From the NCBI GenBank assembly GCA_001816585.1, contig MHCJ01000003.1, positions 82,100-146,099 of the forward strand: a stretch of DNA of 64,000 bases, given 5' to 3'. Positions 1 through 64,000 of this stretch are shown in pieces. The position numbers were made by a program, and so were the translations under genes. Under the pieces are notes generated by a model that worked only from the letters and a program-made list of their open reading frames with translations, was not told the origin of the DNA and ran no database searches. Position 1 is the stretch's first letter, and each line of letters opens with the position of its first letter. Source of the stretch: Candidatus Chisholmbacteria bacterium RIFCSPHIGHO2_01_FULL_52_32 (GTDB lineage Bacteria > Patescibacteriota > Microgenomatia > UBA1400 > Chisholmbacteraceae).

Positions 1-695
1 TTCCGCTGGAGCGGTTTACACGACGCGCCTGAAATCTCTATTGTTGAGGGTATTTCTGTCGCACGGTTTGCTCCCGATCCGCTGGCGCGCGACGCCGACC
101 TTACCGTGTTTGTGCTTTCGCATCCGTTTCTCTCTGATCAAGTCCCGCGTGAGGGGTACGCGGTCCTTTACGCTAAAGATAATAATGCTTCGCGCTTGGT
201 TCGCCGCCATATTGCTCCGGCCTCGCTCATCAGCGGGCGCGAAGGGGGAAGGGTATTGAATAGGATGGGGACGTGGTGGCAGCCGAAGGTGCCGTTCGAG
301 TATCTTTTGGGCCTGAGTCAGCCGGGGTTATGGAAAAAACAACCGGACGGTAGTGGGGAGTAGGCTTCAATTTTCTTACCGGGTTCCGGTGATGAGTAAA
401 CTGCGTGAGAAGAATAAATTCAAGAACTTACCCCGCCTAAGATTGTTCTTCGTCAGTCTCTTTGGGGTGATTCGGAGCAGGCATTCCTTCAACAACAATT
501 TTCGTGACATCTGCCAGCCTTTTTGTAGGGTCGTCTTGACCCGGAGGAAGTCCAGGGTCAATGGCAATGCCTCGCTTGCTCGCCTCGTCAAGCTTAGAGA
601 GGGGAACACCTGATAAATCCGCTCTTCTGGGTTTTCTCACCCAATTCACTCGTTTAGGTCTATCTTCGGATTCGCCTGGCATTCTTGGTATTTTA

Positions 696-2030
696 TCAGA
701 CTTTCTGTAGCGTTAATAGCGTATTGAGGATGTTCTGGGCCCCGCTTAAGAAAAGCGTATCGAGATTTAAGGCTTGCTCAATTGCATGGGCAAACCAGGT
801 TTCGTGGTCATGAAGGGCGGGCTGTTCGAGGGCTTTGAGCTGGCTTTGGAAGGTTTCAGGGTTAGCCCGGCGGGCGATGCCTTTTTGCTCGAATGTTTCC
901 TGGATGCGTTCCTCCCACTCGCCCCATGGTTCCATGAGAAGGAGGAAACAGCCGGCTGCAGCCGAGTCGTACGCCATATCTCCGGAAGGTTTGGTGATTA
1001 CCCCATCGGCCCAAGGGAACATCCAAGAAACGAGTTTCTCATTGGCGTCCATAATGTTGTTTCCCCGAAGGATGCGGTAGGTGGCGGTTTGATCAAACTC
1101 GTTTCCGACGGCGATTTGGTGGGCGTTTGCAAAGAGCCCGAACATGGCGGCGAAGTCCTCGTGGGTTCCGGCATAACAGACCAGCTGAATTCTTGGTGGT
1201 GTGGCGGTGAGGTGGGGGAGGAGTTGGTTTAAGATCAATTCAATCTCGCCTTTGTTCGTGCCAAGGCCCCCAGTAGTAATCCCAAGGCGGAGGCTCGCTT
1301 CGATGGGGGACGGATGGGTGAAGCGCTCAACAAACTTATCTACGGACTTGGTTTTGCGGGCTTCGACGATACGCGGATCGACCGGCGGGCCGGTAACGTG
1401 GACGCGGTCGGCATCGAGGGTTTTCCTCTCACGCTGGGCTCCCTCAAGTAGCTCGATCTTGGTTTTGTCGTCAAAAACAGCAAAACTGAGATTGTTCTTG
1501 TCGGCATTCTTGAGGTACTGGGGGCGGACGTGGGGGTCGGTGACGGCCTGGAGGACGGTTTTACCAGCGTCAACGAGGAGGTTTCCGGTTTCGTAATGGA
1601 AGGAGGCGATGGGGCGCGTGACGTTTTGAAAAAAGAAAAGCAGCGGCTCCTTGATGGCGTCGGAGATGGGGAGCTTTTCGCGGGCCCGGGTATCGATGAT
1701 GCCCTTGATTTTTTTGAGGAGTTCATGTCGGGCGACGGCTTCGGCAATTTTCTCGGTCATGACGACTTTTTGCCAATCCTCAGCAGCGACGAAGTTCGTC
1801 GGATCAACGAACCAGAAGGTTTTGTCACTGTGGGCCGCGGTCACGAGGAGCGAGAGCGCTTGGGAGTAGTGGGCGCGGGAGAAGACGATTTCCTCTCTTT
1901 TAAACTTATACGCATACTCCTCGCCGATCTGGTCGAAGGCGGTGGCGGAGACGGTGGCGATGGGAACTTCGGCTTCTTCAAGAAGTTTGCGTTCTTTTTC
2001 GAGGATGGTTTGGAGCTCTGGGTCCATCAA
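696..2030 (-). CDS. GT-B glycosyltransferase (GT28 MurG/MGDG-synthase-like)
   Basis: 444-aa ORF. The C-terminal half has a GT-B pattern (…ADGVITKPSGDMAYDSAAAG…EPWGEWEE…) resembling the MurG/UgtP nucleotide-sugar-binding domain. Judged by eye only. Confidence 0.5.
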   Translation of the reverse strand: MMDPELQTILEKERKLLEEAEVPIATVSATAFDQIGEEYAYKFKREEIVFSRAHYSQALSLLVTAAHSDKTFWFVDPTNFVAAEDWQKVVMTEKIAEAVARHELLKKIKGIIDTRAREKLPISDAIKEPLLFFFQNVTRPIASFHYETGNLLVDAGKTVLQAVTDPHVRPQYLKNADKNNLSFAVFDDKTKIELLEGAQRERKTLDADRVHVTGPPVDPRIVEARKTKSVDKFVERFTHPSPIEASLRLGITTGGLGTNKGEIELILNQLLPHLTATPPRIQLVCYAGTHEDFAAMFGLFANAHQIAVGNEFDQTATYRILRGNNIMDANEKLVSWMFPWADGVITKPSGDMAYDSAAAGCFLLLMEPWGEWEERIQETFEQKGIARRANPETFQSQLKALEQPALHDHETWFAHAIEQALNLDTLFLSGAQNILNTLLTLQKV

Positions 2031-2089
2031 CTTTCATGATAAATATTTTTGGCGTGCTTGTCCAGGGAAGTATAGGTTGCTACTTTCTT

Positions 2090-2291
2090 GTTCGCACAAG
2101 AGGGCAGATACTTCTTTGCTCACCCAAAGAAGTATCCAAGAAAAGGTGCCCCATGAGCGTTCTTTCGGGAACACGTCTCGCTCACGCAATGCGATCAAAC
2201 TCCTTCGCGTCGAGCACTCGTCAGACAGTTGATCGCTTTTCAATGGTGTTCGCTTTCGCGTGTTCTCGAATAGCTCCGCTCAAAGGGGAAC
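2090..2291. repeat. Copy 1 of a ~200-bp interspersed hairpin element (family also at 22551-22755 and partially at 18100-18180)
   Basis: Long near-identical stretches shared with 22551-22755 (…gaatgacgcccc(a)tgagcg(g/t)tctttcgggaac…gcgatcaaactcct…gatcgctt…cgctcaaaggggaa). Contains a perfect 12-bp hairpin, GATACTTCTTTG…CAAAGAAGTATC. Confidence 0.5.
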
Positions 2292-2367
2292 AGCCAAAAT
2301 ACTAAAGACTAAAGACTAATGACTAAAGACTGAATGCTCAACCCTATACCCTATTCTTTGTTTTGCT

Positions 2368-3759
2368 TTGACGATGAGATTTACATACACTGAATGTATG
2401 GAGAAAGGGAGGTTTTCCGATTTCTTTGCCCGTGAGGATGTGATGGTGGTTTTAACCAGCTCACCTGCGGGGCTGGGACATGTACGGGTCACGGAAGCGC
2501 TGCGCGGGGGGTTGGAGGAAGGGGTGCGGGTGGAGGTGTTGGGACTTGAGGATCAGTCGGCTCAAGGGTTGCATCGGGCGGCAAGCCGAAACGTGATTTT
2601 GCGGGCAGTTATGGAGTTCGTTCAGAACAACCCATTGGTTGAGGAGAGTTTTTCAGAGCTGTATCGGGAGCGGCTGCGAAGAAAAGGCAAGGAAGCCTAC
2701 CATCGGCTGGTTGAGCTGGTCAAAAGACGACGGCCAAAACCCAAAGTGCTGTTGATTGTTTCCACCCATTTCGGTCTAGGATACCAGATAGCTGCGATCA
2801 AAAATAGGCTTGCCGAGGAGTTTAAACTGTGCGTGGTTTTGGCAGTGGTAGTGACCGACGATTCGCCGCAGAAGGTGTGGGGAGTGGTCGGTGCGGATTT
2901 TCTGTTTGTTCCAAGTCTAACCACAAAAGAATCTCTGGAAAGATACATGATGAGAATTACCAGAATTGTGCCGGAGGTGTTTGTAGTGCCGTATCCGGTT
3001 TCCGCAGATTTCTGTCAGCCTTTAACAAACAAAGCGTTTGCCGATCGGAAGTTGCAAGTCAATCCCCGGTTCAAAGAGCCGATGAAGATCATGATTCCAA
3101 TATCCGGTGCAGCCGTCCAATTGAACTATATTGAGGAAATGATTACTACATTAGAAAAGGAGAGGATTGCCGACATAACCGTTGTCTCTAGGGAATCAGA
3201 CTACACAAAACGGTTTTTGTCATGGTGCGGAGAGAGAAAATCGGTACGGGTGGTCGCGGAGATACAGGACCGGGATGTCGTCGCCGGCTATGAGAAGGAG
3301 TATGCCAACTCGGTATTCGGAGTCGAGATTACCAAACCCTCCGAGCAGGCTTTTAAGGCATTGATTACCCCGAAGCAGCGCGGTGGGGTCATCCTTCTTT
3401 TTTCGAATCCGGTCGGAAGGCAGGAGAATGATAACCTGGCGTTTTTGGTGCGGCACGATCTGTTGCCGTCTCCCGCTGATCGGGAGGTTCTCGGGAGATA
3501 TCTTTCTACCGGCGAGCGGAGGCTTATTGACGCAGCATTTTTAGAACGGGCGCAGCATTGGCGGGGGTTACTCCTCCCGTCTTCGGGAAGGGATGCCGGG
3601 AGGGCAATTTTGAAGCTTAGGCAGTGCGGGGTTTTGTCAGCGATGCTTGATTTTTCAGGGTACATGGACCACCCGGAATTGCGCAGCGATGGTGTCAGGA
3701 GGATTTGGAAGAAACTTGCGACAAGGGTGGGGGAGAAGTGCGGGATAGCAAGTAGCTAA
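2368..3759 (+). CDS. GT-B glycosyltransferase-like protein (MGDG synthase/UgtP-like N-terminus)
   Basis: 463-aa ORF. N-terminal 'VLTSSPAGLGHV' resembles the G-loop of MurG/MGDG-synthase family enzymes. Divergent from the upstream glycosyltransferase. The start may instead be the ATG at 2398. Confidence 0.45.
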   Translation: MTMRFTYTECMEKGRFSDFFAREDVMVVLTSSPAGLGHVRVTEALRGGLEEGVRVEVLGLEDQSAQGLHRAASRNVILRAVMEFVQNNPLVEESFSELYRERLRRKGKEAYHRLVELVKRRRPKPKVLLIVSTHFGLGYQIAAIKNRLAEEFKLCVVLAVVVTDDSPQKVWGVVGADFLFVPSLTTKESLERYMMRITRIVPEVFVVPYPVSADFCQPLTNKAFADRKLQVNPRFKEPMKIMIPISGAAVQLNYIEEMITTLEKERIADITVVSRESDYTKRFLSWCGERKSVRVVAEIQDRDVVAGYEKEYANSVFGVEITKPSEQAFKALITPKQRGGVILLFSNPVGRQENDNLAFLVRHDLLPSPADREVLGRYLSTGERRLIDAAFLERAQHWRGLLLPSSGRDAGRAILKLRQCGVLSAMLDFSGYMDHPELRSDGVRRIWKKLATRVGEKCGIASS

Positions 3760-3880
3760 TGGCTAATGGCTGATAGCTGATAGCAGATAGCATATAGCTA
3801 ATAGCTTATGGCTAATAGCGGATAGCAGATAGCGAGTAGCAAACGGCTGATGGCACATAGCGTTTAGGGTTTAGCGTATA
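3760..3880. repeat. Cryptic tandem array of (A/G)TAGC-type 5-6-mers (tagctaatggctaatggctgatagctgatagcagatagc…)
   Basis: Directly visible. The same family recurs at 15114-15230, 45835-45860 and 61110-61150. Confidence 0.6.
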
Positions 3881-3934
3881 GCGTACAGGATGTAGAAAGA
3901 TTGATGATTTATGAAGGTTTCTCATGGGGACTGT

Positions 3935-5065
3935 CTATGATTTTTGTGCGGCGGAGATGTCCCTGAGGATACGCTGCGGTTCAATCAACGGGGTGACGTG
4001 GAGGCCTTGCTCTTCTTTAAGGAAAACGACCTGGGGATTATCTGAGACTTCTTGCTCGAGTTCGTAACTCCTGGTTAAGCGATCGTTCTTTCCAGCCCAT
4101 ATGACTATTTTTCCTCCCTCTTTTACTTTCATCTGCTGCCAAGACTTTGCTTTTCGACAGACCTTGTCTAACTGAGCGTTGAAGATGGCAGATTTGATTT
4201 TATCCTGATGGGGGAGGTCTGGTGTTTTTCTTCCCCAGACCAACGAATAAGCGGGTAATCTGCCGAGCATTCCGGAGAATCCGCCGATCTCGTAGGCCAG
4301 GCCGGCAGCGAGCTCCATTCTCGATTGATCGACTGAACTGGCTGGGGAGAACAGGACGGCTTGGCTGACACGCTTTTGAAACGCCTGGTCGTTGAGGATC
4401 TCGCTGACGATAGGACCTCCGGTTGAGTCAGCCCAAAGCTCAATTTCTCCTTCTGGTGCAACTTGCCTTAGAGCACATTTGAAGAATGTGACATGGGGTT
4501 CGTAGTTCGGAGATCGGGAGGCCTTGTCGGCAAATTCCGCGGTCGTCCTTCCCAGGCTTGATTCCGGATAGCCAATGACTACAACTTTTCTTCCCATGAA
4601 AGCTAACTCCTGCGCTAGGCCACCCACAGGATCGATATCGGCAGAGATGCTGGGGATGAGATAGATTGGCGGTTTTTTCTCCGTTTCTAGGGTGGTCTGT
4701 GACTCCGGAGGATCGAGGATGAGGAGGCGGCTTGTCTGTGGGCCCAAGTCGGGGAGATTGACGGTGATTTCACCCTGGTTGAGGTAGCGACGGGCAATCT
4801 CGTCGCGGATGTGGGCTTCGGCGATGATGCGCTTGCGACCGTCGGGGTCGGTTTTTGGCAGTTCATAATAGCGGCGGAGAAGATCGGCTCTCACGTTGCG
4901 GTTAAGCAATGAGCGGTTGATCTCTCTGGGCTCTCCGGGGATGCGGCTTGGGTGGGTGGCAGCTCTGACGAGATACCAGAGCCTGTCGAACCGTTCGAGG
5001 AGGTTTCTCTCCGGGACTTCGGTTTCTTGAATGGGTGGATGTAGTTCTCCGTGCGCTTCGTTCAT
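3935..5065 (-). CDS. Alpha/beta-hydrolase-fold protein (hypothetical)
   Basis: The ORF track gives 3935..5206, but its first 47 codons are the reverse translation of tRNA-Trp ('AGPPGFEPG'). The start was therefore moved to Met48 (codon 5063-5065). The body has hydrolase-like composition; function unknown. Confidence 0.5.
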   Translation of the reverse strand: MNEAHGELHPPIQETEVPERNLLERFDRLWYLVRAATHPSRIPGEPREINRSLLNRNVRADLLRRYYELPKTDPDGRKRIIAEAHIRDEIARRYLNQGEITVNLPDLGPQTSRLLILDPPESQTTLETEKKPPIYLIPSISADIDPVGGLAQELAFMGRKVVVIGYPESSLGRTTAEFADKASRSPNYEPHVTFFKCALRQVAPEGEIELWADSTGGPIVSEILNDQAFQKRVSQAVLFSPASSVDQSRMELAAGLAYEIGGFSGMLGRLPAYSLVWGRKTPDLPHQDKIKSAIFNAQLDKVCRKAKSWQQMKVKEGGKIVIWAGKNDRLTRSYELEQEVSDNPQVVFLKEEQGLHVTPLIEPQRILRDISAAQKS

Positions 5066-5112
5066 GGAGTTTTCTTGGACATAGTATACATCTTGGGGTA
5101 AAATACAGGCAG

Positions 5113-5184
5113 AGGGCCATGATGTTAACGGCAGCATGGCGGTCTCCAAAACCGCTCGTCCAGGTTCGAATCCTGGTGGCCCTG
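5113..5184 (+). tRNA. trnW: tRNA-Trp (anticodon CCA)
   Basis: 72-nt cloverleaf folded by hand. Acceptor stem AGGGCCA/TGGCCCT. D-stem ATGT/GCAT with loop TAACGGCA. Anticodon stem GCGGT/ACCGC with loop CTCCAAA (anticodon CCA). T-arm CCAGG-TTCGAAT-CCTGG. Discriminator G. CCA is not encoded. Confidence 0.85.
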
Positions 5185-5267
5185 CAATGACTAGGTCATG
5201 AAACATTTGAGACTCTCAGCAGTCTCATGCCAGCTGATTTCCATTGCATTCGCTATCGAGCTCCCAA

Positions 5268-5303
5268 ATACTCATGGAGCGTGTATCGTGCGCTCATGAG
5301 TAT
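5268..5303 (+). other. Perfect 13-bp-stem hairpin (ATACTCATGGAGCG-tgtatcgtg-CGCTCATGAGTAT) 84 nt downstream of tRNA-Trp
   Basis: Inverted repeat seen directly. It is followed by a second GC-rich imperfect stem at 5304-5340 and has no T-run. It may be a processing or termination structure, or part of a small RNA. Confidence 0.4.
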
Positions 5304-5368
5304 ACTGGAGACCTCGCTCGGGTTCGGAGCCTCCGAGAGCTGCAAAAAGCATCTTGATGGAGTAAAAT

Positions 5369-5632
5369 ATGGTTATGAAGAATTGGAATACTGACGTTTC
5401 TCGTTTCAAATCACCTCAGCATAAGCGCCTTTGGGAACTCTCTCAGCTTATCAATTATGGCCTCGAAGGGCGTAAACTCAACAAACGCGAACTTGCTATA
5501 AATTGGGCCGATTTGAAACCACTGCTCGATCCTGAACGGGCAAGAATGTTAGAATTTATCCTATGGAGAAAACTGTACTCACTCCCAACCAACGCGCGGT
5601 TCTGGAATCTCTCGCCCAAGAAAAATACATAA
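5369..5632 (+). CDS. Small ORF upstream of and overlapping the AbiEii-like gene (candidate cognate antitoxin, truncated AbiEi-like?)
   Basis: 87-aa ORF ending 70 nt inside the toxin gene in another frame. The assignment is purely positional; no recognisable domain. Confidence 0.3.
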   Translation: MVMKNWNTDVSRFKSPQHKRLWELSQLINYGLEGRKLNKRELAINWADLKPLLDPERARMLEFILWRKLYSLPTNARFWNLSPKKNT

Positions 5633-6225
5633 CCGAAACCTTCTTCTTGTCCGGAGGAACTGCCCTTTCTGCATTTTATTTTAAACACAGAATCTCCGAA
5701 GACTTCGATCTTTTTTCCGAAAAGGTATACGAAGCTAAAAAAGTTGCTATCTGGGTGCAAAAGGCCGCAAAAAATCTCAAGGTTCAGAAAGCTGAACAAC
5801 AAAAACTCACTGGTCAGGATGTCTATTACTTCTCTTTTGGCAAAAACGACTTTGTTAAAGTAGATTTCTCGTATTTTCCGTTTCCTCACCTGGGAGAATT
5901 TACGAAATATCAAAAGCTGAGGATTTCGAGCCTTGAAGACCTTGCCGTGAACAAACTTCAGGCTATAGTAACGAGAAAAAGATCTAGAGATTACGTAGAT
6001 TTATACCTGTGTTTACGAACTCTCAAATGGTCTTCAGAAGATATGCAGAAATACTACAGGCTCAAGTTCGATATGCACGTCAGTTTTGAGCAACTTGCTA
6101 CTTCGTTTACTAACGTTGTTGATGCACACGACGCGCCAAAATTCTTGGGAAAGACATCCTGGGAGGTCGTGAGAAAATATTTTCTTTCCTTAGCCCAGGA
6201 ATTAAAAAGCAAAATTATTGAATGA
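5563..6225 (+). CDS. AbiEii/DUF1814-family nucleotidyltransferase (type IV TA toxin-like)
   Basis: 220 aa. Motif '…FFLSGGTALSAFYFKHRISEDFDLF…' matches the GGTAL…HR.SEDxD signature of AbiEii/AbiGii nucleotidyltransferases. Confidence 0.65.
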   Translation: MEKTVLTPNQRAVLESLAQEKYITETFFLSGGTALSAFYFKHRISEDFDLFSEKVYEAKKVAIWVQKAAKNLKVQKAEQQKLTGQDVYYFSFGKNDFVKVDFSYFPFPHLGEFTKYQKLRISSLEDLAVNKLQAIVTRKRSRDYVDLYLCLRTLKWSSEDMQKYYRLKFDMHVSFEQLATSFTNVVDAHDAPKFLGKTSWEVVRKYFLSLAQELKSKIIE

Positions 6226-6248
6226 TCTTGAAAATTGTGATGTTCAGG

Positions 6249-6278
6249 TAGGTTCGAACGTCGTCCATCAGGTGCTGC
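6249..6278. repeat. 30-bp direct repeat, copy 1 (taggttcgaacgtcgtccatcaggtgctgc)
   Basis: Identical 30-mer at 6684-6713. The two copies bracket ORF 6307..6681 exactly. Confidence 0.7.
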
Positions 6279-6306
6279 TATATAGCCTAAGTGATATACT
6301 TAATTT

Positions 6307-6681
6307 GTGAAGAGAAAATACCTAATTTTCTTTATAGTTCTAATCGCCTTTTTCCTCTTACTAATATTTAGACAAGGGTACTATCCCTGGGAACATATAA
6401 GCTGTATTTTTTCCAGAGGAGACTACCAGGGATTAGCAGGTCCGCTTGGCTCTCCCCCGCTCGGATTTAAATGCGTCCACACTTTTAGCGATGCAGGTAA
6501 AAAATGCTTCAGCAACAATGATTGTCAGGGAAATTGTCTGGTCACCAAAGATACAATTGTAGAAAAAACTGGACTACTAAAGTCCAAGGTCACTGGTGGA
6601 TTTGGAGCCTGCGAGGCAAACGATTTAAGATACCCATCCTATCCAGGTGATTTTGAAAATCCTCAAGGCTGGATAATCTAA
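6307..6681 (+). CDS. Small secreted/membrane-anchored Cys-rich protein (hypothetical), low-GC cassette
   Basis: 124 aa with an N-terminal hydrophobic segment and six Cys in the mature part. AT-rich relative to surroundings. Flanked by perfect 30-bp direct repeats. Confidence 0.5.
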   Translation: MKRKYLIFFIVLIAFFLLLIFRQGYYPWEHISCIFSRGDYQGLAGPLGSPPLGFKCVHTFSDAGKKCFSNNDCQGNCLVTKDTIVEKTGLLKSKVTGGFGACEANDLRYPSYPGDFENPQGWII

Positions 6682-6683
6682 AA

Positions 6684-6713
6684 TAGGTTCGAACGTCGTC
6701 CATCAGGTGCTGC
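6684..6713. repeat. 30-bp direct repeat, copy 2
   Basis: Identical to 6249-6278. Confidence 0.7.
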
Positions 6714-7035
6714 AACAGTCTTCTGGGATGTAACCTCTATCCTTCGACTACGCTCCCTTCGGCATTGCTCAGGGCAAGAAAGACCGGTTGGGGTTCGACT
6801 TGTGGTGTGCTTGTTGAACCATTCCCTCCGGCCCTGCACTTCGACGCGATTCTCTCGCTCAGTGCGAGGGAGTCGATGCGAAGTATAGCGGAGGGATGAG
6901 AAGTTTACCCTAAGCGAAGTCGAATGGGATTCCCTCCGGCCCTGCAAGGTGCCATTCGATAACTATAACTGGATCTAGCCAGTTGATACGCTTTGACTTC
7001 TTGAAATCCCTCCATAGATAATTTATAGTCAGGTC

Positions 7036-7329
7036 ATGTTAACAAAGACAGATTTAAAAGAAATCAGAAAAATAATAAGGGAAGAGGTTGAAACTGAGTC
7101 TGAAAATAATAAAAGTGAAATTCAGGCAGAAATGAAAATGAACATGATAAGAGTTGTTACGGAAATAAGAGAATTAAGTTCTCGGCTTAAGAATGTAGAA
7201 GTGAAGTTAAACAAAATGCAGAAAGACCTGAAATATTCAGTAAATTTCCTTGACAAATTTGGCTTGAAAATCCAAAGTAGGGTTGAAAGAATCGAAGCAC
7301 ATCTTCGTCTAGAACCCATTTCTTCTTAA
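7036..7329 (+). CDS. Small coiled-coil protein (hypothetical)
   Basis: 97 aa, K/E-rich with heptad-like composition. AT-rich. Confidence 0.4.
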   Translation: MLTKTDLKEIRKIIREEVETESENNKSEIQAEMKMNMIRVVTEIRELSSRLKNVEVKLNKMQKDLKYSVNFLDKFGLKIQSRVERIEAHLRLEPISS

Positions 7330-7511
7330 GCCAGTTCCCTTCAAGATTTACTGACCCCTGCCCGTTTTCAATGATGCTTCCTTCAATCTTCCGATGTCTT
7401 GGCCAAATTACTCCAGGATTGTCTTGACGGAGCGCAATCCATTCCGAGGCTGTTTTTAAAAAAACCTATAGCGCTTGACACCTATTTTAGCTGTGGTACG
7501 CTTGACTAAGC

Positions 7512-7931
7512 ATGGTAGAAATGCCATCGGTTGAGACCGCTCCAAAAATGGTCGCCCAAGACAAGGCTGCAGAAGAGCCCCATTTGCATACCGAGTTCGG
7601 CGCCATCAGCCCGGATGATGTCGGTATTTACGGAAGAGTGATCGGCCGCCTTCGTCAGCAACCTGATGCTGAAGGGGTATCAATCCTTATCCTTTCAAAG
7701 GGGGAGCGGTCTTTTGAAGGAAAGGATCTTACGATCCCTGAAGGGAAACTTGGGCTCATTTTTCAGGAGAACAAACCAGGGGCAATTGATGCCCGATTTT
7801 TTGGGGCGCTGTCCAGGGCACTTCAACTGGAGAAGGATGTTGAGAGCCGGAGGTTTGCGAAAATTGATGAACTCGCGAAGGCAAAAAGTGCACATCCAGA
7901 GGGTAATAAACCGAAACGCATGGCTGCTTAG
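7512..7931 (+). CDS. Hypothetical protein
   Basis: 139-aa ORF with ordinary composition. Confidence 0.45.
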   Translation: MVEMPSVETAPKMVAQDKAAEEPHLHTEFGAISPDDVGIYGRVIGRLRQQPDAEGVSILILSKGERSFEGKDLTIPEGKLGLIFQENKPGAIDARFFGALSRALQLEKDVESRRFAKIDELAKAKSAHPEGNKPKRMAA

Positions 7932-8079
7932 TCCGCTTCTGTTCATGTAGTCGCTCGGGTTTCTATATCGGCTGATCCAGCCGTCTCGCAATCCAGAGAG
8001 CGTTTTAGGTTGGATACAAGCGGAATTTTTGGTGAATATAGTTGCCCTGCTGTGCTAGACTATAAGCCTAAAGGTTGTT

Positions 8080-8898
8080 ATGCAAAGCCCTGAACAATCG
8101 AGCCAGAACTCGCATGTGAATTTTCGTGAGCTCCGCTATGGGCTACTCCCTGTGGGTGAACTCCTCATCCGCCTCACCGAGGCGAGCGGTGATGTTCATA
8201 CTCAGGAAGGTCTATCCAAAGCTTCCGCCATGCTCAGTCAAAGGGGAATGGTGGTTTTGGATGCCCACCTTGCACCCTTTGATATTATCGCAACCAGTAT
8301 TGCTCTGAGCGAGGGGTTGAAGGTTAGGAGTTGCGTGGCCCCGGTATCTGCCTACGATTACTATTTCCCGATCATTCGCCGGGGATTTTTTTCCAGGCTG
8401 GGAAAGATCAACGGTGTCGAGCTGTTTCCGGTGTATCGGGATCAAGACTTAGAACACTGGAAGAACAAACCGTTTCAGCCGCCCAAACAGGATTGGCGGC
8501 AGAGACGGGAAGCGGTGCTTTCGTACTATCGAAGGTCTCTCTCGGCTGTTGCGGAACCCGGTTCGCTGGTAGTGGTTGCCGCATACAACGGAGTCAACCG
8601 GCTCGGTGAGGATCTGGCCAACGGAGTGTCGCGGCTTTTAAAATCTGGAAGCCCGGCGCTGTGTTCCGTTTCCCGGTTCGATCAAAAGTCGGGTAAATTC
8701 CGTCTCTTCACGGCAGAGGACTTGCTTGAGTTTCCGCAGGAGGTGACAAGAAATGAGCTCCATCGTGCAGTGCATACCCAACATCGGGAAATACTGGGGC
8801 GCATTGGAGCGATGCGAGGAGCGGGGGAAATAGCACTTGAGGCCCGAGGACAAGAGTTTAGTCTGGACAGTGGCCCGGATTCTTCGAACTTAGGGTAA
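8080..8898 (+). CDS. Acyltransferase-like protein (HX4D motif 'HLAPFD')
   Basis: 272 aa. It has an HxxxxD motif typical of lysophospholipid acyltransferases. A further PlsC-like acyltransferase and a possible third (8890..9720) lie nearby. Confidence 0.4.
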   Translation: MQSPEQSSQNSHVNFRELRYGLLPVGELLIRLTEASGDVHTQEGLSKASAMLSQRGMVVLDAHLAPFDIIATSIALSEGLKVRSCVAPVSAYDYYFPIIRRGFFSRLGKINGVELFPVYRDQDLEHWKNKPFQPPKQDWRQRREAVLSYYRRSLSAVAEPGSLVVVAAYNGVNRLGEDLANGVSRLLKSGSPALCSVSRFDQKSGKFRLFTAEDLLEFPQEVTRNELHRAVHTQHREILGRIGAMRGAGEIALEARGQEFSLDSGPDSSNLG

Positions 8899-9720
8899 GG
8901 GATAAACGCCCCTCATGTTCGGCGGCAGAAGCAGGGAAAGCTTTTCCATCATCTTATCCACAACCCGTTGACCATCCTGTATCCCTTCCCGTTCCACTTC
9001 TTGTATTCGATACGGCTGTCCGGCGGCGATCTCGATTTTGCCTAATTTCAGCTTCCGGTTAAATTCACCTTTGGGGATGATGGCAAGCGGCAAAAACAGG
9101 ACATTCTCTCCGTATTGATGGAGCTCGGCCAAACCGTCTTTTGCCGGTTGGAGTTGTCCGTCGGTGCCTCGTGTTTCCTCAGGGGAAATCGCCCACACCC
9201 CACCGGGGCGGCTCAGGACTTCAACCGCTTTATCGCGATACTGCACCAGGAGTGAGCGCCGCTCGGTCCGGGAGTAGGAGTCAATATCATAACTCTGGAC
9301 AACCGGAGCGATTTCCACACCAAGCAGGTCAGCCAGGCGAAAGGCTGGTGCCCAAAGGCTGCGGGTGAAGTCGTAATGCTTGCGGGCAACCGGCCCTCCA
9401 CCGAGCTTCAGATTCCCGTCTTTTCCGCTGAGTTCCTTGAGCAGGAAAAAGGCAATAATCGGCCCATCGGCCATATTGATGTGGTTGAAGTAGGCGACTC
9501 CCGACCCCTGTTTCAAATGGTCATTGAACTGATTGAGGTTCTGGCGGGACTCGGGAGTGACCTCACAGCCGAAGATGGTTTGCATCAGTTCCCATCCGGT
9601 TGTGCCGAAAAATTCGTAGGAGAGGAGCCTGAGTTTCTCGCGTGTCTGCTCAGATGCTGCTGAATGCGGAGTGGGGTTTTCCAGTGTCATTTGAGGAGGT
9701 AGTGTAGCACATCTTTGCAA
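8890..9720 (-). CDS. Acyltransferase-like protein (HX4D motif 'HINMAD')
   Basis: 276 aa, 'YFNHINMADGPII'. Convergent with the previous gene. Confidence 0.4.
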   Translation of the reverse strand: MQRCATLPPQMTLENPTPHSAASEQTREKLRLLSYEFFGTTGWELMQTIFGCEVTPESRQNLNQFNDHLKQGSGVAYFNHINMADGPIIAFFLLKELSGKDGNLKLGGGPVARKHYDFTRSLWAPAFRLADLLGVEIAPVVQSYDIDSYSRTERRSLLVQYRDKAVEVLSRPGGVWAISPEETRGTDGQLQPAKDGLAELHQYGENVLFLPLAIIPKGEFNRKLKLGKIEIAAGQPYRIQEVEREGIQDGQRVVDKMMEKLSLLLPPNMRGVYPLP

Positions 9721-9760
9721 GATACGGTTGACCAGATGGTTGGCTGACTTTTCTGGAGCG

Positions 9761-9790
9761 TTGACTTTGGAAGGTGGAATAGCTAGAATA
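9761..9790 (+). promoter_or_regulatory. Sigma70-like promoter (TTGACT-18-TAGAAT)
   Basis: Hexamers read directly, ~70 nt upstream of the ATG at 9864. Confidence 0.45.
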
Positions 9791-9863
9791 TCGCACTGTG
9801 CTCGAACCAGGGAACGGATCGGGAGCTCGCTTACTTTGTTGTGTTTCGCTACAAGCAGATATT

Positions 9864-10727
9864 ATGGAACAAGAAGATCAACCTCAACCCAGCGCTCCTG
9901 CCGGATCCGGCGGTACTTCGAAATGGAAGAAGGCTTTTTTGAGTCTGGTTGTCGTTACTGTTCTCTTGATGGTCGGCGGCGGAATACTCTGGTTCGGGCT
10001 GCAGAAAGCCTCAAAATCACCATCCCGGGAGGGGGCAGCCAGTACGGAGGCGGTGAGTGAGGAAGCTACTTCCGCAAACGAGCTTGTGACGGATACAGAC
10101 GCGACACCCAGCGTTACCCCTCAACCGACCAAGACTCCGACCACGGCACCATTACCCACACCAACTCCAACACTCGCTCCAACACCAACCCCGACTACCC
10201 TGATTGAGACGTTCGACTCAAGCGCTGCGCTGGACGGATTCCGAGCGAGTAATGCGGGGGGCAACGCTGGACTTGAGCTGCGAGCGGGACGGAACGCTAC
10301 CCTGACAACGCGCGGGTTTGTCAGCTTCGGTATCGGGGAGATTCCCGATGGTGCGACCATCGAGCAGGCGACTTTGAAAATATACCAAGTGAGCGTGGTC
10401 GGGGATCCCTATGGGGCGGGCTTAAGGGTAATGCTTGACCACCTTGACTATGGTACAACCCTTGAGCATGCGGACTTTAGTGCGGCTTCGTTATCTTCCA
10501 GCTTTACCACACTTTCCACAAATGCGAGCGTCGGCTGGAAGGAAGTTGACGTAACCGATCAGGTACGCAGTGATCTCTCAAACAATCGGGAACGCAGCCA
10601 GTATCGGCTGCATATGGCTACCGAGACTGTCGGTGGGACGGTGACGGGTGACTTTGCCTATTTTGAAGCGGCGGATAATTCAACGGGAAGCGGGTATACC
10701 CCGCAGCTTGTCGTCCGCTACCATTAG
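9864..10727 (+). CDS. Membrane-anchored protein with Pro/Thr-rich linker and C-terminal globular domain (hypothetical)
   Basis: The ORF track starts at 9798; Met at 9864 is preferred because it follows the promoter. It has a TM segment (LSLVVVTVLLMVGGGILWF), then a 'TPTPT…PTPTPT' linker, then a ~200-aa domain. Confidence 0.55.
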   Translation: MEQEDQPQPSAPAGSGGTSKWKKAFLSLVVVTVLLMVGGGILWFGLQKASKSPSREGAASTEAVSEEATSANELVTDTDATPSVTPQPTKTPTTAPLPTPTPTLAPTPTPTTLIETFDSSAALDGFRASNAGGNAGLELRAGRNATLTTRGFVSFGIGEIPDGATIEQATLKIYQVSVVGDPYGAGLRVMLDHLDYGTTLEHADFSAASLSSSFTTLSTNASVGWKEVDVTDQVRSDLSNNRERSQYRLHMATETVGGTVTGDFAYFEAADNSTGSGYTPQLVVRYH

Positions 10728-10777
10728 TTTTTCCGGCTGATCCTGTTTGTTTTTTTTAAATAAGGCTTTATTTTTCT

Positions 10778-11464
10778 ATGGGAAAAGAACAGATCCTTTT
10801 TCGGCAATCCACACCGCTTCAGGAGTCCGCACGAAACTTTGCTTTGCATCTGTTTGATGCGTTCCGCTTTGAAGTATCCGGTGTAGAAAACCTCAATCAC
10901 CTTTCGGAGCCTTCGATTTTGGCGTTTTTCCCTCACTACGGACATGCCGATTTGCCTGCGATTCGTAAGGCCGTACCTTCGAATCTTCGCAAACTGCTGG
11001 TTTTTCCGGAAGCAGCCGATTACTGGAGCACCAACCCGTTTCGTTCCCAAATCAGCTCGCTTTTTTTACCGACAATCCCTTTGAATCGAGACGGCGCCGG
11101 GAGCGTCATCCTCGATGATCTCGATACGCTCGGTGGGCTGATGTCCTCTGGGTATTCCGTTGTCGTTTCCCCGGAGGGGACACGTTCCGAACTGCCGCTC
11201 GAAGAACGCGAACTGCGGACCGGGACCGCGGAACTTGCCTTGCGGACGCACTGCCCGGTGATTCCGGTTAGGCTTTACGGATTTGAAGATGTGATGCCAA
11301 AAGGCACTCCGCTCCCAAGACTCTTTGATCGGTTGCAGCGCAGGTCGGTCAAAGTGGTGTTTGGCTCGGCCCTCCGTTTTGGAAAAGAGGCTTTTTCTGG
11401 AACACGAGCCCAGACGCGGAAAGCGACCACGCACGTCCTACGGGAGGTTCTGCTTCGGATGTAA
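10778..11464 (+). CDS. plsC: 1-acyl-sn-glycerol-3-phosphate acyltransferase (PlsC family)
   Basis: Contains 'HYGHAD' (HX4D) and 'SPEGTRS' (PEGTR), the two PlsC signatures. Confidence 0.65.
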   Translation: MGKEQILFRQSTPLQESARNFALHLFDAFRFEVSGVENLNHLSEPSILAFFPHYGHADLPAIRKAVPSNLRKLLVFPEAADYWSTNPFRSQISSLFLPTIPLNRDGAGSVILDDLDTLGGLMSSGYSVVVSPEGTRSELPLEERELRTGTAELALRTHCPVIPVRLYGFEDVMPKGTPLPRLFDRLQRRSVKVVFGSALRFGKEAFSGTRAQTRKATTHVLREVLLRM

Positions 11465-11522
11465 TCGGGCAGCTTGTCCTTTTTCCTGCCAACAATGCGG
11501 GGGAAAGGAAGGTTTGAGCGGT

Positions 11523-12737
11523 CTATTTTTCGAGGTAATCCTTGAGTTGCTTCCGGTAGAATGGGTGCCTGAGATGGTTAAGTGCGTCGGCTTCGATTTG
11601 TCGAATCCGTTCCCTTGTAATATCGAACTTTCGGGCAATTGCTTCGAGCGTGTAACTTTTCCCATCCTTCAGACCGAAACGCAGTTCGAGAATCTTTGCT
11701 TCTCTGGGGGGGAGGTTTTCGAGGAGGGCTTGTAGTTGTGCGCGAAGCAGGTTTAGCGCGACTTCATCTTCCGGGGGAAGGTGTGTGTCGTCCGCGATAA
11801 AATCCCCGAGGTCTTCCTCGCTATCATCTCCGATGGGGGTTGACAGGGAGAGCGGACGCTGGGCGGATGTCTGCATCCTTTGGACTCTTTTTGCGTCCGT
11901 TTCGATTTCCTCTGCAAGTTCTTCAATGGTTGGTTCACGCCCGAGATCTTGGGTGAGCCTGTGGGTTGTTATCAGCATTTTGCGGATATTATCCGACATA
12001 TAGAGGGGAACCCTGATCGTTCTTCCTTGGTCCGCAACGGCATGAGTGACCGCCTGGCGGATCCACCAATTGACGTAGGTTGAGAACTTATAGCCGCGGG
12101 TGTAGTCGAACTTCGCCACGCCACGCATCAGACCGATGTTTCCTTCTTGGATAAGATCCGGAAAGGGAACCCCGCGATTCTGATACTTTTTGGCAACCGA
12201 GATCACGAGTCTGGCATTGGCCACAATGAGATGTTCCCGTGCCGACCACCCGTCCACCACAATCGCTTCAAGCACACTGCGGCGTGAATGGGACGCAAGG
12301 TTATTGAGAAGTTCAAGGCGGGCTCTTTGACCGGCCCTGATACGCTCGGCAAGTTCCACCTCCTCTGTCTTACTTAAGAGTGGTGTCGTTGAGACATCTT
12401 GGATATACATTCCAGTAATATCAGAGAGGTCAAATGGCTTTGTTTCACCAAGCGGTATATCTTCTTCTGCCTCTTCGAGCGGTATTTGGTCAGGCTCCCC
12501 GTCGGCCATCGGTATGCCTTCTTCCTCCATGATGTCGATAATGGCTTCCAGTTGTTCCACATCTTCGTCTGCGTGCGGCACGGTTGTCAGGATATCTTCG
12601 AGCGTGAGACCCCCACGTTCCTGCCCGAACTCAATGAGACCTTCAATGATTGGATTATGCCCCCCTTTTCCTTCCGGATCTTGGGGGCCGGTAGCCAGTG
12701 GACTGCGAGAACCCTGTTGTTCGGGTTTCATGTTCAT
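11523..12737 (-). CDS. rpoD: RNA polymerase sigma-70 factor RpoD
   Basis: Regions 2-4 are obvious (…DLIQEGNIGLMRGVAKFDYTRGYKFSTYVNWWIRQAVT…). The start was trimmed to an internal Met (ORF track 12776). Confidence 0.85.
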   Translation of the reverse strand: MNMKPEQQGSRSPLATGPQDPEGKGGHNPIIEGLIEFGQERGGLTLEDILTTVPHADEDVEQLEAIIDIMEEEGIPMADGEPDQIPLEEAEEDIPLGETKPFDLSDITGMYIQDVSTTPLLSKTEEVELAERIRAGQRARLELLNNLASHSRRSVLEAIVVDGWSAREHLIVANARLVISVAKKYQNRGVPFPDLIQEGNIGLMRGVAKFDYTRGYKFSTYVNWWIRQAVTHAVADQGRTIRVPLYMSDNIRKMLITTHRLTQDLGREPTIEELAEEIETDAKRVQRMQTSAQRPLSLSTPIGDDSEEDLGDFIADDTHLPPEDEVALNLLRAQLQALLENLPPREAKILELRFGLKDGKSYTLEAIARKFDITRERIRQIEADALNHLRHPFYRKQLKDYLEK

Positions 12738-12778
12738 TTCAGAAAGTATGGATTGTATATTACAATATCTTGGCAACT

Positions 12779-13453
12779 ATGCCATTTTTATTGATCGATA
12801 AACCGGAGGGAATGACTTCGCATGATGTGGTTGACCGGGTGCGGGCGATCACCGGGGAGCGTAGGGTCGGGCATGGAGGAACGCTTGACCCGATGGCTTC
12901 CGGACTGCTGATCGTGGGAGTGGGGAGGGAGGCGACGAGAAAGCTGGGTACGGTTACCAAAGGGATGGATAAGAAATACAATGCAGAGATTGTGCTTGGG
13001 GAAGAACGCGATACGGATGATCGCGAAGGGATGGTTATCACAAAAGCGGTCGGGGTTTTACCGCCGCCAAGGAAAGAAATTGAGGCGACGCTGGGAAAAT
13101 TTATCGGCAGGGTTTCGCAAGTCCCGCCGCAGTTCTCTGCAGTAAAGACTGGTGGGAAAAAAGCCTATCAACAAGCGCGCATGGGGGAGAGGGTGCATTT
13201 GGAGCCGCGGAAGGTAACAATTTATTCCATAAAACTCATTGATTATCGGTACCCGATTATTGAAATTGAGTCCAAAGTGTCTTCAGGAACATATATCCGT
13301 GCGCTGGCTCGGGATATCGGGAGAATGCTGGGTACCGGGGCTTATTTAGGTCGTTTGCGACGGCTGCGGATCGGAACATACGCGGTTGAACAGGCAGTTG
13401 AGCTTGATCGGCTGGGCAGGGAAAACTGGAAAACCCATGCGATAGAGTTCTGA
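12779..13453 (+). CDS. truB: tRNA pseudouridine(55) synthase TruB
   Basis: 'LLIDKPEGMTSHDVV…GHGGTLDPMASGLLIVGVG' is TruB motif I/II. The ATG at 12779 has its own start context. Confidence 0.85.
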   Translation: MPFLLIDKPEGMTSHDVVDRVRAITGERRVGHGGTLDPMASGLLIVGVGREATRKLGTVTKGMDKKYNAEIVLGEERDTDDREGMVITKAVGVLPPPRKEIEATLGKFIGRVSQVPPQFSAVKTGGKKAYQQARMGERVHLEPRKVTIYSIKLIDYRYPIIEIESKVSSGTYIRALARDIGRMLGTGAYLGRLRRLRIGTYAVEQAVELDRLGRENWKTHAIEF

Positions 13454-13519
13454 GATGTTGTGATAGCACATCGGCCGATTCAGGTTGCATTTTTACGGAA
13501 AGGTGCTTTACTATAGGTT

Positions 13520-14221
13520 TTGATGAGAGAGCAGAGCGGATCGGGCGATTCTTACAGTCAACTTACCGCGCGCCTTGAGCTCCACAGACAGCGTTTTCGG
13601 CTGGCTGAACGGGGACGGTTTAGCGTGGAAGAATTGATAGGGGAACTCCACCAGAAAGGCCGCGATATTGTTCAGCCGGATGAAGCTACGGAGTGGTTGG
13701 CTAACAAACAGGTGTTGGCGTATTCTTCCGGCGGCGGCTTCGGTATGTTTTACCGGAAAAAGGGGCAGGACCTCTACACGGTATCCTTTACCACAGAACC
13801 ACACGATTGGCCGAATCCCATCAGAGACGCACGGATCAGATATGCCGTTTCCTTTCAAGAGGATGTTGATGCCGGTGCTTCTTCAAGGCACAGTGCCTCT
13901 GTGGCGATTCGTATCCTGGGTGGGGGTGACAACAAAGGCTACCATTGGTGGTCTTATCTGAGTGAGGAGGGGCGTGACCGTCTGCAGTTTGTTCCCGAGA
14001 CTTCGGGGGTAATTTGGGGAGGACATGATTTCAAACGCGGAGTTGAGCCTTTATATGCCGTCGATCCGGCGCTGGTACCGACTGTCTTGTCTTGGGAAGA
14101 GGTGGGGGAGCGATTTAGCCATTTTGCGGAAAAGAGGATCGCTTGGGCAGAGGTGAGTGAGTTGCTGGCATCGCCCACGGCAGCAGGGCATGTTGATCCT
14201 TTTTTACCTGAGGGAGCCTGA
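13520..14221 (+). CDS. Hypothetical protein
   Basis: 233-aa ORF. The next gene begins 3 nt after its stop. Confidence 0.5.
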   Translation: MMREQSGSGDSYSQLTARLELHRQRFRLAERGRFSVEELIGELHQKGRDIVQPDEATEWLANKQVLAYSSGGGFGMFYRKKGQDLYTVSFTTEPHDWPNPIRDARIRYAVSFQEDVDAGASSRHSASVAIRILGGGDNKGYHWWSYLSEEGRDRLQFVPETSGVIWGGHDFKRGVEPLYAVDPALVPTVLSWEEVGERFSHFAEKRIAWAEVSELLASPTAAGHVDPFLPEGA

Positions 14222-14223
14222 TT

Positions 14224-14745
14224 ATGATGTTCAAGGACGCGGAGCCTGCCCGGTTTGCTGTGGAATCATCTCATCATCTGCGGGATTCTGAAAAGGAGCG
14301 GATGGTAGGGGAAAGGATGTTACTGGGTTTTGGACACGCAGTCGGATCGATGGATTCGGTTGCCCATCGAGTCGATATCCAGGTACGCAGGGAAGCACGC
14401 CCTTCTTGGAGGACCTGGATGTGGTTTGCGATGGAGGCTCCGAATATTAATGAGGAGGATGGCAGTATCGGCCTCAAGCTTGCCCTGAATGTTCGGCGGG
14501 TTGGGGAGGATGTTCTGACCCGCAGGTATGGGCTTTCCGAAGGGGATATCGCTGAAGTTGTTGGTTTTTACCTTCGGCAGTTGGTGCGACGTGTTGAACA
14601 ACCCGAGGCGGTGTTTTTAGGCAAGCCTCTTTCGGATTATCAGGAGGTTGGGGGATTGGATGAGCTTTGGACTGAGTGTCTTGGATTCTACGTGCTTGAT
14701 GTGTTCGAGCGGAAGTCCCAGTTTACGGAAAAGGTTCCTTCTTAG
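14224..14745 (+). CDS. Hypothetical protein
   Basis: 173-aa ORF, co-operonic with the previous one. Confidence 0.5.
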   Translation: MMFKDAEPARFAVESSHHLRDSEKERMVGERMLLGFGHAVGSMDSVAHRVDIQVRREARPSWRTWMWFAMEAPNINEEDGSIGLKLALNVRRVGEDVLTRRYGLSEGDIAEVVGFYLRQLVRRVEQPEAVFLGKPLSDYQEVGGLDELWTECLGFYVLDVFERKSQFTEKVPS

Positions 14746-15113
14746 TCGTTCTCAAGAGTGTCTTCATGCCTCTGGCTTTTTTAGTTAGTTATATTGTCGT
14801 CGTTTTTTTTGACTCCCTTGATTCCATCTGATAGACTTTCGGGTGATTTTTGGATCCGCCAACCGGCGGAAACTAAAACGAACCAGATAGGGCGAAGCGA
14901 TATTACGTTTCTCTTTGTGTAGCCCTGTTTGGGCATGAGGCTTTGTAGGGAGCCATTTTGGGAAGGTTTTTGCTCGCTTGGAGCAATAGCGCTTTGAATG
15001 GCGAGCCTTCCTTTCCATGACAACCTTACAGAACCGCTCTTTGAAAACCGTTGTGCGAAATAACCCGCATTCACTTGATGCGTGAGGCAATCATCTCAAG
15101 GCCTATGGCCGAA

Positions 15114-15230
15114 AAGGAGGCAGATAGCGTATGGCGAATGGCAGATAGCGTATGGCTAATGGCGAATGGCTAATAGCAAATAGCTGGTAGCAGATAGCAT
15201 ATTGCAAATAGCGTATAGCTAATAGCCAGA
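15114..15230. repeat. TAGC-type cryptic tandem repeat array (ggcagatagcgtatggcgaatggcagatagcgtatggctaatggc…)
   Basis: Directly visible. Same family as 3760-3880. Confidence 0.6.
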
Positions 15231-15304
15231 GGTCGACAGACAAGAAAGAAACAGGTCGATCGGATCCGGGACTTTTTCTCATACACCAAAAAGGAAGGTG
15301 GGCC

Positions 15305-16579
15305 ATGTCCGCAAGTATGTCGAGACCGCCCTTGTCACCAACGGCGCCGAACAGTTCGGGAGGTAGAGGGGGATGCTTTATGTCCCTCTTCGGAGTCCTC
15401 TTCGTGATTGGGCTCCTGCCTCTGGGGTACTTTCTGCTTGTAGCCTGGTCAAGCGGCGAATCCTTTGCGATGTTGGCCATTTACTTGGCCGTAGGGTTGA
15501 CGGTAGTGTTCTTCGGCGCGCTCTTTCTCGCCATCGGAGCACTGTTCCTTCTGCCGAAGCGCAAGGCACCATCCTCGGCGGAGAAGCCAGGGGAAAAGGG
15601 CCTGCCGCCCGTCAAGCCGTCCGGCGATCCCGAGCGAACCTTCAAGAACACCGTCCACACCATCAGCCGTGTCATCGGGCTCGGCACCCTCGCTCTTCTG
15701 GCCCTGGTGGGCATCGGTGCGTTGGTGATCGGCGCCTGGCCGATTTCGGTCATCGTGGCCGTCCTGGCCGTCTTTGCCTTGCCGCTGGTGGTGATCGTGC
15801 CCAGGGTGCTGCGTGATGCAGCCGTTGTGGTTCCACAGACGGAAGTCTGGATCGTCTTTCTGCTGGGGAAGTTCCGGCGCGTACTTCGGCCAGGGCCGAG
15901 AATTCTCATTCCCTGGCTTGAGCAGGTGGTCGCGCATGAAAGCATGCGCTGGAGACAGGAGGATATTGTTGCCAACAAGACGACCACCAAAGACAAGATC
16001 TCGGTGGATGTCCCTGGGGTTCTCCTCTGGAAGCCAGATGACAAGCATCCGGAGTTACCCTTCCTCATGGTCGAGAACATTGACGAAACATTGCGAAGAA
16101 CCGGTGAGGCATCACTGAAGCAGATTGCCTCGGTCTCGACAACTGAGGAGCTCGTCGAAGCGGCACCTACGACCATTGAGCGGCTGAACAGTATCATGAT
16201 GGAGCAGGTGCAGGCTTTCGGTGTGCAGTTCGCTTTGCGAATCAGCGATACCATCTTCAGTCCGGAACTTCAGGTGGCCATCTCTACGGAGAAGCGGGCG
16301 CATTACGAGGCATCGGCGAAGAAGATCAGGGCTGATGCCGATACCTACGTCATGCAACAGCTGAAGGCCGCTGTCAAGGCGCAGTTCCCGCACGCTTCGG
16401 AGGAGTGGCTGGGTGCAGCTGCCCTGCAACTGAAGGCGCTTGACACGATCCAGTCGTCTACTCAAGGTACTGGGGCGGTAAGTCTGTTCTCGCTTGGGGA
16501 GCTGCTAACCCGAAAGATGCCGGCATATCAACCGTCAGAAGGGGAAGCTGCCCCGCAGCCAGGTGGCCAGAGCACTTAG
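15305..16579 (+). CDS. SPFH/band-7 (stomatin/prohibitin-like) domain membrane protein
   Basis: N-terminal multi-TM region, then '…VVVPQTEVWIVFLLGKFRRVLRPGPRILIPWLEQV…TKDKISVDV…', typical of SPFH domains. Locally GC-rich. Confidence 0.7.
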   Translation: MSASMSRPPLSPTAPNSSGGRGGCFMSLFGVLFVIGLLPLGYFLLVAWSSGESFAMLAIYLAVGLTVVFFGALFLAIGALFLLPKRKAPSSAEKPGEKGLPPVKPSGDPERTFKNTVHTISRVIGLGTLALLALVGIGALVIGAWPISVIVAVLAVFALPLVVIVPRVLRDAAVVVPQTEVWIVFLLGKFRRVLRPGPRILIPWLEQVVAHESMRWRQEDIVANKTTTKDKISVDVPGVLLWKPDDKHPELPFLMVENIDETLRRTGEASLKQIASVSTTEELVEAAPTTIERLNSIMMEQVQAFGVQFALRISDTIFSPELQVAISTEKRAHYEASAKKIRADADTYVMQQLKAAVKAQFPHASEEWLGAAALQLKALDTIQSSTQGTGAVSLFSLGELLTRKMPAYQPSEGEAAPQPGGQST

Positions 16580-16816
16580 ATCCGCACAACGAGAGTCCGC
16601 TAGTTGGCGGACAAAGAGCGATACAAGAGACCGACGTCTGTTCCGCCACTGGCGGGATGGGCACGAGATTGGAACGAGTGGGTTTCTTATACCTTTGGGG
16701 CGCTGCGCGCCTCACTCCTGGTATTATCCACTCCCATTCTTTCTCGTCATTAGGTCTCTTGCTCTTTTTCTGGTGGTTTTGATTCTCGGCGGTTCTTGTG
16801 GTATAGTCTTGGTGGT

Positions 16817-17359
16817 ATGACAGATCACAGTCCGGAGACAACGGTTCCAAAAGTTCCCCATAGAGACCTCAGCCAGCGCTTTCAAAGGGCTCATGAGGTT
16901 TGGGATACAAGAACAGAGGAGCAGAGGGCGATGGGGCTACTGGTGAGGCGTTATGAGAGCGGCGACCCGATCCAACTTGAGGTGGCCCCGGCCCCATTTG
17001 CGGGAGTTGAAGTGAACCCGAACAATTGGGGGGCAAGGACAGATCCTTCACCAGCACAAGTTCCGTTGCGGCTCAATTTACGGGAGAGGGATATTCCTCA
17101 TCGTGAAGGGGAGATCATCCGTATTCCCACGAAGGATCCGCAACAAACCATTTTTCTAGAGATCATGGAGCCTCTATCAAGCGCGAACGGACGGGCAGTA
17201 GGCGAGTCGGTTTTCGTGATGCCCTTAAACCAGGAGGAATCCCAGCGAGTTCAGGAGTCCGGGAGGTATATGGACTATAAAGAACTCCTTGCCGAGAAGA
17301 CTATCAAGATGCTTGAAGGGAGAGAAGTGCTGCGGGTGATGGGAGCCCAGAGGGGCTGA
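16817..17359 (+). CDS. Hypothetical protein
   Basis: The ORF track starts at a TTG (16796). The first ATG is 16817, preceded by an extended -10 'TGGTATAGT' at 16798-16806. Confidence 0.45.
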   Translation: MTDHSPETTVPKVPHRDLSQRFQRAHEVWDTRTEEQRAMGLLVRRYESGDPIQLEVAPAPFAGVEVNPNNWGARTDPSPAQVPLRLNLRERDIPHREGEIIRIPTKDPQQTIFLEIMEPLSSANGRAVGESVFVMPLNQEESQRVQESGRYMDYKELLAEKTIKMLEGREVLRVMGAQRG

Positions 17360-17418
17360 TATTGAGATTACGGCTCTAGCAGCAAAGAAGAAAGTTTAAC
17401 AAATGCTTTTTTCTTGGA

Positions 17419-17442
17419 GGCGCCCGAGAGGGCGTTTTTTGT
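17419..17442 (+). terminator. Rho-independent terminator (GGCGCCC-gaga-GGGCG + TTTTTTGT)
   Basis: Stem-loop plus T-run about 60 nt after the stop of the 16817..17359 gene. Confidence 0.5.
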
Positions 17443-17776
17443 GGCTTTGGGCGAGTGTCAAGCTTATCGTCCCTGCCGACGGGCCGGGGCGCGGTCCGGA
17501 GTTTTTGAACTCTGGCTTTCCTGGGATATTCTGCCACCGTGCATCAGGGCTTTTTTCCTTGTCTCGAAAGCCGCTTGGTCTGTTTCAGCGCTTCCTGTGA
17601 TGGCTCCACCCCGGTTCCCCTGGAAAGCCCTTTCTAACCAAGTCTTTGGAGTCTGATCAGGAAGACTCTCTTGGTCTTCTTTGGGTATAACAGGGTCTGG
17701 TACCTCGGTGGTTTCTCTGCGCTGTCCTTCGGACATATCTGTATTCTACCACATTTCGTCTACCAAATGATATCCG

Positions 17777-18007
17777 TTACGGGCGGATGTTCAGCGGGCG
17801 GAGGATAAGGGAGGAGGCGAGCCCGAACACGAGCAGGATCCAGAAGATTTGGACAGCGAGGAAGATCAGGATGTGCTTCAGCTTTAAGGTTGTGCCGGTT
17901 TTGGCTTGTTTGACGAGGGCGACGATGAGGATGAGCGATGGCCAGAGGAGAAGGGGGGCGGCAAGAACCGCGAGGATGGGATAGAGTTGTTGCATATTAA
18001 TTAGCAT
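17777..18007 (-). CDS. Small two-TM membrane protein (hypothetical)
   Basis: 76 aa, highly hydrophobic. Confidence 0.4.
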   Translation of the reverse strand: MLINMQQLYPILAVLAAPLLLWPSLILIVALVKQAKTGTTLKLKHILIFLAVQIFWILLVFGLASSLILRPLNIRP

Positions 18008-18099
18008 AGCAGTTTTAGCAGAGGTTTGCTTGACCTATTTGTTGAGATTTTTACGCACCCAAGCAGGTGATTTCTTATCTTACTTATCCAAGCATGGCA

Positions 18100-18180
18100 G
18101 TTACTTCTTTGTGCGCACAAAGAAGGGCGGTTACTTTCTTACTCGTCTAAGAAAGTAACCAAAGAATGACGCCCTGTGAA
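18100..18180. repeat. Partial copy of the ~200-bp hairpin element (5' module only)
   Basis: 'gttacttctttgtgcgcacaaagaagggcggttactttcttactcgtctaagaaagtaaccaaagaatgacgccctgtga' matches 22551-22630 almost base for base. Confidence 0.45.
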
Positions 18181-18510
18181 GCCTTGTCGGCGATTCTTCG
18201 GATTCGACGGTGGGAGTCCTTCTCTGCCAGCTGGCGGATCAGGACATTTCATTCCCCTCCAAAATTCCTTCTCCGCCAACTGGCGGATCAGTCAGTTTTG
18301 GTTTCCCACTCGTCTCATCCTCGAATCGCTGCTGCAGCGGCTTCAAAAGGGTGAAGAAATCTCCGTGGGCTCCTCATTCATAATTCATGATTCATAATTC
18401 ATGATTCTTTCTTTTGGCTGCGTTCAAAGGGGACTTTTTTTAATTTCTAAACCCTCTACCCTCTACCTCCCCTCTTGCCTATTGTCTGCCGGGCTGTGTA
18501 GAATGGATCT

Positions 18511-18675
18511 ATGGCAGAGGAGGAGAAAAAGGACACCGGTAAGACGACCACAGTTCTGGTCCAGGAAGAGGAAAAGAAGAAGGGCTTTCCCATGCGACTT
18601 GCGCTCATCTACCTACTTATTTTGGCGACCGGGTTTTTTTTGGGGATTTTGTTTGCTTCGCTTCTTCGAAGTTAA
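18511..18675 (+). CDS. Possible 54-aa single-TM protein (not in ORF track, <60 aa)
   Basis: ATG at 18511 ('MAEEEKKDTGKTT…GFPMRLALIYLLILATGFFLGILFASLLRS*'), preceded by TTGCCT-18-TAGAAT. Weak call. Confidence 0.3.
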   Translation: MAEEEKKDTGKTTTVLVQEEEKKKGFPMRLALIYLLILATGFFLGILFASLLRS

Positions 18676-19017
18676 GAAACGTTTCGGTCTCTGCCTTTTT
18701 CCCCGGAATTCCCCGAGAAGCTCATCCGCTACGGCGGCGATTTCCCCTTTAAGCAATTTCACCGCATCTTTTCCGGTCTTTTCCGTGAGGTATACAAACA
18801 GCGCGTCGTTATGGGGAGCATCATGGAACCGTGTTAAGAAGTCGTGGTGGTGGTGGGAAGGCAGGTTATCCATGACGCAGCCAAGTACCCGATGGTGGAT
18901 GATTTCGTCAATCATCTGCCAGAGTTCCTCTTTCTCCGAAGGAGAGAGCGCGGTACGGTTGACTTCCCGCTCAAGCTCGTCGAGGACGATGAGGTGATCG
19001 TAAAAGACTTTACTCAT
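18613..19017 (-). CDS. Hypothetical protein
   Basis: 134 aa. It overlaps the upstream gene's stop by 4 nt. Confidence 0.5.
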   Translation of the reverse strand: MSKVFYDHLIVLDELEREVNRTALSPSEKEELWQMIDEIIHHRVLGCVMDNLPSHHHHDFLTRFHDAPHNDALFVYLTEKTGKDAVKLLKGEIAAVADELLGEFRGKRQRPKRFLTSKKRSKQNPQKKPGRQNK

Positions 19018-19964
19018 ATGGCTCCTTTCGTATAGTCTACCGGACCCAATGGGATTTGGTTTTGCGGATCATCGACAAAAAACAAAAGCACCGGGCCTTT
19101 TTTGTAGGTCGGTCCTCCCAAGGAAAACATGACCTCCGGGCTGCCCCCAAAATGCTTGCCAGTCCAGGCTGCGGGACCGGCGTCGGCTATTGATGCGACC
19201 ACGGTATTTCCGTTTTGGGTGTTTACAATGAGAACCTTCCGGTATCGGTACCAGTCGCGCAGATAGGGAAGGCGTCGGTTCCAGTCGGGTAGGTACATGG
19301 TTTGAACAACGGCGTACCAGCGCTCCTTCTCCTCAAGCGATGGAGTGAGCTCGGCTTTTGTCGGGGCGAATTGTCCCCAAGCGCCAAGCCCCGGCGCAAC
19401 CCCGGCTTGTAGGATTTTTCCTGCTCCATGGGCAGCGAGGCTATCACCCGGATATCTTTTGAGATGCTGTTCGGCGCCGATTAATCCAAAGGTGGTGTTG
19501 AGATGTTCTCCCTCAAGAGAGGCTTTGGCTTTGATGCCGAGCAGTCTGTCTATGATTTGCTCGAGAAGCTTTTCCTCATCGTGCGTTAACGGGCGAACTT
19601 TTTCGGGGAGGATCTCCCGTAACGATTTCACCAGAAGCCCTTTTGGTGTCGCATCGGGGAGTGATTGGCTGCGGCTGCGGAGCTTTTCAATGATTTCCTG
19701 GGGAACCGGGAGGGATTTGATCCCGGATGGGGGAGTGAGGAGAAAGCTGGCGGTGAGGGCACCGGCACCGATAATTTTAGCGGAGTGGCTGCGGATTTCC
19801 GAAAGATCGAGACCCCGATCCTGAAAAAATTTCTCTACATGGGGATGTTTGCCGAAGAGTTGTGTTTTTACCTTGTGGTGCTTGGCCTGGATGCGATGGA
19901 GGATGGGATGGACGGCTGTCCTTTGCAGGCGCGGATGGGGGAGGCGTTTGGTTGGTTTTCGCAT
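19014..19964 (-). CDS. RlpA-like double-psi beta-barrel domain protein (putative lytic transglycosylase family)
   Basis: C-terminus '…VLIVNTQNGNTVVASIADAGPAAWTGKHFGGSPEVMFSLG' resembles the RlpA/expansin-like DPBB core (VxVTNxxNGxSVVVRINDRGP…LS…LG). Confidence 0.45.
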   Translation of the reverse strand: MRKPTKRLPHPRLQRTAVHPILHRIQAKHHKVKTQLFGKHPHVEKFFQDRGLDLSEIRSHSAKIIGAGALTASFLLTPPSGIKSLPVPQEIIEKLRSRSQSLPDATPKGLLVKSLREILPEKVRPLTHDEEKLLEQIIDRLLGIKAKASLEGEHLNTTFGLIGAEQHLKRYPGDSLAAHGAGKILQAGVAPGLGAWGQFAPTKAELTPSLEEKERWYAVVQTMYLPDWNRRLPYLRDWYRYRKVLIVNTQNGNTVVASIADAGPAAWTGKHFGGSPEVMFSLGGPTYKKGPVLLFFVDDPQNQIPLGPVDYTKGAI

Positions 19965-19998
19965 GGCGCAGTTCTATTGTACCACTGGCGGAGGGGGG

Positions 19999-20135
19999 GA
20001 GAGAGGAATTTAGAGTTTACAATTCAAAGTTAAAAGTGAAAAATTACAATTCAAAATGAAAAGTTTCTCTCCAGACTTGTAACTTTAAACTACAACTTTG
20101 AACTTTACACTTTACACTTTAGACTTTTTAACCCT
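19999..20135. repeat. AT-rich palindromic repeat block (AAAGTTAAAAGTGAAAA / TTTACACTTTAGAC family)
   Basis: An imperfect long palindrome built from 'caaagttaaaagtgaaaa' units. The same family is at 30385-30445, 37040-37150, 38595-38690, 42448-42545, 47028-47068 and 61000-61100. Confidence 0.5.
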
Positions 20136-20153
20136 AGACCCAAGTGCCTTCTT

Positions 20154-20882
20154 GTGCAGGATGGTTTTGGGATGGAAACGAAGGCCGTACCTTTTCGGAT
20201 ATGGAAGCTCGCTCGTTCAAACGATGAAAGAAAGCGAGAGCTTTCCTTCGACAGGTTCAAGACAAGTCAGCCCTCAGAGCTTCAACTTGTTTTTGAAGGA
20301 CATTTTTGTTATAGAGGAAGGACTATGGAAGGACTGATTGAGGGGATTTTAAGCGGTAAAGAGAACCGCGTGGGGTTGGGGGGACTGTTTTCTGTTTCCT
20401 CCGGGGAACGGGTGTTCGTCGGAAGTGATCCGGGATCCGTACGCCAACCCGGAAAGGGAGAACGATCCATTGTAGTCAAGGGCTTGCCGGAGCGCACACT
20501 GTCACGCTTGGCAGTAGAACTGTCCCTTAATCCGGAGGGGAACCTGCGTGTGGTGAGAGGCTCTGGCTCACGGAAAGGGAAGCGCTACTTGCCGCAAAAC
20601 TCGGTAGATATCTGGGGTAGGGATCGTGAGAGGGGTATATGGGAAAAACAGCCGTTGGGCGTTTTACTGGCTGAGCAGATTTGGGCCAAATTTGACGGAG
20701 AGCCGGTGGTGGTGGATATCAACGTTCCCTTTCCCGGAGGCGGGAAGGGGATTGTCCGCTTGAACTCTGCCAGCACCAGTCGAGGAGAGCATGCGAGGTG
20801 GGAGTTTCGGGTTGAGACTGTTGAGCCCAGGAATGCAGATTTGAATTCGAGAGCGATAAGTAAACCGCGTCCTCATGCTTGA
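20154..20882 (+). CDS. Hypothetical protein
   Basis: 242-aa ORF. The start may be downstream at Met58. Confidence 0.4.
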   Translation: MQDGFGMETKAVPFRIWKLARSNDERKRELSFDRFKTSQPSELQLVFEGHFCYRGRTMEGLIEGILSGKENRVGLGGLFSVSSGERVFVGSDPGSVRQPGKGERSIVVKGLPERTLSRLAVELSLNPEGNLRVVRGSGSRKGKRYLPQNSVDIWGRDRERGIWEKQPLGVLLAEQIWAKFDGEPVVVDINVPFPGGGKGIVRLNSASTSRGEHARWEFRVETVEPRNADLNSRAISKPRPHA

Positions 20883-20947
20883 GGGAAAATCTTCAGGAAA
20901 GCTTGCCCACGGGTCGTTATTATTGAGATCACTGCCTAAGAAAGGGA

Positions 20948-21823
20948 ATGATGGTAGGAGCCGAGTCTGCGTCTTCAATGCAGTCTGAACAAAGAACCGA
21001 CCTCTTTTCGGAGCAGTTTGATCTGGCTTTAGCATTTTACGCACTCGACGATGGGACGCAGTCCCGCGAGCGGCACCGGGCGATCGTCCAAGAGATGGCC
21101 GACCGGGCAGTGGAGCTGGCATTGCCCCATCTTGCCCATGTAGTGGAAGAGCAACACGTTTCGCGAGCGGTACTGGTTGCCCCTTTACGGGGTGGGTTGG
21201 GATTGGTCACGCCCAGAACTTTGGGGCGGCTTCGAGGGGCGCTATCCGGGTTTGGGCCGTCTGATGTCTTGGTTGAGCCTTGGGCGGTGGGGGTGAAAAG
21301 GCACCCCGCCCAGGATCGGGCAGAGGTCTACTTTTCCTGCGGTCTTCAACGGGCTGACAATCATGATGCAGCTGCAATTATCCTTGACTTCGGAACGGCA
21401 ACCGGGTTGACGACCGTTGCAGTAGCGCGGGAACTCAAGCAGGCCGGCATTGATTATCGCCGAATGACTTCGATTTCGATGACCTTGGCGGAGAAGGGGA
21501 GGAAGAGGATCCTTGAGTCCTGTATAGATTCCGACGGCCGGCGGATTCAGATTGAGGCAGCGACACGCGCCAACTTGAACGACAAGGATTATGTCTACCA
21601 GATTGCCCCGACGTTCAGTGCTGCTTTTTGTGATGTCAACCCGAAGGATTGGGGAGAACGGATGTGGGGCATGGAAAATACCCATGGTTCACCGGATGTG
21701 CTTCATCATGAGGTCAATGAGTTTATGTACCATTTCTTTCAAACGTTCGAGGGTGTTACGGACTATTCCCAACGGGTGGCTCTCAAGGATTACTACCTCC
21801 GGCAGTACGCTCCTTTAGGGTAG
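20948..21823 (+). CDS. Phosphoribosyltransferase-like domain protein (hypothetical)
   Basis: 'AAIILDFGTATGLTT' resembles the type-I PRTase PRPP-binding motif. The rest is unassigned. Confidence 0.4.
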   Translation: MMVGAESASSMQSEQRTDLFSEQFDLALAFYALDDGTQSRERHRAIVQEMADRAVELALPHLAHVVEEQHVSRAVLVAPLRGGLGLVTPRTLGRLRGALSGFGPSDVLVEPWAVGVKRHPAQDRAEVYFSCGLQRADNHDAAAIILDFGTATGLTTVAVARELKQAGIDYRRMTSISMTLAEKGRKRILESCIDSDGRRIQIEAATRANLNDKDYVYQIAPTFSAAFCDVNPKDWGERMWGMENTHGSPDVLHHEVNEFMYHFFQTFEGVTDYSQRVALKDYYLRQYAPLG

Positions 21824-21888
21824 AGAACTTTCCTCTAGCGAGGCTTTTCGTATTGACAGGATTTTGGAAACTGTAGTACCGTTATGGT

Positions 21889-22110
21889 ATGGTAAAAAAG
21901 AGCTCGCTTGAAGCGCAGGTCGAGGGATGGAGGAATTTTGGGTTGTTACTCCTCCTTGTCTTAGGGGTTGTGGGGGCGATCAGCTACACCCTCATCGTTC
22001 GCCAAAAAACCCGCTTGGACATGCAGGAGCAGCGGATTGTTCAATTGACGGATTCCGTCAATGATCTTGAGGATTCGCTCAAGAGCCCCACTCCCATGCG
22101 CGGGCGCTAA
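21889..22110 (+). CDS. Small single-TM protein (hypothetical)
   Basis: 73-aa ORF with one hydrophobic segment. Confidence 0.35.
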   Translation: MVKKSSLEAQVEGWRNFGLLLLLVLGVVGAISYTLIVRQKTRLDMQEQRIVQLTDSVNDLEDSLKSPTPMRGR

Positions 22111-22144
22111 AACACCTGAATGCATGCCTTTTCTTTAAGGTTGG

Positions 22145-22438
22145 ATGCTTGTATCTCCTTCTTGGTTGATTTCTCCCGACGTGCATGGTATAACGACGAT
22201 CGTGTCTATTTCAATGCCTGAAGGATATCGAGGGGGAGTAAAAATTTGTCAGGATGCTGCCGATGATATTCGGGAAGTTGTGGTGAGGGATCTTCGGGAG
22301 AACGGCAGGCTTTCGCCCCCGATGCGACATATTTGCAAAGAGATCGCCACGAGCGATGCCCAGGTCCATTCGGAGATTGATCCAACGTTTACCTATGGCA
22401 GAGGACCTGCGGCAGGCAGGAGAGAGGAAATAAGGTAG
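22145..22438 (+). CDS. Hypothetical protein
   Basis: 97-aa ORF. Confidence 0.35.
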   Translation: MLVSPSWLISPDVHGITTIVSISMPEGYRGGVKICQDAADDIREVVVRDLRENGRLSPPMRHICKEIATSDAQVHSEIDPTFTYGRGPAAGRREEIR

Positions 22439-22550
22439 GGTTTGTATTTTCTTTCTTATCGCCTCTGTTCTCCTCTTGGTTTGATTGGTTTGATCGATTT
22501 CTCTTTTCCTCCAATGTCGTTTGTTCCCTCTTTGCTTGTCCAAAATTATT

Positions 22551-22755
22551 GTTACTTCTTTGCGCACACAAAGATGGGTGGTTACTTTCTTGCTCGTCCA
22601 AGAAAGTAACTAAAGAATGACGCCCCGTGAGCGGTCTTTCGGGAACAGGTTTCGCTCAGGTTTTGCGATCAAACTCCTCACCCTAAAGGTTCGTCGGACA
22701 GTCGATCGCTTACAAATGGTATTCGCTCAACCTGTTCTCGATACGCTTCGCTCAA
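22551..22755. repeat. Copy 3 (full length) of the ~200-bp hairpin element
   Basis: Contains hairpins TACTTCTTTG-cgcaca-CAAAGATG and GTTACTTTCTT-gctcgtcc-AAGAAAGTAAC, then a tail near-identical to 2150-2291. Confidence 0.5.
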
Positions 22756-22984
22756 AGGGGAATTTGTTTCAGCGGAATTCGTTCGCTTGCCCTTGACGAA
22801 ATTGTTCATAGGGATTTTCAGATTTGTAGTTTACCCATCGCTTTTTTATTGTCTATGCTTCGGTTCCCTCCTGAGGCGGGCAGGCGTATTAAATTGCTCC
22901 GCTCAAAGAGGGATTTGAGTCTAAGAAGCTACCAGCTAAGAAGCTGACTCCTAAACCCTAAACCCTAAACCATGCTCCTTGCTG

Positions 22985-23605
22985 TTAGGGGATGAGAATG
23001 CTGAAGAAGGCGTTTAAGACGGGAGAGATGAGGTAGGAGATTGGGGAAGTACCTCCGAAGGGGAGAATAAGCAATACCAGGAAGATCATGCCATATTGCG
23101 AGAGGATGGCGTTCCATTCATCGGCGAGATCGCGGGGCAAGAAGCCGATGAGGATCTTGCCTCCGTCTAAGGGGTGGATCGGAACGAGGTTAAAGATCGC
23201 CAGGACAAGATTCAAGCGGATGACGGAGGTCATGATAGCCCAGACAAGGAGTGAAGGGGGAAGAACGCGGAGAATGAGGGAGAAGAGGATGGCCACAGTG
23301 ATGTTTGAGGCGGGGCCGGCGAGGCCGATGAGGGCAGCGTCTTTTCGAGGGTTTTTCAAATTGTAGGGATCAAACTGGACCGGCTTTCCCCAGCCGAACC
23401 AGGTGATGAGCATGGCAACGGTTCCGACGAGATCCAAGTGGGCCCGGGGGTCCAAGGTGAGCCTTCCCTGGATTCTGGGTGTGGGATCCCCGAGTTTATC
23501 GGCAGCCAAGGCGTGGGCGAACTCATGAACCGCGATGGTCGCAACCAGGCTTCCGAAAATAACGATGAAAGCAAGGGGTCCGGCGGAAAAGAGTATACTG
23601 ATCAT
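22985..23605 (-). CDS. Peptidase M50 family (site-2 protease-like) membrane metalloprotease
   Basis: 'HEFAHALAA' is an HExxH in a TM helix. It has a multi-TM layout and a later 'LDGG' motif. Confidence 0.7.
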   Translation of the reverse strand: MISILFSAGPLAFIVIFGSLVATIAVHEFAHALAADKLGDPTPRIQGRLTLDPRAHLDLVGTVAMLITWFGWGKPVQFDPYNLKNPRKDAALIGLAGPASNITVAILFSLILRVLPPSLLVWAIMTSVIRLNLVLAIFNLVPIHPLDGGKILIGFLPRDLADEWNAILSQYGMIFLVLLILPFGGTSPISYLISPVLNAFFSILIP

Positions 23606-23675
23606 GGCTTGTTTTTTGCGATCTTGCCTGATATTATAGCGGAATATATTTGATTTGTCCTACGGGGAGACAACA

Positions 23676-24005
23676 ATGTACGCTTGTGAGCATTGCGGAA
23701 GAGGAGTTCAGGTCGGTCGACATATTCGCCATCATCGCGGTGTTGCCGGAGGACGCTGGAAGCGGAAGGCGCCGGTGACCGGGAGGTTGTGGCTGCCGAA
23801 CCTCCATATGGCCCGCGTCGTTGAGGGAGGGAAGATCCTTCGGCGCAGGCTTTGCACGCGGTGTTTGCGAAGGGCCGAAAGACCCCACCAGGCGCTTGAC
23901 GGCAATTCGAAACCTGTCGATTCTTCCGTTTCCAAAGTTGGAAGCTCCGGCGGGCAGGCGAAACCGAAGCCGGCTCTAGAAACACACGCTGTTCAAACGA
24001 TCTAG
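23676..24005 (+). CDS. rpmB: 50S ribosomal protein L28 with C-terminal extension
   Basis: 'CEHCGRG…VTGRLWLPNLHMARV…RRRLCTRCLRR' matches the L28 'R…PNLH' core. The ORF track starts at a TTG (23655); ATG 23676 with GGGGAG 6 nt upstream was chosen. Confidence 0.55.
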   Translation: MYACEHCGRGVQVGRHIRHHRGVAGGRWKRKAPVTGRLWLPNLHMARVVEGGKILRRRLCTRCLRRAERPHQALDGNSKPVDSSVSKVGSSGGQAKPKPALETHAVQTI

Positions 24006-24102
24006 TGTCTGTTTCGGGGAAACTCCGATATCGTTGAGAGGTTCGACCTTCTGACACTCGAGTTGAAAATCCGAGAGAATAGTGCTATAGTACGTTTCAT
24101 GA

Positions 24103-25848
24103 TTGGATCCAGCCGGAGGGCTGGATTTTTTAGAAGGGAAAATCCCGAGTCTTATGACAGAAAAACCACTTCCTATAGAGATCGAAGAACAAGACAGACA
24201 GATACCAATTACTCCGGAGGGCTTTTTCGATCTTTCCCGGTTCGCTGGTGTCCTACCGGAGAATGTCTGGAATCTCTCCGACGATGAGTTCGCTCTGTGG
24301 GCTGAGAAGCAAGCGAATTTGCAGGAGGGAGAGCCCGTCCTTCTAGCGCGGTTCCATCGACCAAAGCAGGGAGAGTTCGCAGGAAGAATGGTAACCCATG
24401 ATCTTGGGAAGAGCGGCGTGTTGGTGATGGATGAACCGGGAGCGACTACTGAGGTACACCTTCCGTATGTGGTCAAGGTTGTTGGTGAAACCAATCAGTA
24501 TTCCCAGCTGCGTCTGGTGAGAAAGCCCAACCTCGAAGACTGTGTGCGCTATCTTCGACAGCGGGAGGGAAAGGAAAGGAGAATCGAGATTCAGCAGATA
24601 TCCTTTCGTACGATCGTGTCCAGAGAGGATGAAAGCCCTGTCATGGGAAGGGAACCAGGTGGAAGGAAAACGTTTTTGAGAAAAAATCTCTCACCGGAAG
24701 TGAAAAATTCAGTAATTTATTCCGACGATCACGTGGTTGCGGTCGAACCGACCGAGGAGTCAAGGAAATATTCTTTTTGCGTTCCTATTGCCAAAGCGAG
24801 GGTTTGGGAACGAACCTCCGTTTCGGCCGTCCAAGAAAACGGAACACCGATTCCAGTTGTGTCAACTGAGCGCTTTTATGGCATCGACTCAGTGTATACA
24901 GGTGTCAAACGGATCGGTTGGTTTGATTCGCTGGCGAATGTGCTACCAGACCTCTCGCCCGAGAACCAAGCAATCCTGGCACGGTTGTGGAATGTTTATC
25001 GGAGAAAGGAGCTAGACAAGCAGAATAAGGGTGAGGAACTCAAGAAGCAAATCGCGGCAGACAAGCATGAGGCATGGGAAGCTTATGAGGATGGCAGGGT
25101 TGTGGTTGAACGAGATCGTCGGTATCGGGAGATTGGCGAGGATGGGGAAGAACACGATTTTGTGCCGGTTCTTGTTGATGGGGAGCGGTATGATATCGAG
25201 CCGTATTACCCCGACGGAACGCGCACGCGTTATGGCGGAAACTGGAAGGCATATACGGCTGCGGAAGCATTTGCCATCGTTGACAGTGATCGATATTTTT
25301 TAGAGAGTCTGTCGCGGGAAAAAGGGATTCAATTCCAGCCGGGACTGATTGCCGACCTTCGGCCGGATTCGGTTGAGATCGACATCGATCAATTGGCCCA
25401 TGCCCCACAGTACACTACGAATGGCTTTCGTTGGGGAAGGGAGCCGATCGCCAGGGACCATTTCAAAAGATTATTTGAATCAAAGATTGTGGAATTTGAG
25501 AGTAATGCGGTAAAACTCACCCTCGAATTTTCCCCCTGCCTTTACGAGCAAACAACTGTGGGGCAACAAGACGGAGGGATTGAGCCTGTACCGGTTGTCG
25601 AATATCGAGTGGCGTACCTCTTAAGCGATGAGATTGTCCAGTACGATGATCGAATCCTTTGCTTACGTGATCATGTTGAAGAACGGGTAGAGAAGATCCT
25701 GAATAAGGTGTTATCTGAACTCCATAAGCCTGCATGGATTCCTCCAGATGATGGTAGAAAAGTACGCTGGTTGGCAGGACAGGAGTGGGCGTCGTCAGAA
25801 ATTGATGGTGAGGCTGATGATGGAATAAAAGAGGAGAACGAGGTGTAA
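24103..25848 (+). CDS. Hypothetical protein, paralog A of a tandem pair
   Basis: 581 aa. The first ~300 aa parallel the next gene (shared 'F(A/L)LWA…', 'PYVV', 'SLED', '(E/P)(N/E)QAILARLWN'). Confidence 0.55.
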   Translation: MDPAGGLDFLEGKIPSLMTEKPLPIEIEEQDRQIPITPEGFFDLSRFAGVLPENVWNLSDDEFALWAEKQANLQEGEPVLLARFHRPKQGEFAGRMVTHDLGKSGVLVMDEPGATTEVHLPYVVKVVGETNQYSQLRLVRKPNLEDCVRYLRQREGKERRIEIQQISFRTIVSREDESPVMGREPGGRKTFLRKNLSPEVKNSVIYSDDHVVAVEPTEESRKYSFCVPIAKARVWERTSVSAVQENGTPIPVVSTERFYGIDSVYTGVKRIGWFDSLANVLPDLSPENQAILARLWNVYRRKELDKQNKGEELKKQIAADKHEAWEAYEDGRVVVERDRRYREIGEDGEEHDFVPVLVDGERYDIEPYYPDGTRTRYGGNWKAYTAAEAFAIVDSDRYFLESLSREKGIQFQPGLIADLRPDSVEIDIDQLAHAPQYTTNGFRWGREPIARDHFKRLFESKIVEFESNAVKLTLEFSPCLYEQTTVGQQDGGIEPVPVVEYRVAYLLSDEIVQYDDRILCLRDHVEERVEKILNKVLSELHKPAWIPPDDGRKVRWLAGQEWASSEIDGEADDGIKEENEV

Positions 25849-25876
25849 GGTATTAAACGAGAAAGGCTATACTTTT

Positions 25877-26857
25877 ATGGCTGGTATTCGTGAACGCCAA
25901 ACACAATTTCTCGGGAGTGGGGACCGCAACGACCGGGGCGCAGCTTTTGTGATTGCGTCAGATGGCTTTGTCGATCTTTCTCCTTTGGAAACCGCTCTTC
26001 CTACTACACTTCGGGAGCTGCCGGACGAAACGTTTCTCGCATGGGCTGCCGATCGGCCTGAAACCCACGAAGGGCGTGAAGGACGGGATTTTGACGATAT
26101 CGTAACTTTCGTTCGGGGAAGGAAGGGAGATTGGATTACGTTGGACATGAGTAAGCTTGGGATTTTCCGCAGCGAGGTTGAGAATTTAAAAATTGATGAA
26201 GGGGTGCCGTATGTGGTTAATATTACAGGTCGTAATCCCGCAGGGAACAAGGGAAAAGGGGTGTATTTTGTTGATGTCTTACGCCAACCCAGCCTTGAGG
26301 ATCTCGAGATTTATTCGCGGGCGTTGTCAAGGAAGTATAGCACCGGGACTCACCTGCAGCTGATGAGAGATTTTGTGCACGCAGAGTTTTATCCGACGTG
26401 GGATGGAAAAACAGAGGGTTATGTCAGCGGCAGAGGAGGACTTTTTGGAGGCTTTTCCGGACCCTTGAGTCTTGATTGGAGAGCCAAGATTCATCCCGAT
26501 ATTTATACAGAATGGGTCGGAATGGCGAATTTGCGCAGCCATCCGACAACATTTATCCCCGTTTGTGTTGCGAAGGAGTGGGAGCGTCAGAGGGTGACAC
26601 TCCAACGATACCCGTCGTTCGATGATCAGGCTATACCCGTAGTCCAGAGGACAAAATACTGGGGAATTCGTGGGCGTGATGTTAAAACCGTTCCCGTGGA
26701 TTCTTTAGGAGCTTTGGATCGGGTGTCCCGGAGTCTTCCAATACCGGAGCAGGCGATCCTGGCACGGTTATGGAATATCCATTGGCAAGGGCAGGGAGAG
26801 AGACGGGAGCTTATATCTTCGGTTCTTGATCGGCTCAAGAGCGAAAACTTGGAGTAG
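25877..26857 (+). CDS. Hypothetical protein, paralog B of the tandem pair
   Basis: 326 aa, homologous to the N-terminal half of the previous ORF. Confidence 0.55.
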   Translation: MAGIRERQTQFLGSGDRNDRGAAFVIASDGFVDLSPLETALPTTLRELPDETFLAWAADRPETHEGREGRDFDDIVTFVRGRKGDWITLDMSKLGIFRSEVENLKIDEGVPYVVNITGRNPAGNKGKGVYFVDVLRQPSLEDLEIYSRALSRKYSTGTHLQLMRDFVHAEFYPTWDGKTEGYVSGRGGLFGGFSGPLSLDWRAKIHPDIYTEWVGMANLRSHPTTFIPVCVAKEWERQRVTLQRYPSFDDQAIPVVQRTKYWGIRGRDVKTVPVDSLGALDRVSRSLPIPEQAILARLWNIHWQGQGERRELISSVLDRLKSENLE

Positions 26858-27911
26858 TTTTTTCTTTTTCTTCTTTGCTTTTCAACATGTGCGGAAGATG
26901 GTGTTTGAACTCGTTTTGCTTGCACCGATTGAGGACCTTTGAAATGAGCGCATCGGTTTGTTCGGGAGTTTTTTGGGTAAGAGGAGCGATTGTTTGGGCG
27001 ATTTTCTTTGGAGACAAATGTTGATCAAAATGAAGATAAAGGATCGGATCAGCCTCTTCATAAGAAAACCCTAATTCTGCTTCGTCGGTCTGACCTTGCC
27101 ATAAACCTGCGGTTGGGGTTTTGGTGATGATCGCATCGGGAATCGTCAGATATTTTGCGAGTTCGCGGACTTGGGTTTTGTAGAGATGGCGGATGGGCTC
27201 GACGTCGGAGGCTTCATCGCCGAAGCGGGTGTAGTAACCAAGCAGGTGCTCGGAGCGGTTTTCGGTTCCGATAACAAGAGCGTCATGGAGTTTTGCTTGA
27301 TCAAAGATGACTATCATCCGGGCGCGGGCGGCAAGGTTAGCCAGGCGGAGGCGGTTGAGAGATGCTGTCGCATCGGGTGACGCAGTTTGCTTGGTCGCTA
27401 AGGTTAGGTTTGTTGCTGTCTTTTCATCATGAGGAGCTTGCCAGGTTTTCAGCCTGGCCATCGCTCCCTTCGCAAACCGGTCACCCTTTGCTCCTTGTGT
27501 GGGGTGAGTCTTATGGGTTGATGCAAGCGGCGAAAATAGGCTACCCTCGCTTTCCCTTGTTTTAGCGTAGTGGTTAATGATGCGCCAGGTTTTTTGGATG
27601 ATGGCCGTGATGGGGATGATGCTGAGATGTTCCTCCGGGATCTTTGTAAGAGAAAGCAGCGAACGCAAATGTTCGAGGTGGATGGGACCTGAAGCTCGTG
27701 ATGGAAGGTAAATGACATGGAGATGGGTTGGACCGACTGCCTTTGCTGTGAGAACGAGGCTTACTGAGGAATCTACTCCGCCGGAGGCCGCAATCACCGC
27801 TTCGGTTTTGCCCGCATTTTGAACGGTCGCTTTGATGAATGATGAGATTGTCTGTGTTTCTGGTTTGGGATCGATTGTCGGAGGATATTTCTGAGAAAAC
27901 TTCGCCATGGT
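26835..27911 (-). CDS. nadE: NH3-dependent NAD+ synthetase NadE
   Basis: 'AASGGVDSSVSL' PP-loop. The start was trimmed to Met at 27909-27911 (ORF track 28058). Confidence 0.8.
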   Translation of the reverse strand, partial: TMAKFSQKYPPTIDPKPETQTISSFIKATVQNAGKTEAVIAASGGVDSSVSLVLTAKAVGPTHLHVIYLPSRASGPIHLEHLRSLLSLTKIPEEHLSIIPITAIIQKTWRIINHYAKTRESEGSLFSPLASTHKTHPTQGAKGDRFAKGAMARLKTWQAPHDEKTATNLTLATKQTASPDATASLNRLRLANLAARARMIVIFDQAKLHDALVIGTENRSEHLLGYYTRFGDEASDVEPIRHLYKTQVRELAKYLTIPDAIITKTPTAGLWQGQTDEAELGFSYEEADPILYLHFDQHLSPKKIAQTIAPLTQKTPEQTDALISKVLNRCKQNEFKHHLPHMLKSKEEKEKTTPSFRS

Positions 27912-27924
27912 AGAGGATCTCTTC

Positions 27925-28554
27925 TTAATAAAGTTTATGGACTCTAAGGTATTGTAGCACCGCTTTTGGGACAAGGTGGGCAATCGGAAGACGTTTCCCA
28001 ATTCTCTCGCGGATGAGGGTCGAGGAGAGGTTTGTGATGACTTGGTTTGGGGAGTCAAGCAGGGTCATATTGAGAAACTTCAAGTCGTTGGTATAGCCGG
28101 CTCGCGGGTAGATGTAAAAGGGAAGTTGTGAAAGGAGAATCTCCCAGTGGCCCCATTTGGTGAAGCCGCCGAGCTGATCGGAGCCCATTAGGAATGAATA
28201 ATGAATAGGGAATAATGAATTATGGTCGGAGAGATCCATTTTCCTTTGAAGATACTCCCTTTCTGAATGGAGTTTTTGCAGGGCTGCGTAGGTTTCGCCG
28301 GAGAGTCTGAAATCTACTTCTATGGGACAGCATTTTACCTTCGTTTGGACGTTGGGGGAAAGGGTGTTGATGAGGAGGTTTGCCATAGCAAGGCGGTGCT
28401 TGGCAGGGGCGAGGTTTTTTAAGAAGGTATGCTTGAAACAGGGAAGGATCCACAGTTCGTCGATGTTTGGGATGAGCTCAAACGCCTGCTCAATGACGAT
28501 CGCATGCCCAAGGTGCGGAGGGTTGAAACTGCCTCCGAAGAGCGTTATGTTCAT
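27925..28554 (-). CDS. nadD: Nicotinate-nucleotide adenylyltransferase NadD
   Basis: 'LFGGSFNPPHLGH' (H/T)xGH motif. Forms an operon with nadE. Confidence 0.8.
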   Translation of the reverse strand: MNITLFGGSFNPPHLGHAIVIEQAFELIPNIDELWILPCFKHTFLKNLAPAKHRLAMANLLINTLSPNVQTKVKCCPIEVDFRLSGETYAALQKLHSEREYLQRKMDLSDHNSLFPIHYSFLMGSDQLGGFTKWGHWEILLSQLPFYIYPRAGYTNDLKFLNMTLLDSPNQVITNLSSTLIRERIGKRLPIAHLVPKAVLQYLRVHKLY

Positions 28555-28629
28555 GACTTCAGATTATACGCGATTCCCGATTGTATTTTCAGGGGTGACA
28601 TATTCGTATTTTTCGGTACAATATAGGGC

Positions 28630-29370
28630 ATGGAAGATTCTGAACAGAGAAGCGGGAACGGGTTGCCTTCACCTGATCAGCCTCCGGGTCGAACCAGGCT
28701 TTCCGAAGTCATGGAAAAGTATCAGGGGCTGGTGAGGGAGATTTTTTACACCGGTCTTTCTGGAAAGAGAGCTAGGCTTCCGTACGACGATTACAGCAAA
28801 GCTTCCGAGACCCAGCAACAGCAGATCATGCGGGCACTTCATGAGGCAGCCGTTGCGGACGGAAAAAGGATCATTCTTGAAGTTGGGCCGGGGGAGCGTT
28901 TGAGTCCTTTGGAATCTGCGGTCTTTCGGCCGGATACGGTCGTTTTTGCTATTGATCCGTTCTTCGTGCCGAAGGAAACCTATGGTTCCGACCCGGCTCG
29001 CGAACTGACCGAACGTGCAAAGCAGCGAAAGACGTTTGCGGCGTTTTTCGGACTTGCAGCAGAAACCATAGACCCACAACTACGATTTGACCGTGTCCAG
29101 ACGGTCTTCCCCAATGCTTTTTCGCATGTTGAACTTGCCGTCTCTGCCAGCCGATTTGTCAAGAAAGGCGGGGATTTGGTCGTGGTGGTTGACCCGTTGC
29201 TCCACGGTGAACCGACCGCCGAAGACATTGTTGGCGCCCTGCCGAAGGATTTTGAGGCAGCTCTTACGACGATTGATCGGACCCAACTCAAGGATAGGTA
29301 CGGGATATCCGATACTGAATTGGCTCCCGATGCGCGGATGCCGGTCGTTCGGGCGGTTCGGAAATCATGA
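28630..29370 (+). CDS. Hypothetical protein (possible SAM-MTase-like 'ILEVGPGE' motif)
   Basis: 246-aa ORF. The motif resemblance is weak. Confidence 0.45.
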   Translation: MEDSEQRSGNGLPSPDQPPGRTRLSEVMEKYQGLVREIFYTGLSGKRARLPYDDYSKASETQQQQIMRALHEAAVADGKRIILEVGPGERLSPLESAVFRPDTVVFAIDPFFVPKETYGSDPARELTERAKQRKTFAAFFGLAAETIDPQLRFDRVQTVFPNAFSHVELAVSASRFVKKGGDLVVVVDPLLHGEPTAEDIVGALPKDFEAALTTIDRTQLKDRYGISDTELAPDARMPVVRAVRKS

Positions 29371-29396
29371 ATATGAAATAACCTTACGGAGGAAGG

Positions 29397-30191
29397 ATGA
29401 GCGAAAAATCACTCTTGCGGTCTGAAGTCGGACAGGGAAGGGCAGTTCCGGAAAGAAAAGAACTGCCGGGAACAGTCGTGGCTGTAGCCTGTATGGATGA
29501 GGCTTTAGGTTATAGTCCTGGGATACTGGTTGCCGGTGTCGGTGGTTCGGCTGTGACCGCGTATGAAACCGGCAATCAAACCTTCTTCCCGGATCAGAAG
29601 CGGAGGTTGGTTGAGCGGGTTCGGCCGGTACTCTACCATTCTCTGGGCAAGATGGCAGATCAACTGGGGCTCGGTTTTGGGGTGACGAGCCATGTCGGAT
29701 GCGGGTGGGCAGGAGTTCAAGGTATCGAGAGCATTTCTATTCCCAGGTTAACCCAAGCGATGTCGTTTGGGTTGGGAAGGGAGTATTTCGGCCACATCCC
29801 GTTTGCAAAAGAACCATCGGCACTAGATAAACCCGGTGTTGCAGCGTATACCAAAAGATCGGCGTCGGACCATTATCACAATGCAGAAAGTATCGTCTTG
29901 ACCGTTGGGGGGTTTATTTCCCAGAACGAGATTGACCGGATTGCCAGCCGGCATGGCAGGCCATTTATTCTCAGCGCTGATTGGTTGAATGATGTCGTCA
30001 TAAGCGGTGGTGATATCCATGAAGCGCTTGATTTTTTAGAGGTTGAAATCAATATCGCAAGAGGGATTGCGGAGGGTGTGGTGAAGCCGGGCGCATTTCA
30101 GATCTTTGATGGGCAGCGGCTTGATACGATGACTACAGTACGGAATCGGGCGTTTGTCCACCGCCTGTTGCAGCGGTTTACCCGGGCATAG
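29397..30191 (+). CDS. Hypothetical protein
   Basis: 264-aa ORF. Confidence 0.45.
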   Translation: MSEKSLLRSEVGQGRAVPERKELPGTVVAVACMDEALGYSPGILVAGVGGSAVTAYETGNQTFFPDQKRRLVERVRPVLYHSLGKMADQLGLGFGVTSHVGCGWAGVQGIESISIPRLTQAMSFGLGREYFGHIPFAKEPSALDKPGVAAYTKRSASDHYHNAESIVLTVGGFISQNEIDRIASRHGRPFILSADWLNDVVISGGDIHEALDFLEVEINIARGIAEGVVKPGAFQIFDGQRLDTMTTVRNRAFVHRLLQRFTRA

Positions 30192-30238
30192 GCTCTCTGC
30201 TTTTCAAGGCCGGAAAGGTGTCTTTATGTCCTTCGGCG

Positions 30239-31360
30239 TTAGAGGGAGAGGATGTTTTGGATGTTACTGAAGGAAGTGGGATTTTTCCCTTCGAGTTGTA
30301 CCTGATCGAGGATAAGAATAGGGTTTAACCTGCCTGCCGGTGGGGCAGGGGTATAGGGTTTAGGGTATAGGTGGGCAGTTAAGATTTTCATCCGTTTCTC
30401 TTCACTTTTAACTTTTAACTTTTGACTTTTAACTTTTACTTTCGTCCAGATACCTGGCCAGGGAGAGAAGGCGCGAACAGCACGCTCGAGAAAATCGGCT
30501 CGGCCGACCGAAATTTTCTTGGCTGCTGAAGGGTTATCTTGAATGGCTTTTCTCTTCTGTTGTGTCTGCCATGCCTTTGGCCTGGCCGTCGCAGCCGGCG
30601 AAAATTTGTCGACCTCGCTCTGTTGAAAAACTTCTTTGAGCCGTTGATTGAGCCTATTTGGGGCGAAAAGTTTCCCTGCCATTGCCTGTTGGATGAGTTT
30701 CCAGGGAACAAAGCCATCATCGCGGGTGAGGCGGGGAGCGTAGGTGGCTCTCAGATGATCTTGTGCGCGGGGAGTGATCTTTCCTTCCACCCACGAGCGG
30801 AGGATGGTGATGAGGACTTCGCCGCCTTTAGAAAAAAGACGTTGGTAGAGCGTTTTTGAGGTGTCGTCCGCGCGGATTTCTTCCTTGAACTGAGCGATAA
30901 TCGGACCGTGGTCAAACTGCTCATCCATCCTGATGATCGTCATTCCGGTTTCTTTTTCGCCGGTGAGAATGGCGAACTCTCCGGGTGAGGCGCCGCGGAA
31001 TTTTGGCAGAAGAGAGGGGTGAAGGTTGAGACACCCATGCTTGGGGTAGTCGAGGAGTTCCTTTGGAATGAGTTGGGCGTAGTCAGCGACGATCGCAACA
31101 TCCAGCTGTGGAAGGTTTAATACCTTTATGGGAGTCTCCCTTAAAGGTGCGGGGGTTATGACGGGAATGAAATGTTCTTTAGCAAAAGTGTGGGGCGGGG
31201 TTTTGGTTAATATCTGTCTTCTGCCTACCGGACGAGGCGGAGCGGTTATTACGAGTTTTACTGGAAACCTCGCGTCTAATAAGGCTTTGAGGACGGTTAC
31301 CGAGTTTGGGGAAGAGCCAAAGAAGGCTAAAGAAAACGGTCGGTTCATCGAATTGATCAT
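30239..31360 (-). CDS. fmt: Methionyl-tRNA formyltransferase Fmt (with C-terminal repeat-derived insertion)
   Basis: N-terminal formyltransferase domain (…LNLHPSLLPKFRGASP…). A ~30-aa low-complexity insert 'KVKVKSQKLKVKSEEK…HLYPKPYTP' is encoded by the AAAGTTAAAAGT and GGGTTTAGGG repeat units at 30349-30445. Confidence 0.8.
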   Translation of the reverse strand: MINSMNRPFSLAFFGSSPNSVTVLKALLDARFPVKLVITAPPRPVGRRQILTKTPPHTFAKEHFIPVITPAPLRETPIKVLNLPQLDVAIVADYAQLIPKELLDYPKHGCLNLHPSLLPKFRGASPGEFAILTGEKETGMTIIRMDEQFDHGPIIAQFKEEIRADDTSKTLYQRLFSKGGEVLITILRSWVEGKITPRAQDHLRATYAPRLTRDDGFVPWKLIQQAMAGKLFAPNRLNQRLKEVFQQSEVDKFSPAATARPKAWQTQQKRKAIQDNPSAAKKISVGRADFLERAVRAFSPWPGIWTKVKVKSQKLKVKSEEKRMKILTAHLYPKPYTPAPPAGRLNPILILDQVQLEGKNPTSFSNIQNILSL

Positions 31361-31374
31361 ATACCCTTGTTGGA

Positions 31375-31998
31375 TCAGAAGAGGGGCGCATATGCGAGGG
31401 ATACTTCTTCAAGCTTTTCACCTTTTGCCTCGTAGATCGGGAGATTGTCTTTTACCGATCGGTCGGTAAAAAGGATGCCGTTTAAGTGGTCGAGTTCGTG
31501 TTGAAAAACCCTGGATGGGAAGTCAATGAGCGTTTCGCTTCGCTTGCGCAGGGCATAGGGTTTAGGGATTAGGGTAGAGTATTTGACGGTTACCCACCGG
31601 TGGCGATAGACGGGACCCCAGAAGCCCGGAATTGAGAGACATCCTTCGAGGGTGGGTTTTTCTTTGTTCGGACCTAAGGTCAGTTCAGGTGAGGCCTCGA
31701 TGATCTCGGGGTTGATGATGATTTGGAGGATCGGTTTTTCCTTGTCTTCCGGATCGCCCGATGGGGGGAGGAGGATGGCAAAGACGCGGAGGGTTTTACC
31801 GATTTGGACCGCGGAGAGACCGACTCCGCGGGGACTGCGGCTTTGCAGGGTATCTCCGAGATCCTTGATCAGGCGTTGGGTTTTTCTGTCGATTGACTGG
31901 ATCGTCTTTGAAGTTTGCCGGAGGATCGGGTTGGGAACGGTGAGGATTTTTTTCATTCCTCCATTATACCAGCTAGACTTTCGGGTATAGATTGACAT
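31375..31998 (-). CDS. def: Peptide deformylase Def (with repeat-derived insertion)
   Basis: 'GVGLSAVQIG' and 'HELDHLNG' motifs. The in-frame insert 'YSTLIPKPYAL' is encoded by the tagggtttagggattaggg repeat at 31553-31585. Confidence 0.8.
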   Translation of the reverse strand: MSIYTRKSSWYNGGMKKILTVPNPILRQTSKTIQSIDRKTQRLIKDLGDTLQSRSPRGVGLSAVQIGKTLRVFAILLPPSGDPEDKEKPILQIIINPEIIEASPELTLGPNKEKPTLEGCLSIPGFWGPVYRHRWVTVKYSTLIPKPYALRKRSETLIDFPSRVFQHELDHLNGILFTDRSVKDNLPIYEAKGEKLEEVSLAYAPLF

Positions 31999-32060
31999 AA
32001 GTTGCCCTATAATATATACTTCTGAGGCTATTGATCGTATAGTTTATACTATAAAAGATT

Positions 32061-32537
32061 ATGCCATACGTTGAAAAATGGGTTGTGCCTCATGATCGCG
32101 AAACACTGCTTTGGCAAGTGCAACAGGTTTTTCCTGATCCCAAGCCATTGCCCACCGGCATTTGGTCGAATACCGAACTGGCGGAGGTGTTTGGCGCGAA
32201 GGTATTAAACGAATTGGTATCTGCGTTTAAATATGAAGCTGAAGGGAACCCGATGATGCTTCGGATGGTTCTTTCCCAAGGAGCCGAGAAGGCGATGATT
32301 TCCCAAAAGGAAAGTGAGCGGGACGTGCCCTCGCCACATATGGAAACGAAGAAAAATTTCGGAGCGGAGGAGCGAGCCAGGATGTTTCATGAGATGAGTG
32401 AAGCGGAATGCCGCCACTACGAAGGACTTTCGGAAGCGTTCGAATTGTGGATGAATTTAGACGGGGAACTACAGCAGATTGCAGATGCGCGTGACCTGCA
32501 GCGTCTTCGCCTGGAATTAATCCCCAAGGCGGCTTGA
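32061..32537 (+). CDS. Hypothetical protein
   Basis: 158-aa ORF. Confidence 0.45.
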   Translation: MPYVEKWVVPHDRETLLWQVQQVFPDPKPLPTGIWSNTELAEVFGAKVLNELVSAFKYEAEGNPMMLRMVLSQGAEKAMISQKESERDVPSPHMETKKNFGAEERARMFHEMSEAECRHYEGLSEAFELWMNLDGELQQIADARDLQRLRLELIPKAA

Positions 32538-32620
32538 TTATTTCGTAAAAGTTAGCGACTCTTAACGGCTGTCTTTGGGACCGACAGGCGGTTTCTTTTT
32601 TTTGGCTTGAAACTTAAGCA

Positions 32621-32670
32621 GAAGTATCGTTAACTATGCGACGATCGTCGCATAGATAAGAACATTTAAG
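32621..32670. repeat. 3'-flank palindrome element (…AGTATCGTTAACTATGCGACGATCGTCGCATAGATAAGAACATTTAAG…), second copy at 47888-47938
   Basis: Contains a 22-bp perfect palindrome, CTATGCGACGATCGTCGCATAG. A near-identical block follows the topA stop codon. Confidence 0.45.
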
Positions 32671-32696
32671 TCATCACTGTCTTGGGGGCAGTCACC

Positions 32697-35132
32697 CTAT
32701 TTCCTTATCTCATTCCTCTTCCCAGACACCGTCGCCAGGCGCTCAAGGGCGTTCAGCGCTGTTTGGTTACTCGGGAAAAACTCCAGAATAGCTTGGTACT
32801 CAAGTTTGGCGTCTTCGAGTTGGCCTTTCTTTTCAAAGGCTGCAGCTAGCGCGAGTCCCGCTGGTTCGTAGTCCGGCTTGAGTCCGACCGATTGTTTGAA
32901 TCCTTCTATGGCTTTATTTGGCTCATCCGCGGCATAGAAGAGACCGAGGTTGTAGGGGAGTTTGGGGTCGGTGGGGGCGAGCTCTATAGCCCGCTTCAGT
33001 GCTTTTTCTGCTTCTTGGCGATAGAGAGGATCAACGGCGGAAAGATGGAGCATGGTTGCGGCGCGGTTTTTCAGGAAATTGAGGTGTACCGGGTTTTGCA
33101 GAAAGACGAGATCAGAATGGATTTTTGCAAGCTGGGCAAACTGAGCGGACGACGTCGCTTCCTGGCTCTGGGCGAGGGCTGAGGCAGAGCGAGCCAGATC
33201 GAGACTGAGACGATCGCGGAAGAGCGGTTCGCCGGGAACCAGTCGCACCGCCCGCTGCATGAGGAGGAGGCCTTGACTGATTTTATCGGCATCGGAGAGG
33301 GCTTTGCCTTCGGTAAACAAGCGGTCTGCATACCAGCGGGTCATGACTTGGAAGAGGAGAACGATGGCTATGGCAATGACAATGATACTGAGGAGCCATT
33401 GGTAAAGCGACGGCTGTTTCTCATTTACTTCCTCCTCGTTGTTTATTGACGTAGGTTCTTTGGGACTTAGGGCGATGGCAAAGGCCGGAAACATGAAAAA
33501 GAGAAGACCGTCCGTGACCGTTGAGAAGCCGAAGAAGTTGGTGATGAGGACACCGAGGAAGCCAGAGAGAAAGGCGGGGAGGAGTGAATTATGAAGGATG
33601 AATAATGAATTAGGGGGGGAGTCGCTTTTAGTTTCACTACTATTCATGATTCTTGATTCATGATTCTTGATTCCTATCTGCCTGATTGACCAGAAGATAT
33701 AGGAGGCGATGAAGAAGAGATAGGTTCCCAGGCCGAATGCGCCCGTGGTAGCCAAGAAATTCAGGTATTCGTTGTGGGCTTTGTTGTAGAGGAAATCCCA
33801 TTCGGAGACGAAGTTGTGCTCGATGGGACGAAAGTTGTAGTACGAGTAGGCGAAGGTTTCAACACCGGAGCCGAACAAGGGCCAATGGCGCCAGACTTCA
33901 ATGGCGCCGCGCCAGACAATTTTTCGAATTTCGCCGGATTCCGTTCCTCCAAGTTCCGCGAGCGGAGCTTTCGAAAGTGCAGCTTCACTTTGGGCGGTTT
34001 CCGTGGTTGGCCCAATCCGGTTTATGATTGACATTGCGGACGGAGTGAAGGGGGTGCCTACCACTGCCGTTAAAAGGAGAATGAGGCTCGTTGTCACAAG
34101 GAAAGATTTTGCCGCTTGTTTTTGTTGTCGGACGGTTCGCCAAGCGAGGAGCCAAAACGCTCCATACATGAGTGTAAATCCCAGGAGTCCGGAGCGGGAT
34201 TTGGTGTAGAGGAGGGTGAGGAAAAAGATACCAAACAGCGTGTACGGCATAAGGATTGAAAACGCTCGTGGTGCAACAATTTTTTGGTCGCTAACGGTTG
34301 CATTTCCAGCGCTTGCCTTTGATGGAGGATTTACCAGGCCGATTGCCTGGCCTAAGCGACGCGCAAAATTGGCGCCCCGCGCGTTTCTGTCTAAAAGTTG
34401 TTTCTCTGAAAGGAGAGGGGTGAGCGTGAGGGGGGTGACCATGACGAGAAGGGCAGCGAGCCAGTTGGGTTGACCCAGGGTTGAAAATACCCGATTGCGA
34501 ACATCCTGTACCCAATAGTTTTCATCAATACCGAAGTGCTCGAGGATTCCGTAGAGAGAAACGATGGTGGTAGAGATGATGAGGAAGAAGAGAGAGAGCT
34601 TAAGCGGCGAGGTCGGCGAACGAAATTTCTTTGGCTGCATACGGTTCGATTTAGTTGCTGATTCTTTTCCTGTTTCGCCTGCAAGGTTGCTAGCCTTGCC
34701 TATCCAGCCAGCAGAAATTTGTTCCCCGCCCTCTCGTTTATAAGAGAGAAATGATGACATGTTTGAAACAAACGCGTAGTAGAGCAGGATGTAGGAGATG
34801 GTTGAGAAGAGACCACCGTGGAATCGGGAGTAGTATCCGAAGAGCGAGGTGTGCGGCTCGATAGAAAGGACGGTGCTTGCGACTTGGGAGATTAAAAAGA
34901 GCAGGATGGGGATATCCAATGGCGTTTTTCTAAAGAGAATACGCTTTTTTATCACCATCCTTATCAACCATGAAGCGGTAATGATGATCGTTCCCAGGTA
35001 CACCGTTATCATTTTATTGAACTGGAAGAGTTCGACGTGGCCGGGGAGAAAGATGAGGGGGACAGCGAAGAACAGGGTGTAGAAGGTGAGGCGGATGGTT
35101 TTGTGGGCTATGGCTTCACTATCCATGAGCAT
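32697..35132 (-). CDS. Large polytopic membrane protein, O-antigen-ligase/polymerase-like N-terminus with C-terminal TPR repeats
   Basis: 811 aa with more than 10 predicted TM helices, then a TPR-like C-terminus (…AYQAILEFFPSNQTALNALERLA…). It carries an in-frame ATTCATGATTC-repeat insert at 33586-33675. Confidence 0.6.
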   Translation of the reverse strand: MLMDSEAIAHKTIRLTFYTLFFAVPLIFLPGHVELFQFNKMITVYLGTIIITASWLIRMVIKKRILFRKTPLDIPILLFLISQVASTVLSIEPHTSLFGYYSRFHGGLFSTISYILLYYAFVSNMSSFLSYKREGGEQISAGWIGKASNLAGETGKESATKSNRMQPKKFRSPTSPLKLSLFFLIISTTIVSLYGILEHFGIDENYWVQDVRNRVFSTLGQPNWLAALLVMVTPLTLTPLLSEKQLLDRNARGANFARRLGQAIGLVNPPSKASAGNATVSDQKIVAPRAFSILMPYTLFGIFFLTLLYTKSRSGLLGFTLMYGAFWLLAWRTVRQQKQAAKSFLVTTSLILLLTAVVGTPFTPSAMSIINRIGPTTETAQSEAALSKAPLAELGGTESGEIRKIVWRGAIEVWRHWPLFGSGVETFAYSYYNFRPIEHNFVSEWDFLYNKAHNEYLNFLATTGAFGLGTYLFFIASYIFWSIRQIGIKNHESRIMNSSETKSDSPPNSLFILHNSLLPAFLSGFLGVLITNFFGFSTVTDGLLFFMFPAFAIALSPKEPTSINNEEEVNEKQPSLYQWLLSIIVIAIAIVLLFQVMTRWYADRLFTEGKALSDADKISQGLLLMQRAVRLVPGEPLFRDRLSLDLARSASALAQSQEATSSAQFAQLAKIHSDLVFLQNPVHLNFLKNRAATMLHLSAVDPLYRQEAEKALKRAIELAPTDPKLPYNLGLFYAADEPNKAIEGFKQSVGLKPDYEPAGLALAAAFEKKGQLEDAKLEYQAILEFFPSNQTALNALERLATVSGKRNEIRK

Positions 35133-35185
35133 CTATTGTAACAAAGATCGGCGATCCTGTTCGGGTTGACAGGTGCCGAAGCGAT

Positions 35186-35566
35186 GTGGGAAAATGCGGG
35201 CGTTTTAATATGTCGTTTGTGTGTAGCATAGGAGAGGGGGTGGATGGAATGGGAATTGCGGAAGGGGAAGGTTCACCGGCTAGGGAGAAGGATGTGATGG
35301 GATCCGTCGATGATGTGGTGGATTCTTCCTACTTATTACAACGACAAGAGCTCGCCGAAGGGGTTCCGCTGATCATCCGTTACGGAGATAGGGCATTGAT
35401 TTTGGTTTCCGGACCGTATACACCCGAGAGCGGTGATGTTCCGATGGTCGAGGCGTTGGAAGTTCAGGTACTTTCCGAGCGGAGCGGAGTTCATCCGGAT
35501 CGAGCTGTGGATATATTCAAAGAGGCATTGAGGAGGGAAGCGAGTCAGGAACCCACCGGGGTATAG
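35186..35566 (+). CDS. Hypothetical protein (uncertain; overlapping opposite-strand ORF exists)
   Basis: 126-aa ORF. Competing ORF at 35336..35839(-). Confidence 0.3.
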   Translation: MGKCGRFNMSFVCSIGEGVDGMGIAEGEGSPAREKDVMGSVDDVVDSSYLLQRQELAEGVPLIIRYGDRALILVSGPYTPESGDVPMVEALEVQVLSERSGVHPDRAVDIFKEALRREASQEPTGV

Positions 35567-35954
35567 GACGTTTCTGTAATTATTCTTGTTGATTCTTCCA
35601 AAGTTCTTCTTGCGCCACATGGCCTTTCTGTTATACTGGTCGCGGATTTTGTCCCAGATGGTGCTGGGGTCTGATGCTTTGGGATGTGGTTGTTCTTCTG
35701 CCTCCCACGCCGACAAAGATTTCCTTGCCTTTTTATGCATCCTGGCATCAGTTGATCGGACGTATGCAGGCATTTCACTTGTTAACTTTTGTTGCTCACA
35801 CCATTTATGTTCAACCGGCTCTTTGGTCTCTTCAGCCATGATATCGGGATAGACCTGGGCACCCTCCTTCGCGAGACTGCATTGCGCAGACTGCCTATTC
35901 GGCCGTTTCGCAAGCCGGTCGCTTCGGCAGGGCGAGCTGTCATAGGAACTTATT

Positions 35955-37046
35955 ATGTTTAATAGGTTTTTCGGATTATTCAGTCACGATATTGGAATAG
36001 ACCTTGGGACCGCAAATACCCTGGTATTAGTGCGGGGGAAAGGGATTGTGGTGCGGGAGCCATCGGTTGTCGCGCGCCATAAGAAAACCGGTGCGGTGTT
36101 GGCGATCGGCACGGAGGCAAAATTGATGGTGGGAAAGACCCCGCAAGCCATTGAGGCCTTGCGTCCTTTACGTGACGGGGTGATAGCGGATTTTGATGCG
36201 GCGGAGGCGATGCTTTCTTACTATATCCGCTTGGTTCATGAGACGCACGGTATCATCCCAAAGATTCCCCGCCCGAGAGTTGTGGTCGGTATTCCCTCAG
36301 GAGTTACGGAGGTGGAGCGGCGGGCTGTGCAGGAGGTTTGTCTGTCTGCCGGAGCGCGGGAGGCGTATCTAATTGAAGAGCCGATGGCAGCCGCAATCGG
36401 GGCAGGGCTTCCGATTGAGGCGCCTCAGGGCCACTTCATCGTTGATATCGGAGGAGGGACGACCGAGATCGCAGTCATCTCTTTGGGAGGGATTGTTCTC
36501 AATCGTTCGATCCGGATCGCGGGAGATGAATTGGATGAGGCAGTCCAATCTTTCGTGCGGCTGAAGTTCGGACTCTTACTCGGCCTGCCGAGCGCCGAGG
36601 AAGTCAAGATTGCGGTTGGGAGTGCCTACCCGTTTGAGGAGCAGGATCGTGATGAGACGACACAAGCAAAGAAGCGGTCTTCGGGAACCCTTCAGATCGT
36701 GGTCCGGGGGCGGGATCTGGAGACGGGACTGCCGAAGTCTTTGAAGATCAATAGCTTTGAGGTTCGTGAGGCGCTCTCACCGGTCATCCGACAGATCATT
36801 GAAGAAATCAAGGATACGCTTGAGGAGACGCCTCCGGAGCTGATTGCAGATGTTTTAGAGCACGGGATCACTATGGCAGGGGGAAGCTCGCTCCTCCGTG
36901 GGATTGATCGCTTGGTTTCGGAGGATACAAAGATGCCGGTGTGGGTGGCGGATGATCCTCAAACGGCGGTTGTACGGGGGTGCGGGATGTTGCTTGAAGA
37001 TGCGCGCCTTTTGTCCAAAGTGCGGGTGAGAGGAGCCTTAAGATAG
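35955..37046 (+). CDS. mreB: Rod shape-determining protein MreB
   Basis: 'IGIDLGTANTLV' actin-fold phosphate-1 motif. Full-length MreB. Confidence 0.9.
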   Translation: MFNRFFGLFSHDIGIDLGTANTLVLVRGKGIVVREPSVVARHKKTGAVLAIGTEAKLMVGKTPQAIEALRPLRDGVIADFDAAEAMLSYYIRLVHETHGIIPKIPRPRVVVGIPSGVTEVERRAVQEVCLSAGAREAYLIEEPMAAAIGAGLPIEAPQGHFIVDIGGGTTEIAVISLGGIVLNRSIRIAGDELDEAVQSFVRLKFGLLLGLPSAEEVKIAVGSAYPFEEQDRDETTQAKKRSSGTLQIVVRGRDLETGLPKSLKINSFEVREALSPVIRQIIEEIKDTLEETPPELIADVLEHGITMAGGSSLLRGIDRLVSEDTKMPVWVADDPQTAVVRGCGMLLEDARLLSKVRVRGALR

Positions 37047-37150
37047 TTAAAAGTTTCAAGTTAAAAATTCAAAGTTACAGTTTAATATTCAACATTGAAA
37101 CACTATCACTCATTCTTCTCTAATGCCTTTAACTTTTCACTTTTGACTTT
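37040..37150. repeat. AT-rich palindromic repeat block (AAAGTT/AACTTT family)
   Basis: 'gttaaaagtttcaagttaaaaattcaaagttacag…ctttaacttttcacttttgactttgatctttacac'. Confidence 0.45.
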
Positions 37151-37185
37151 GATCTTTACACTTCTCTTCCTGTATACTGCTGTCG

Positions 37186-37761
37186 ATGAAAAGCCTTGCC
37201 CATCTGATTTCGAGAATCTTTGATCCGATGGTTGAAATCCCAATTCTTCTGGGGCTGGCGGTGTGGTTTGCGTACCTCAATGGTTTTGCCTGGAAGTTCC
37301 TCCTTGTTCTCATGCTCATCGATGCTGTCATCCCTTTCCTCTTCTTTCTCCATCTCTACAGAACCCGGGAGGTTCATGATTGGGACATCTCGCGAAGGTG
37401 GGAACGGATCCCTGTTTATGGGTTTACTCTCCTGGCACACCTTGGTGGTATCGGATTGGCAATCCTGACCGGACGGACCGAAGTTGCCCAGATCCTGTCG
37501 GTGTTTTGGTTACTTGGGATACTTTTCTTCGGGCTGACGTTCTTCTGGAAGGTGAGCGTTCATGCCGGTGTGAACGCGGCCATGGCGACGTTCTTAGTGC
37601 TTATGGTAGGAGTGCAGTTTTCATGGGTTTATGGTTTGCTCATACCGGTTGGTTGGGCCCGGATTTCCTTGGGGCATCACACGTTCACCCAATTTTCCGT
37701 CGGTGCGCTTCTGGCAAGCTTGAGCATGTGGCTCGGATTTCGTCTTTTTGGTCTCGTCTAA
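37186..37761 (+). CDS. PAP2-family (phosphatidic-acid-phosphatase-like) membrane protein
   Basis: 6 TM helices. 'KVSVHAG' and 'SLGHHTFTQFSVG' resemble PAP2 motifs 2 and 3. Confidence 0.5.
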   Translation: MKSLAHLISRIFDPMVEIPILLGLAVWFAYLNGFAWKFLLVLMLIDAVIPFLFFLHLYRTREVHDWDISRRWERIPVYGFTLLAHLGGIGLAILTGRTEVAQILSVFWLLGILFFGLTFFWKVSVHAGVNAAMATFLVLMVGVQFSWVYGLLIPVGWARISLGHHTFTQFSVGALLASLSMWLGFRLFGLV

Positions 37762-38566
37762 GAATCCAGTTTCGGGGGGAGAAGTGAGGAAAGGTTTTTC
37801 ATCTTCACTGATCTTGTTTCTGAGTTTGGTGTTCGCCTCCATTCTCCTTTTTCTGGTTGACCGTTCCGGATGGATCAGGGAAGTGCGGGGAGGATTTGAG
37901 CGCTTACTCCTTCCTGTTGAGGGAGCCGTGTATCGGACCTCTCAGGGCTTGGTGACTCCGTTACGGTTGTTGCGGTTCGCCCGAAGCGGGACGGCGCGGA
38001 TCGCAGATTTGGAACGGCAAGTTTCGGAGCTTGCCGTTGATGCTGTCCGCGTTTGGGATTTGGAGAGGGAGAACGAGGCGATGCGAAAGCTCCTCGGTTC
38101 ACCACTTCCTCCTCAATGGATCTACGTTCCTGCCCCAATTGTCGGCAGGGGTGACGAGTTGGCCTTAGGGGTGGGAGAAGTTGCAGGAATTGCGGGTGGC
38201 GAGGCGGTTGTCTGGCAAGACATGTTGTTCGGTACTGTTGCCACTGTTTCGAAGCGGCAAAGCAGCGTCCGTCTGCTTACGGACCCTGAGAGCCGTATTC
38301 CCGTGTTCGTTCCCCGAAGCAGGGTTGATGGATTGGTTGAAGGGCGCTTCGGTTCTCAGGTGGTGTTGACTCAGGTGCTTCAATCCGGAGATCTTATTGA
38401 GGATGATTTGGTCGTGACGAGCGGAGAATCCGGCATTCCCAGAGGTCTCGTCGTTGGGAAAGTGGGGGCCGTTATTTCTGATGAGACGGATGTCTATAAA
38501 GAGTTGCTGGTTGAGCCGATTGTTGATATCGGACTTATTGATACCGTGTTTGTGATAAAAGGGTAA
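37748..38566 (+). CDS. mreC: Rod shape-determining protein MreC
   Basis: N-terminal TM segment, coiled-coil, then a beta-rich C-terminus (…LVVTSGESGIPRGLVVGKV…). It sits between mreB and mreD. Confidence 0.7.
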   Translation: MVSSKNPVSGGEVRKGFSSSLILFLSLVFASILLFLVDRSGWIREVRGGFERLLLPVEGAVYRTSQGLVTPLRLLRFARSGTARIADLERQVSELAVDAVRVWDLERENEAMRKLLGSPLPPQWIYVPAPIVGRGDELALGVGEVAGIAGGEAVVWQDMLFGTVATVSKRQSSVRLLTDPESRIPVFVPRSRVDGLVEGRFGSQVVLTQVLQSGDLIEDDLVVTSGESGIPRGLVVGKVGAVISDETDVYKELLVEPIVDIGLIDTVFVIKG

Positions 38567-38594
38567 TGCAAGGGCAACCCATTCGGCAAGCTCA

Positions 38595-38690
38595 GGGCGA
38601 GAGTACAAAGTGAAAAGTTTCAGAGAAGAATAAAGAATATCATTCCCAATTTTGAACTTTTAATTTTTAACTTTTACCAAATCTGGGGTT
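38595..38690. repeat. AT-rich palindromic repeat block (AAAGTT/AACTTT family)
   Basis: 'caaagtgaaaagtttcag…ttttgaacttttaatttttaacttttacc'. Confidence 0.45.
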
Positions 38691-38696
38691 GATCAA

Positions 38697-39131
38697 ATGT
38701 CAATCTTTATTGTCGGTCTGACCGTCTTATTTTTGGCGATTTTAGGGAAGAGCGCATTCGGACTGTCCTTGGTTATGCCGCTGACTCTTGCAATAAGTTT
38801 TCAACTTGATGCACGGAAGAGCTTTTTTACCGCTTTTGTCGGCGGGCTTGTCCTCAGTTTGGTCGAGGGTTCTCCCTTGGGACGGGAGAGCCTGGCTTTG
38901 CTTTGTGCGGCTGGTTTCTTGCATGCCTACGGACGGCGGTTTTCCAGCAAGCACTGGTTTTTCTTTGTTGTATTTGCGGTTTTGGGGAGTCTTATCTACC
39001 TTGGGATTGCGGGGAGGCGGATCGGGTTTTGGGTGGTCGCTTCGGAGGCATTATTGGTTGTGATGTTCTTGTTTGCTGTGCGGGGGATCAGGGAACGCCT
39101 CTTTTCGGATGCCATCACACTTAAAGTATGA
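38697..39131 (+). CDS. mreD: Rod shape-determining protein MreD (putative)
   Basis: 144-aa polytopic membrane protein immediately after mreC. Its stop overlaps the mrdA start (ATGA). Confidence 0.55.
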   Translation: MSIFIVGLTVLFLAILGKSAFGLSLVMPLTLAISFQLDARKSFFTAFVGGLVLSLVEGSPLGRESLALLCAAGFLHAYGRRFSSKHWFFFVVFAVLGSLIYLGIAGRRIGFWVVASEALLVVMFLFAVRGIRERLFSDAITLKV

Positions 39132-40855
39132 AGACTTCTGTTTCCCTCGGACCATTGTTTGCGGATGAATTGCAAGGCAGAACTCTCAAGGAAGCAACGG
39201 AAGTATCTCCTGTCCGGCTTCGGTGGTTGGGGACGGCTCTGGTTATTATTTTCGGAGCCTTTTTTCTTCGTTTGGTTTGGCTCCAAGTTGTCAAAGGACA
39301 GGAGAACCGGATCCTTTCTGAGGAGAATCGGATTCTCGCGCGCCGGATTCCCGCTCCAAGGGGGTTAATTCAGGATAGAAACGGAGAGATTTTGGTGCAG
39401 AACATCCCCGTTTATCGGAAGCGGAACCCTGCATGCCCTCGTCTGAATGGAGAAGCAGCTTCCGAAGACTGCACGGAATTTTTGGGAATTTCCAGAGAGG
39501 AGGCGCTTCAGCTTGAGGTTTCGGGGAGGGGGAGCGAGGTGGTGACCCTGGTCGGTCGTACCTACCCTTTAGGTGCTTCGGTTTCTCATCTTACCGGATA
39601 CGTTGGCGAGGTTACCCGTGAGGAACTCTCCCTTCATTCCGAATACTCCTTGGGAGATTTGATCGGAAAGACGGGTGTTGAGCGGACGTACGATGGACTG
39701 CTTCACGGGAGGGATGGAGCTGAGCTCGTGGAAGTCGATGTTCGGAATCAGGTTGTCCGTGAGGTTTCGCAAAAAAAACCGGTTTCCGGAACGGACCTCG
39801 AACTCACCATTGATCGGAGGCTTCAGCTGAAAGCCTTTGAAGCGATTTCGGATCGGAAAGGGGCACTGGTTGCGCTTGACCCGAGAAACGGAGAGGTACT
39901 GGCTTTGATCTCTTCTCCCAGTTTCGATCCGAATAATGTCGCCATCAGTTTGGATCGCCAGGATGAGCCATTCTTCTTTCGGGCTATCGGAGGGGCTTAC
40001 CCTCCGGGTTCTGTGTTTAAGGTGGTGACGGCGTCCGCAGGTCTTGAGGAAGGCAAGATTGACGCGCAAAGTGAGTTTGAGGATACCGGGGAGATCCGGG
40101 TCGGCCTTTTCCGGTACGGTAACTGGTATTTTGACCAATACGGTCGGAAGGAAGGATTTCTTAATATTGTTCAGGCGATCAAGCGTTCCAACGATATCTT
40201 CTTTTATAAAGTCGGGCAGCTTGTGGGGCCGACGCGACTTTCGGAATGGGCGAAGGTGTACGGATTCGGCAGGCTTTCTGGCATTGATTTACCGGGCGAA
40301 GCGGAAGGATTGGTTCCGTCTCCTTTGTGGAAGGAGCGGGAGCGGGGGGAACGCTGGTTTCTGGGAAACACCTATCATTTTGCCATCGGGCAAGCGGATC
40401 TTGAGACAACGCCCTTGCAGGTGTCGCAAATGACTGCTGTCGTTGCCAGCGGTGGCAGGTTGTGCCGGCCGCATGTGTTGTTTCGGGAAGGATCAGAGGA
40501 GACTTCAGACGACGGGCTTTGTCAAGAGCTCAATATTGCGGATGAGACGATCCGCTTGGTCTCGGAAGGGATGGTTGAGGCCTGCCGACCGGGCGGGACC
40601 GGATTTCCATTCTTCAACTTTGGGGTTACCAAGGATGGGGAGTTTCGGCAGATTGAAGTCGGATGTAAGACGGGCACAGCGGAGTATGGGGATTCGGAGG
40701 GACGTACCCATGCATGGTTTACCGTATTCGCTCCGGCGGAGGCACCGCGGATTGTGGTGACGGTGCTTTTGGAGGGGGCGGGGGAGGGATCGTATCAAGC
40801 GGCTCCGGTGGCGAAGGAGTTCCTTTCGTACTATTTTTCGGAAGTATCCGAATAA
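39128..40855 (+). CDS. mrdA: Penicillin-binding protein 2 (elongasome transpeptidase)
   Basis: N-terminal TM segment and a transpeptidase with 'GSVFK' (SxxK). It follows mreBCD. Confidence 0.85.
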   Translation: MKTSVSLGPLFADELQGRTLKEATEVSPVRLRWLGTALVIIFGAFFLRLVWLQVVKGQENRILSEENRILARRIPAPRGLIQDRNGEILVQNIPVYRKRNPACPRLNGEAASEDCTEFLGISREEALQLEVSGRGSEVVTLVGRTYPLGASVSHLTGYVGEVTREELSLHSEYSLGDLIGKTGVERTYDGLLHGRDGAELVEVDVRNQVVREVSQKKPVSGTDLELTIDRRLQLKAFEAISDRKGALVALDPRNGEVLALISSPSFDPNNVAISLDRQDEPFFFRAIGGAYPPGSVFKVVTASAGLEEGKIDAQSEFEDTGEIRVGLFRYGNWYFDQYGRKEGFLNIVQAIKRSNDIFFYKVGQLVGPTRLSEWAKVYGFGRLSGIDLPGEAEGLVPSPLWKERERGERWFLGNTYHFAIGQADLETTPLQVSQMTAVVASGGRLCRPHVLFREGSEETSDDGLCQELNIADETIRLVSEGMVEACRPGGTGFPFFNFGVTKDGEFRQIEVGCKTGTAEYGDSEGRTHAWFTVFAPAEAPRIVVTVLLEGAGEGSYQAAPVAKEFLSYYFSEVSE

Positions 40856-40856
40856 G

Positions 40857-40900
40857 TACGAAATTCGAAGCACGAAGCACGAAATTCGAAACAAATTCGA
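40857..40900. repeat. CGAAATTCGAA-type palindromic repeats (left flank of four-helix-bundle gene)
   Basis: 'cgaaattcgaagcacgaagcacgaaattcgaaacaaattcgaat'. The right flank at 41274-41335 holds the perfect 16-bp palindrome CGAAATTCGAATTTCG. Confidence 0.5.
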
Positions 40901-41266
40901 ATGACAAAAATTCAAAATTCAAAACGATATGATCTTGAAGAGAGATCCTTTCGCTTCAGTAAGAGGGTTAGAGATTATACGAGAGAGCTTCCTAAAGGAA
41001 TGGCCAATCGGGAGTATATAAGACAACTTCTTCGGTCATCCGCCTCAATAGGGGCGAACTACATAGAAGCAAATGAATCGTTAAGTAAGAAGGATTTCTT
41101 GATGAGAATCAAGATCTGCCGCAAAGAGGCAAAGGAAAGTTGCTACTGGTTGCGGTTAGTAGAGGTTGGAAGTAATCGAGAGTTGGAGCGAGAGCGAGCG
41201 GATCTCACTAAGGAATCTTCAGAGCTAATGATGATCTTTAGTGCAATTATGAGGAAATCTGGATGA
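40901..41266 (+). CDS. Four-helix-bundle protein (23S-rRNA-intervening-sequence-type family)
   Basis: '…LLRSSASIGANYIEANESLSKKDFLMRIKICRKEAKESCYWLRLV…' matches the conserved core of this family (…RSA.SI..NIAEG…KDF…E…Y…L). Confidence 0.6.
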   Translation: MTKIQNSKRYDLEERSFRFSKRVRDYTRELPKGMANREYIRQLLRSSASIGANYIEANESLSKKDFLMRIKICRKEAKESCYWLRLVEVGSNRELERERADLTKESSELMMIFSAIMRKSG

Positions 41267-41340
41267 TGTTTATGTGTTTTGAATTTAGAATTTAGATATT
41301 GTTTCGGATTTCGAAATTCGAATTTCGGATTTTCTGATAT

Positions 41341-42450
41341 ATGGCTGAAATCGATCAGACTGAACGTGCTTACCGAGCGGCGGTGTATGAAGTGGATGGG
41401 ATCGGGCCGGCGAGGATGAAGGTTTTGTTGTCTGCCTTTGGCAGTGCAGAGAAGGTTTGGGGAACGGAAGAGAAGAAATTTCGTGAGATTGGGCTTTCCG
41501 GGGCGATTGTATCGGAGATCCGTAAAAAACGGGCAACAGTAGAACCGAAAAATCATCTTGCGGCTTTAGCAAAGCTTGGGATCCGTGTTTTAGTCATAGA
41601 AGACGAAGAGTACCCGGAACTTCTTAAAAAGATTGATGATTCCCCGCAAGTCTTATTTGTCAGAGGGCACTTTGATGCTTCGGACGCACGGGCAATCGCG
41701 GTGGTGGGAACGCGGAAGCCGACACCCTACGGGAGAGAGGTGACCGAGCGGTTGGTTGAACAATTGGTGGCGCTGGGATTTACCATCGTGTCGGGATTGG
41801 CTCGGGGAATAGACGGGATTGCCCATCGGACCGCTTTGGCAAGCGGAGGGAGGACCATTGGGGTTTTGGCGGGAGGGGTGGATCGGGTTTACCCGCCGGA
41901 GCATGTGGGGCTTGCGGAGGATATCTCAAAGCACGGAGCCGTGGTTTCCGAATTTGCGCCGGGTAAGTTGCCGATACCGGGGAATTTTCCGGCGAGGAAT
42001 CGCGTTATTTCCGGGCTGGCTTTGGGGGTGTTGGTCACGGAGGGGGCGGCAAAATCGGGGAGCAAAATTACCGCTACCTGGGCAGCGGAACAGGGGAGGG
42101 AGGTGTTTGCGGTACCGGGGCCGATAACAAGCCACCTTTCGCAGGCGCCAGCCGACTTGATCAAACTTGGGGCAAAGGTGGTGACGGATGTTTCGGATAT
42201 TTTAGAGGAACTTCGCGTACAGGTCGCACCTGTACGCGCTGGCGAAGTACGGGAGGTTGAAATTCCATTAGAGAATCTCGGTGCAGACGAGCGGAAGGTA
42301 TGGGAGGCGCTTGCGGACGGGAGTTTGCAGGCGGATGATCTTGTGCGAAAAGTTGGAATGGAAACGAGCGCCGTTTCGGCGATCCTCACGATGCTTGAGC
42401 TTCGGGGGTTGGTGAAGCATCTTGGGGGAATGGTTTACTGTAGAAAGTGA
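41341..42450 (+). CDS. dprA: DNA processing protein DprA (Smf)
   Basis: Rossmann-like core '…GRTIGVLAGGVDRVYPPEH…' with a C-terminal wHTH. Confidence 0.85.
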   Translation: MAEIDQTERAYRAAVYEVDGIGPARMKVLLSAFGSAEKVWGTEEKKFREIGLSGAIVSEIRKKRATVEPKNHLAALAKLGIRVLVIEDEEYPELLKKIDDSPQVLFVRGHFDASDARAIAVVGTRKPTPYGREVTERLVEQLVALGFTIVSGLARGIDGIAHRTALASGGRTIGVLAGGVDRVYPPEHVGLAEDISKHGAVVSEFAPGKLPIPGNFPARNRVISGLALGVLVTEGAAKSGSKITATWAAEQGREVFAVPGPITSHLSQAPADLIKLGAKVVTDVSDILEELRVQVAPVRAGEVREVEIPLENLGADERKVWEALADGSLQADDLVRKVGMETSAVSAILTMLELRGLVKHLGGMVYCRK

Positions 42451-42545
42451 AAAGTTCAAAGTTAAAAGTGAAAACTTACCATTCAAATTCAAAACTTGCT
42501 GTCAACTTGTCACTTTCAACTGCAACTTTTAACTTTTCATTTTGA
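42448..42545. repeat. AT-rich palindromic repeat block (AAAGTT/AACTTT family)
   Basis: 'gaaagtgaaaagttcaaagttaaaagtgaaaac…caacttttaacttttcattttgaactttaaac'. Confidence 0.45.
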
Positions 42546-42858
42546 ACTTTAAACTTTTTTCACCCTAAACCCTATTGCCTAGTGCCTATTTTTTGCATTC
42601 TGCAGGAAACCTTAAAGAAAGATTTCTTCCAGAATGCAGGAAATCACGGAATTGAGGGGGACGAGGGGGGGCTTTTGAGGGCCCAAGGTAAGAAGCCTCG
42701 TCGGCTCAAATGGTGCGATTTCCTACACGCATTCTGATTCGGGTGAATCCTGAGACGTAATGCAACGCAAGTGTTGTGTTGTCCAGGACTTTCCCGGATC
42801 GATGCAGTGAATAGCGGAATGAATGATGCTCCTCATGATGGAGGAGGAATGAGTGCGG

Positions 42859-42883
42859 AGGCTGGCGATCGAGCTGCCAGCCT
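42859..42883. repeat. REP-like hairpin AGGCTGGC-n9-GCCAGCCT (copy 1 of 3)
   Basis: Perfect 8-bp stem. Copies at 43210-43234 and 43595-43619 each lie 19-45 nt past the stop of a minus-strand small gene. Confidence 0.5.
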
Positions 42884-42928
42884 GTGTCGGTGTCGATCGG
42901 ATTTGGCTCACGACCGCCATCATGGATT

Positions 42929-43138
42929 CTATTTCTCGATGACTTCGACCTCCTCCTTGGGGTCGAATCGGTCGGCAATGCCATCGCCCAGCCAGAGTGA
43001 ATGACCTTCCTCGTCAGATCCAGGTTTGGTTTTGACATGAAAGGCCTCGTTGAGCTTGATGAAGAGCTCACCACTCTGCCGGCGATAGACGGCGCAAGCC
43101 CGAAGTCTCCCAATTCTTCGCATTCTTCGCTTTCCCAT
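42929..43138 (-). CDS. Small basic protein (hypothetical)
   Basis: The ORF track gives 42929..43258, but its N-terminus runs through the REP-like hairpin. It was trimmed to Met at 43138 ('MGKRRMRRIG…'). Confidence 0.3.
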   Translation of the reverse strand: MGKRRMRRIGRLRACAVYRRQSGELFIKLNEAFHVKTKPGSDEEGHSLWLGDGIADRFDPKEEVEVIEK

Positions 43139-43209
43139 CTGTCGTTTCCTCCTTTTCTTGGACGCAACAGGTTGAACCCGTGGTTCAGTGGATGTTATTA
43201 GAGTGGTAG

Positions 43210-43234
43210 AGGCTGGCGAAAGAGCTGCCAGCCT
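43210..43234. repeat. REP-like hairpin (copy 2)
   Basis: aggctggcgaaagagctgccagcct. Confidence 0.5.
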
Positions 43235-43258
43235 GTAGTGGTTGATCCAGTTGAGCAT

Positions 43259-43534
43259 TCAGATGTCGTTACGGCGCAGCAGGATCCTCTCCGGGATGTG
43301 ATATCTCCAGAGACCCCAGATCACAAGGAGCAGTGGACCTCCAAGCGCAGCGGCGAATGCCCATGTTGGAAGGAAGAACAGGATGGTAAACGCCCAATGG
43401 GTCAGGAGGCTTGTATTCGGGTACTGCAATCTCGTATACAGCGCTATGATCAACGACAACACGAGGAGCGACCCAAGCCAGAGTCCAGCCACCCGAACGA
43501 GAGCCACTATCCATTTCCGTCTTTGCGCAAACAT
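43259..43534 (-). CDS. Small membrane protein (2-3 TM; holin-like?)
   Basis: 91 aa, hydrophobic. Flanked by REP-like hairpins on both sides. Confidence 0.4.
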   Translation of the reverse strand: MFAQRRKWIVALVRVAGLWLGSLLVLSLIIALYTRLQYPNTSLLTHWAFTILFFLPTWAFAAALGGPLLLVIWGLWRYHIPERILLRRNDI

Positions 43535-43594
43535 GTCATTTTCTCCTTCTCGCCAATGGCGAGGCTAAGGTGACGGATCAGTAGATGATGGCGG

Positions 43595-43619
43595 AGGCTG
43601 GCGAAAAGCTTGCCAGCCT
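43595..43619. repeat. REP-like hairpin (copy 3)
   Basis: aggctggcgaaaagcttgccagcct. Confidence 0.5.
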
Positions 43620-43639
43620 TTTCGCTCGGGCCGGAGTGA

Positions 43640-44044
43640 TTAGATGGTGAGCAAGGTGGTAAGGAACCCGAAACCGCCTAAAGCGAAGAACATCACCATG
43701 ATGCAGATTCTGCCGAGCATCATGGAGGCTTCGCGTTCGAGTCCCCTTCGCTTCGTTGCAGCCCTGACTGGACCATCATGTCCAGGCCAGTCCACGATGA
43801 CGTCATCTGCTGTCCCACGCAGCTCTCTGAGCTCTCGGCGCAGGCGATGGTACTCCTTTAATCCTCCGTCTTGCATCACTCGACGCAGCAGCAGACAGCC
43901 AAAGAGCAGGTAGGCTAAGGCAATGGAGATGCTGATGAAGATACGGATCAGAATTGGAATTGTCATTCCCTTCCTCCTCCAACCAATGGCTAGGCTTATC
44001 AGATCGGATCGGTTGGCCTCTAAGGGGGCAGTTCCTTCCGGCAA
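43640..44044 (-). CDS. Small membrane protein (hypothetical)
   Basis: 134-aa ORF with TM segments at both ends. The start may be the internal Met. Confidence 0.4.
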   Translation of the reverse strand: MPEGTAPLEANRSDLISLAIGWRRKGMTIPILIRIFISISIALAYLLFGCLLLRRVMQDGGLKEYHRLRRELRELRGTADDVIVDWPGHDGPVRAATKRRGLEREASMMLGRICIMVMFFALGGFGFLTTLLTI

Positions 44045-44076
44045 AAGTCCTCCGGGATCAGTTGTCGTTGTCGGCG

Positions 44077-44451
44077 TCAGCCGATGGCCAAGAGGGCGGT
44101 TGAGGTCAGGGCGCCGACGGGCGGGCCGATGAAGGCTTCAGCGGTGAAGCCAGCTACAAAGGCCAGTGCGAAACGGAACGGTCGGCTAGCAGGCTTGAAT
44201 TTCGTGGACCAGAGCGCGGCGATGATGACAAGCCCCGCAATGAGCGAAAGGATGACCCGGGCGGCAATCGCCAGGGTTGACCCAAAGTACAGCTCACCGC
44301 CATTTGCGACGACTTCCAGGACTTGCCAGAGCCAGCGACAGCTGTGCCCGATGACGACGAAGAGGTAGGTGATTCCCATCTCTCCGGCTTCGGACATCTC
44401 CTGGTGTCCGTTTTGGACGGCCTGGGCGAAAAACACGATTCGGTTCATGGG
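44077..44451 (-). CDS. Membrane protein (hypothetical)
   Basis: The ORF track 44077..44781 overlaps the upstream gene out of frame. It was trimmed to Met at 44451, just past the upstream stop (44483). Confidence 0.4.
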   Translation of the reverse strand, partial: PMNRIVFFAQAVQNGHQEMSEAGEMGITYLFVVIGHSCRWLWQVLEVVANGGELYFGSTLAIAARVILSLIAGLVIIAALWSTKFKPASRPFRFALAFVAGFTAEAFIGPPVGALTSTALLAIG

Positions 44452-44482
44452 GTTCCTCCTCAGTATGAGCCGGTTTCGACGG

Positions 44483-45568
44483 TCAGGCGTCGATGACGCC
44501 TCGACCCAACAGATCGTCTCGGACGATATACCAGCGTTCTGCCTCGGGACGTTCGAGGAACGGTGTTGACGGTGGTGGTGGAGGTTGGACTTGCCACTGC
44601 GGCCATTCGGTGAATGCCTTCCACCACCCTTCATTGGTGATTCCAGTACCGAAATGCCATCCACCACCTCCGATAAGATTGCGGGTATGGAGCTCTTGGC
44701 CGAAAGCTGCGATGGCTTCAGTGGTTGCTGTTCCACCGTCTCCGGTGTAGAGACGGCCGATCGGGATGATCGGCTTACCACCTGCGATTTCAGACCACTG
44801 GGCGAGTGAGTGGTTGAGCATCCAGAGCATGTTGGCTACATATGAGCCCCACCAGTAGACCATCGGCATGCCGAAGTCGCAGTACTGCATGAACGCGGTG
44901 TACATTGACTTGTCGTGCCAAGTGCCTCCGGTGTTCGGGGAGCGGAAGAGGGGGAAGCAGACGAAGACCGTCGGCATTGTCGGTGCGACCAGTTTGAAGC
45001 TTTTCATATAGGTGTGGGCGTTACCCGCTGGATTGGCTTGGACTTCAAACGGTGCCTTCATCAGGGCTTGTGGGGGGACATCTAGCCCTTCGGCAATCCT
45101 CAGTGAGGCGACTTTGAGCGTCAAGCCTAAGTTCACTTGAGGAGTTACTTCGATAAACCCTACCTTTGTGCCCACTGCGGTGGCGACTGCCTGGGCGGTT
45201 TCGAACTCGATTTCGACGTCGAAAGCGACACCATCGAGTCCGATATTGAGCGCCTCTTTGGCTGCTACCTCGGCTTCCAGTGAGGGATTCTCTCCCAGAA
45301 TGTAGGCATAGCCCCAGACCCGGAGGCCTAGGCTCTGCCAGAGTAGGACGTGCTCTTTCTTGAGATTGATACCCCAAGTCGCAAATCCAGGCGGCGTATA
45401 GACGTACTTGCCGTTGACGAACTTCACGATGAGGGTATCGATTCCAGCGGAGAGGGCGGTTTCACCGATATTTTGGGGATTACCCCCAAGCAGCGCCGGA
45501 ACCTTCCAGATGAAGACGTACTTACCGAAGGGAGACATGGGGTTTACTCCTTTCAAAGTCTCCAACAA
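44483..45568 (-). CDS. Putative TIM-barrel glycoside hydrolase (GH25-muramidase-like pattern), Pro-rich linker and small C-terminal domain
   Basis: '…KYVFIWKVPALLGG…GIDTLIVKFVNGKYVYTPPGFATWGINLKKEHVLLWQSLGLRVWGYAYILG…' loosely parallels GH25 (…IDW…GVDFAIIKATEG…Y.DP.F..N…GL.VGAYHF). Followed by 'QPPPPPSTP'. Low confidence. Confidence 0.4.
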   Translation of the reverse strand: MLETLKGVNPMSPFGKYVFIWKVPALLGGNPQNIGETALSAGIDTLIVKFVNGKYVYTPPGFATWGINLKKEHVLLWQSLGLRVWGYAYILGENPSLEAEVAAKEALNIGLDGVAFDVEIEFETAQAVATAVGTKVGFIEVTPQVNLGLTLKVASLRIAEGLDVPPQALMKAPFEVQANPAGNAHTYMKSFKLVAPTMPTVFVCFPLFRSPNTGGTWHDKSMYTAFMQYCDFGMPMVYWWGSYVANMLWMLNHSLAQWSEIAGGKPIIPIGRLYTGDGGTATTEAIAAFGQELHTRNLIGGGGWHFGTGITNEGWWKAFTEWPQWQVQPPPPPSTPFLERPEAERWYIVRDDLLGRGVIDA

Positions 45569-45859
45569 GTGACGGGTTCCCTGTGTGTCTGTTTTGACAC
45601 TTTATCGCGGCAGGATAGCCGCGTTTGATTCCGCTATTCGGTTGTAAAGGTGCGCTTCGGTCTGCCGAGACGACCTTGCATGAGTGTTCAGGGCGTGCCG
45701 ACAGATCTGGCACGATATTTTTCAAAAAAGGCTTCAGTTGCCTGAAGCGGATGTCGATTATATCACAAATTCTCCCTGCAACTTGGCATTTTTCCGTTTC
45801 TCCGCTTGACATGGGTGGTAGAGTTTGAAAGAGTTTTACAAGCTACAAGCTAACAAGCT

Positions 45860-47863
45860 ATGAAATTAGTCATCGTCGAATCTCCAACAAAAGCACGGAC
45901 ACTATCCCGTTTCTTGGGTAAGGGCTATCAGATCGAGGCGAGCATGGGGCACGTGCGGGATTTACCGAAGAAGAAGCTCTCGGTTGATGTCGAGCATGAT
46001 TTCGCTCCGGACTACGCGGTCGTTCCGGAAAAAGAGAAGATCGTTAGGAAGTTAAAAGAGGCTGCGAAGAAAGCTTCGGAGATTTTTCTTTCCATGGATC
46101 CCGATCGGGAAGGTGAGGCGATTGCCTTCCATGTGAAGCACCTGATCGGAGGGAACGGAAAGTTCCGGCGTGTCGTGTTCCACGAAATCACCAAGCCGGC
46201 TATCGAGGCGGCATTTCTCAAACCGCGAGGCATCGATAAGAACCTCGTTGAAGCCCAGCAGGGGAGGAGGGTGCTTGACCGTCTGGTTGGCTACACGCTG
46301 TCGCCTCTTTTATGGCGCAAAGTCAGACGTGGGCTTTCGGCGGGACGTGTGCAGTCGGTGGCTGTTCGTCTGATCGTTGAGCGGGAGCGGGAGATTGAGG
46401 CGTTTGTTCCGGAGGAGTACTGGGTGATTGGTGCGGATGTTTCCAAACTGACCGATCCGAACTCGGTGTTTACGGTTTGGCTGTGGAAGATCGACGGGGG
46501 AAAAGCGAAAGTATCTGACGTAGAGCAGGCAAAGACCGTCGTTTCCGATTTAGAATCTTCAAACTACACGATATCTTCGGTTGAGCGGAAGGAGGTTCGC
46601 AAACATCCATACCCGCCGTTTACCACTTCGACCTTACAGCAAAGCGCTTCGAACCTGTTCCATATGACCGCCAAGCAGACGATGCGGCTCGCCCAAACAC
46701 TGTACGAGTTGGGACACATTACGTACCACCGTACCGATAGCGTTCACCTGGCACCCGAGGCGGTTGCGGCGGCACGGTCCTTTATTCAGAAAACCTACGG
46801 AGATGCCTATCTTCCCGAGAAACCGAGGTTCTATAAAGTGCAGAGTAAGCTTGCCCAAGAGGCACACGAGGCGATCCGGCCGACGCATGTGGAAGTTGAG
46901 CCGGATGCGCTTGATTTTCCCGACAAGGCCGGCGGCGGCCTTCGGCGCTTATACCAACTTATCCACCGGCGGTTTGTGGCCTCGCAGATGGCGGATGCAG
47001 TTTACGATCAGACGACGGTAGAAGTAATAACTCACTCAAAACTGAAAACTCAAAACTTAAAAGTATATCTCTTGCGGGCGGTCGGGAGTCTTCGGAAGTT
47101 TGACGGGTGGAAGAAATTGTTTGGTAAAAATAACGACGAACAGCAATTCCCGGAGCTTGTCACCGGGGAGGGATTGAACCTTGTCAAGGTTTTGTCGGAG
47201 CAGAAATTTACCGAGCCGCCTTCGAGGTACACCGACGCGACCTTAGTGAAAGCTTTGGAGGAGCGGGGGATCGGGCGGCCCTCAACGTATGCGCCGACGA
47301 TCTCCACAATTTTGGCCCGGCAGTACGTTACCTATGATGAGCGAAAGTTTGTCCCGACACCGGTTGGGATTGCGGCCAACGATTTCTTGGTGGGGAACTT
47401 CGATACGATCGTTGACTACGATTTCACCGCCAGCATGGAGGATGATCTGGACAAGATTGCAGACGGGAAGCGGGAATGGGTTCCGGTGATCCGGGAGTTT
47501 TGGGGACCGTTCCATTCAAAAGCGGAGGCCGTGGCAAAGAATGCCAAGCGGGTGAAAGTGGCGACGGAGGCAACGGGGGAGAAGTGCCCGGTTTGCCACG
47601 AGGGAGATGTGGTGATTCGGGTCGGGCGGTTCGGGAAGTTCCTCTCTTGTTCCCGGTTTCCGGAGTGCAAATACACGGCGAATTATGTTGAGAAACTGGC
47701 GGGAGTGAAGTGCCCCCTAGACGACGGGGATGTTGTTATTAAGCGGACGCGGCGTGGGAAGCAGTTTTACGGGTGCTCCAATTACCCTAAATGCAAGTGG
47801 GCGAGTTGGCGGAAACCGACTCCACCCACGGTCACTCCGTCTTCCACTGTTCAAACTTCCTAA
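45860..47863 (+). CDS. topA: DNA topoisomerase I
   Basis: TOPRIM 'KLVIVESPTKA', catalytic-Tyr region, and C-terminal Zn-ribbons (CPVC…C; CPLDDG…C). Carries a ~9-aa in-frame insert 'ITHSKLKTQNLKVY' made of repeat units (47028-47068). Confidence 0.9.
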   Translation: MKLVIVESPTKARTLSRFLGKGYQIEASMGHVRDLPKKKLSVDVEHDFAPDYAVVPEKEKIVRKLKEAAKKASEIFLSMDPDREGEAIAFHVKHLIGGNGKFRRVVFHEITKPAIEAAFLKPRGIDKNLVEAQQGRRVLDRLVGYTLSPLLWRKVRRGLSAGRVQSVAVRLIVEREREIEAFVPEEYWVIGADVSKLTDPNSVFTVWLWKIDGGKAKVSDVEQAKTVVSDLESSNYTISSVERKEVRKHPYPPFTTSTLQQSASNLFHMTAKQTMRLAQTLYELGHITYHRTDSVHLAPEAVAAARSFIQKTYGDAYLPEKPRFYKVQSKLAQEAHEAIRPTHVEVEPDALDFPDKAGGGLRRLYQLIHRRFVASQMADAVYDQTTVEVITHSKLKTQNLKVYLLRAVGSLRKFDGWKKLFGKNNDEQQFPELVTGEGLNLVKVLSEQKFTEPPSRYTDATLVKALEERGIGRPSTYAPTISTILARQYVTYDERKFVPTPVGIAANDFLVGNFDTIVDYDFTASMEDDLDKIADGKREWVPVIREFWGPFHSKAEAVAKNAKRVKVATEATGEKCPVCHEGDVVIRVGRFGKFLSCSRFPECKYTANYVEKLAGVKCPLDDGDVVIKRTRRGKQFYGCSNYPKCKWASWRKPTPPTVTPSSTVQTS

Positions 47864-47982
47864 CACAAAGCTACTCTGGAATTCCCAGGAAATATCGTTA
47901 TCTATAGTACGATCGTCGCATTGATGAGAACATTTGATGAGCATCGTGCATCGTGATATGGGAGTTTTTGGGGTTGATCTTA

Positions 47983-48588
47983 TTATGAAGTGAGTAACCC
48001 GCTTTTGAGGAGTGAACGCCTGACTGCCTCAAATATTTTTTGGTGACCGCCGAGGTTGGGATGGAGGCCATCGTCAAAATCCTCATCGGTTAATAGTTGG
48101 AAAATGTCTAAATACGTAATTCTGTGTTTGGTACACACCTTTTGAAGGATTGTATTGTACTTTCGGACATTGTCTTTGCCGTAGCACTTTCCGGTAGTAC
48201 TTCTTGGTAGGGGGAGGGTTTTGGAGTCGTCTCCTTTTACTAATCCGACAAAGAATATGCTTTCGGTCATTTTCTTTGCTGTTTCAATCAGTTTGTTGAT
48301 ATTGTTCTCAAATTGGCTTAGAGGAACAACCGGGTTATCTTTCGTTTTCCTGTAGGCGGAATCATTGATTCCAACGGCAAAAATGATCAGGTCCGGTTTT
48401 CTTGACTCGGCTTCAGGCTCAAATCTTTTTAATACCTCCTCGGAGGTATCTTTATCTACCCCAAGATCGTAGAGAGCGATGAAGGGATTTATTGTTTCCA
48501 GATAGTTTCTCAATAGATTCGCCCAGGCTCCTCTAAACGGGAGAAAGGCTCCCCATGTGATACTGTCCCCAAAAACGCAGATGTTCAT
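47983..48588 (-). CDS. SGNH/GDSL-family hydrolase
   Basis: 'VFGDSIT' block I and 'DGLHPN' block V. AT-rich gene. Confidence 0.7.
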   Translation of the reverse strand: MNICVFGDSITWGAFLPFRGAWANLLRNYLETINPFIALYDLGVDKDTSEEVLKRFEPEAESRKPDLIIFAVGINDSAYRKTKDNPVVPLSQFENNINKLIETAKKMTESIFFVGLVKGDDSKTLPLPRSTTGKCYGKDNVRKYNTILQKVCTKHRITYLDIFQLLTDEDFDDGLHPNLGGHQKIFEAVRRSLLKSGLLTS

Positions 48589-48658
48589 AACCTCTTTATG
48601 TTATCACGTTCTCCGAATCGTGATGTTTCCAGGCCGGCAGCCTTCTCACCGTAGCGTC

Positions 48659-48693
48659 AAGAGGTCGGACCTCTGCACAAAGGTCCGACCTCT
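48659..48693. promoter_or_regulatory. Tandem palindromic boxes AAGAGGTCGGACCTCT-n6-AGGTCCGACCTCT ~125 nt upstream of nrdJ (candidate operator)
   Basis: Palindromes read directly. A near-identical tandem pair is at 56238-56274. Confidence 0.35.
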
Positions 48694-48820
48694 CTGCCCA
48701 AGTGAGAAAGAAAGGTGATCGATTTTTTACGATTTCTTCTTTCCCTTGAGGATGATCGGATTTGATGTCGATATTGATGGTTGCGCCGGGTTTGAGCGGT
48801 CTGTTATCGTGGTTTATGAA

Positions 48821-51034
48821 ATGGCTTTATGGCAGGTTCGTAAACGAAGTGGGGAGCCTGAGGATTTCGATCCGGCAAAGATCACCCGGTCAATCGTCAT
48901 GGCGCAGTCCAATGTAGGGGTTACCGATGCCGAAACCGCCAAGCGGATCGCGAAGATGGCGGTTTCCGATCTTTCCGATCGGCTGGCGTCGGAGCGGGTG
49001 ATCGGGACGGATGAGATCGGGGATACGGTTGAGCGGATCCTGATTGACGAATCCCTCTATGTGATCGCCCGCGCCTATATCATTGCCCGCGAACGCAGGC
49101 GGCAGGAGCGGAAGGCGGAGAAGCAGTTAGGCGTGGTGGATGATGTCGGCCTGCCATACAATTCGGTCGTTGTCATTCGCAACAAGTACCTTCGCAAAGA
49201 CGACAACGGGCACCCGGTTGAGACGCCAAAACAGATGTTTCTGAGGGTGGCGCAGGCGCTGGCTCGGGCGGAATCTTCGAGAAAAGGGTTGTATGAAAAG
49301 CGGTTTTTCGATGTCATGGTTTCTCTGCGGTTTTTGCCCGGCGGGCGGACGCTTGCCAACGCGGGGACGGTCAATAATCAACTCGCCAATTGCTTTGTTC
49401 TGCCCATGCCGGATTCGGTTGAAGGGTTTTTTGAGGTGGTCAAGGCAAGCTCTATCCTCAAGAAGAACGGCGGCGCGGTCGGGTTTAACTTCGGAAAGAT
49501 CAGGCCAAAAGGGGACATTGTCGCCAGGACGAGCGGGAGGGCGTGCGGGCCGGTGGCTCTCATGAAGATCGTGAATGATGCTTCGGATATTTTGCTTCAG
49601 GCAGGCGGTCGACGGAGCGGGAATATGGTCATTTTGCCGGTATCCCATCCTGACATTTTGGAGTTTATCACCTGTAAGGAGGATGAAACGCTTCTTCCCC
49701 ACATCAACTATTCCCTGGGTGTGACGGGGAAGTTCATGGAGGCGGCGGCGAAGGATCGCAGTTGGAACCTTATCAATCCGAGGAATGGCGAGGTTGTCAA
49801 CACGGTTTCGGCGCGGTCAATCCTTGAGCTTGCCTGTTCCATGGCATGGAGAAATGGGGATCCCGGCTTGGTTTTCTTGGATCGGATCAATGTGGATAAC
49901 CCAACGCCCCAAGTGGGCGTGCTTGAGGCGGTGAACCTCTGCGGGGAGCAACCACTCCTTCCATGGGAGGCGTGCAATTTGGGCAGTATCAATTTGGCAG
50001 CGCACCTTATGGGGAACGGGAAACGGACCGTCGATTGGGAGCGTCTTTCCGAGTCGGTTCGTCTCGGTATCCGCATGCTTGATGATGTCGTGACAGTGTG
50101 CGGCTATCCTCTGCGGAAGATCCAAGAGGTGGTTCGCAGCAACCGGAAGATCGGGCTTGGGGTGATGGGATGGGCGGATGTTTTGGTACGCTTGGGGATA
50201 CCCTACACCAGCGAAGAGGCATTGCGGCTGGCCCACCGGACGATGAAATTTATTCGGGAAACTGCGGAAGATGAGAGCCAGAGGCTGGGGAGAGAGAAAG
50301 GGAGTTTTCCCAATTTCAGAGGTTCGGTTTGGGAGAAACGGGGTTTCAAGCATTTTCGGAATGCGACCTTGCTTACCATCGCTCCGACGGGGTCGATCAG
50401 CATGGCGGCCGGCGTCTCGTACGGGATTGAGCCTTTGTTTGCCCTGGCTTTTTATAAAGAGGCGATGGGAGGGGTACAGCTTCCTGAAGTTAACAGCGAC
50501 CTCATGGAGGCGCTCCGGAATGCCGGTGTCGAGGAGAACGGGCTCTTGGATGAGGTGGCGCAAACCGGAACGATCCAGCACCTTACTAAGATTCCCGAGA
50601 GGATCCGCAGAGTGTTTGTGACCGCCCACGATCTCTCGATCCGCGACCATGTCTTTATGCAGGCTGCGTTTCAGAAGTATACCGACAACGCGGTTTCGAA
50701 AACGATCAATCTCCCGCATACCGCCCGGGTTGAGGATGTGGAAGCTGCCTTCGTGCTAGCCTGGAAGACCGGGTGCAAAGGGATCACGGTTTACAGAGAT
50801 GCGAGCCGAAAGGTGCAGGTCCTGCACGTCGGGAAATATTCAATAGACACAAGACACAAGACACAAGACACAAGACAGGGGAAAAAAGATGTCCCCGTGC
50901 AGGCTAAGAAGCTGCAAGCGAGTAAGCTACTAAGCTCCTCTTCCCTCGAGTGTCCGCAGTGCGGGGCGATGATGCAGATGGCGGAGGGGTGTGCTACTTG
51001 CCCTTCTTGCGCGTTTTCGGTCTGCAGTCTATAG
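48821..51034 (+). CDS. nrdJ: Class II (adenosylcobalamin-dependent) ribonucleotide reductase NrdJ with N-terminal ATP-cone and C-terminal Zn-ribbon
   Basis: ATP-cone '…QVRKRSGEPEDFDPAKITRSI…'. Class II core '…NLCGEQPLLPWEACNLGSINL…'. C-terminus 'CPQCG…CATCPSC'. Start trimmed to Met at 48821. Carries an in-frame (ACACAAG)x5 repeat at about 50846-50877. Confidence 0.85.
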   Translation: MALWQVRKRSGEPEDFDPAKITRSIVMAQSNVGVTDAETAKRIAKMAVSDLSDRLASERVIGTDEIGDTVERILIDESLYVIARAYIIARERRRQERKAEKQLGVVDDVGLPYNSVVVIRNKYLRKDDNGHPVETPKQMFLRVAQALARAESSRKGLYEKRFFDVMVSLRFLPGGRTLANAGTVNNQLANCFVLPMPDSVEGFFEVVKASSILKKNGGAVGFNFGKIRPKGDIVARTSGRACGPVALMKIVNDASDILLQAGGRRSGNMVILPVSHPDILEFITCKEDETLLPHINYSLGVTGKFMEAAAKDRSWNLINPRNGEVVNTVSARSILELACSMAWRNGDPGLVFLDRINVDNPTPQVGVLEAVNLCGEQPLLPWEACNLGSINLAAHLMGNGKRTVDWERLSESVRLGIRMLDDVVTVCGYPLRKIQEVVRSNRKIGLGVMGWADVLVRLGIPYTSEEALRLAHRTMKFIRETAEDESQRLGREKGSFPNFRGSVWEKRGFKHFRNATLLTIAPTGSISMAAGVSYGIEPLFALAFYKEAMGGVQLPEVNSDLMEALRNAGVEENGLLDEVAQTGTIQHLTKIPERIRRVFVTAHDLSIRDHVFMQAAFQKYTDNAVSKTINLPHTARVEDVEAAFVLAWKTGCKGITVYRDASRKVQVLHVGKYSIDTRHKTQDTRQGKKDVPVQAKKLQASKLLSSSSLECPQCGAMMQMAEGCATCPSCAFSVCSL
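50980..51017. repeat. Direct repeat A (last codons of nrdJ); 35/38 identical to 52643-52680
   Basis: A reads gcggaggggtgtgctacttgcccttcttgcgcgttttc. B reads gcggagaggtgtgctacttgcccctcctgcgcgttttc. In the nrdJ frame both continue to encode …CATCPSCAFS(V/A)CSL and end in a stop codon. Confidence 0.7.
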
Positions 51035-51133
51035 ACCTTTTTGGGCGGTTCTTCTTCTTGAGAGATGGGTGCAATTCCAAAATTCTTATTTCCCATCGTC
51101 TTTGATCATATATCCCTTTTACGGCAAATAAAC

Positions 51134-51161
51134 TTGACAAATTGAAAAAGCACGTTATACT
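51134..51161 (+). promoter_or_regulatory. Sigma70-like promoter TTGACA-16-TATACT inside the insert
   Basis: Read directly. Followed by hairpin CCTCAAA-taac-TTTGAGG and the ATG at 51238. Confidence 0.45.
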
Positions 51162-51237
51162 ATCGGTCATTCTTTCTTCCTCAAATAACTTTGAGGAAAT
51201 TTTATAGGCTTTATTGCTTAGTCAGGGAAACGTCTAA

Positions 51238-51999
51238 ATGAATATGAATAAGACGAGCCGAAAAATGAAAATATTGAGTCTTTTTTCAGAAATTCTTATC
51301 ACCATTGTGGTCCTATCGGGAACCGTCGTTTTGGTCGCACCGGCGATAGTTTCCGAGGTGGTCGACGGAAGCATCTCAGTATTGGCATGGGCCGACGACG
51401 ACAAGGATGACGGGGAGGAAGCTGATGATGAAGATGAGCGAGGACGCAAAGATCGGGACGACGATCAGGATGGTGAGGATGATGAGGACAATGAGGATAA
51501 TGATGGGGATGATGAAGATCAGGGGAGAGACGATGACGAAGACGACGATGAGGATAATGATAATGATGATGACGATGACAGGGATGATCGGGATCACAAA
51601 GTTGATGTCTGTCATGTTTCCCCAGGAAATCCGGCGAACGCCCATGTTGTGCGGGTCGATGCCCATGCTTGGAATCGGGGTCACAGTCCGCATAACGCAG
51701 GTAATCCGGGACACTCCCTTGACTTTCTAATGGGTTCTGGTGACAGTTGTCCACGATCGGTTGGGGGTCCCGCACCCACTCCTGGTGGACAGGGAGGTTC
51801 TTCTAGCCAATCCAGTTCGAGTTCTAGCTCAAGTTCTAGTTCAACGAGTGAATCGAGCTCGCCATCGACCGGGCAGGTTCTGGGGGCGGCTACATCTCAA
51901 TTGGCGGCAACGGGTGATGGTGTCCTTGATTTAGTGGTTCGGTTTTTGGGAGCCTTACTTTCGGGGGGCGGGATTCTCGTTTGGAGAAGGAGTCGCTAG
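51238..51999 (+). CDS. Sortase substrate: signal-anchored, extremely acidic (Asp/Glu-rich) low-complexity protein with C-terminal LAATG sorting signal
   Basis: N-terminal hydrophobic segment. A ~90-aa D/E tract and a Ser-rich tract. C-terminus 'LAATGDGVLDLVVRFLGALLSGGGILVWRRSR' is an LAxTG motif plus hydrophobic stretch plus basic tail. Confidence 0.65.
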   Translation: MNMNKTSRKMKILSLFSEILITIVVLSGTVVLVAPAIVSEVVDGSISVLAWADDDKDDGEEADDEDERGRKDRDDDQDGEDDEDNEDNDGDDEDQGRDDDEDDDEDNDNDDDDDRDDRDHKVDVCHVSPGNPANAHVVRVDAHAWNRGHSPHNAGNPGHSLDFLMGSGDSCPRSVGGPAPTPGGQGGSSSQSSSSSSSSSSSTSESSSPSTGQVLGAATSQLAATGDGVLDLVVRFLGALLSGGGILVWRRSR

Positions 52000-52590
52000 A
52001 TGCGAAGGATCGTCCGATTCCTTGCAGTTCTTTCGGTTTTGGGCGGAGCGTTCCTTTTGGCTCTGCCTTATTTTTGGAGTTCGCATAGGTCAGAAAGCGA
52101 GAGATCGCTTGAGAAGGATCAAGCTGTGATTGCGAAATCGCGAGTCGAACGCGAACCAGATGAATTGCCTTTACGGGTTCGGGTTAACAAGGTTTCAGTC
52201 GATCTGCCGGTCAAGTCGGCGACGGTTTCAGAGAACGACTGGGGACTTTATGTTGATGCGGTTTCGTACCTTAAGACGAGTGGAAAGCCTGGAAAAAAGG
52301 GAAATTTGGTGCTCTATGGGCATAATACCAATCGACTTTTAGGTCCATTGCGTTGGGCAGGGGTGGGAGATAGGGTTTTTCTTGAGACTGAAAGCCGGTT
52401 ATTGAGCTATCGAATTGTCGAGAAAAAAATCGTTCCTCCGACTCAGCTTGATATCGTTTTTCCAACGAATGATGAGCGACTTACACTGTTTACGTGCACC
52501 AACTTCAACGACGCTGACCGCTTGGTTCTTGTGGCACAGCGAAGTGCGACGTTTGGAGATTTGCTAAGCTCCGACATTTTAAGTGAGTAA
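52000..52590 (+). CDS. srt: Sortase (transpeptidase; LAxTG-type, class E-like)
   Basis: 'LVLYGHN' (catalytic His), 'LTLFTCT' (TLxTC Cys) and a downstream Arg. N-terminal membrane anchor. Its start abuts the substrate gene's stop. Confidence 0.8.
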   Translation: MRRIVRFLAVLSVLGGAFLLALPYFWSSHRSESERSLEKDQAVIAKSRVEREPDELPLRVRVNKVSVDLPVKSATVSENDWGLYVDAVSYLKTSGKPGKKGNLVLYGHNTNRLLGPLRWAGVGDRVFLETESRLLSYRIVEKKIVPPTQLDIVFPTNDERLTLFTCTNFNDADRLVLVAQRSATFGDLLSSDILSE

Positions 52591-52642
52591 CTTTACGTGT
52601 CTCCTTCCGGTTTCAATCTAGCTTGCTCCAAAGCCAGACTTG

Positions 52643-52680
52643 GCGGAGAGGTGTGCTACTTGCCCCTCCTGCGCGTTTTC
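52643..52680. repeat. Direct repeat B (duplicated nrdJ 3' terminus)
   Basis: See repeat A. An in-frame stop lies just upstream (tag at 52619-52621), so only the last ~24 codons are present. Confidence 0.7.
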
Positions 52681-52707
52681 CGCGTGTTCCTTGTGAAACC
52701 TCCCGGC

Positions 52708-52736
52708 TTGACAACCTTTGTATTATAGGGTATCAT
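52708..52736 (+). promoter_or_regulatory. Sigma70-like promoter TTGACA-17-TATCAT
   Basis: Read directly upstream of the 52813 gene. Confidence 0.45.
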
Positions 52737-52812
52737 ATGATTATTCCCGGACAGGTGGTTCGGGATTTTTTAAAGGGTTTTGTCGAAAAAAGTGTATATG
52801 CGGGGGTAATCC

Positions 52813-53586
52813 ATGGCATCATCTGAAGGAAACCAACCGTCATTTGCGCAAGAAGCTGTGCTTGAAGAAGTCGGCAGGATATTGCCCGATACTGATCGGT
52901 CTTCTTTGTACTTTTCAAACCGAGATTTATTTCGGGCGTATGGAGTGGAGTTGGGGGATATTGCCCATCAGCTTGGGGAAGTGAGCGGTGTTTATCCGAA
53001 GGAAACACGCCTTGCCTTGTCGATTTTAGCCTTCAACAAACTCGGTGAAGCTGGTGATGGACAAGACCTGACTAGAAAAGAACGGTACTTACGAGAGTCT
53101 TACCAGGCTTTGGATCAGACAGAGCAGGGTATCGTTGATGTTCTGGTAGGCTCAATTTCTCGTCCTCCCGAAGAGAGGCGAATGGTGGAGGTTGATCTAC
53201 CGTTCTATGAACAGGTCGTCAGTGCAGTGGTAGGGAAGGATTGGGAAATGCACAAAGACCTTCGTGACAGGATATTTGGTGATGAACAGTTTGACCCTCT
53301 CGTATTCAAGAAACGATTGCGTGCTGAATATGCAGTGATTCAGAGAGAGCAGTTTATAAGATGGGCGAGTGACAATTTCTCGAATGATAATGGGAATCTC
53401 GAGCGGTTTGAGGCCTTATTGGCAAAGTATCCGGATGTCGCTCCATTGTTGGACAGCAGAGTGGAAGATACCTCCACAGAGAAGCACAAACAGGTCAAGG
53501 CGATTCTATACGGGCTGAGATCAACCACTCCACCTCGCGCTGTTACTCCTGGTGTCTATCAGTCGTGGGTACGGCCTCATTCGTAA
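52813..53586 (+). CDS. Hypothetical protein
   Basis: 257-aa ORF. Confidence 0.5.
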   Translation: MASSEGNQPSFAQEAVLEEVGRILPDTDRSSLYFSNRDLFRAYGVELGDIAHQLGEVSGVYPKETRLALSILAFNKLGEAGDGQDLTRKERYLRESYQALDQTEQGIVDVLVGSISRPPEERRMVEVDLPFYEQVVSAVVGKDWEMHKDLRDRIFGDEQFDPLVFKKRLRAEYAVIQREQFIRWASDNFSNDNGNLERFEALLAKYPDVAPLLDSRVEDTSTEKHKQVKAILYGLRSTTPPRAVTPGVYQSWVRPHS

Positions 53587-53600
53587 ACTCTTGAGCCTCT

Positions 53601-53635
53601 CTTCGTATCCTGACGAAGATGCATCTGCTTTTTTC
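53601..53635 (+). terminator. Putative terminator (CTTCGT-atcctg-ACGAAG, palindrome AGATGCATCT, T6)
   Basis: Stem-loops plus T-run 15-50 nt after the stop at 53586. Confidence 0.4.
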
Positions 53636-53761
53636 CGGCCTTCTTGTACGTTTCCCTTGTGTTCTACTGTCCGCTACACAGGAAGCCATACCATTTGGCA
53701 TTGACTTTTTGTGCTAGGATACGCGTGTGAGACTTCTTGAGGAGCCTTAGGAGGAGTATCT

Positions 53762-54160
53762 ATGGATATAGAGAAGAAGCGCGTCTATGTGGTTCCGAAT
53801 GGGGATGCTCATGAGGCTCTTCATTACGGGGCAGACACCCAGATTTTCGTTGCCGGTCCGGACGGCATTCGGGGACCATACGAGACTGCAACACATGTAG
53901 TGGAGCGAGGGTTCCGGATAGTTGGAACTCTTGACCGCTTTCGGCCGCTTCCGGAGATTGCCCAAGAATTGGGTGCGGAGGATTTTGCCAGCCTTCATTC
54001 TCAGCTGAAGGCTGTGGTAAGTGCGATTCAGGGTCGGATGGAAAATGCCGATTTCTACTTGAATGAGTGTGGGGCGACAGCTGAACAAAGAGAGCGAGTA
54101 TTTACAATGGCAGAGCAATTACGTCAGGATGTGAGGGGTGAAACGTATGACAGAAGGTAG
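53762..54160 (+). CDS. Hypothetical protein
   Basis: 132 aa. AGGAGG 7 nt upstream. It overlaps the next ORF by 23 nt. Confidence 0.45.
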   Translation: MDIEKKRVYVVPNGDAHEALHYGADTQIFVAGPDGIRGPYETATHVVERGFRIVGTLDRFRPLPEIAQELGAEDFASLHSQLKAVVSAIQGRMENADFYLNECGATAEQRERVFTMAEQLRQDVRGETYDRR

Positions 54161-54479
54161 CGGAGGTGGCGCACCAGACGGGATGTTTGATCCTTTCTCA
54201 CAGAAAGGACGAGAGCGGGAGCCGCTGGGTGCCGAGAGTCCCGGTGAGGCGGATGAGATGAAGCAGAAGGGCCCGGCAATTTCCGGGCGGGTGGATAGTA
54301 TTGAGGTTATTCCGCCAATCTTTGGTGATACCGGAGGAGAATCAGATATTGATACGGGTTCAAGTTTACCGGCGCCTGTGATAGATGTTAAGGCTTCTCT
54401 CAGTATCCAGGACCGAATTGATCTTGCAGCGAAGGCAATGGAGACCGAAGCCTGGATTAGAATGCGGGACGGCGGATAA
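54138..54479 (+). CDS. Hypothetical protein
   Basis: 113-aa ORF, translationally coupled to the previous one. Confidence 0.4.
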   Translation: MKRMTEGSGGGAPDGMFDPFSQKGREREPLGAESPGEADEMKQKGPAISGRVDSIEVIPPIFGDTGGESDIDTGSSLPAPVIDVKASLSIQDRIDLAAKAMETEAWIRMRDGG

Positions 54480-54599
54480 AGTTTAACGGAGTTTGCCTGA
54501 AGTAAAAAAGTTAGTCCGGCGTCTTCGCTATTATTCCTTTCCCCATAATCAATACTCGTTACTCATTATTTCTCGCTCGGGGCTTGTATTTGTGAAGTC

Positions 54600-56192
54600 T
54601 TGTGTGCTACGTTCTTTCAGATGAGTCTTCGGGTGCGCGGGTGGCCGATCTATTATAAAGATATCCTTCGGGTGAAAGACCCTGATCATCATGTGGGGGT
54701 TTGTTCGTTATGGACGGAGCGGCAGGTGGTTGAGAAGCTCGTCTCGGGCACGCGATACAACCTCATCGGCAACCTCTACAGTGCGCAAGGGATCAATGCG
54801 ATGATCCGAAACATCTTTGCTAACCCTTCGATCCGTACGGTTGTGTTATGGGGAGCGGAGATGAGTTTGTCGGGGCATTCGCTGTTGATGCTGATGAAGG
54901 AGGGAGTGGATGAGGCAAGGCGGATCAAAAACGGGCGAGGGGAGATTGAGGAGGAGATTCCGCTTCCTGTCGTTGACCAGTTCCGAAAGGTGGTTGAGGT
55001 GGTTGATCTGCGGGGAAGGGATCGGGATTTCCTCGTTGCCACACTTCGGCAGTTGGATAAAGTAAAGAAGCCGCCATTTGCACGAAAGCCAAAACTCTTT
55101 CCTAAATCGGAACCGAAGACTACGATGTTTCCGAGCGAGAGTGTTGGGTTTCGGGTATCCGGAACAAAGGTCGCCAAGACGTGGCTTAAGCTTCTCAATG
55201 AGATCTACAAATATGGAAAACCCAAGCATACGCGTTACAGCAGGGATAACTCGATTCGTGAGATTTTGAATCTGACGGCGGTTGTCACCGATGAGGACCC
55301 CGAGAAGATTTATTTTCCCTCTTACCTTCCGTTTTCCGAGACCGAACTTATCGCGTACTATGCTGAACTGTTGACGGACCGGCAGATTCCGGGAGTCGCC
55401 TACAACTATGGGAGAAGACTGCGCAGGGAGCTGGGGGTGGATCAGATTGCCAAGATGAAGGAGCTTGTTAAAAAGCGGCCGGCATCCAAAAAAATGGCAG
55501 CCTTCACCGCGGACGTGAAGAAGGATTGGGGAGCGGTGCATAAGGGTGACACGCCGTGTTTGACACAAATATTAGGAAGCATCTTCGAAAAACGGTTTTA
55601 CATGACTGCCCATTTTCGGAGCCAAGACATGGTGCACGGTTGGCCGCGGAATGCCTTTGCCCTTCGGAAACTGCAAAAAGAAATTGCGGATGCTACCGGC
55701 TATAGAATGGGACCGCTGACGGTTATTACCCACAGTGCGCACATCTACGGAGATGACTTTTTGCTGGTTGAAAATCTTCTCATGGATCATTACGAGAAAG
55801 AATTGGGCTTCTCGCCGGCCGTTCATTTTACCTTTGATCCGCGCGGCAATGTGGTGATTGAAATTGTGAGTATGAAAGAAGCGCTGCAATTTCATGAATA
55901 CTCCAAACGTTATGAAAAGGGGGCAGTTCCTTTTGCCGTTTCACAGACGCTGAAGCGGCTGCCCAAGCGGGGGAGAAATTCCGGCAAGCTCATCCGGGCG
56001 ACGCTGTTTGCTCCGGACGGCGGCGCACCTCTCAAAATATTTGAAGGAAGAACAGCACAGGAAGTGGCATATCAAATTGCCGATTGGGGATATCTTTCGG
56101 ATCCCGCGCACGCGATGTATGTCGGCCAGGAACTGCAGCGGGCGGAAGAGGCGATTGTTCGTGGCGGGAGGTATCACCAGGATCCGGCGTGA
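54600..56192 (+). CDS. Thymidylate-synthase-family (ThyA/dUMP- or dCMP-hydroxymethylase-like) enzyme with ~150-aa N-terminal and ~110-aa C-terminal extensions
   Basis: Central ~270 aa align by eye to ThyA: 'TRYSRDNS' ~ DRTGTGT; 'YNYGRRLR' ~ YG.QWR; 'GDTPCLTQI' ~ LAPCH (catalytic Cys); 'HFRSQDMVHGWPRNAFAL' ~ YQRSCDVFLGLPFNIASY (Arg-Ser…Asp and Asn retained); 'HSAHIYGDD' ~ THLYSNH. The flanking extensions have no recognisable motif. The start may be Met at 54621. Confidence 0.7.
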   Translation: MCATFFQMSLRVRGWPIYYKDILRVKDPDHHVGVCSLWTERQVVEKLVSGTRYNLIGNLYSAQGINAMIRNIFANPSIRTVVLWGAEMSLSGHSLLMLMKEGVDEARRIKNGRGEIEEEIPLPVVDQFRKVVEVVDLRGRDRDFLVATLRQLDKVKKPPFARKPKLFPKSEPKTTMFPSESVGFRVSGTKVAKTWLKLLNEIYKYGKPKHTRYSRDNSIREILNLTAVVTDEDPEKIYFPSYLPFSETELIAYYAELLTDRQIPGVAYNYGRRLRRELGVDQIAKMKELVKKRPASKKMAAFTADVKKDWGAVHKGDTPCLTQILGSIFEKRFYMTAHFRSQDMVHGWPRNAFALRKLQKEIADATGYRMGPLTVITHSAHIYGDDFLLVENLLMDHYEKELGFSPAVHFTFDPRGNVVIEIVSMKEALQFHEYSKRYEKGAVPFAVSQTLKRLPKRGRNSGKLIRATLFAPDGGAPLKIFEGRTAQEVAYQIADWGYLSDPAHAMYVGQELQRAEEAIVRGGRYHQDPA

Positions 56193-56237
56193 AGGAGAAG
56201 TAAGGAGCAGGGAAGTTGTCGAAAGGTCGACGGCGTC

Positions 56238-56274
56238 GAGAGGTCGGACCTCTAAACACAGAGGCCCAACCTCT
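56238..56274. promoter_or_regulatory. Tandem palindromic boxes GAGAGGTCGGACCTCT-n6-AGAGGCCCAACCTCT (second site of the same motif as 48659-48693)
   Basis: Read directly. It lies between the TS-like gene and the downstream kinase/HAD/tmk genes. Confidence 0.35.
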
Positions 56275-56503
56275 ATAGAAAAATTGTTCTCAGAGATGCG
56301 GCCGCACCCGCGAGAACAATAGTTGTGAGAGGGTGATTCATTTGATAGGTGGTTATTGGAGCTTTTTTCCCCGAAACTGAATCTCATTCTTCCGATCCTG
56401 AAACTTCCTAGACCCTAGACCCTGCATCCTAGCGCGGTTTCGGGTCATTTTCTTCTTTACAAGCTTTCCTTTATCGTGCTACCGTGCTTGCGGTATTACC
56501 GAT

Positions 56504-56776
56504 TTGTTTTATGTGAAAATGAGCGGACCAGAAGGTAAGCGAACATTCCCTCCATATGCTGTTCAAGGACCGGACGGGTTAATATTCCCCGAAGCAATGA
56601 GTCAGACTCCTCCGAGGCCGTTCTCAGAAGTTGTGAATGAGCGGGCGAAGATGCTCGATCTCAAGCCCGGTGAGTGGTTATTGGGAGCTGATGGCCCGGT
56701 CGGCGTGGTTGATCCTGAAGGCAATGTTGTGCTCATTCAGGATCTGCCGGGTTTCCGACCGGAAAACCTGTCTTGA
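56504..56776 (+). CDS. Small hypothetical protein
   Basis: 90-aa ORF. Confidence 0.4.
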   Translation: MFYVKMSGPEGKRTFPPYAVQGPDGLIFPEAMSQTPPRPFSEVVNERAKMLDLKPGEWLLGADGPVGVVDPEGNVVLIQDLPGFRPENLS

Positions 56777-56827
56777 TGAAAGATGCCTCTGATTTGTGTT
56801 GGCTTAAAGTAACGGAGGACATAATCT

Positions 56828-58111
56828 GTGAGTGGTGTTGTTGAGCGCAGAAGCCTAACTGAGACTGGCGCGAGATTGGTTGAGGAGTTGATTCCGGATG
56901 AGGGATTGTCGCTTGATATTCGGGAAGAGATTCATACCGTTTCAACCGGGTTTCGCATCCTCAAGACCGAACCTTCCTCGAGTTTCTCGGCTTTTCTTGG
57001 GAAGAACTACCCCAAAGTTTCCGATGCTTTTTCCGGTGAGATAGTCCTGAAGTCCTGCGGAAAAACGGAGCATTCGTTTTTCCATAATGACGGACCGATC
57101 GGAGAGATGACGCTTGCAATGGAGACGGATGTCGATCTTCGGCAATCAAGCGTTGGCATGCCTTCAAGCTTTGGGGTTGCCTATATGAGTGCTTCGCGCG
57201 GGCCACGCAGACAGGCTGTCCTTACCTCAAGTCGGGTACGGGGAAGCGAACCCTGTGTCGTTATGCCACAGTTCCCTGTGGGCTCATCACTGTCTGAGAT
57301 GTATACCTCTTTCACTCCGTCTTCAACGGCGGAACAGGAAATTGCGCGCACTCTACTTAAACGGCTATTTTCCATGAAACGTCCGGTTTCCCAGGATGTG
57401 GCTGAGACGTACGGTTCTGTCCCGGCAACCCTTGGGCTTATCCGCGATGAACGGATGCAGAGATTTGAGTTTGAGGATCCCCTGTTTTCCGAACAGGCAA
57501 GGGTTGTTAACCGGGCTTTGGAGAGGGCGCTTCTTGGGCAAGAAATGGGAGTGTTTCTTGCCGATGAGATCCGTGCCGGCCGGGTGGGGGAGCAACATGG
57601 GGACGCGCGGGCGTTTGATAACCTCCACTTCGTGCGGAGGAAAGACGGAGGTATCGAGGCATTCATACGCGATCCGGTGCGCTTGAGCCGGAAGACCAGC
57701 GGGGGGCCCAAGCTCATGCGGGAGTGGTTCGTTACTCATGATGATTTGCAGGCCGGGATGCTGATCGGCGGTCCTTTTGTCCAAGAGCGATTTCACGGAT
57801 TCGTACGGAATCTCATTACCGCGTATATGGATTCTGACCCTCAGAACCGGGCAATTCTTACCAACCCTCTGCGTTCTCAGCTGTTTGGGCTCGGAATCGC
57901 ATACGGGGTAAGCATCGACCTTGCGGTTGCCAACTACCATCGCAGAGATCTTGAACATCGCCTTGATACACTCCGGCATTCTGATTCCGGCCGGGGAACT
58001 GAGGAAATAGACGCCCAATTCAATGAGCGCGTACGACTGATGGATCGGTATTGGGATAGCCTCGCGTTTTTGGCCGAAACCGATTTTGTCGGGTGGAAGG
58101 AGGCCTTATGA
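56828..58111 (+). CDS. Kinase-fold protein (APH/ePK-like catalytic-loop motif 'HGDARAFDNLHF…IRDP')
   Basis: 427 aa. 'HGD…N' followed by 'I(R)DP' resembles the HGDxxxxN…IDxE catalytic core of aminoglycoside/choline-kinase-like phosphotransferases. Overlaps the next gene by 19 nt. Confidence 0.45.
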   Translation: MSGVVERRSLTETGARLVEELIPDEGLSLDIREEIHTVSTGFRILKTEPSSSFSAFLGKNYPKVSDAFSGEIVLKSCGKTEHSFFHNDGPIGEMTLAMETDVDLRQSSVGMPSSFGVAYMSASRGPRRQAVLTSSRVRGSEPCVVMPQFPVGSSLSEMYTSFTPSSTAEQEIARTLLKRLFSMKRPVSQDVAETYGSVPATLGLIRDERMQRFEFEDPLFSEQARVVNRALERALLGQEMGVFLADEIRAGRVGEQHGDARAFDNLHFVRRKDGGIEAFIRDPVRLSRKTSGGPKLMREWFVTHDDLQAGMLIGGPFVQERFHGFVRNLITAYMDSDPQNRAILTNPLRSQLFGLGIAYGVSIDLAVANYHRRDLEHRLDTLRHSDSGRGTEEIDAQFNERVRLMDRYWDSLAFLAETDFVGWKEAL

Positions 58112-59346
58112 ATGTTGAGGCAAGACCGATCGGTACGGAGCGCCACATTCCGGCCCGTATTGAGCAGCTTGGAGGTTTACGACGGATCGGGCCGATTGAG
58201 GTTTCCCGGGATCTTACCTATGAGCCGGAAGGTGCGGCGATCGGTTTGCATGAGACTTTGTCCGACGACCCGACTTCCACCGGAAGATTGGTTCGGTTTC
58301 TCGCAAACGGAGAGGATTTCGGGGTGAAGACATGGCTCGACCAGGGACATGGGTTCCTGCAATTTTCGATGCCATGGCAACGCCTGTGGTCGCTGGCGGC
58401 GGAGTGCCAGAAAGCCCAGGAAGGACAACGCGATTGGAGTGAGGGCAGCCGAACCCATCTCGGATTGGTCGGTGTGCGCCGGATGGGTGAGGGTCGAGTT
58501 GAAGTTTCGGACGCCTCAACCATTGACGGGGGAGCGGTTGATCCGGGGCTTCTCATGCGTTGGCTTCCCAGCGAGACGAACCTGCCGACGATACTTGTGA
58601 ACGATCCGGAGCGTTTCGTACGTCTTGTGCCGAGGGCGATTATGGCAATTGCCGATAATGAGGTTGTGCTTTCCCCGGAGGAAGGCTTGCGGCTTGGGGG
58701 GGCGGAGGGGATTCGCTTTTGGATTGACAAGGGGAATCTCGGTGCGCTTCGGACCGATTTTGATCCGGCGGCGCGCAGGTTTGCGTCGGAATTTTGGGAG
58801 TCGTTTTCGGGATTTATTGATCGGTTTGCTCCTGTCCTTAATCAACGTGCCTTGGCCGGCAATATCGTTTGGGGGAACGGAGATACCAAGCCGTACAACA
58901 TGTTTGAGGTGGACGGGCGTGTCGGGATCATCGATCCGATCACGCTTCTTTTAAAGACCGGCAGTAGAGGGGAGTACACCCTTGCGCCCTGGCCGTTTCG
59001 GGATCGGATTTCCGAGCTGGCGTATTTTACCTGCTACTTTCGGGCGGGTGAGCGCTTGGTGGGGTCGGCCGACCGCTTCGTTTACGATCGAGCCATTGCG
59101 ACGTACGAGCAGCTCCACGGAGAAGCGGTTTCGGAGGGTCCCGGCCGGGCCCTGCTTTCATTCCATGAAGCGGCTCTTTCGCAGGTCGAGTTTGAGGTCA
59201 ACCTTCGTTTGTCCCGTGATCCTGGTTGCCGGGATAGCGCGATGCGGCAGGAGTTGGCTTGGGCGCTTGAGGAGGAAGCCCTCGAGGCGATCGGGGATGC
59301 CCATGTTCAAGCTTCAGACAGCGGACTTGCAAACGTGGCCTTGTAA
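58093..59346 (+). CDS. Kinase-fold protein (APH/ChoK-like; 'NIVWGNGDTKPYNMFEVDGRVGIIDP')
   Basis: 417 aa. Degenerate 'GNGD…N…IIDP' catalytic-loop/DxG-like pattern. Translationally coupled to the previous gene. Confidence 0.5.
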   Translation: MEGGLMNVEARPIGTERHIPARIEQLGGLRRIGPIEVSRDLTYEPEGAAIGLHETLSDDPTSTGRLVRFLANGEDFGVKTWLDQGHGFLQFSMPWQRLWSLAAECQKAQEGQRDWSEGSRTHLGLVGVRRMGEGRVEVSDASTIDGGAVDPGLLMRWLPSETNLPTILVNDPERFVRLVPRAIMAIADNEVVLSPEEGLRLGGAEGIRFWIDKGNLGALRTDFDPAARRFASEFWESFSGFIDRFAPVLNQRALAGNIVWGNGDTKPYNMFEVDGRVGIIDPITLLLKTGSRGEYTLAPWPFRDRISELAYFTCYFRAGERLVGSADRFVYDRAIATYEQLHGEAVSEGPGRALLSFHEAALSQVEFEVNLRLSRDPGCRDSAMRQELAWALEEEALEAIGDAHVQASDSGLANVAL

Positions 59347-59379
59347 CCCAACAATAATCTTTGGTATTCTGAATGTGGA

Positions 59380-60294
59380 ATGGCAAAACGCGTCAAAGTC
59401 ATCATGGATTTTGATGGAACCTTGACCGATGAGGGACGGCAGGCTCTGGAGCTTGCCACCATTGCCAAAGGAATGCTCGCCGATATCTTAGGAGTTCCGC
59501 TGCCTCGGATCGAAGCAAGTTACAACCGGATTCGCCAGCGTATTCTTCGTACCCCTCAGCATTTCCATTGGGAAGTCAATGGTCTCCCGGCGACCTATGC
59601 CTATGAAGGGGCGTATCTTCTTAACACTACGATCGTACAAGAGATCATCCGCTCCAAACCTGCCTATCTTCACAAAATCCGTAAACTCTATCCTACTGAC
59701 GGGCTTGACCCGATGACCAAATGTACGAACCACCTCTTTCACGCCGGGACTTTTCAGGTCCATCCCTATTTCTTGGATGGTGTACGGACACTTTTGGTTT
59801 CCCTGATTGAACATCCCTTAATTGACCCTGTTATCATGACAAACTCGGAAACGCGGAAGATTACGAAAAACCTTCGGAAGCTTCGGATCGGGCAGCGCGG
59901 AGCCCGGCACAAGTTTCCCCACGAGATTGATGTTCTGGGAGATACCCGGCAGTACCATATGGATCCGGCGTGGGAACAGGCGTTCGACTCTGGAAAAAAT
60001 GGGCTGATTCAAGTTCTGCCGATCAATGAGCATTTTACGGTCGATCTGCGGCGGCCGGTCTATCATGCGGCTTTACAGAGGATTATGGATGAGGGTTATG
60101 ATCAGGTTGTGGTGGTTGCCGACGGTTTTTCTCTTGCCGGTGCGTTGCCGCTTGCGATGGGTCTTCGCTTTATCCTTAAGAAAACTGACTTCACCCCTGC
60201 GTGGACTGAGGAATACGTTTCGACACACCCGAATGGGTCGGTGGTTTCGGGTATACCTGAGCTTGGGAGCCTGCTTCGATCTTTGGTAGAATAG
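59380..60294 (+). CDS. HAD-superfamily hydrolase (phosphatase)
   Basis: Motif I 'IMDFDGTLTD'. 304 aa with a large cap insertion. Confidence 0.7.
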   Translation: MAKRVKVIMDFDGTLTDEGRQALELATIAKGMLADILGVPLPRIEASYNRIRQRILRTPQHFHWEVNGLPATYAYEGAYLLNTTIVQEIIRSKPAYLHKIRKLYPTDGLDPMTKCTNHLFHAGTFQVHPYFLDGVRTLLVSLIEHPLIDPVIMTNSETRKITKNLRKLRIGQRGARHKFPHEIDVLGDTRQYHMDPAWEQAFDSGKNGLIQVLPINEHFTVDLRRPVYHAALQRIMDEGYDQVVVVADGFSLAGALPLAMGLRFILKKTDFTPAWTEEYVSTHPNGSVVSGIPELGSLLRSLVE

Positions 60295-60298
60295 CGGC

Positions 60299-61009
60299 AT
60301 GGACGAACAAGCGGCGGGAACTCTCCTTGAGCAAGCTTCTCATACGGAGTTTTCACCTTCATGGATTTCAGAGATTCGGGCGTTAGGCTGGGACTTGGAT
60401 GGGACGCTTTACCGGGACGTCCCGGAAATACGTGAGCGGATGGAAGGGCAAGTTCTCACGACCATCTCGGAGCGTCTTGGTCAGGATCTTGCTTGGGTGA
60501 AGAAGGAATATCGACAGCGGCTCAGGAAGATCGGGAGCAATACCAAAGTGATCGGGAGCTTTGGTCTTGATGGGCCTGAGGTTGTTGACCTGTCTTTTGA
60601 TCAGATTCCCTTCGAGCAATTGCTTCGACCTGACCCGAAGCTTAAAAGAATGTTTGCGTCACTGCCAAACCTAAGGCATGTGCTGATCACCCATAACCGT
60701 ATTGACCAAGCCCGAAGAAAACTTGCCTGTTTGGGTTTGCCGGAATCGGTTTTCACCCTCGTCGTGCCGGTGTATGATTGGGAGATGAGCAAGCAAGATC
60801 CTTCCCTTTATCGAAAGGTTCTCGAGCTCTTAACAATTCGCCCTCATCAGATGCTCTACTTAGGGGATCGGGAAGCTGTTGATATCCTCCCTGCGAGGGA
60901 AGCGGGACTGCGAACGGGAATGGTGTGGGGGGATTCGAGCGCGGCTGACATCTCGCTGCCGACGGTGTACGATGTGGGGGAATTGTTTCAAGTTACAAGT
61001 GAAAAGTGA
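60299..61009 (+). CDS. HAD-superfamily hydrolase (pyrimidine-5'-nucleotidase-like)
   Basis: Motif I 'GWDLDGTLY'. Motif III/IV '…LYLGDREAVDILPAREAGLRTGMV'. Confidence 0.7.
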   Translation: MDEQAAGTLLEQASHTEFSPSWISEIRALGWDLDGTLYRDVPEIRERMEGQVLTTISERLGQDLAWVKKEYRQRLRKIGSNTKVIGSFGLDGPEVVDLSFDQIPFEQLLRPDPKLKRMFASLPNLRHVLITHNRIDQARRKLACLGLPESVFTLVVPVYDWEMSKQDPSLYRKVLELLTIRPHQMLYLGDREAVDILPAREAGLRTGMVWGDSSAADISLPTVYDVGELFQVTSEK

Positions 61010-61105
61010 AAAATGAAAAATTACAATTCAAAATTAAAAGTTTTCTCCCATAATTTTTAATTTTAAACTGCAACTTTGAACTTTGAATTTTAAACTTTAA
61101 ATTTT
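61000..61105. repeat. AT-rich palindromic repeat block (AAAGTT/AACTTT family) plus CCCTAA unit
   Basis: 'caagttacaagtgaaaagtgaaaaatgaaaaattacaattcaaaattaaaag…ttaattttaaactgcaactttgaactttgaattttaaactttaaatttttta accctaag'. Confidence 0.45.
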
Positions 61106-61152
61106 TTAACCCTAAGAACCTAATACGCTAAATAGCTAAAAGTTAACAAGCT

Positions 61153-61782
61153 ATGAAAAAGGGTGTTCTCATCAGTTTTGAAGGGGGAGAGGGGTCGGGG
61201 AAGACCGTTCAGATCAAGCGGTTGCGGGACCGACTGACGAAAGCGGGTAAGGATGTTGTCGTGGTTCGGGAGCCCGGAGGGACTGTGATTTCCGAACAGA
61301 TCCGTGAGGTACTGCTTTCTCCGAAGAATATCGGGATGGCATACACGACGGAGGTTCTCCTCTTCCAAGCGGCTCGGGCGCAGATTTTTCGGGAGATTGT
61401 CCTTCCTTCGCTTGCAGCCGGCAAGGTGGTCTTGATGGATCGGTCGCGGGACAGCTCGACCGTGTACCAGGGTATGGTGCGGGGATTTGGGGTGGATCTT
61501 ATTGAGGGATTGAATGAGCTGTCGACAAAGAAAACGTACCCTGACCTGACGTTCCTTTTGGATGTTCCGGTCGAGACCGGACTTGAGAGACGAAATCATA
61601 CTTCCAAGATGGATCGGTTAGACATGGAGGCGCGGGAGTTCCATGAGCAGGTCCGCAGAGGCTACCTCACACTTGCACGCAAGAATGACCACCATCGTTG
61701 GGTGATAATTAATAGCCAGCAAAGCATTGATGCTATTTCCGAGCGTATTCGGGACGAAGTTCGCGCGCGAAAGATTGTGTGA
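61153..61782 (+). CDS. tmk: Thymidylate kinase
   Basis: P-loop 'ISFEGGEGSGKTVQ', DRS-like 'LMDRSRDSSTVYQG', and lid region. Confidence 0.85.
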   Translation: MKKGVLISFEGGEGSGKTVQIKRLRDRLTKAGKDVVVVREPGGTVISEQIREVLLSPKNIGMAYTTEVLLFQAARAQIFREIVLPSLAAGKVVLMDRSRDSSTVYQGMVRGFGVDLIEGLNELSTKKTYPDLTFLLDVPVETGLERRNHTSKMDRLDMEAREFHEQVRRGYLTLARKNDHHRWVIINSQQSIDAISERIRDEVRARKIV

Positions 61783-61930
61783 GTACCGAATCACTTCATC
61801 ACGCCTTGACAGCAGTTGTACTTCTGCGGTAAAATTCGCCGCACGAAACGGTCATTTCCTGCCGTTTCTTTTCAATTGACCTTAACAAACATTACATTGT
61901 AAAACTGGCTGCCTTTGCTTTATAATTCCT

Positions 61931-64000
61931 ATGGCTTCAGCAGAGTCAAGCTTGCCAAGACGAGTTGAGACAGAATCTTCGGTTATTCACGGGAAGCAGG
62001 GGGAGGACTTTGAGGGTCGTCGTGGAATGAATCCTGAACGTTCGGAGCCAGATCCAATTCCGGTTGTACGGATCATCCCCCTGACATTCAAATCCGTACA
62101 AAAGCTGCGCGATGAACTCGATTCCGGGCAGAAGATTGATGACATCGAGCTCACCCGGGTCGTCATGAGCGTAAAAAGTAGTAGTAGCACTACCAGTTAT
62201 GGAATGACGATGCCGCTCGGCGGGAAGATGGAGCCGGGAGAGACTTTCCTTGCGGCTGCGCGTCGGAGGATCCGGGGTGAATCGATGCTCTATCCGATGG
62301 GCGGGCACTGGTGGGAGGATCGCCCGCTGTTTCGGCCGATTGATGGCAGCTACACCTACTCCATTCTCGGACAGGAAAGAACTACCGAGAGTCCTCCAGA
62401 GCCTCGGTTTGTAACCATCCTGCCTTATCCGGTGCTGCCCCCCGAATATACGCGGCTTCACCTCAAACCCAATCCGAAAAAAGATAAGATCGCTTCCTTT
62501 GAGTCATTTACTCCAAGCGAATTGAACGTTCTCATCCGGCATGGGGAGGTTGATCGGCTCCGCGACGAAACAGGTCCCTTAGGCGAAGCGCTGACAACCT
62601 TTGACCTCGCCGGCCACTTCAGTGTTGCGGCAAAATATGATATCGAGATAGAACCCGCGGAAGCGCAAAAGAAGAACCGCGTACTTGAGAATCTCCTTGA
62701 GCGGGTTGATGATTTTGAATGGCAGACACGGTCGGCGGTGCTGTCCGAAATTCAGAGTGAGCGGGTACTTCGAAGTGAAGCTTCCGTTCCTTCCCTCACG
62801 AATTGTCGACCGGACGAGATTATCCGTGCCTTTGAACGCGTCCACATTTTTTGGCTCCTTAGGGACGAGAAATCCCGTGAAGCCTCGGGTGTCCGACGTC
62901 CTCCTCCCGGATTGGATCTCCTCAAGTTTGCCTGGTTTATGTCCGGAGAGGGGATTGAACCAAAAGATATGGTATCCCTCTTATTTGAAAGCCCCACTGA
63001 TCATATCCGAAAGACCGTGCGGTCTGTCGTCCTGTCTCTTCGTCGAGCGGTACTTACTGTTGAACAGAAGCGCTTGGAGGCCGAGCATGGTCCAGATCAA
63101 GCCAATAGTTTGATGAAAGCGGTGAAGCTCGATACCATGCTTGAGCTTGTCCGAAGCCGATTTGGGAAGATGGCCCCCCTTGGTCGGTTTGAATATCTGC
63201 GTGAACTCGATGCGATCTTTGTAAGGGAATTTGCCAAACATCTCGGTACTACGCCTGAGGCGATTTGGGAAGTCAAACCGAAGATTGATCGCTTCTTCTA
63301 CTCCATGGTTGATCAGAGTTTGCAGGCGAACCCGAAGTTTGCCCGGATGCACCAACCCAGCAAGCCGTTCAATGAGATTATGAACTCTGAAGTGGCGCGG
63401 TTGATCCTCATCTCCCTTGGCGTGAACCCCCTGTCTCCCAGTGATCGGATCACCGATGATCGACTGCGGCGGCAATTCACCTACGAAGCGACCAGACACT
63501 TGGGTTTTATCGTCCGAGGAGTTGAGTCCCATAAACGGTACATGGAACTTCTCCGGAATGGGAATGCTCCCATTGAGGCGATCATGGATAGCCTGTTTAC
63601 CCCGCCGGATCATGAGGAAGTGAGACATGCGGGAGACCGGACGTATACCGTGCTTCATAGACGAACGCGGTTCCGGGTTGACGGGGAAGAGCAGCACGTT
63701 TTCGTTGATGAGAAGCCGCCGAAGGATTTCGAGTCATTCCTCCGGAAGTCTCTGCTTGAACCGCTTGATGAGATCTACGATGTGTTCTCGCGGAACATCG
63801 TCCTTGTCGCGAATGAAGACATCGAACATGGGGAAGAGACGTCTCGAACCGCCGAGTCGTTTGCCGACCTCCTTAAGAAACGGATACGGGTCGCAAATAC
63901 TATCAAGAATTCCATCAAGCGCCACTTCGTCGATATCTGCACTGATTCTGGCTGGAGGATTGAATTTATTGGTGAGAAGGATTCGTTTGCCCAACTGGGT
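61931..64000 (+). CDS. Large hypothetical protein, 3'-truncated by window end (≥690 aa); degenerate Nudix-like box near N-terminus
   Basis: An uninterrupted reading frame from ATG 61931 to the last base of the window was checked codon by codon. It is absent from the ORF track only because no stop occurs. 'GGKMEPGETFLAAARRRIRGES' partially fits Gx5Ex7REUxEExGU. A TATAAT sits 5 nt upstream of the ATG. Confidence 0.6.
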   Translation, partial: MASAESSLPRRVETESSVIHGKQGEDFEGRRGMNPERSEPDPIPVVRIIPLTFKSVQKLRDELDSGQKIDDIELTRVVMSVKSSSSTTSYGMTMPLGGKMEPGETFLAAARRRIRGESMLYPMGGHWWEDRPLFRPIDGSYTYSILGQERTTESPPEPRFVTILPYPVLPPEYTRLHLKPNPKKDKIASFESFTPSELNVLIRHGEVDRLRDETGPLGEALTTFDLAGHFSVAAKYDIEIEPAEAQKKNRVLENLLERVDDFEWQTRSAVLSEIQSERVLRSEASVPSLTNCRPDEIIRAFERVHIFWLLRDEKSREASGVRRPPPGLDLLKFAWFMSGEGIEPKDMVSLLFESPTDHIRKTVRSVVLSLRRAVLTVEQKRLEAEHGPDQANSLMKAVKLDTMLELVRSRFGKMAPLGRFEYLRELDAIFVREFAKHLGTTPEAIWEVKPKIDRFFYSMVDQSLQANPKFARMHQPSKPFNEIMNSEVARLILISLGVNPLSPSDRITDDRLRRQFTYEATRHLGFIVRGVESHKRYMELLRNGNAPIEAIMDSLFTPPDHEEVRHAGDRTYTVLHRRTRFRVDGEEQHVFVDEKPPKDFESFLRKSLLEPLDEIYDVFSRNIVLVANEDIEHGEETSRTAESFADLLKKRIRVANTIKNSIKRHFVDICTDSGWRIEFIGEKDSFAQLG

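What the first reader, a model, noticed from the sequence alone, without database searches (positions are those of the whole stretch)
30349..31585. Intergenic repeat units inserted in-frame inside essential genes (RPE-like behaviour): fmt and def as exemplars
Fmt carries 'KVKVKSQKLKVKSEEK' plus 'HLYPKPYTP', encoded by (AAAGTTAAAAGT)n and GGGTTTAGGGTATAGG at 30349-30445. Def carries 'STLIPKPYAL', encoded by tagggtttagggattaggg at 31553-31585. The same phenomenon is visible in four other genes. In topA, 'ITHSKLKTQNLKVY' at 47028-47068 adds ~9 aa relative to E. coli TopA at that position. In nadD, 'SDHNSLFPIHYSF' at 28191-28225 comes from GAATAATGAAT units. In the 811-aa O-antigen-ligase-like gene, 'IKNHESRIMNSSETKSDSPPNSLFILHNS' at 33586-33675 comes from an ATTCATGATTC palindrome. 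In nrdJ there is an (ACACAAG)x5 insert at about 50846-50877. Every insert preserves the reading frame and matches a repeat family that is otherwise intergenic in this window. This resembles Rickettsia palindromic elements colonising ORFs.
Basis: seen in the sequence. Interest (0 to 1): 0.62.

Follow-up and report, generated by a model that had tools for sequence, protein, structure and literature searches.

The report
In-frame heptamer repeats in essential genes
Short runs of a 7-base DNA repeat that litter the spacers of this uncultivated groundwater bacterium also sit, in frame, in surface loops of essential enzymes, and one run carries a nested 21-base mobile palindrome, which shows how repeats whose unit is not a multiple of three can remodel conserved proteins.

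Summary
The window comes from Candidatus Chisholmbacteria RIFCSPLOWO2_01_FULL_50_28 (Microgenomates/CPR). It carries 21 strict period-7 tandem arrays against 0.15 expected, and almost none at other periods. Eight arrays lie in frame in fmt, def, nadD, a Wzy_C/TPR gene, topA and nrdJ.

The RPE reading is only partly right. The arrays are 20-46 nt heptanucleotide simple-sequence arrays of the cyanobacterial STRR / Xanthomonas / Beggiatoa type. They are not discrete ~150-bp palindromic elements.

They occupy hairpin tips and loops that orthologues outside the clade lack. Most are not recent insertions. The same protein sites carry heptamer arrays in other Microgenomates genomes, often in the same codon register but with a different unit, which indicates concerted evolution. 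One relative's assembly has lost exactly one unit, which frameshifts Wzy_C.

A truly RPE-like component does exist. The second Fmt array contains a nested 21-nt copy of a dispersed GC-rich palindrome (consensus CCTGCCTGCCGGCAGGCAGG). Empty and filled orthologous sites are both seen. In metagenomes and viral contigs the palindrome sits in phase in heptamer arrays and in frame in PheS, PurH, UvrA/C and PBP2.

Verdict: a new variant of a known kind. The palindrome deserves follow-up.

The parts
30239..31348 (-). fmt (methionyl-tRNA formyltransferase), 369 aa as called by NCBI; the ORF extends to 31360
   Evidence: PDB Fmt hits at E=1e-42. 100% identical to the Chisholmbacteria protein P0001. Gene call in L084.
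30404..30442 (-). Fmt array a: (AAAGTTA) about 5.7 copies, translated as KVKVKSQKLKVKS. It forms the tip of a beta-hairpin in the C-terminal domain.
   Evidence: TRF and codon view. It is 7 aa (21 nt, 3 units) longer than relatives such as P0009, which reads KVKVKSGEKRLKIL. L001 (37% identity) has the same length and register with unit AAAAGTC. The AF2 model places strand 304-311, turn, then strand 319-332.
30350..30371 (-). Fmt array b, 5' part on the coding strand: CTATACC CTAAACC CTATACC (CCCTAAA family), translated as LYPKPYT
   Evidence: It is orthologous to the 5-unit array in L097 (HLNPKPYPLNPIL). It lies in loop 333-347 of the model.
30329..30349 (.). 21-nt GC-rich palindrome CCTGCCCCACCGGCAGGCAGG, nested in phase between units 3 and 4 of Fmt array b. 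It adds the peptide (T)PAPPAG(R).
   Evidence: It is absent from the orthologous array in L097. A related 18-nt copy sits one unit earlier in L098. It belongs to a dispersed palindrome family.
30314..30328 (-). Fmt array b, 3' part: TTAAACC CTATTCT, translated as LNPIL
   Evidence: It continues the register of the array once the palindrome is removed.
31375..31956 (-). def (peptide deformylase), 193 aa as called by NCBI
   Evidence: PDB hits at E=5e-21. Gene call in L084.
31553..31576 (-). Def array: ACCCTAA TCCCTAA ACCCTAT GCCCTG, translated as TLIPKPYAL. It lies in a hairpin that is 5 aa longer than in array-free Defs.
   Evidence: It has the same length and codon register as the arrays in L081 (ACGCTAA), L004 (CCTACAA) and L010 (CCCACAA).
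27925..28554 (-). nadD (nicotinate-nucleotide adenylyltransferase), 209 aa
   Evidence: Pfam CTP_transf_like in L084. Homologues.
28187..28224 (-). NadD array: (ATTATTC/ATTCATT) about 4.5 copies, translated as HNSLFPIHYSF. It is the second half of a ~16-aa insert.
   Evidence: The insert is present in many relatives (for example HYSLLSTHY and PKPYTLVPITY) and absent in many others, including L081.
32697..35126 (-). Wzy_C (O-antigen-ligase-like) membrane protein with C-terminal TPR repeats, 809 aa
   Evidence: Pfam Wzy_C in L084. The orthologue in L081 carries TPR hits.
33585..33612 (-). Wzy_C array 1: (ATTCATY) on the coding strand, translated as NSLFILHNS. It is orthologous to the perfect (ATTACTC)x4.4 array in L081.
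   Evidence: Six genomes carry arrays in this inter-helix loop.
33639..33676 (-). Wzy_C array 2: the inverted complement of array 1 (GAATCAW on the coding strand). It is part of a 51-nt segment absent from L081, translated as IKNHESRIMNS.
   Evidence: The hairpin it forms with array 1 is weak (z = -1.1).
45860..47863 (+). topA (DNA topoisomerase I), 667 aa
   Evidence: PDB hits at E=7e-147. Named as such by NCBI.
47033..47065 (+). TopA array: (AAAACTN) about 4 copies, translated as THSKLKTQNLKV
   Evidence: The loop is +9 aa against E. coli but has the same length in most Chisholmbacteria relatives. L096 carries (AAATCCG) and L095 a degenerate (AGCGTTN) at the same place.
48752..51034 (+). nrdJ (class II ribonucleotide reductase), 760 aa as called by NCBI
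   Evidence: PDB 1xje at E=4e-104. Gene call in L086.
50845..50877 (+). NrdJ array: (AGACACA) x4.7 perfect copies, translated as SIDTRHKTQDTRQ. It lies in the linker between the catalytic core and the Cys-rich C-terminal tail.
   Evidence: L095 carries (AAGCGTC) and L096 carries (CACAAGT) at the same site. Two other assemblies end inside this array.
42443..42591 (.). Example of the intergenic architecture: (AAAGTNA)n, spacer, (TNACTTT)n, then CCCTAAA units
   Evidence: It folds at z = -2.1. Similar modules lie at 20017-20145, 37043-37152, 38607-38679 and 60985-61125.
3744..3889 (.). Longest intergenic array, (ATAGCTR/ATGGCTA)n running into TAGCGTT/TAGGGTT units. A second array of this family lies at 15119-15228.
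41273..41333 (.). Two intergenic arrays (GAATTTA and TTTCGRA) that are orthologous to arrays in L096
   Evidence: L096 has extra GAATTTA units and a 39-nt GC-rich insert between the two arrays.

Best explanation
These are heptanucleotide simple-sequence arrays, the same class of repeat as cyanobacterial STRRs and the GGGAATC and TAACTGA repeats of Xanthomonas and Beggiatoaceae. They are pervasive in Microgenomates genomes.

**How they arise and persist**
- Arrays arise and are kept homogeneous at the DNA level by whole-unit slippage and conversion. This step is inferred from the patterns listed below.
- Purifying selection then decides where they survive. They are abundant in spacers. Inside genes they survive only in structurally permissive hairpin tips, loops and linkers, and only as stop-free versions whose net length is a multiple of three. 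In practice that means steps of 3 units (21 nt, 7 aa).
- Once seeded in a loop, an array persists for a long time. Its unit sequence drifts in concert, so orthologous loops in different species are encoded by different heptamers.
- The arrays are translated and give 7-residue-periodic peptides.

**The second layer**
- A roughly 20-nt GC-rich palindrome (consensus CCTGCCTGCCGGCAGGCAGG) inserts between heptamer units, in phase.
- In coding arrays only 18- or 21-nt versions, or otherwise compensated versions, are tolerated.
- The second Fmt insert in this window is such a composite: a 5-unit array plus a 21-nt palindrome.
For: **Shown**
- The enrichment is specific to period 7, in spacers and in CDS.
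- About two thirds of the 33 relaxed-threshold arrays lie in or at the edge of the 13% of the window that is non-coding.
- Unit families are shared between loci: 64 similar pairs against 21.5 expected, with a maximum of 45 in the simulations.
- Whole-unit change is seen directly. L083 lacks exactly one ATTACTC unit present in L081 and L082, and this splits Wzy_C into two ORFs.
- An orthologous spacer array differs in unit number between the window and L096.
- Fmt hairpin 1 differs by exactly 7 aa (21 nt) from close relatives.
- Concerted evolution in a fixed register is seen in three places. Def reads ACCCTAA in the window, ACGCTAA in L081, CCTACAA in L004 and CCCACAA in L010, aligned codon for codon. 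Fmt hairpin 1 reads AAAAGTT in the window and AAAAGTC in L001. The Wzy_C loop reads ATTCATY in the window and ATTACTC in L081.
- Arrays recur at the same sites: the Def hairpin in 6 genomes, Fmt hairpin 1 in 7, a Wzy_C loop in 6, and the TopA loop and NrdJ linker in 3 of 3.
- The sites are a hairpin tip and a loop in the Fmt model. Distant orthologues lack the extra residues.
- For the palindrome, the empty site is in L097 and filled sites are in the window and L098, at different unit boundaries.
- After removal of the palindrome the flanks are period-7 in 9/81 metagenome copies and 11/90 viral copies. Other lags give 0-2 and 0.
- The palindrome lies in frame inside Pfam domains of PheS, PurH, UvrA, UvrC, PBP2 and others. 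It reads as an insertion against PDB homologues: +6 aa in PheS and +4 aa in PurH.

**From the literature**
- Heptamer repeats are the commonest long SSR class in many prokaryotes. They are mostly intergenic and close to gene ends, and are attributed to polymerase slippage.
Against: - Slippage is inferred, not observed. The single-unit difference in L083 could be an assembly or sequencing error.
- Simple local slippage does not explain why the same unit families recur at many unrelated loci of one genome.
- At Fmt hairpin 2, L081 carries an unrelated unit (AAAATGG) where the window has CCCTAAA. That needs replacement or independent seeding, not drift.
- Homogenisation of an array inside an essential gene without passing through frameshifted intermediates requires conversion-like events, for which there is no direct evidence.
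- Why the period is 7 remains unexplained.
- Only about 78 kb of the 1.16-Mb source contig was examined.
- The mechanism that moves the palindrome is unknown. No target-site duplication was found, and no associated transposase was looked for.
Confidence: 0.65

Rival explanations
1. RPE-like or MITE-like mobile elements. Pre-formed repeat modules transpose from spacers into ORFs and survive when they land in frame.
For: - The same unit families occur in spacers and genes.
- Spacer modules have a composite inverted architecture.
- The window's Wzy_C gene carries an extra 51-nt piece holding an inverted copy of the neighbouring array.
- Fmt hairpin 2 carries unrelated units in two relatives.
Against: - There are no element ends, no terminal inverted repeats and no full-length consensus.
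- Sizes of 20-46 nt compare with about 150 bp for RPEs.
- Copy number is variable.
- Arrays at orthologous sites keep the same codon register with concerted unit changes.
- The Fmt arrays have no palindromic fold (z = +1.7).
Confidence: 0.1
2. The heptamer arrays are by-products of the palindrome's mobility. The element makes a 7-bp staggered cut, and repeated insertion and excision at one spot leaves tandem 7-bp footprints that build up into arrays.
For: - The palindrome sits exactly in phase between heptamer units in about 11-12% of copies in two independent collections. No such signal appears at other periods.
- GC-rich hairpin inserts are present or absent between orthologous arrays.
- The idea would explain why the period is 7 and why units differ from locus to locus.
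Against: - No target-site duplication is detectable across all copies. At k=7 there is 1 exact match in 81.
- Most arrays in the window have no palindrome, and the window holds a single degenerate copy.
- Recurrent unit families across loci are not predicted unless the element has a strong target preference.
Confidence: 0.12
3. The arrays are functional signals. Candidates are phase-variation switches, translational pause sites, G-quadruplex sites, or binding sites for a protein that recognises heptamers. On this view selection, not mutation pressure, retains them inside genes.
For: - Arrays stay at the same sites across deep divergence.
- A one-unit loss frameshifts the surface-polysaccharide gene Wzy_C in one assembly, as in contingency loci.
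- TAGGGTT runs are G-tract repeats, like the quadruplex-forming heptamers described in Xanthomonas and Nostoc.
- Regulatory roles have been proposed for the TAACTGA repeats.
Against: - The unit sequence is not conserved at a given site. Only the periodicity is.
- On/off switching of fmt, def, topA, nadD or nrdJ would be lethal or costly.
- Arrays in the window are short and degenerate, which suppresses slippage.
- No known RNA family covers them.
Confidence: 0.1
4. These are ordinary ancestral protein loops whose codons happen to look periodic, or they are assembly artefacts.
For: Related peptides are shared with relatives at Def, Fmt hairpin 1 and NadD.
Against: - A 7-nt period cannot come from selection on protein sequence.
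- CDS segments with a lag-7 signal number 10 against 0-2 for control lags.
- Perfect 4-5-copy arrays occur in relatives.
- Arrays are identical in NCBI, ENA, JGI and Logan assemblies.
Confidence: 0.03

Closest known systems
Prokaryotic heptanucleotide long SSRs: cyanobacterial STRR and GGGGA(C/T)T, Xanthomonas GGGAATC, Beggiatoaceae TAACTGA
   Same: - The unit is 7 nt, with 2-10 tandem copies.
- Tens to hundreds of dispersed loci share unit families.
- Arrays are mostly intergenic and close to gene ends, with a minority intragenic (32% in Anabaena).
- Length varies between relatives.
- Slippage is the proposed cause.
   Different: - The lineage is CPR/Microgenomates. No paper in the searched library links it with heptanucleotide repeats.
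- Several unit families coexist rather than one.
- Arrays lie in frame in essential housekeeping enzymes, at sites that recur across genomes while the unit sequence turns over.
- Arrays serve as hosts for a nested palindrome.
Rickettsia palindromic elements (RPE)
   Same: A dispersed repeat found both between genes and in frame inside unrelated housekeeping genes, at positions compatible with protein folding.
   Different: - RPEs are discrete ~150-bp palindromic elements in defined families, each encoding a conserved peptide.
- The arrays here are 20-46 nt tandem heptamers without ends or a consensus.
- The nested palindrome is only 18-21 nt.
Small dispersed repeats (SDR) of Nostoc (Elhai et al. 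2008, Genome Res 18:1484; cited; the paper itself was not available, so details are from memory)
   Same: Very small (21-27 nt) mobile repeats with hairpin potential, reported as nested in tandem heptameric repeats. This parallels the palindrome-in-array arrangement found here.
   Different: - The sequence and the lineage are different.
- Here the element is a near-perfect 20-nt palindrome.
- It occurs in contigs of 31-71% G+C and in viral contigs.
- It is often in frame inside conserved protein domains.
REP / REPIN elements mobilised by RAYT transposases
   Same: Short (~20 bp) GC-rich palindromes dispersed in many copies.
   Different: - REPs are extragenic, species-specific and work as doublets.
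- This palindrome is a singlet and keeps the same 20-mer across very different genomes.
- 19 of 84 copies lie in long ORFs.
- Association with a RAYT was not tested.
Borg tandem repeats that create disordered regions in proteins
   Same: Tandem DNA repeats that arise at the nucleotide level and add new, rapidly evolving peptide segments to proteins (PMC9879509 abstract).
   Different: - As I recall, Borg repeat units inside ORFs are multiples of three and are longer.
- Here the unit is 7 nt, so each unit is read in all three frames in turn.
- Only 3-unit steps keep the frame.
Contingency loci (phase-variable SSRs of host-adapted pathogens)
   Same: Gain or loss of a unit that is not a multiple of three shifts the frame of a surface-related gene. 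The one-unit loss in Wzy_C of L083 fits this.
   Different: - Most arrays here are in essential genes, where switching off is not an option.
- They are short and, in this window, degenerate.

Membership tests
Rickettsia palindromic elements (RPE) | Discrete element of roughly 100-150 bp with defined ends | tested here: not met
   Arrays are 20-46 nt with variable copy number and no recognisable ends.
Rickettsia palindromic elements (RPE) | Palindromic (hairpin-forming) sequence | tested here: not met
   The Fmt arrays fold no better than shuffles (z = +1.7). Only the two Wzy_C arrays are mutually inverted, and that fold is weak (z = -1.1).
Rickettsia palindromic elements (RPE) | Copies of a family share a full-length consensus that encodes a conserved peptide | tested here: not met
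   Only 7-nt units are shared. Peptides differ with frame and unit, for example PKPY, KVKS and SLFILH.
Rickettsia palindromic elements (RPE) | In-frame presence inside unrelated housekeeping genes at structurally tolerated positions | tested here: met
   Six genes carry arrays. They map to a hairpin tip and a loop in the Fmt model and align to gaps in distant orthologues.
Heptanucleotide SSR / STRR-type arrays | Head-to-tail repeats with a unit of exactly 7 nt | tested here: met
   21 arrays against 0.15 expected at period 7, and none at periods 8-15. TRF confirms.
Heptanucleotide SSR / STRR-type arrays | Many dispersed loci sharing a few unit families | tested here: met
   AAAGTTA-like, TAGGGTT/ATAGCTA-like and ATTCATG-like families are present. 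64 similar pairs against 21.5 expected.
Heptanucleotide SSR / STRR-type arrays | Predominantly intergenic, close to gene ends | tested here: met
   22 of 33 arrays are intergenic or overlap a gene end, although 87% of the window is coding.
Heptanucleotide SSR / STRR-type arrays | Length variation by whole units between strains or species | tested here: met
   One unit is lost in L083. Unit number differs at an orthologous spacer array. Fmt shows a 21-nt step. No variation was seen among assemblies of the window's own population in the topA-nrdJ region.
Contingency (phase-variable) loci | Unit-number change reversibly switches a gene on and off within a population | tested here: inconclusive
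   There is a single case, Wzy_C split in L083. Read-level data are not available, and an assembly error is not excluded.
Small mobile palindromes (REP/REPIN, SDR-like), for the 21-nt insert at 30329-30349 | Short GC-rich palindrome present in many dispersed copies | tested here: met
The length and centre distributions point to one 20-nt consensus.
Small mobile palindromes (REP/REPIN, SDR-like), for the 21-nt insert at 30329-30349 | Orthologous empty and filled sites (evidence of mobility) | tested here: met
   The 5-unit array is empty in L097, filled after unit 3 in the window, and filled after unit 2 in L098.
Small mobile palindromes (REP/REPIN, SDR-like), for the 21-nt insert at 30329-30349 | Extragenic location (REP) | tested here: not met
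   19 of 84 copies lie in stop-free stretches of >=200 codons. Nine of ten examined lie in proteins with recognisable Pfam domains.
Small mobile palindromes (REP/REPIN, SDR-like), for the 21-nt insert at 30329-30349 | Cognate transposase (RAYT / IS200-IS605 TnpA) in the same genome | not tested
   Only 64 kb of the genome is in hand, and no search for a transposase was made.

The most novel reading that the evidence does not exclude
Patescibacteria, and some of their phages and other uncultivated bacteria, carry a two-layer repeat system that has not been described.

- The first layer is self-renewing heptanucleotide arrays that persist for long evolutionary times at fixed loops of essential proteins while their unit sequence turns over.
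- The second layer is an ultra-small (~20 nt) GC-rich palindrome, CCTGCCTGCCGGCAGGCAGG, that transposes in phase into those arrays and directly into housekeeping genes. It survives there in frame.

Together the two layers would be a general engine of loop gain and remodelling in the highly divergent proteins of these lineages. The palindrome would be among the smallest mobile elements known. Its insertion chemistry might even be what sets the 7-nt period.
Probability: 0.3. Interest if true: 0.8.

Novelty: new variant of a known kind. Interest (0 to 1): 0.62.

Why it matters
Repeats whose unit is not a multiple of three are expected to be purged from coding DNA. Here they sit in frame in fmt, def, topA, nadD and nrdJ. 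They recur at the same protein loops across a whole CPR class while changing sequence in concert.

This gives a concrete DNA-level source for the lineage-specific insertions that make CPR proteins so divergent. It also warns that such segments are poor characters for alignment and phylogeny. Genes may be miscalled as split where an array slips by one unit.

The nested palindrome offers a tractable case of an extremely small mobile element that enters essential genes without destroying them. It extends the RPE idea well beyond Rickettsia.

Tried and rejected
- **Genome-contig scan.** Relatives came instead from exact-protein look-ups. DNA for P0122 and P0130 was not available.
- **Second palindrome copy in the window.** The match at 38129-38149 lies in conserved MreC coding sequence with no insertion, so it is a chance match.
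- **Target-site duplication around the palindrome.** None was found for k = 2-10. There is also no conserved flank and no extension of the palindrome.
- **Inverted spacer arrays as stable hairpins or terminators.** Folding is only weakly better than shuffles (z from -0.2 to -2.1). This was not pursued.
- **Decayed arrays throughout coding DNA.** The overall lag-7 identity in CDS (0.2527) is no higher than at control lags, so there is no detectable background of decayed arrays.
- **Known RNA families.** Rfam finds only a tRNA in the window.
- **Population variation in the window's own species.** Nine other assemblies of the topA-nrdJ region show no array-length differences.
- **Literature.** Nothing links CPR with heptanucleotide repeats, and nothing contains the 20-mer. 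Mrazek 2007 and Elhai 2008 are not held in the library.


Full report
**Source and setting**

The window is part of contig MHCM01000003.1 (1.16 Mb) of Candidatus Chisholmbacteria bacterium RIFCSPLOWO2_01_FULL_50_28, a Microgenomates (CPR/Patescibacteria) genome assembled from a metagenome. G+C is about 51%. The plus strand has a strong excess of G over C throughout. About 87% of the window is coding.

**Observation**

Tandem Repeats Finder lists some 40 arrays of period 7. With a strict definition (three copies, at least 85% lag-7 identity) there are 21 arrays against 0.15 in dinucleotide shuffles. Period 5 gives 4 against 1.8, period 6 gives 2 against 0.2, and periods 8-15 give none.

At a relaxed threshold there are 33 arrays. 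Of these, 22 lie in spacers or overlap a gene end.

Inside genes of at least 120 aa, ten segments reach 15 of 21 lag-7 matches. Control lags give 0-2. The other two lie at the doubtful start of ORF 18401-18997 and at the 3' end of gene 60299-61009.

The unit families are shared with spacers:
- TAGGGTTTAGGG gives 9 hits against 0.30 expected.
- AAAGTTAAAAGT gives 21 hits against 0.24 expected.
- ATTCATG occurs at 18376-18407.

Overall, array units resemble each other more than random heptamers of the same composition do: 64 similar pairs against 21.5, with a maximum of 45 in the simulations. The NrdJ unit is the exception, with no spacer counterpart in this window.

The arrays in the topA-nrdJ region are identical in NCBI, ENA, JGI and Logan assemblies.

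**Are they insertions?**

Relative to distant orthologues, yes.
- TopA has 9 extra residues at this hairpin against E. coli.
- The Def hairpin is 5 residues longer than in solved Defs and in array-free Defs of other Patescibacteria.
- Fmt hairpin 1 is 7 residues longer, and hairpin 2 is 13 residues longer, than in most relatives.
- NadD carries a ~16-residue insert that many homologues lack.
- The NrdJ array lies after the last conserved core residues and before the Cys-rich tail.

An AlphaFold2 model of Fmt (mean pLDDT 87) puts array a at the tip of the hairpin formed by strands 304-311 and 319-332. It puts array b in the loop 333-347.

Relative to close relatives the picture changes. A syntenic relative (GCA_022564195.1; loci L081 and L095; Fmt 59% and TopA 72% identical) has heptamer arrays at the same sites but with other units:
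- (ACGCTAA)x4 in Def, gap-free against the window.
- A perfect (AAAATGG)x4.9 at Fmt hairpin 2.
- A perfect (ATTACTC)x4.4 in the Wzy_C loop.
- (AAGCGTC) in the NrdJ linker.
- A degenerate (AGCGTTN) in the TopA loop.

A second relative (L096) has (AAATCCG) in TopA and (CACAAGT) in NrdJ.

More distant Microgenomates loci fetched through Fmt show the same pattern. Arrays occur in the Def hairpin in six genomes, in Fmt hairpin 1 in seven, and in one Wzy_C loop in six. The unit differs each time.

At codon level the Def arrays of the window, L081, L004 and L010 are in the same register. They differ by the same substitution in every unit: ACCCTAA, ACGCTAA, CCTACAA and CCCACAA.

Fmt hairpin 1 of the window and of L001 (37% identity overall) has the same length and register, with AAAAGTT against AAAAGTC.

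The TopA loop has the same length in most Chisholmbacteria relatives.

The NadD insert is shared by many relatives, with heptamer-type peptides such as HYSLLSTHY or PKPYTLVPITY.

So most of these arrays are old residents of their loops. They are kept periodic by concerted change and are not fresh insertions.

**Evidence for the dynamics**
- One assembly of the relative's population (L083) lacks exactly one ATTACTC unit. The Wzy_C gene is then called as two ORFs.
- An orthologous spacer array differs in unit number between the window and L096.
- Fmt hairpin 1 differs from close relatives by exactly 21 nt.
- Two other assemblies of the window's population end inside the NrdJ array.

These facts fit whole-unit slippage, with selection allowing only frame-preserving outcomes in essential genes.

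A perfect CCCTAAA or TTTAGGG run of three units contains a stop codon in every frame. In Fmt and Def this family appears only as short or variant runs such as CCCTATA. That restriction follows directly from the sequence.

**The nested palindrome**

Comparing Fmt hairpin 2 at DNA level shows three states.
- L097 has five in-frame units of the CCCTAAA family.
- The window has the same five units with the 21-nt palindrome CCTGCCCCACCGGCAGGCAGG (30329-30349) between units 3 and 4.
- L098 has an 18-nt perfect palindrome, CCTGCCTGCGCAGGCAGG, between units 2 and 3.

This gives one empty site and two independently filled sites.

The same palindrome family occurs in other fetched loci. It is nested in (ACTTTCG)n inside Fmt of L005. 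In L080 it sits at the centre of inverted AAAGTNA arrays. The peptide LPAQAG appears at the NadD array site of P0278.

A scan of viral contigs gave 78. Lengths are 18, 19 or 20 nt, the centre is mostly CG, and the consensus is the 20-nt perfect palindrome CCTGCCTGCCGGCAGGCAGG. Chance matches would not produce that distribution.

There is no conserved flank, no longer palindrome and no target duplication.

When the palindrome is removed, the joined flanks are period-7 in 9 of 81 metagenome copies and 11 of 90 viral copies. Other lags give 0-2 and 0.

Nineteen of 84 copies lie in long open stretches. Nine of ten examined are in recognisable proteins, inside domains of PBP2, PheS, UvrA, UvrC, GH115, PurH and DinB, and in DegT and Wzy_C proteins. 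Against solved homologues the palindrome-encoded residues are insertions: +6 in PheS and +4 in PurH.

The three copies seen inside Fmt genes measure 21, 18 and 21 nt, whereas the commonest form is 20 nt. This fits selection for frame.

**Comparison with what is known**

Heptanucleotide repeats are a recognised class in prokaryotes. Examples are TAACTGA in Beggiatoaceae, cyanobacteria and Bacteroidetes; GGGAATC in Xanthomonas; and GGGGA(C/T)T in Nostoc. They are mostly intergenic and near gene ends, with up to a third intragenic, and polymerase slippage has been suggested as the cause. The arrays here meet the defining features of that class.

They fail three of the four RPE features tested: size, palindromy and a family consensus.

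The palindrome resembles REP or SDR-type mini-elements but is often intragenic.

I found no paper in the searchable library that links CPR bacteria with heptanucleotide repeats or that contains the 20-mer. That library is incomplete.

**Verdict**

Spacer repeat families do occupy essential genes in frame at permissive loops. They are heptamer simple-sequence arrays with long residence and concerted turnover, not RPE-like transposed modules. The RPE-like behaviour belongs to the small palindrome nested in one of them.

I rate this a new variant of a known kind, with moderate to high interest. The interest comes mainly from the positional persistence with unit turnover and from the palindrome.

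Noticed in passing
window 30329-30349; L098:1357-1374; L005:10088-10108; L080:6957-6976; loci L099-L178 and L219-L296: A dispersed 18-21-nt GC-rich palindrome (consensus CCTGCCTGCCGGCAGGCAGG) is nested in phase in heptamer arrays. It also lies in frame inside housekeeping genes (PheS, PurH, UvrA, UvrC, PBP2, DinB, GH115) of many metagenomic and viral contigs with 31-71% G+C. No paper in the library contains the sequence.
   Followed up: partly
L083 compared with L081:5060-5090: One assembly of a related population lacks exactly one ATTACTC unit in the intragenic Wzy_C array. This splits the gene into ORFs of 467 and 266 aa. It may be phase variation of a surface-polysaccharide gene, or it may be an assembly error.
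   Followed up: partly
window 50845-50877; ends of L087 and L090: Two independent assemblies of this population end inside the NrdJ heptamer array. This hints at copy-number heterogeneity in the reads.
   Followed up: no
window 41255-41350 compared with L096:5530-5675: Orthologous spacer arrays upstream of dprA are conserved between species. L096 has extra GAATTTA units and a 39-nt GC-rich insert (GCCCTCCTGCTAGCGCCTGAGCGCAGCGAAGGCGGGCAG) between the two arrays.
   Followed up: partly
L097:347-1609 (Fmt hairpin 1): The Fmt of relative P0002 carries a different GC-rich mini-palindrome (CTCCGGGTCGGAG, peptide LPPGRRPSRVGD) inside the AAAGTNA-type array.
   Followed up: no
window 30490-30670 (Fmt residues about 232-290): A roughly 55-residue insert sits in the linker between the two Fmt domains. 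It is shared with P0002-P0004 and P0006, is not heptamer-derived, and is predicted disordered (pLDDT below 50 at residues 254-285).
   Followed up: partly
window about 34590-34710 (Wzy_C residues about 141-180): A 38-residue insert (GWIGKASNLAGETGKESATKSNRMQPKKFRSPTSPLKL) is absent from the L081 orthologue. It lies in a loop where other genomes carry heptamer arrays.
   Followed up: no
window 1-64000: The plus strand shows a strong and uniform excess of G over C (skew 0.04-0.28 in every 2-kb window), whatever the gene orientation. A paper on another Microgenomates genome reports an unusual compositional disparity between strands (PMC7143001, title only).
   Followed up: no
window 40859-41333: The gene for a 23S-rRNA-intervening-sequence protein (PF05635; 40901-41266) is bracketed by four heptamer arrays.
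   Followed up: no
window 26835-27908 compared with L081:12812-13684: NAD synthase is 357 aa here against 290 aa in the relative, so it probably carries further lineage-specific inserts. The longest ORF (to 28058) overlaps nadD and is probably not the true start.
   Followed up: no
L081/L095 genome: Within one genome, arrays at unrelated loci share a unit family. AGCGTYN and its complement occur in Def, TopA, NrdJ and a spacer of the relative. The window uses CCCTAAA, AAAGTTA and ATTCATG families at the corresponding sites. Simple local slippage does not explain this genome-specific sharing.
   Followed up: partly
window 5113-5184: A tRNA gene lies on the plus strand. It is the only Rfam match in the window.
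   Followed up: no

Follow-up and report, generated by a model that had tools for sequence, protein, structure and literature searches.

A minus-strand module of five genes between dprA and topA opens with a predicted glycosidase of a previously unclassified family, followed by a small membrane protein, and carries one and the same stem-loop after each of its last three genes. We analysed it within a stretch of 64,000 nucleotides (the window) from an uncultured groundwater-type CPR bacterium, where the operon is set between two housekeeping genes. The reading that we favour, with somewhat less than even confidence, is that of a vertically inherited chromosomal operon of the lysin/holin type, which would serve wall remodelling or export and whose RNA would be punctuated by the hairpins. 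Most CPR bacteria are uncultured and presumably live attached to other microbes, and the means by which they remodel their own wall, or attack that of a host, are, to our knowledge, largely unexplained. The locus offers a concrete, conserved candidate for such wall chemistry, a putative hydrolase that in the Chisholmbacteria-like clade is paired with a private membrane partner and lies beside cell-elongation genes and dprA.

The five genes (products of 351, 123, 108, 91 and 69 aa; Table 1) are all co-directional, with short gaps and Shine-Dalgarno sequences. An earlier note on this DNA, made from the sequence alone, had described a hydrolase and four small open reading frames on this strand, and these do exist, with some starts revised. 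Its sizes of 91 and about 70 aa (69) were right, and those of 361, 125 and 134 aa become 351, 123 and 108 aa. For the hydrolase, ATG 45538 is a likelier start than TTG 45568 (361 aa) because it agrees with all homologues and with the start called on a contig of 99% identity; for the third gene, g3, ATG 43966 is likelier than the start of the 134-aa version. A codon-usage check proposed in the same note backs the called frame for the first four genes, and for the 69-aa frame, g5, does not separate it from the opposite strand. The GC content is raised, as had been claimed: 0.560 for the module against 0.516 for the window, the highest of 307 equal-size windows and about 2 sd above their mean. 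Scans of all five proteins against Pfam, PHROGs, NCBIfam and PADLOC gave nothing significant.

Table 1 Features of the module, in window coordinates
Feature	Position	Strand	Basis or remark
Extended -10 promoter of the module, TGaTATAAT	45757..45765	-	Sequence, conserved in relatives
Terminator-like leader hairpin, GCTTCAG-gcaa-CTGAAGC + T6	45724..45748	-	Terminator scan; 5′ end of leader
Left arm of bracketing inverted repeat (sense GAATAGCGGAAT)	45628..45639	-	89 nt 5′ of hydrolase ATG
Hydrolase, 351-aa signal-less (β/α)8 glycoside-hydrolase-like protein	44483..45538	-	Fold model and sequence motif
g2, 123-aa membrane protein	44077..44448	-	Hydrophilic N-terminal part, hydrophobic C-terminal half
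g3, 108-aa protein	43640..43966	-	N- and C-terminal hydrophobic segments flanking a charged middle
Hairpin copy 1 (sense AGGCTGGCAAGCTTTTCGCCAGCCT)	43595..43619	-	20 nt past g3 stop
g4, 91-aa protein	43259..43534	-	Two hydrophobic segments
Hairpin copy 2	43210..43234	-	24 nt past g4 stop
g5, 69-aa soluble, highly charged protein	42929..43138	-	Basic N-terminus, acidic C-terminus
Hairpin copy 3 (terminal)	42859..42883	-	45 nt past g5 stop
Second hairpin, CTCCTC-catcat-GAGGAG, differing from the repeated one	42829..42846	-	After terminal copy
Right arm of bracketing inverted repeat (sense ATTCCGCTATTC)	42809..42820	-	Inverted-repeat search
Conserved non-coding tail, from module to dprA stop	42575..42808	-	Long stem CAGAATGC..AGGAAATC / GATTTCCTGCATTCTG

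The fold of the hydrolase as a (β/α)8 glycoside-hydrolase-type barrel is well supported by its structure model (built from 52 sequences, pLDDT 86, and replacing an 8-sequence version with pLDDT 70). The closest structures are the peptidoglycan hydrolase Cwp19 from Clostridioides difficile (PDB 5oq2), a member of glycoside hydrolase-like family 10 (GHL10), and, next, GH18 chitinases, with just 9–14% sequence identity. The active site has the GH18-like D-G-x3-D-x-E / Tyr / Trp pattern (D102-G-x3-D107-x-E109, Y228 and W294), with the D-x-E acid pair on strand 4 and the Tyr on strand 6. In contrast to Cwp19 and the GH18 enzymes, the protein has neither a signal peptide nor cell-wall-binding repeats, and a 55-aa insertion directly follows the catalytic residue E109. 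The earlier description of the protein as GH25-muramidase-like holds as far as a glycoside-hydrolase-type barrel, which the structure prediction it had called for returned, but membership of GH25 is not demonstrable: the GH25 profile (Pfam PF01183) does not match, and a GH25 chain was reached only at E = 0.28 when the 52-member profile was run against PDB sequences. The poly-Pro linker is present (residues 319–325), and what had been called a small C-terminal domain is a short helix.

The family motif, D-G-x-(A/V/I)-x-D-x-E, departs from the GH18 signature DxxDxDxE in that the second, middle Asp is replaced by Ala, Val or Ile. Of 52 members, 44 keep the first Asp and 51 the Glu, and all have D or N at the third position. 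None of the 52, the hydrolase included, has a Pfam match at E ≤ 1, and the GHL10 profile (PF02638) likewise finds no match in the family; against PDB sequences a single-family profile gave nothing and the 52-member profile only matches at E >= 0.07. The family comprises about 1,170 cluster representatives (50% identity clusters) at E ≤ 0.001, without a Pfam model. These patterns suggest a previously unclassified glycosidase family, whose predicted substrate would be a cell-wall or GlcNAc-containing glycan.

Of the four small proteins, g2 begins 34 nt past the hydrolase stop, and has hydrophobic segments at about residues 53–77 and 92–122. It is the sole small protein conserved across related modules, and always stands directly 3′ of the hydrolase, except in lineage L012, from which it is absent. 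The description of the small proteins as mostly membrane proteins fits g2, g3 and g4, which carry hydrophobic segments, and not g5, which is soluble. The protein g3 weakly resembles the 102-aa product of the final gene in L001 (45% over 31 aa, E = 0.002); g4 has no homologue outside the source species, and none was found for g5.

In its layout, g2 agrees with what is expected of a holin: it is small, falls within 1–4 transmembrane segments and adjoins a signal-less putative wall hydrolase. Type 10 secretion uses a holin together with a wall hydrolase to export a GH18 chitinase from cells that do not lyse (PMC10109510, PMC9527704). The module shares with holin-endolysin cassettes and such systems, exemplified by chitinase operons of Serratia and Salmonella, a signal-less glycosidase beside a small membrane protein, a chromosomal operon and apparently tight control. 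It differs in having no match to a known holin, endolysin or spanin family, no separate cargo gene and a CPR bacterium as host; for the small proteins, the best PHROG holin was phrog_6384 at a non-significant E = 0.14, and Pfam, NCBIfam and PADLOC gave no holin match. We know of no description of holin-endolysin or type 10 systems in which invariant hairpins punctuate the cistrons.

The hairpin, AGGCTGGC-n9-GCCAGCCT, forms an 8-bp stem that closes a 9-nt loop, at about -16 kcal/mol. Its three matches in the window compare with 0.03 expected, and none of 100 shuffles produced three. No further copy was found in the window even with two mismatches, a profile search with nhmmer found no degenerate copy, not even after g2, and none of the window's other genes has a comparable hairpin after it. 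The earlier note had placed three hairpins 19–45 nt past the stops of the last three genes, where they do stand (at 20, 24 and 45 nt), and its statement that each small gene is followed by one is correct for these three and fails for the 123-aa gene. Its term 'REP-like' is rejected because REP elements are scattered over a genome, whereas the hairpin occurs only in the module, in the window as in a related reference genome.

Across seven lineages of Candidatus Chisholmbacteria relatives we collected 14 copies, all on the sense strand and past a stop codon. The invariant unit is a 23-nt stem-loop, GGCTGGCAgc-nnnn-TCGCCAGCC, with about 10 nt of weak flank conservation; stem identity is 1.00 across the 14 copies and the flanks are random (0.24–0.26). 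The stem has persisted letter for letter while the proteins fell to 47–68% identity. The 4-nt centre varies, even between copies of one array, whereas an asymmetry (AGC...TC) is conserved and the orientation relative to transcription is fixed. There is zero covariation among the stems: an RNA hairpin conserved only for its fold should drift, and a DNA site would look the same as what is observed. The hairpin pattern gave no matches in viral contigs. Outside Chisholmbacteria-like loci, genome and metagenome matches came singly, on unrelated contigs, and were judged to be chance; those of the metagenome scan all lay in high-GC contigs (0.57–0.72). A CRISPR array, sought as direct repeats of 23–47 nt with non-coding spacers of 21–72 nt, was also rejected, as the repeats are spaced 351 and 385 nt apart and the intervals are protein-coding genes.

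On the sense strand no U-tract follows the hairpins (tails TCCGCCAT, TCTACCAC and TCCGCACT). The earlier proposal that they are stabilisers or terminators would, in our view, be better put as sequence-specific RNA punctuation, that is, 3′-end or processing elements. A sequence-invariant hairpin private to one operon implies a sequence-specific reader. No candidate for such a protein is encoded in the module. Stem-loops between cistrons are an established protective mechanism, in which they block 3′–5′ exonucleases and set segmental mRNA stability (PMC5927463). With those of malE-malF (REP) and menBCE, the hairpins share their stability, their position near stop codons, their number of several per operon and the missing U-tract. 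The known elements, however, differ in sequence from one another and covary, or are genome-wide REP copies, whereas the module reuses one sequence that is operon-private and invariant across lineages. The Rhodobacter puf operon is another case of protective intercistronic stem-loops. We know of no described bacterial operon with a private, letter-perfect hairpin after each downstream gene.

Upstream, TGnTATAAT occupies the place of the promoter in L001 and L035, and the close variant TGATATATT in L049. The leader hairpin keeps seven of seven pairs in four lineages, with one compensatory and two G-U changes and none that breaks a pair, and is a candidate attenuator. A 12-nt inverted repeat encloses the whole module and is conserved in six lineages; its left arm is the same in the window, L001, L013, L035 and L049 and has a co-varied form in L012. 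The evidence for pairing consists of four substitutions in two lineages (two compensatory and one G-U in L012, one G-U in L013), all of which fit pairing on the sense RNA.

We favour the following model of a vertically inherited operon, inserted antisense between dprA and topA in Chisholmbacteria-like CPR bacteria. Transcription from the extended -10 promoter would run through the leader and, given the conserved terminator-like hairpin with which the leader begins, expression is probably gated by attenuation. The first product would be a TIM-barrel glycosidase made without a signal in the cytoplasm, which g2 most likely helps to reach the wall, in the manner of holins with endolysins or in type 10 secretion, and the further genes would encode lineage-variable small membrane or secreted proteins. 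On the polycistronic RNA, each hairpin would be recognised by its sequence as a 3′-end or processing element rather than acting as a plain terminator, and would set the ends of sub-transcripts and the survival time of each segment. Because the substitutions in the inverted repeat preserve sense-strand pairing, this element may bring the 5′ and 3′ ends of the transcript together.

Another explanation, which we consider unlikely, is a prophage-derived lysis or bacteriocin cassette in which an endolysin is accompanied by holin, antiholin or immunity proteins, with the hairpins serving as plain terminators or insulators that repeated duplication and gene conversion keep identical without a specific reader. 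A lysis or bacteriocin function, which the earlier note had also suggested, would fit the lack of a signal peptide and the constant presence of a two-TM protein next to the hydrolase, and the elevated GC content is in keeping with a phage source. Relatives of the hydrolase are present on two IMG/VR contigs (found with the 8-sequence alignment), and, read on the antisense strand, the stem is longer by a G-U pair, with T-rich runs after several copies. However, the terminator scan calls the hairpins on neither strand, and the sense strand has no U-tract. The surrounding genes are core chromosome (mreB, mreC, PBP2, dprA, topA and RNR), a scan of the neighbours found no phage or recombinase genes, and the position of the locus is preserved even where DprA identity between lineages has fallen to about 67%. 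Gene conversion inside a single genome is insufficient because the stems match between species, with random flanks, and not just inside an array. A viral origin of the hydrolase family is weakly supported: PHROGs contain no model of it, a tblastn search of INPHARED (50,697 phage genomes) gave no match, and among the neighbours on the phage-like contigs L002 and L050 PHROG scans gave only families of unknown function.

Somewhat less probable is the bolder proposal that the 23-nt stem-loop is the site of a dedicated factor and, with the inverted repeat, defines a new type of modular array in CPR bacteria. In one version, site-specific recombination at the hairpin would add or remove genes for membrane or secreted proteins downstream of a lysin-holin core, with neither attC sites of the integron type nor an integrase alongside. 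In the other, an SLBP-like protein would make and protect every cistron 3′ end and the mRNA ends would pair. The 3′ stem-loop of eukaryotic histone mRNAs is bound by SLBP, a dedicated factor that defines the 3′ end of the RNA. The likeness, a short sequence-invariant stem-loop after each gene of a cluster, is a purely functional analogy from another domain of life, and an SLBP-like reader in the module is only hypothetical. Should a reader act on RNA, the module would offer a simple, naturally occurring way to set how strongly cistrons are expressed relative to one another; should it act on DNA, the hairpin would be a new type of cassette site.

It is distinctly unlikely that the hydrolase is a cytoplasmic enzyme of glycans or muropeptides, active in wall recycling or the scavenging of host sugars with no export or lysis, beside membrane proteins that are unrelated transport or anchoring factors. 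None of the family members checked has a signal peptide, and the family has no counterpart among phage protein families. Its Chloroflexota members have an NTF2-like SnoaL_2 domain; a homologue in one Chloroflexota genome lies among housekeeping genes and without a membrane partner, which lends some weight to a cytoplasmic role. Against this, other members are fused to wall-binding SH3_3 domains and to NAGPA domains, the nearest solved fold is a surface peptidoglycan hydrolase, and in the Chisholmbacteria-like clade the enzyme and a membrane protein are strictly linked.

An improbable alternative holds that the hairpins are DNA recombination sites bounding mobile gene cassettes, integron-like but without classical attC. 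It would explain why lineages differ in the number and identity of downstream genes: after g2, the window has three, L001 four, and L035 and L046 one each, and L012, a minimal bracketed unit in another genomic context, has none. Homology between arrays begins or ends at the hairpin, and strict sequence conservation, fixed orientation and a variable 4-nt centre would suit such sites. As in integron arrays, the genes are promoterless, co-oriented and mostly small and of unknown function, each with a similar imperfect palindrome, and their content varies between relatives. Yet no recombinase or integron integrase lies in the module or among its neighbours, and there are no R''/L''-L'/R' boxes. 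None of the 14 copies has the pair of inverse core sites RYYYAAC...GTTRRRY that defines attC, and the 23-nt core is far shorter than attC (57–141 nt) and conserved in sequence beyond its structure. A centre that differs within one array would hinder exchange of the Cre/Xer type. The array is stable, being identical in >10 independent assemblies of one species, and comparison across arrays found no identical cassette at two positions; beyond g2, the weak likeness of g3 to the L001 gene is the only one between arrays, and no within-species variation indicates reshuffling.

Still less probable are repeated DNA operators of a dimeric regulator, with the inverted repeat as sites for looping or module inversion. 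The half-sites are perfect and invariant without covariation, and the repeat brackets the unit precisely. Such operators, however, would stand after genes rather than at the promoter, with an unusual half-site spacing (16 bp centre to centre), and a symmetric dimer needs neither the asymmetry nor the fixed orientation. All assemblies share one orientation of the module, and where the inverted repeat carries a single change, G-U pairing accommodates it on the sense RNA only. Selfish REP- or MITE-like repeats, which are likewise short, GC-rich intergenic palindromes, are highly improbable: the three copies in 64 kb all lie inside the module and always in one orientation, the only copy in the Chisholmbacteria reference genome stands in the homologous module, and scanned neighbours include no RAYT or transposase gene.

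Rfam 15 covariance models run over positions 42400–45900 returned two chance-level matches (E 0.33 and 0.43), neither of them on the hairpins, leader or tail. At the place of the second hairpin, other lineages carry CTTCCTC...GAGGAAG, and a coding-potential test scored the open reading frames across the conserved tail as non-coding.

Five co-directional minus-strand ORFs fill the interval between dprA and topA: a hydrolase gene followed by four genes for small proteins, g2 to g5. These gene models are the most probable; a metagenomic contig with 99% identity (L014) carries the same gene calls. Codon-usage scoring, with 16 confidently assigned window genes as the training set, prefers the called frame of the hydrolase, g2, g3 and g4; for g5 it does not discriminate between the called frame and the opposite strand. 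An earlier note, made from the sequence alone, had described a module of minus-strand ORFs and hairpins with raised GC content. The module is confirmed with slightly corrected gene lengths, and its GC content of 0.560, versus 0.516 for the window, is the highest among 307 equal-size windows.

The gene order around the module is mreB, mreC, PBP2, a 23S-rRNA-IVS protein, dprA, the module, topA, a GDSL hydrolase, ribonucleotide reductase (RNR) and sortase. The order PBP2, IVS protein, dprA, module, topA, RNR is also found in Candidatus Chisholmbacteria RIFCSPLOWO2_01_FULL_49_14 (MHCL01000008.1) and on several metagenomic contigs. The DprA and TopA of such loci are roughly 67% and 74% identical to the window proteins, which assigns the window to a relative of Chisholmbacteria (CPR, Microgenomates group). 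The locus is core chromosome, not prophage. The placement of the IVS gene between PBP2 and dprA is likewise kept in the Chisholmbacteria reference.

Coordinates of the module, its flanks and side features (L001, L012, L013 and L046 are contigs with related modules; L050 is an IMG/VR contig)
Feature	Sequence	Coordinates	Strand	Remark
23S rRNA intervening-sequence family gene (PF05635)	window	40901-41266		Between PBP2 and dprA; GC low, 0.41
dprA	window	41341-42450	+	One side of module
AT-rich imperfect palindrome	window	42439-42562		Overlaps dprA stop codon, continues downstream; T-run at end
Conserved tail, ~230 nt	window	42575-42808		Between right arm and dprA stop; conserved in five lineages
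Hairpin neighbouring the tail's long stem	window	42588-42644		Alternative pairing
Inverted-repeat right arm ATTCCGCTATTC	window	42820-42809	- (sense)	After last hairpin
Hairpin copy 3	window	42859-42883	-	45 nt past g5 stop
g5	window	42929-43138	-	69 aa
Hairpin copy 2	window	43210-43234	-	24 nt past g4 stop
g4	window	43259-43534	-	91 aa
Hairpin copy 1	window	43595-43619	-	20 nt past g3 stop
g3	window	43640-43966	-	108 aa
g2	window	44077-44448	-	123 aa
Hydrolase C-terminal tail	window	44483-44580		
Hydrolase	window	44483-45538	-	351 aa; ATG preceded by GGAG
Hydrolase insertion	window	45046-45210		Residues 111-165; low model confidence
Inverted-repeat left arm GAATAGCGGAAT	window	45639-45628	- (sense)	89 nt before hydrolase ATG
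Leader hairpin and T6 run	window	45748-45724	-	Called by terminator scan; directly after extended -10
Extended -10 promoter TGnTATAAT	window	45765-45757	-	Conserved in three lineages
topA	window	45860-47863	+	Other side of module
GAGGTC-s-GACCTC	window	48661-48673, 48680-48692, 56240-56252		
GAGGTC-s-GACCTC	L001	4275-4287		
GAGGTC-s-GACCTC	L012	4059-4071		
GAGGTC-s-GACCTC	L013	1766-1778		
Tandem heptamers	L001	1-360		Contig end upstream of module
416-aa gene	L046	2219-3469	-	Between the two L046 hairpins
Region compared with hydrolase tail	L050	3989-4927		
Hydrolase relative and flanking large proteins	L050	11-6643		

The window contains three matches to the hairpin pattern AGGCTGGC-n9-GCCAGCCT, where chance predicts 0.03 and 0 of 100 shuffles reached three; each folds as an 8-bp stem that closes a 9-nt loop. 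Allowing as many as two mismatches, or searching with a profile, revealed no further copies in the 64 kb, and no comparable hairpin follows any other window gene. The claim that each small gene is followed by the hairpin stands for the last three genes and fails for g2, which has none. Seven lineages provide 14 distinct copies; each is on the sense strand and past a stop codon, and their consensus is a-GGCTGGCAgc-nnnn-TCGCCAGCC-tcc.

Across the 91 pairwise comparisons of these copies, both 7-nt stem arms show 100% identity throughout and the 23-nt core is 90% identical, whereas the flanks 11-45 nt away on either side show the 24-26% expected of random sequence. Over divergence at which the stems stay identical, hydrolase identity falls to 47-68%. 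Such identity, with zero compensatory changes among the 14 copies, indicates selection on the hairpin sequence itself and not on folding ability alone, a pattern that implies a putative sequence-specific reader.

The hairpin is private to this module. Among the matches listed, the Chisholmbacteria reference genome has one copy, in the homologous module; other listed matches to the pattern from genome and metagenome scans are single copies in unrelated contigs, those from the metagenome scan all in high-GC contigs, and IMG/VR yielded none. This confinement excludes a REP-type dispersed repeat, the label that the first reading had attached. Rfam gave no match. If the module were simply a lysis or bacteriocin cassette and its hairpins ordinary terminators, a hydrolase followed by small membrane proteins would be accounted for, but this reading fits poorly with core-chromosome synteny, with stems identical between species and with hairpins that lack a U-tract and are called by the terminator scan on neither strand.

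The gene content that the hairpins punctuate differs among lineages. With products in aa and HP for the hairpin, the window array reads 351, 123, 108, HP, 91, HP, 69, HP, and those of related contigs read 355, 148, HP, 91, HP, 326, HP, 129, HP, 102, HP (L001); 328, 146, HP, 116 (L035); a hydrolase truncated at the end of the contig, 167, HP, 416, HP (L046); 352, 142, 255, HP (L013); and 338, HP (L012). A g2 homologue lies directly 3′ of the hydrolase in every related module that has g2; the L012 unit, in another context adjoining an Amidase_3 gene, consists of the hydrolase and one hairpin only. The N-terminal part of the g2 protein is hydrophilic and contains a conserved MSE(E/A)GE motif, and the C-terminal half is hydrophobic. 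The protein is very rarely encountered in public data; its homologues are 29-35% identical to the window protein and up to 69% identical to one another. The genes after g2 vary by lineage and encode mostly membrane or secreted products, mostly unrelated to each other. In the window, g3 and g4 have two hydrophobic segments apiece and g5 is soluble and highly charged. The L046 416-aa protein is lipoprotein-like, with a Cys after an N-terminal hydrophobic segment, and carries an HEMLH (HExxH) metalloprotease motif; thus, variable genes can be secreted enzymes and not only small membrane proteins.

Arrays that vary between lineages are also what DNA recombination sites delimiting cassettes would produce. 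However, no recombinase is encoded among the module and its neighbours, the hairpin is much shorter than attC and is missing the attC inverse core sites, its centre varies within a single array, and one species is represented by more than ten independent assemblies that all carry an identical array. We favour the reading in which the hairpins act on RNA.

The hydrolase has no match in Pfam, PHROGs, NCBIfam or PADLOC. A word-indexed search of 5.8 billion protein clusters returned only seven close relatives, and searching 1.84 billion cluster representatives with a profile yielded a family of 1,170 members (E ≤ 0.001) with a typical length of about 300 aa. An AlphaFold2 model built from an alignment of 52 family members is a regular (β/α)8 barrel (pLDDT 86, core above 95). 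Conserved residues at strand ends point to a putative active site: D102-G-x3-D107-x-E109 on strand 4 (E in 51/52, D or N in 52/52), Y228 on strand 6 (52/52) and W294 on strand 8 (46/52). This is the GH18 layout minus the middle Asp. The GH25-like label given earlier is not borne out, as Pfam has no match, a GH25 chain reaches no better than E = 0.28 and the top structural matches include no GH25 structure. On its modelled fold, the protein belongs to an unclassified family of glycoside-hydrolase-type enzymes, a new addition to the glycoside-hydrolase TIM-barrel proteins. Directly after the putative catalytic Glu109 is an insertion of 55 residues, a point at which 50 of the 52 aligned proteins have 4-5; the long form, found only in this hydrolase and its closest relatives, could be a lid or auto-inhibitory loop.

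The substrate is probably wall or another GlcNAc-containing glycan. None of the 11 family members inspected has a signal peptide. A cytoplasmic sugar-processing enzyme would agree with the Chloroflexota relatives, which sit among housekeeping genes, but is disfavoured by the obligatory membrane partner and by family fusions to SH3_3 and NAGPA phosphodiester-glycosidase domains; an NTF2-like SnoaL_2 fusion also occurs. Relatives are encoded on two contigs classed viral in IMG/VR, and the family is absent from 50,697 phage genomes and from PHROGs. On L050, three large proteins, each with GGPGSGHxGHxGRPGxVGGSxPxDFHS, flank a hydrolase relative and match only PHROG families of unknown function. 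Comparison of the window hydrolase with family members P0003, P0007 and P0009 and with L050 revealed two kinds of short helical tail after the poly-Pro linker: W..W.R..GY.GP.P, also carried by the viral-contig relatives, and ..LL/LVD..G, present in the window protein. The kind of tail does not correlate with the kind of g2 partner.

Upstream of the operon, the extended -10 has a close variant, TGATATATT, in a fourth lineage. The leader hairpin keeps 7/7 pairs in four lineages, with one compensatory change, two G-U pairs and none broken, and its position as a terminator at the leader start suggests attenuation control. A perfect 12-nt inverted repeat encloses the whole module. Its left arm is found in the window, L001, L013, L035 and L049, and its right arm in the window, L001, L013, L035 and L046. 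In L012 both arms are altered together (two G-C to A-U plus one G-U), and the sole change in L013 yields a G-U pair. All four changes, in two lineages, keep pairing on the sense RNA and give mismatches on the antisense strand, which hints that the transcript 5′ and 3′ ends may pair. This G-U pattern, together with fixed orientation and hairpin placement after genes, speaks against DNA operators or an invertible segment. In the apparently non-coding tail beyond the right arm there is a long stem, CAGAATGC..AGGAAATC / GATTTCCTGCATTCTG; its 3′ arm has an alternative pairing within a neighbouring hairpin. The tail has no Rfam match, and candidate roles for it are 3′ UTR, small RNA and regulatory switch.

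Holins give endolysins access to the wall. Holin/hydrolase (type 10) secretion systems do likewise for GH18 chitinases (PMC10109510, PMC9527704), and the gene pair of hydrolase and g2 resembles lysin-holin systems. If our model is correct, transcription from a single promoter, subject to gating at the leader terminator, would yield one polycistronic RNA. Its first product would be a wall glycosidase made in the cytoplasm and its second a membrane partner, g2, that would open access to the wall and permit export; lineage-specific membrane proteins would follow. The hairpins would mark 3′ ends or processing sites, delimiting sub-transcripts and protecting them, a principle known from the intercistronic hairpins of malE-malF and menBCE (PMC5927463). 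Unlike those hairpins, the one described here has a single operon-private sequence, presumably bound by a dedicated factor. What is new is the combination: a letter-invariant, operon-private hairpin reused after each downstream gene, its conservation across deeply diverged CPR lineages and the enclosure of the unit by an inverted repeat whose arms co-vary. We consider it improbable that a mechanism new in kind is at work, whether cassette capture or an SLBP-like RNA system.

A second palindrome family, GAGGTC-s-GACCTC, has three copies in the window against 0.14 expected, with a tandem pair ahead of the ribonucleotide reductase gene, where transcription diverges, and it recurs in related modules; a dispersed element, either regulatory or a repeat, is one possible reading. 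The AT-rich palindrome at the end of dprA, with arms of about 60 nt built of AAAGT/AAAAGT-like units, is probably the dprA terminator, and L001 and L046 have similar AT-rich repeats at the same position. At the expected topA site, L001 ends in plant-type telomere units, (TTTAGGG)n, and then in (TTAGTCA)n, repeats that are probably the reason the assembly broke there.

Follow-up and report, generated by a model that had tools for sequence, protein, structure and literature searches.

In rhs genes, and similarly in CdiA and in T6SS effectors with orphan ends, an intact gene acquires another 3' tip along with cargo that follows it. The former tip is moved downstream and silenced, and it opens with a short segment of homology to the gene's conserved part. 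Such displacements are integrase-free and recur at the same gene. For rhs C-terminal displacement, one crossover involving a circular intermediate was proposed (Jackson et al., 2009; PMC2935791), and for the displacement of T6SS effector ends homology-facilitated illegitimate recombination (HFIR; defined in PMC3240628) was proposed (Kirchberger et al., 2017; PMC5361080). As described in PMC3240628 and the references there, HFIR during natural transformation needs no dedicated recombinase to capture about 1 kb of foreign DNA beside a homologous anchor, and in its classical form it usually deletes recipient DNA. It combines one such anchor with one illegitimate junction that has 0–10 bp of microhomology. 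A further precedent is found in Escherichia coli, where e14 and phage 21 integrate in the 3' end of icd and leave the icdC pseudogene, as reported in PMC13626634 (Hill et al., 1989, therein). Here we describe the end of nrdJ, encoding a class II (B12-dependent) ribonucleotide reductase (RNR), in a Candidatus Chisholmbacteria population. This end has probably undergone a homology-anchored 3'-end (C-terminal) displacement for which a dedicated recombinase is not required. The gene hit would be a housekeeping gene that has to retain its Cys-rich tail, as electron transfer requires all six C-terminal Cys residues of the NrdJ Cys-rich domain (PMC5704485).

The window, i.e., the whole stretch of 64,000 nucleotides that was analysed, carries nrdJ at positions 48752–51034 on the plus strand, as do all features of the nrdJ–p132 interval described below. 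The gene is annotated with 760 aa in public assemblies, matches the Pfam models ATP-cone, Ribonuc_red_lgN and Ribonuc_red_lgC, and ends with the stop codon TAG at 51032–51034. The ATP-cone is N-terminal and the Cys-rich domain C-terminal; the latter contains six Cys (CPQC...GCATCPSCAFSVCSL), which corresponds to the array CxxC...CxxCxxC...C of class II RNRs with a Cys-rich C-terminal domain. This tail is conserved among 119 homologues, and the body of the gene is uniformly Chisholmbacteria-like throughout. A search of 5.8 billion proteins returned no NrdJ relatives with an identity between 79% and 100%.

A direct repeat of 40 nt connects the end of nrdJ (50979–51018) with a position downstream of it (52641–52680) at 37/40 identity, and the similarity reaches 4 nt further 5' (CAGA) if a 2-nt indel is allowed. 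The 15-mer GTGTGCTACTTGCCC is present exactly twice in the window, at a chance expectation of 0.08, and two copies occurred in 0/100 shuffles. An earlier note on this DNA, made from the letters alone, had described the last 38 nt of nrdJ (50980–51017) as recurring 1.66 kb downstream at 52643–52680. The repeat and its partner at this distance are genuine, but 50980–51017 corresponds to nt -55 to -18 from the gene end rather than to its last 38 nt, and the partner in register is 52642–52679. The conserved part of copy A (50979–51018) comprises the codons MAEGCATCPSCAFS and is followed by a divergent end, GTC TGC AGT CTA TAG (V C S L stop; 51019–51034), which is synonymous to copy B despite an identity of 4/13. 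Copy A runs in frame to its stop (...MAEGCATCPSCAFSVCSL-TAG). Copy B (52641–52696), recognised by the repeat and by in-frame translation, is an orphan nrdJ end, LAERCATCPSCAFSACSL-TGA. Translation bears out what the earlier note had read here, namely that both copies encode ...CATCPSCAFS(V/A)CSL-stop through synonymous differences and that an in-frame stop, a TAG at 52619–52621, precedes copy B. Copy B has Arg in place of the Gly of EGC, which is invariant in 119/119 homologues. Over 17 codons the copies differ at 12 nucleotides and in only two amino acids. A comparable preservation of the peptide arose in 3 of 40,000 trials with 12 random substitutions (p ~7.5e-5), which shows that coding selection has shaped both tails. 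An assembly artefact or a collapsed repeat, which the note had named as an outcome that would undo its reading, has a negligible probability and is excluded for practical purposes: the same arrangement is present in more than 10 independent assemblies of this population from ENA, NCBI, Logan and JGI, built with different assemblers from different samples, and the region 50800–52900 is 99–100% identical across them.

The segment between the two gene ends (51035–52640) carries a near-consensus sigma-70-type promoter-like site, TTGACA-16-TATACT (51134–51161; 11/12 match), and a 9-bp hairpin in the 5' leader of the cargo (51177–51198), found by pattern scan and folding. These are followed by the gene of an LAATG-type sortase substrate (51238–51999), assigned by aligning it with the genes that lie before the homologous sortases of L100, L101 and L102. 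In the substrate, an N-terminal hydrophobic helix precedes a low-complexity tract rich in D/E, after which come the CH..NP..GH core and a linker rich in Ser. At the C-terminus, the sorting signal VLGAATSQLAATG is followed by another hydrophobic helix and by RRSR as a basic tail. In the alignment VLG..T..LA.TG is invariant, and the ending of LAATG, helix and RRSR is conserved in the three homologous pairs. The adjacent sortase gene (52000–52590) is intact (Pfam PF04203, 9.7e-18), passes the TIGR01076 cut-off and none of the class-specific sortase models, and its residues His108, Cys166 and Arg174 are invariant among five aligned homologues. With a catalytic His/Cys/Arg domain next to an LPXTG-like protein, the pair has the features of a sortase-substrate module. 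Thus, the description of the segment in the earlier note holds in its three elements, a strong promoter of its own, a sortase/substrate gene pair, and no recombinase by Pfam domain search. The module was found in other contexts, there without flanking repeats, and had no match in IMG/VR. The insert has neither the terminal inverted repeats nor the transposase of a transposon, IS or MITE.

Comparison with orthologous nrdJ loci, which the earlier note had proposed as a check, supported an insertion of DNA in the 3' end of the gene. Five related genomes (L020, L021, L103, L105 and L106) keep the order topA, nrdJ, two to four small ORFs and a thymidylate-synthase-like gene, and the sortase pair is missing from this position; it adjoins nrdJ in none of the other sampled nrdJ loci. 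Downstream of copy B lies p132 (53762–54160), which is native to the interval following nrdJ, as judged from 40% identity (E = 5e-20) to an ORF at the equivalent position in L106, and which served as positional anchor for reading the right side of the insert as ancestral. Directly 5' of nrdJ, a low-GC GDSL lipase gene represents a second lineage-specific insertion.

Two further orphan nrdJ ends were found among the relatives. L021 carries a gene-free insertion of 102 nt relative to L107, which represents the empty site and whose native tail matches the L021 orphan at 38/38 positions (41/50 in the flank), while the active tail of L021 has 13/38 mismatches to it at a background of 8%; the position of this junction is ambiguous by 1–2 nt, and a circular junction was not seen. 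Because the empty site matches the orphan and not the active tail, the orphan of L021 is the native end and its active end is foreign. In L022, an 813-nt insert holds a different gene: nrdJ and a hairpin are followed by a reverse-strand gene of 244 aa, then by the same hairpin once more and by the orphan SCAFSVCSL-stop (29/30), and the insert is bounded by palindromic ends of 25 nt. A kinase gene starts 8 nt behind the orphan, and the same gene abuts nrdJ in L023–L025, a comparison that supports the L022 orphan as the ancestral tip. This makes at least three independent events at the nrdJ 3' end in this clade, and because two related genomes show similar events there, the conserved gene end is a place where new DNA has landed repeatedly. 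Counted from the gene end, the junctions lie at about -57/-61 in the window, -38 in L021 and -30 in L022. The three inserts are unrelated, with different cargo and edge similarities at p = 0.06–0.5; the motif CAGAC(G)TTGGC that the right edges in the window and L021 share is not significant (p = 0.09).

For the window itself, copy B would be the displaced native terminus, and 51019–51034 of copy A the incoming foreign terminus that nrdJ now uses. This polarity is suggested by small codon counts, by the synteny of p132 and by the analogy to L021/L107. In the last 29 nt, copy B is at least as close as copy A to all five Chisholmbacteria relatives (22 versus 18, 21 versus 20, 22 versus 21, 19 versus 16 and 18 versus 18 matches), whereas copy A is closer than copy B to four Beckwithbacteria-type genes, and the Ser codon is AGT in copy A but TCN in copy B and in the five relatives. 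All contigs of the window's own species hold the insert, and searches for this species yielded neither a donor nor an empty site nor a circular junction; two metagenome DNA scans covered a collection that lacks even the known junctions. The exchange point would lie in or near the conserved part of copy A. A foreign piece of about 1.6 kb probably entered the final ~57 bases of the essential gene by recombination, bringing its own version of the last nrdJ codons, a terminator-like hairpin, a promoter and the sortase-substrate pair. The homology used would be the unusually conserved sequence encoding the Cys-rich tail. As a result, nrdJ would end in the incoming tail (copy A), followed by the cargo and, 1.66 kb downstream, by the original tail (copy B), which would be untranslated and placed directly before the original downstream promoter, presumably the site TTGACA-17-TATCAT facing p257 (52708–52736; 11/12 match). 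Survival would be limited to recombinants with a restored tail, because the duplicated 17 codons hold four of the six cysteines on which NrdJ turnover depends. The exchange would most likely be carried out by the general recombination machinery of the host, either through one crossover with a fragment that had circularised or through HFIR, with a homologous anchor on one side and an illegitimate join on the other. A homology of 30–57 nt is short for a RecA-dependent crossover, and this counts against the displacement reading. A syntenic donor for HFIR is undocumented, because no sampled nrdJ locus adjoins a sortase pair.

The order of gene, new tip, cargo and old tip that characterises rhs-type displacement is seen in the window, in L021 and in L022, and the old tip is ancestral and the attached tip laterally acquired by direct comparison in L021, with support in L022 and presumably in the window. 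Unlike the polymorphic toxins of the rhs type, nrdJ encodes an essential housekeeping enzyme; its tips are tiny (30–57 nt) and encode the same peptide of 17 residues nearly identically, without functional diversification, and in place of variable toxin tips, immunity genes and arrays there are single orphans, with cargo that is either absent or consists of a sortase-substrate pair or a membrane protein. The icd locus resembles nrdJ in that the 3' end of a housekeeping gene is replaced in frame by mostly synonymous, element-borne sequence and that the native C-terminal fragment persists on the distal side of the insert. However, the e14 prophage is 15 kb in size, encodes its own integrase and has SOS-inducible excision at a fixed att site, whereas the nrdJ inserts measure 0.1–1.7 kb, no recombinase was found for them, and their junctions vary between the events. 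With HFIR, the locus shares insert sizes within the typical range and the lack of a dedicated recombinase, and the organism encodes DprA (41341–42450; the remaining competence genes are located beyond the window), but the recipient end is retained here, and the comparison is limited as donor, anchor crossover and junction microhomology are not identifiable in the window.

The earlier note had regarded the two copies as attL/attR-like ends of a decayed integrative element, a cargo mobilised in trans or a site-specific cassette. Its replacement terminus, with the other copy as displaced end, is supported, and the sister case L021/L107 shows such a polarity directly, but the attL/attR part finds no support. 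A small non-autonomous or decayed element, whose attP resembles the 3' end of nrdJ and whose tyrosine or serine recombinase is encoded elsewhere, would account for direct repeats that bound the insert and include a perfectly identical 15-nt block, for a replacement terminus that preserves the ORF as e14 does in icd with its icdC pseudogene (PMC13626634), and for one target of ~60 nt used three times in the clade. Three events in the last 61 nt of the gene could indicate targeting, and the window and L021 share the edge motif, albeit at p = 0.09. We nevertheless consider it unlikely, and a dedicated mobile element behind the insert is not evident. The insert encodes a substrate and a sortase only, where an integrase-mediated element would carry a tyrosine or serine recombinase, usually near one att site, and the Pfam screen of every sizeable ORF in the 64 kb covered (the genome measures at least 1.16 Mb) found no integrase, resolvase or transposase domain. 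An attL/attR core is not supported: copy A and the ordinary orthologue in L103 are also 37/40 identical, followed by 6/13, so that no homogenised att core is needed and the conserved gene end alone suffices as homology. Crossover position and element ends differ among the three events, the L021 insert is just 102 nt long, and, as the sortase module, the repeat core is absent from IMG/VR.

A still less probable course is an in-situ replacement followed by deletion, in which a second complete nrdJ with a downstream sortase pair was gained upstream and the native copy was lost except for its last ~57 nt. The signs of past function in both tails and the second lineage-specific insertion directly upstream would fit this, but it needs two events where one is enough, nrdJ-sortase synteny is seen at no other sampled nrdJ locus, the affinity of the nrdJ body to L020 and L021 equals that of the flanking topA and thymidylate-synthase-like genes, and the resolved case of L021/L107 is a gene-end insertion and not a gene replacement. 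A local duplication, by which a long target-site or tandem duplication of the gene end arose at cargo insertion and copy B later drifted, is disfavoured for the window and very improbable. L022 would fit it, with copies of 29/30 identity that flank an insert with 25-nt palindromes in the manner of a target-site duplication; yet the window insert lacks terminal inverted repeats, the L021 active tail differs at 13/38 positions with an orphan identical to the empty-site allele, and under neutral drift of copy B the observed 12 differences with two amino-acid changes would be reached in 3/40,000 trials if all were random and in 5.6% if half were.

Two smaller features mark the end of nrdJ. A pattern scan detected a terminator-like hairpin, GGTCTG...UAGACC with a T5 run (51019–51042), which overlaps the nrdJ stop codon and folds weakly (centroid -6.5 kcal/mol, z = -0.18). 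In the linker directly 5' of the Cys-rich tail, the heptanucleotide ACAAGAC is repeated five times in tandem (50845–50879), and a conspecific contig (L017) has one 7-nt unit fewer, which results in a frameshifted nrdJ tail.

The arrangement at the nrdJ locus is best read as displacement of the 3' end of an essential housekeeping gene, which recurs in one clade of the CPR; to our knowledge, such displacement has so far been described mainly for polymorphic toxin genes. In the window, nrdJ (48752-51034) encodes an ATP-cone-bearing class II ribonucleotide reductase, and its end is present twice. A direct repeat of 40 nt (50979-51018 and 52641-52680) is identical at 37 of 40 positions and both copies stay in frame to a stop codon, copy A as the current end of nrdJ (peptide MAEGCATCPSCAFSVCSL-stop) and copy B as an orphan end (peptide LAERCATCPSCAFSACSL-stop) preceded by an in-frame TAG (52619-52621). 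The direct repeat with a replacement nrdJ terminus reported in the earlier note is thus real; its coordinates were right to within one base, although the 38 nt described do not, strictly speaking, reach the end of nrdJ. The repeat includes a perfect block of 15 nt, which occurs twice in 64 kb compared with 0.08 occurrences expected by chance. As the arrangement is found with 99-100% identity in more than 10 independent public assemblies, it is not an artefact, and the suspicion of an assembly error can be dropped. Over the 17 codons common to both copies, 12 nt differences result in only two amino-acid differences. In a simulation, the peptide was kept as well after 12 random substitutions in 3 of 40,000 trials, which argues that copy B is not a drifting copy of A; with only half of the changes random the probability was 5.6%, so that the evidence that both copies evolved as working ends of nrdJ, although strong, falls short of proof. 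Copy B carries Arg in place of a Gly that all homologues share (119 of 119), in keeping with a copy that has ceased to be translated. Copy B (52640-52696) opens with TTG, a possible start codon, from which an 18-residue free peptide mimicking the NrdJ tail (MAERCATCPSCAFSACSL) could in principle be made; no Shine-Dalgarno-like sequence lies ahead of this TTG, and the peptide is therefore probably not expressed. Further upstream, the heptanucleotide ACAAGAC stands in five tandem copies in the nrdJ linker (50845-50879). The conspecific assembly L017 has one 7-nt unit fewer (413-419 region), which shifts the NrdJ frame upstream of the essential Cys-rich tail, and its gene call is cut short by about 100 nt; either an assembly error or variation driven by slippage could account for the missing unit. 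Heptamer repeats occur in the same linker of relatives, namely CGTCAAG in L020 and AAGCTAA in L021 and its related JGI contig L107.

The insert between the copies (51035-52640) carries its own promoter-like site and a sortase/substrate gene pair, as the first reading of the sequence had noted. After the stop codon of copy A, pattern matching identifies a terminator-like hairpin with a T5 run, the folding energy of which is unremarkable and not thermodynamically exceptional. It is followed by the near-consensus site TTGACA-16-TATACT (51134-51161). The first gene encodes a sorting-signal protein of 253 aa with the C-terminal order VLGAATSQLAATG, hydrophobic helix and RRSR, and the second a sortase of 196 aa (PF04203), with His, Cys and Arg conserved without exception in its five homologues. 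Only four relatives of this sortase are detectable in 5.8 billion proteins, and none in IMG/VR. The sortase is preceded by a homologous substrate gene in L100 and L101 and by a partial ORF with the same sorting signal in L102, and the L100 module lies in a different neighbourhood, adjoining metK. No flanking repeats were found around these homologous modules, so that sortase and substrate are an ordinary two-gene module in an unusual place. The ends of the window insert show no terminal inverted repeats, and an Rfam search over 48-54 kb of the window gave nothing above threshold. The conspecific contig L005 has a 17-nt deletion (window 51574-51590) in the D/E-rich tract of the substrate, which truncates the protein (116-aa gene call); this acidic tract, a series of imperfect 9-nt repeats, may be variable in length.

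Most notable among the new results is the recurrence of orphan nrdJ tails. When 89 loci (about 1 Mb) were scanned with peptide motifs, exactly three such tails were found, in the window, in L021 and in a Beckwithbacteria genome (L022, 2175-3060), each of them 3' of nrdJ and in the same orientation as the gene. A first, stricter regular expression did not detect the latter two, the strict motif was absent from shuffled sequence, and weak matches in two other loci (L055 and L068) were rejected as chance. Orphan tails are thus found in about 3 of 12 loci of the clade with the CAFSxCSL ending and not in any of the roughly 75 loci that come from other phyla. The tail in L021 (...CPSCAFSICSL-stop), seen by comparison of 3' flanks, lies 51 nt after its own nrdJ stop, and L107 (2570-2700), with an nrdJ 92% identical, is the matching empty site. 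The native tail of L107 equals the L021 orphan at 38/38 positions and its 3' flank matches at 41/50, and L021 (9194-9295) differs by a 102-nt insertion bringing a new tail, in which 13 of 38 positions differ from that of L107. This shows that in L021 the orphan end is native and the active end is foreign, the same pattern of insertion, replacement terminus and displaced end that had been proposed for the window. In L022, nrdJ is followed by a 25-nt palindromic hairpin, a gene for a 244-aa membrane protein on the opposite strand, the hairpin again and the orphan (SCAFSVCSL-stop; 30 nt, 29/30 identical). The two palindrome copies bounding this 813-nt insert, CTTCAGGTACTCTACTTGAAGTTAC and CTTCAAGTACTCTACTTGAAGTGAC, could be terminators or element termini. 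Eight nt after the orphan begins a kinase gene, which directly abuts nrdJ in L023-L025. The cargo is different in each of the three cases, and the junctions lie at about -57/-61, -38 and -30, counted in nt back from the nrdJ end. Similarity among the insert ends is not significant (p = 0.06-0.5), and the CAGAC(G)TTGGC common to two right edges has p = 0.09. Separately, the stretch from -193 to -77 of nrdJ is 100% identical in L021 and L107, compared with a background of 92%, which suggests a recent exchange around the nrdJ end.

The window was assigned to a Candidatus Chisholmbacteria genome (GCA_001816955.1). Comparison with orthologous loci, which the earlier note had recommended, included five related genomes (L020, L021, L103, L105, and L106) with NrdJ identities of 75-79%. 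They have topA, nrdJ and a thymidylate-synthase-like gene in common with the window, and the interval 3' of nrdJ contains between two and four small ORFs in each, most of them unrelated, and in none a sortase or the substrate gene paired with it. To the right of copy B, the gene p132 is matched by a homologue in the equivalent place in L106 (40% identity, E = 5e-20), which marks this DNA as ancestral locus, while the neighbouring p257 is an ORFan and therefore cannot serve as a sign of nativeness. The last 29 nt of copy B are at least as close as those of A to all five Chisholmbacteria relatives, and those of copy A are closer than those of B to four Beckwithbacteria-type genes, a likeness to which a slow-changing serine codon (AGT versus TCN) contributes. 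Judged from these sequences, copy B may tentatively be taken as the native end and copy A as the incoming one. Sliding-window affinity analysis of the nrdJ body revealed no foreign tract, at the low resolution given by relatives only 70-80% identical, and the 3' flanks of either tail have no significant similarity to those of the relatives. The protein database (5.8 billion proteins) contains no NrdJ between 79% and 100% identity, exact-sequence look-ups of NrdJ, sortase and p257 returned only insert-bearing contigs, and every conspecific contig carries the insert, with no empty site for the species. Exact-pattern scans of JGI metagenome contigs for the empty-site junction and the plain core gave 0 matches, which carries no weight, as the collection lacks even those junctions that are known (L019, which has them, is itself a JGI contig). 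Between topA and nrdJ, a GDSL-family lipase gene (47983-48588, minus strand; GC 0.43 versus 0.55 in neighbours) is absent from all relatives, pointing to lineage-specific insertions on both sides of nrdJ; it adjoins one copy of a 47-nt repeat with a GC-rich palindrome (47889-47935 and 32621-32667).

Regarding the mechanism, the repeat copies had been likened to att sites of an integrative or cassette system, a reading that the analysis does not support. A drop in identity from 37/40 to 4/13 beyond the repeat (Fisher p = 3e-5) was considered as a crossover signature and dropped, since L103, an ordinary orthologue from another genome, shows the same pattern against copy A (37/40, then 6/13). At the nucleotide level, the tail-coding sequence is simply highly conserved across this clade, and 23 of 119 homologues share an identical tail peptide, AEGCATCPSCAFSVCSL. 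The insert has no recombinase, as already observed, nor do sizeable ORFs of the 64-kb window contain integrase, resolvase or transposase domains; the core is absent from IMG/VR. DprA is encoded in the window. Together with the orthologue-level identity of the core, the variable junctions, the unrelated inserts and the gene-less 102-nt insert, the lack of a recombinase favours general recombination rather than a dedicated recombinase, which may still be encoded elsewhere in the genome, outside the window. It seems quite improbable that the nrdJ tail of Microgenomates-type CPR is an attB landing pad for small recombinase-less cassettes mobilised in trans, with a tail mimic repairing the gene; the mover would be an as yet unrecognised recombinase or a competence-linked mechanism, and the landing pad, if true, would amount to gene capture in the manner of an integron, with a housekeeping gene as its anchor.

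General recombination could have proceeded by a single crossover between the chromosome and circular DNA carrying a copy of the nrdJ tail, as Jackson et al. proposed, explicitly without an integrase, for rhs 'C-terminal displacement' (PMC2935791). It could also have used nrdJ as the homologous anchor and joined illegitimately within the tail of the recipient, i.e., by homology-facilitated illegitimate recombination (PMC3240628), which has been invoked for displaced T6SS effector ends (PMC5361080). Either one fits the architecture alike. The integrase-driven counterpart is e14 in icd, which leaves the icdC pseudogene (PMC13626634). The frame-preserving outcome can be ascribed to selection on the tail, because electron transfer depends on each of the six C-terminal cysteines in the Cys-rich domain of NrdJ (PMC5704485) and the duplicated codons encode four of them. 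Such selection would filter for products that rebuild nrdJ.

CPR/Patescibacteria have tiny genomes with few recognisable mobile elements, and how they gain surface and host-interaction genes is poorly understood. The nrdJ locus offers a concrete route of gene gain, in which the short and extremely conserved end of an essential gene is a repeated recombination anchor for new DNA. Displacement at a housekeeping gene suggests that orphan gene ends could mark recent gene gain in uncultured lineages, and it is a warning for annotation that xenologous sequence may make up the final codons of such genes.

The window contains other repeats. A perfect 30-nt direct repeat, TAGGTTCGAACGTCGTCCATCAGGTGCTGC (6249-6278 and 6684-6713), which has no sequence relationship to that of nrdJ, flanks a unit of 435 nt containing a Cys-rich ORF of 124 aa with an N-terminal hydrophobic helix; this unit is located immediately 3' of an AbiEii toxin gene (5563-6225), near tRNA-Trp (5113-5185), and looks like another cassette-type insertion. 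Many intergenic regions hold 7-nt-periodic blocks (AAAAGTT-type followed by AACTTTT-type) in long inverted pairs (20014-20144, 30390-30451, 37052-37181, 38642-38689, 42432-42574, and 60991-61122), which may represent bidirectional terminators of a family spread over the genome, or else a repeat element. Moreover, dispersed repeats of 80-103 nt with internal hairpins, 77-90% identical (18100-18179 and 22551-22630; 2102-2204 and 22576-22678), could represent a small RNA or a miniature element.
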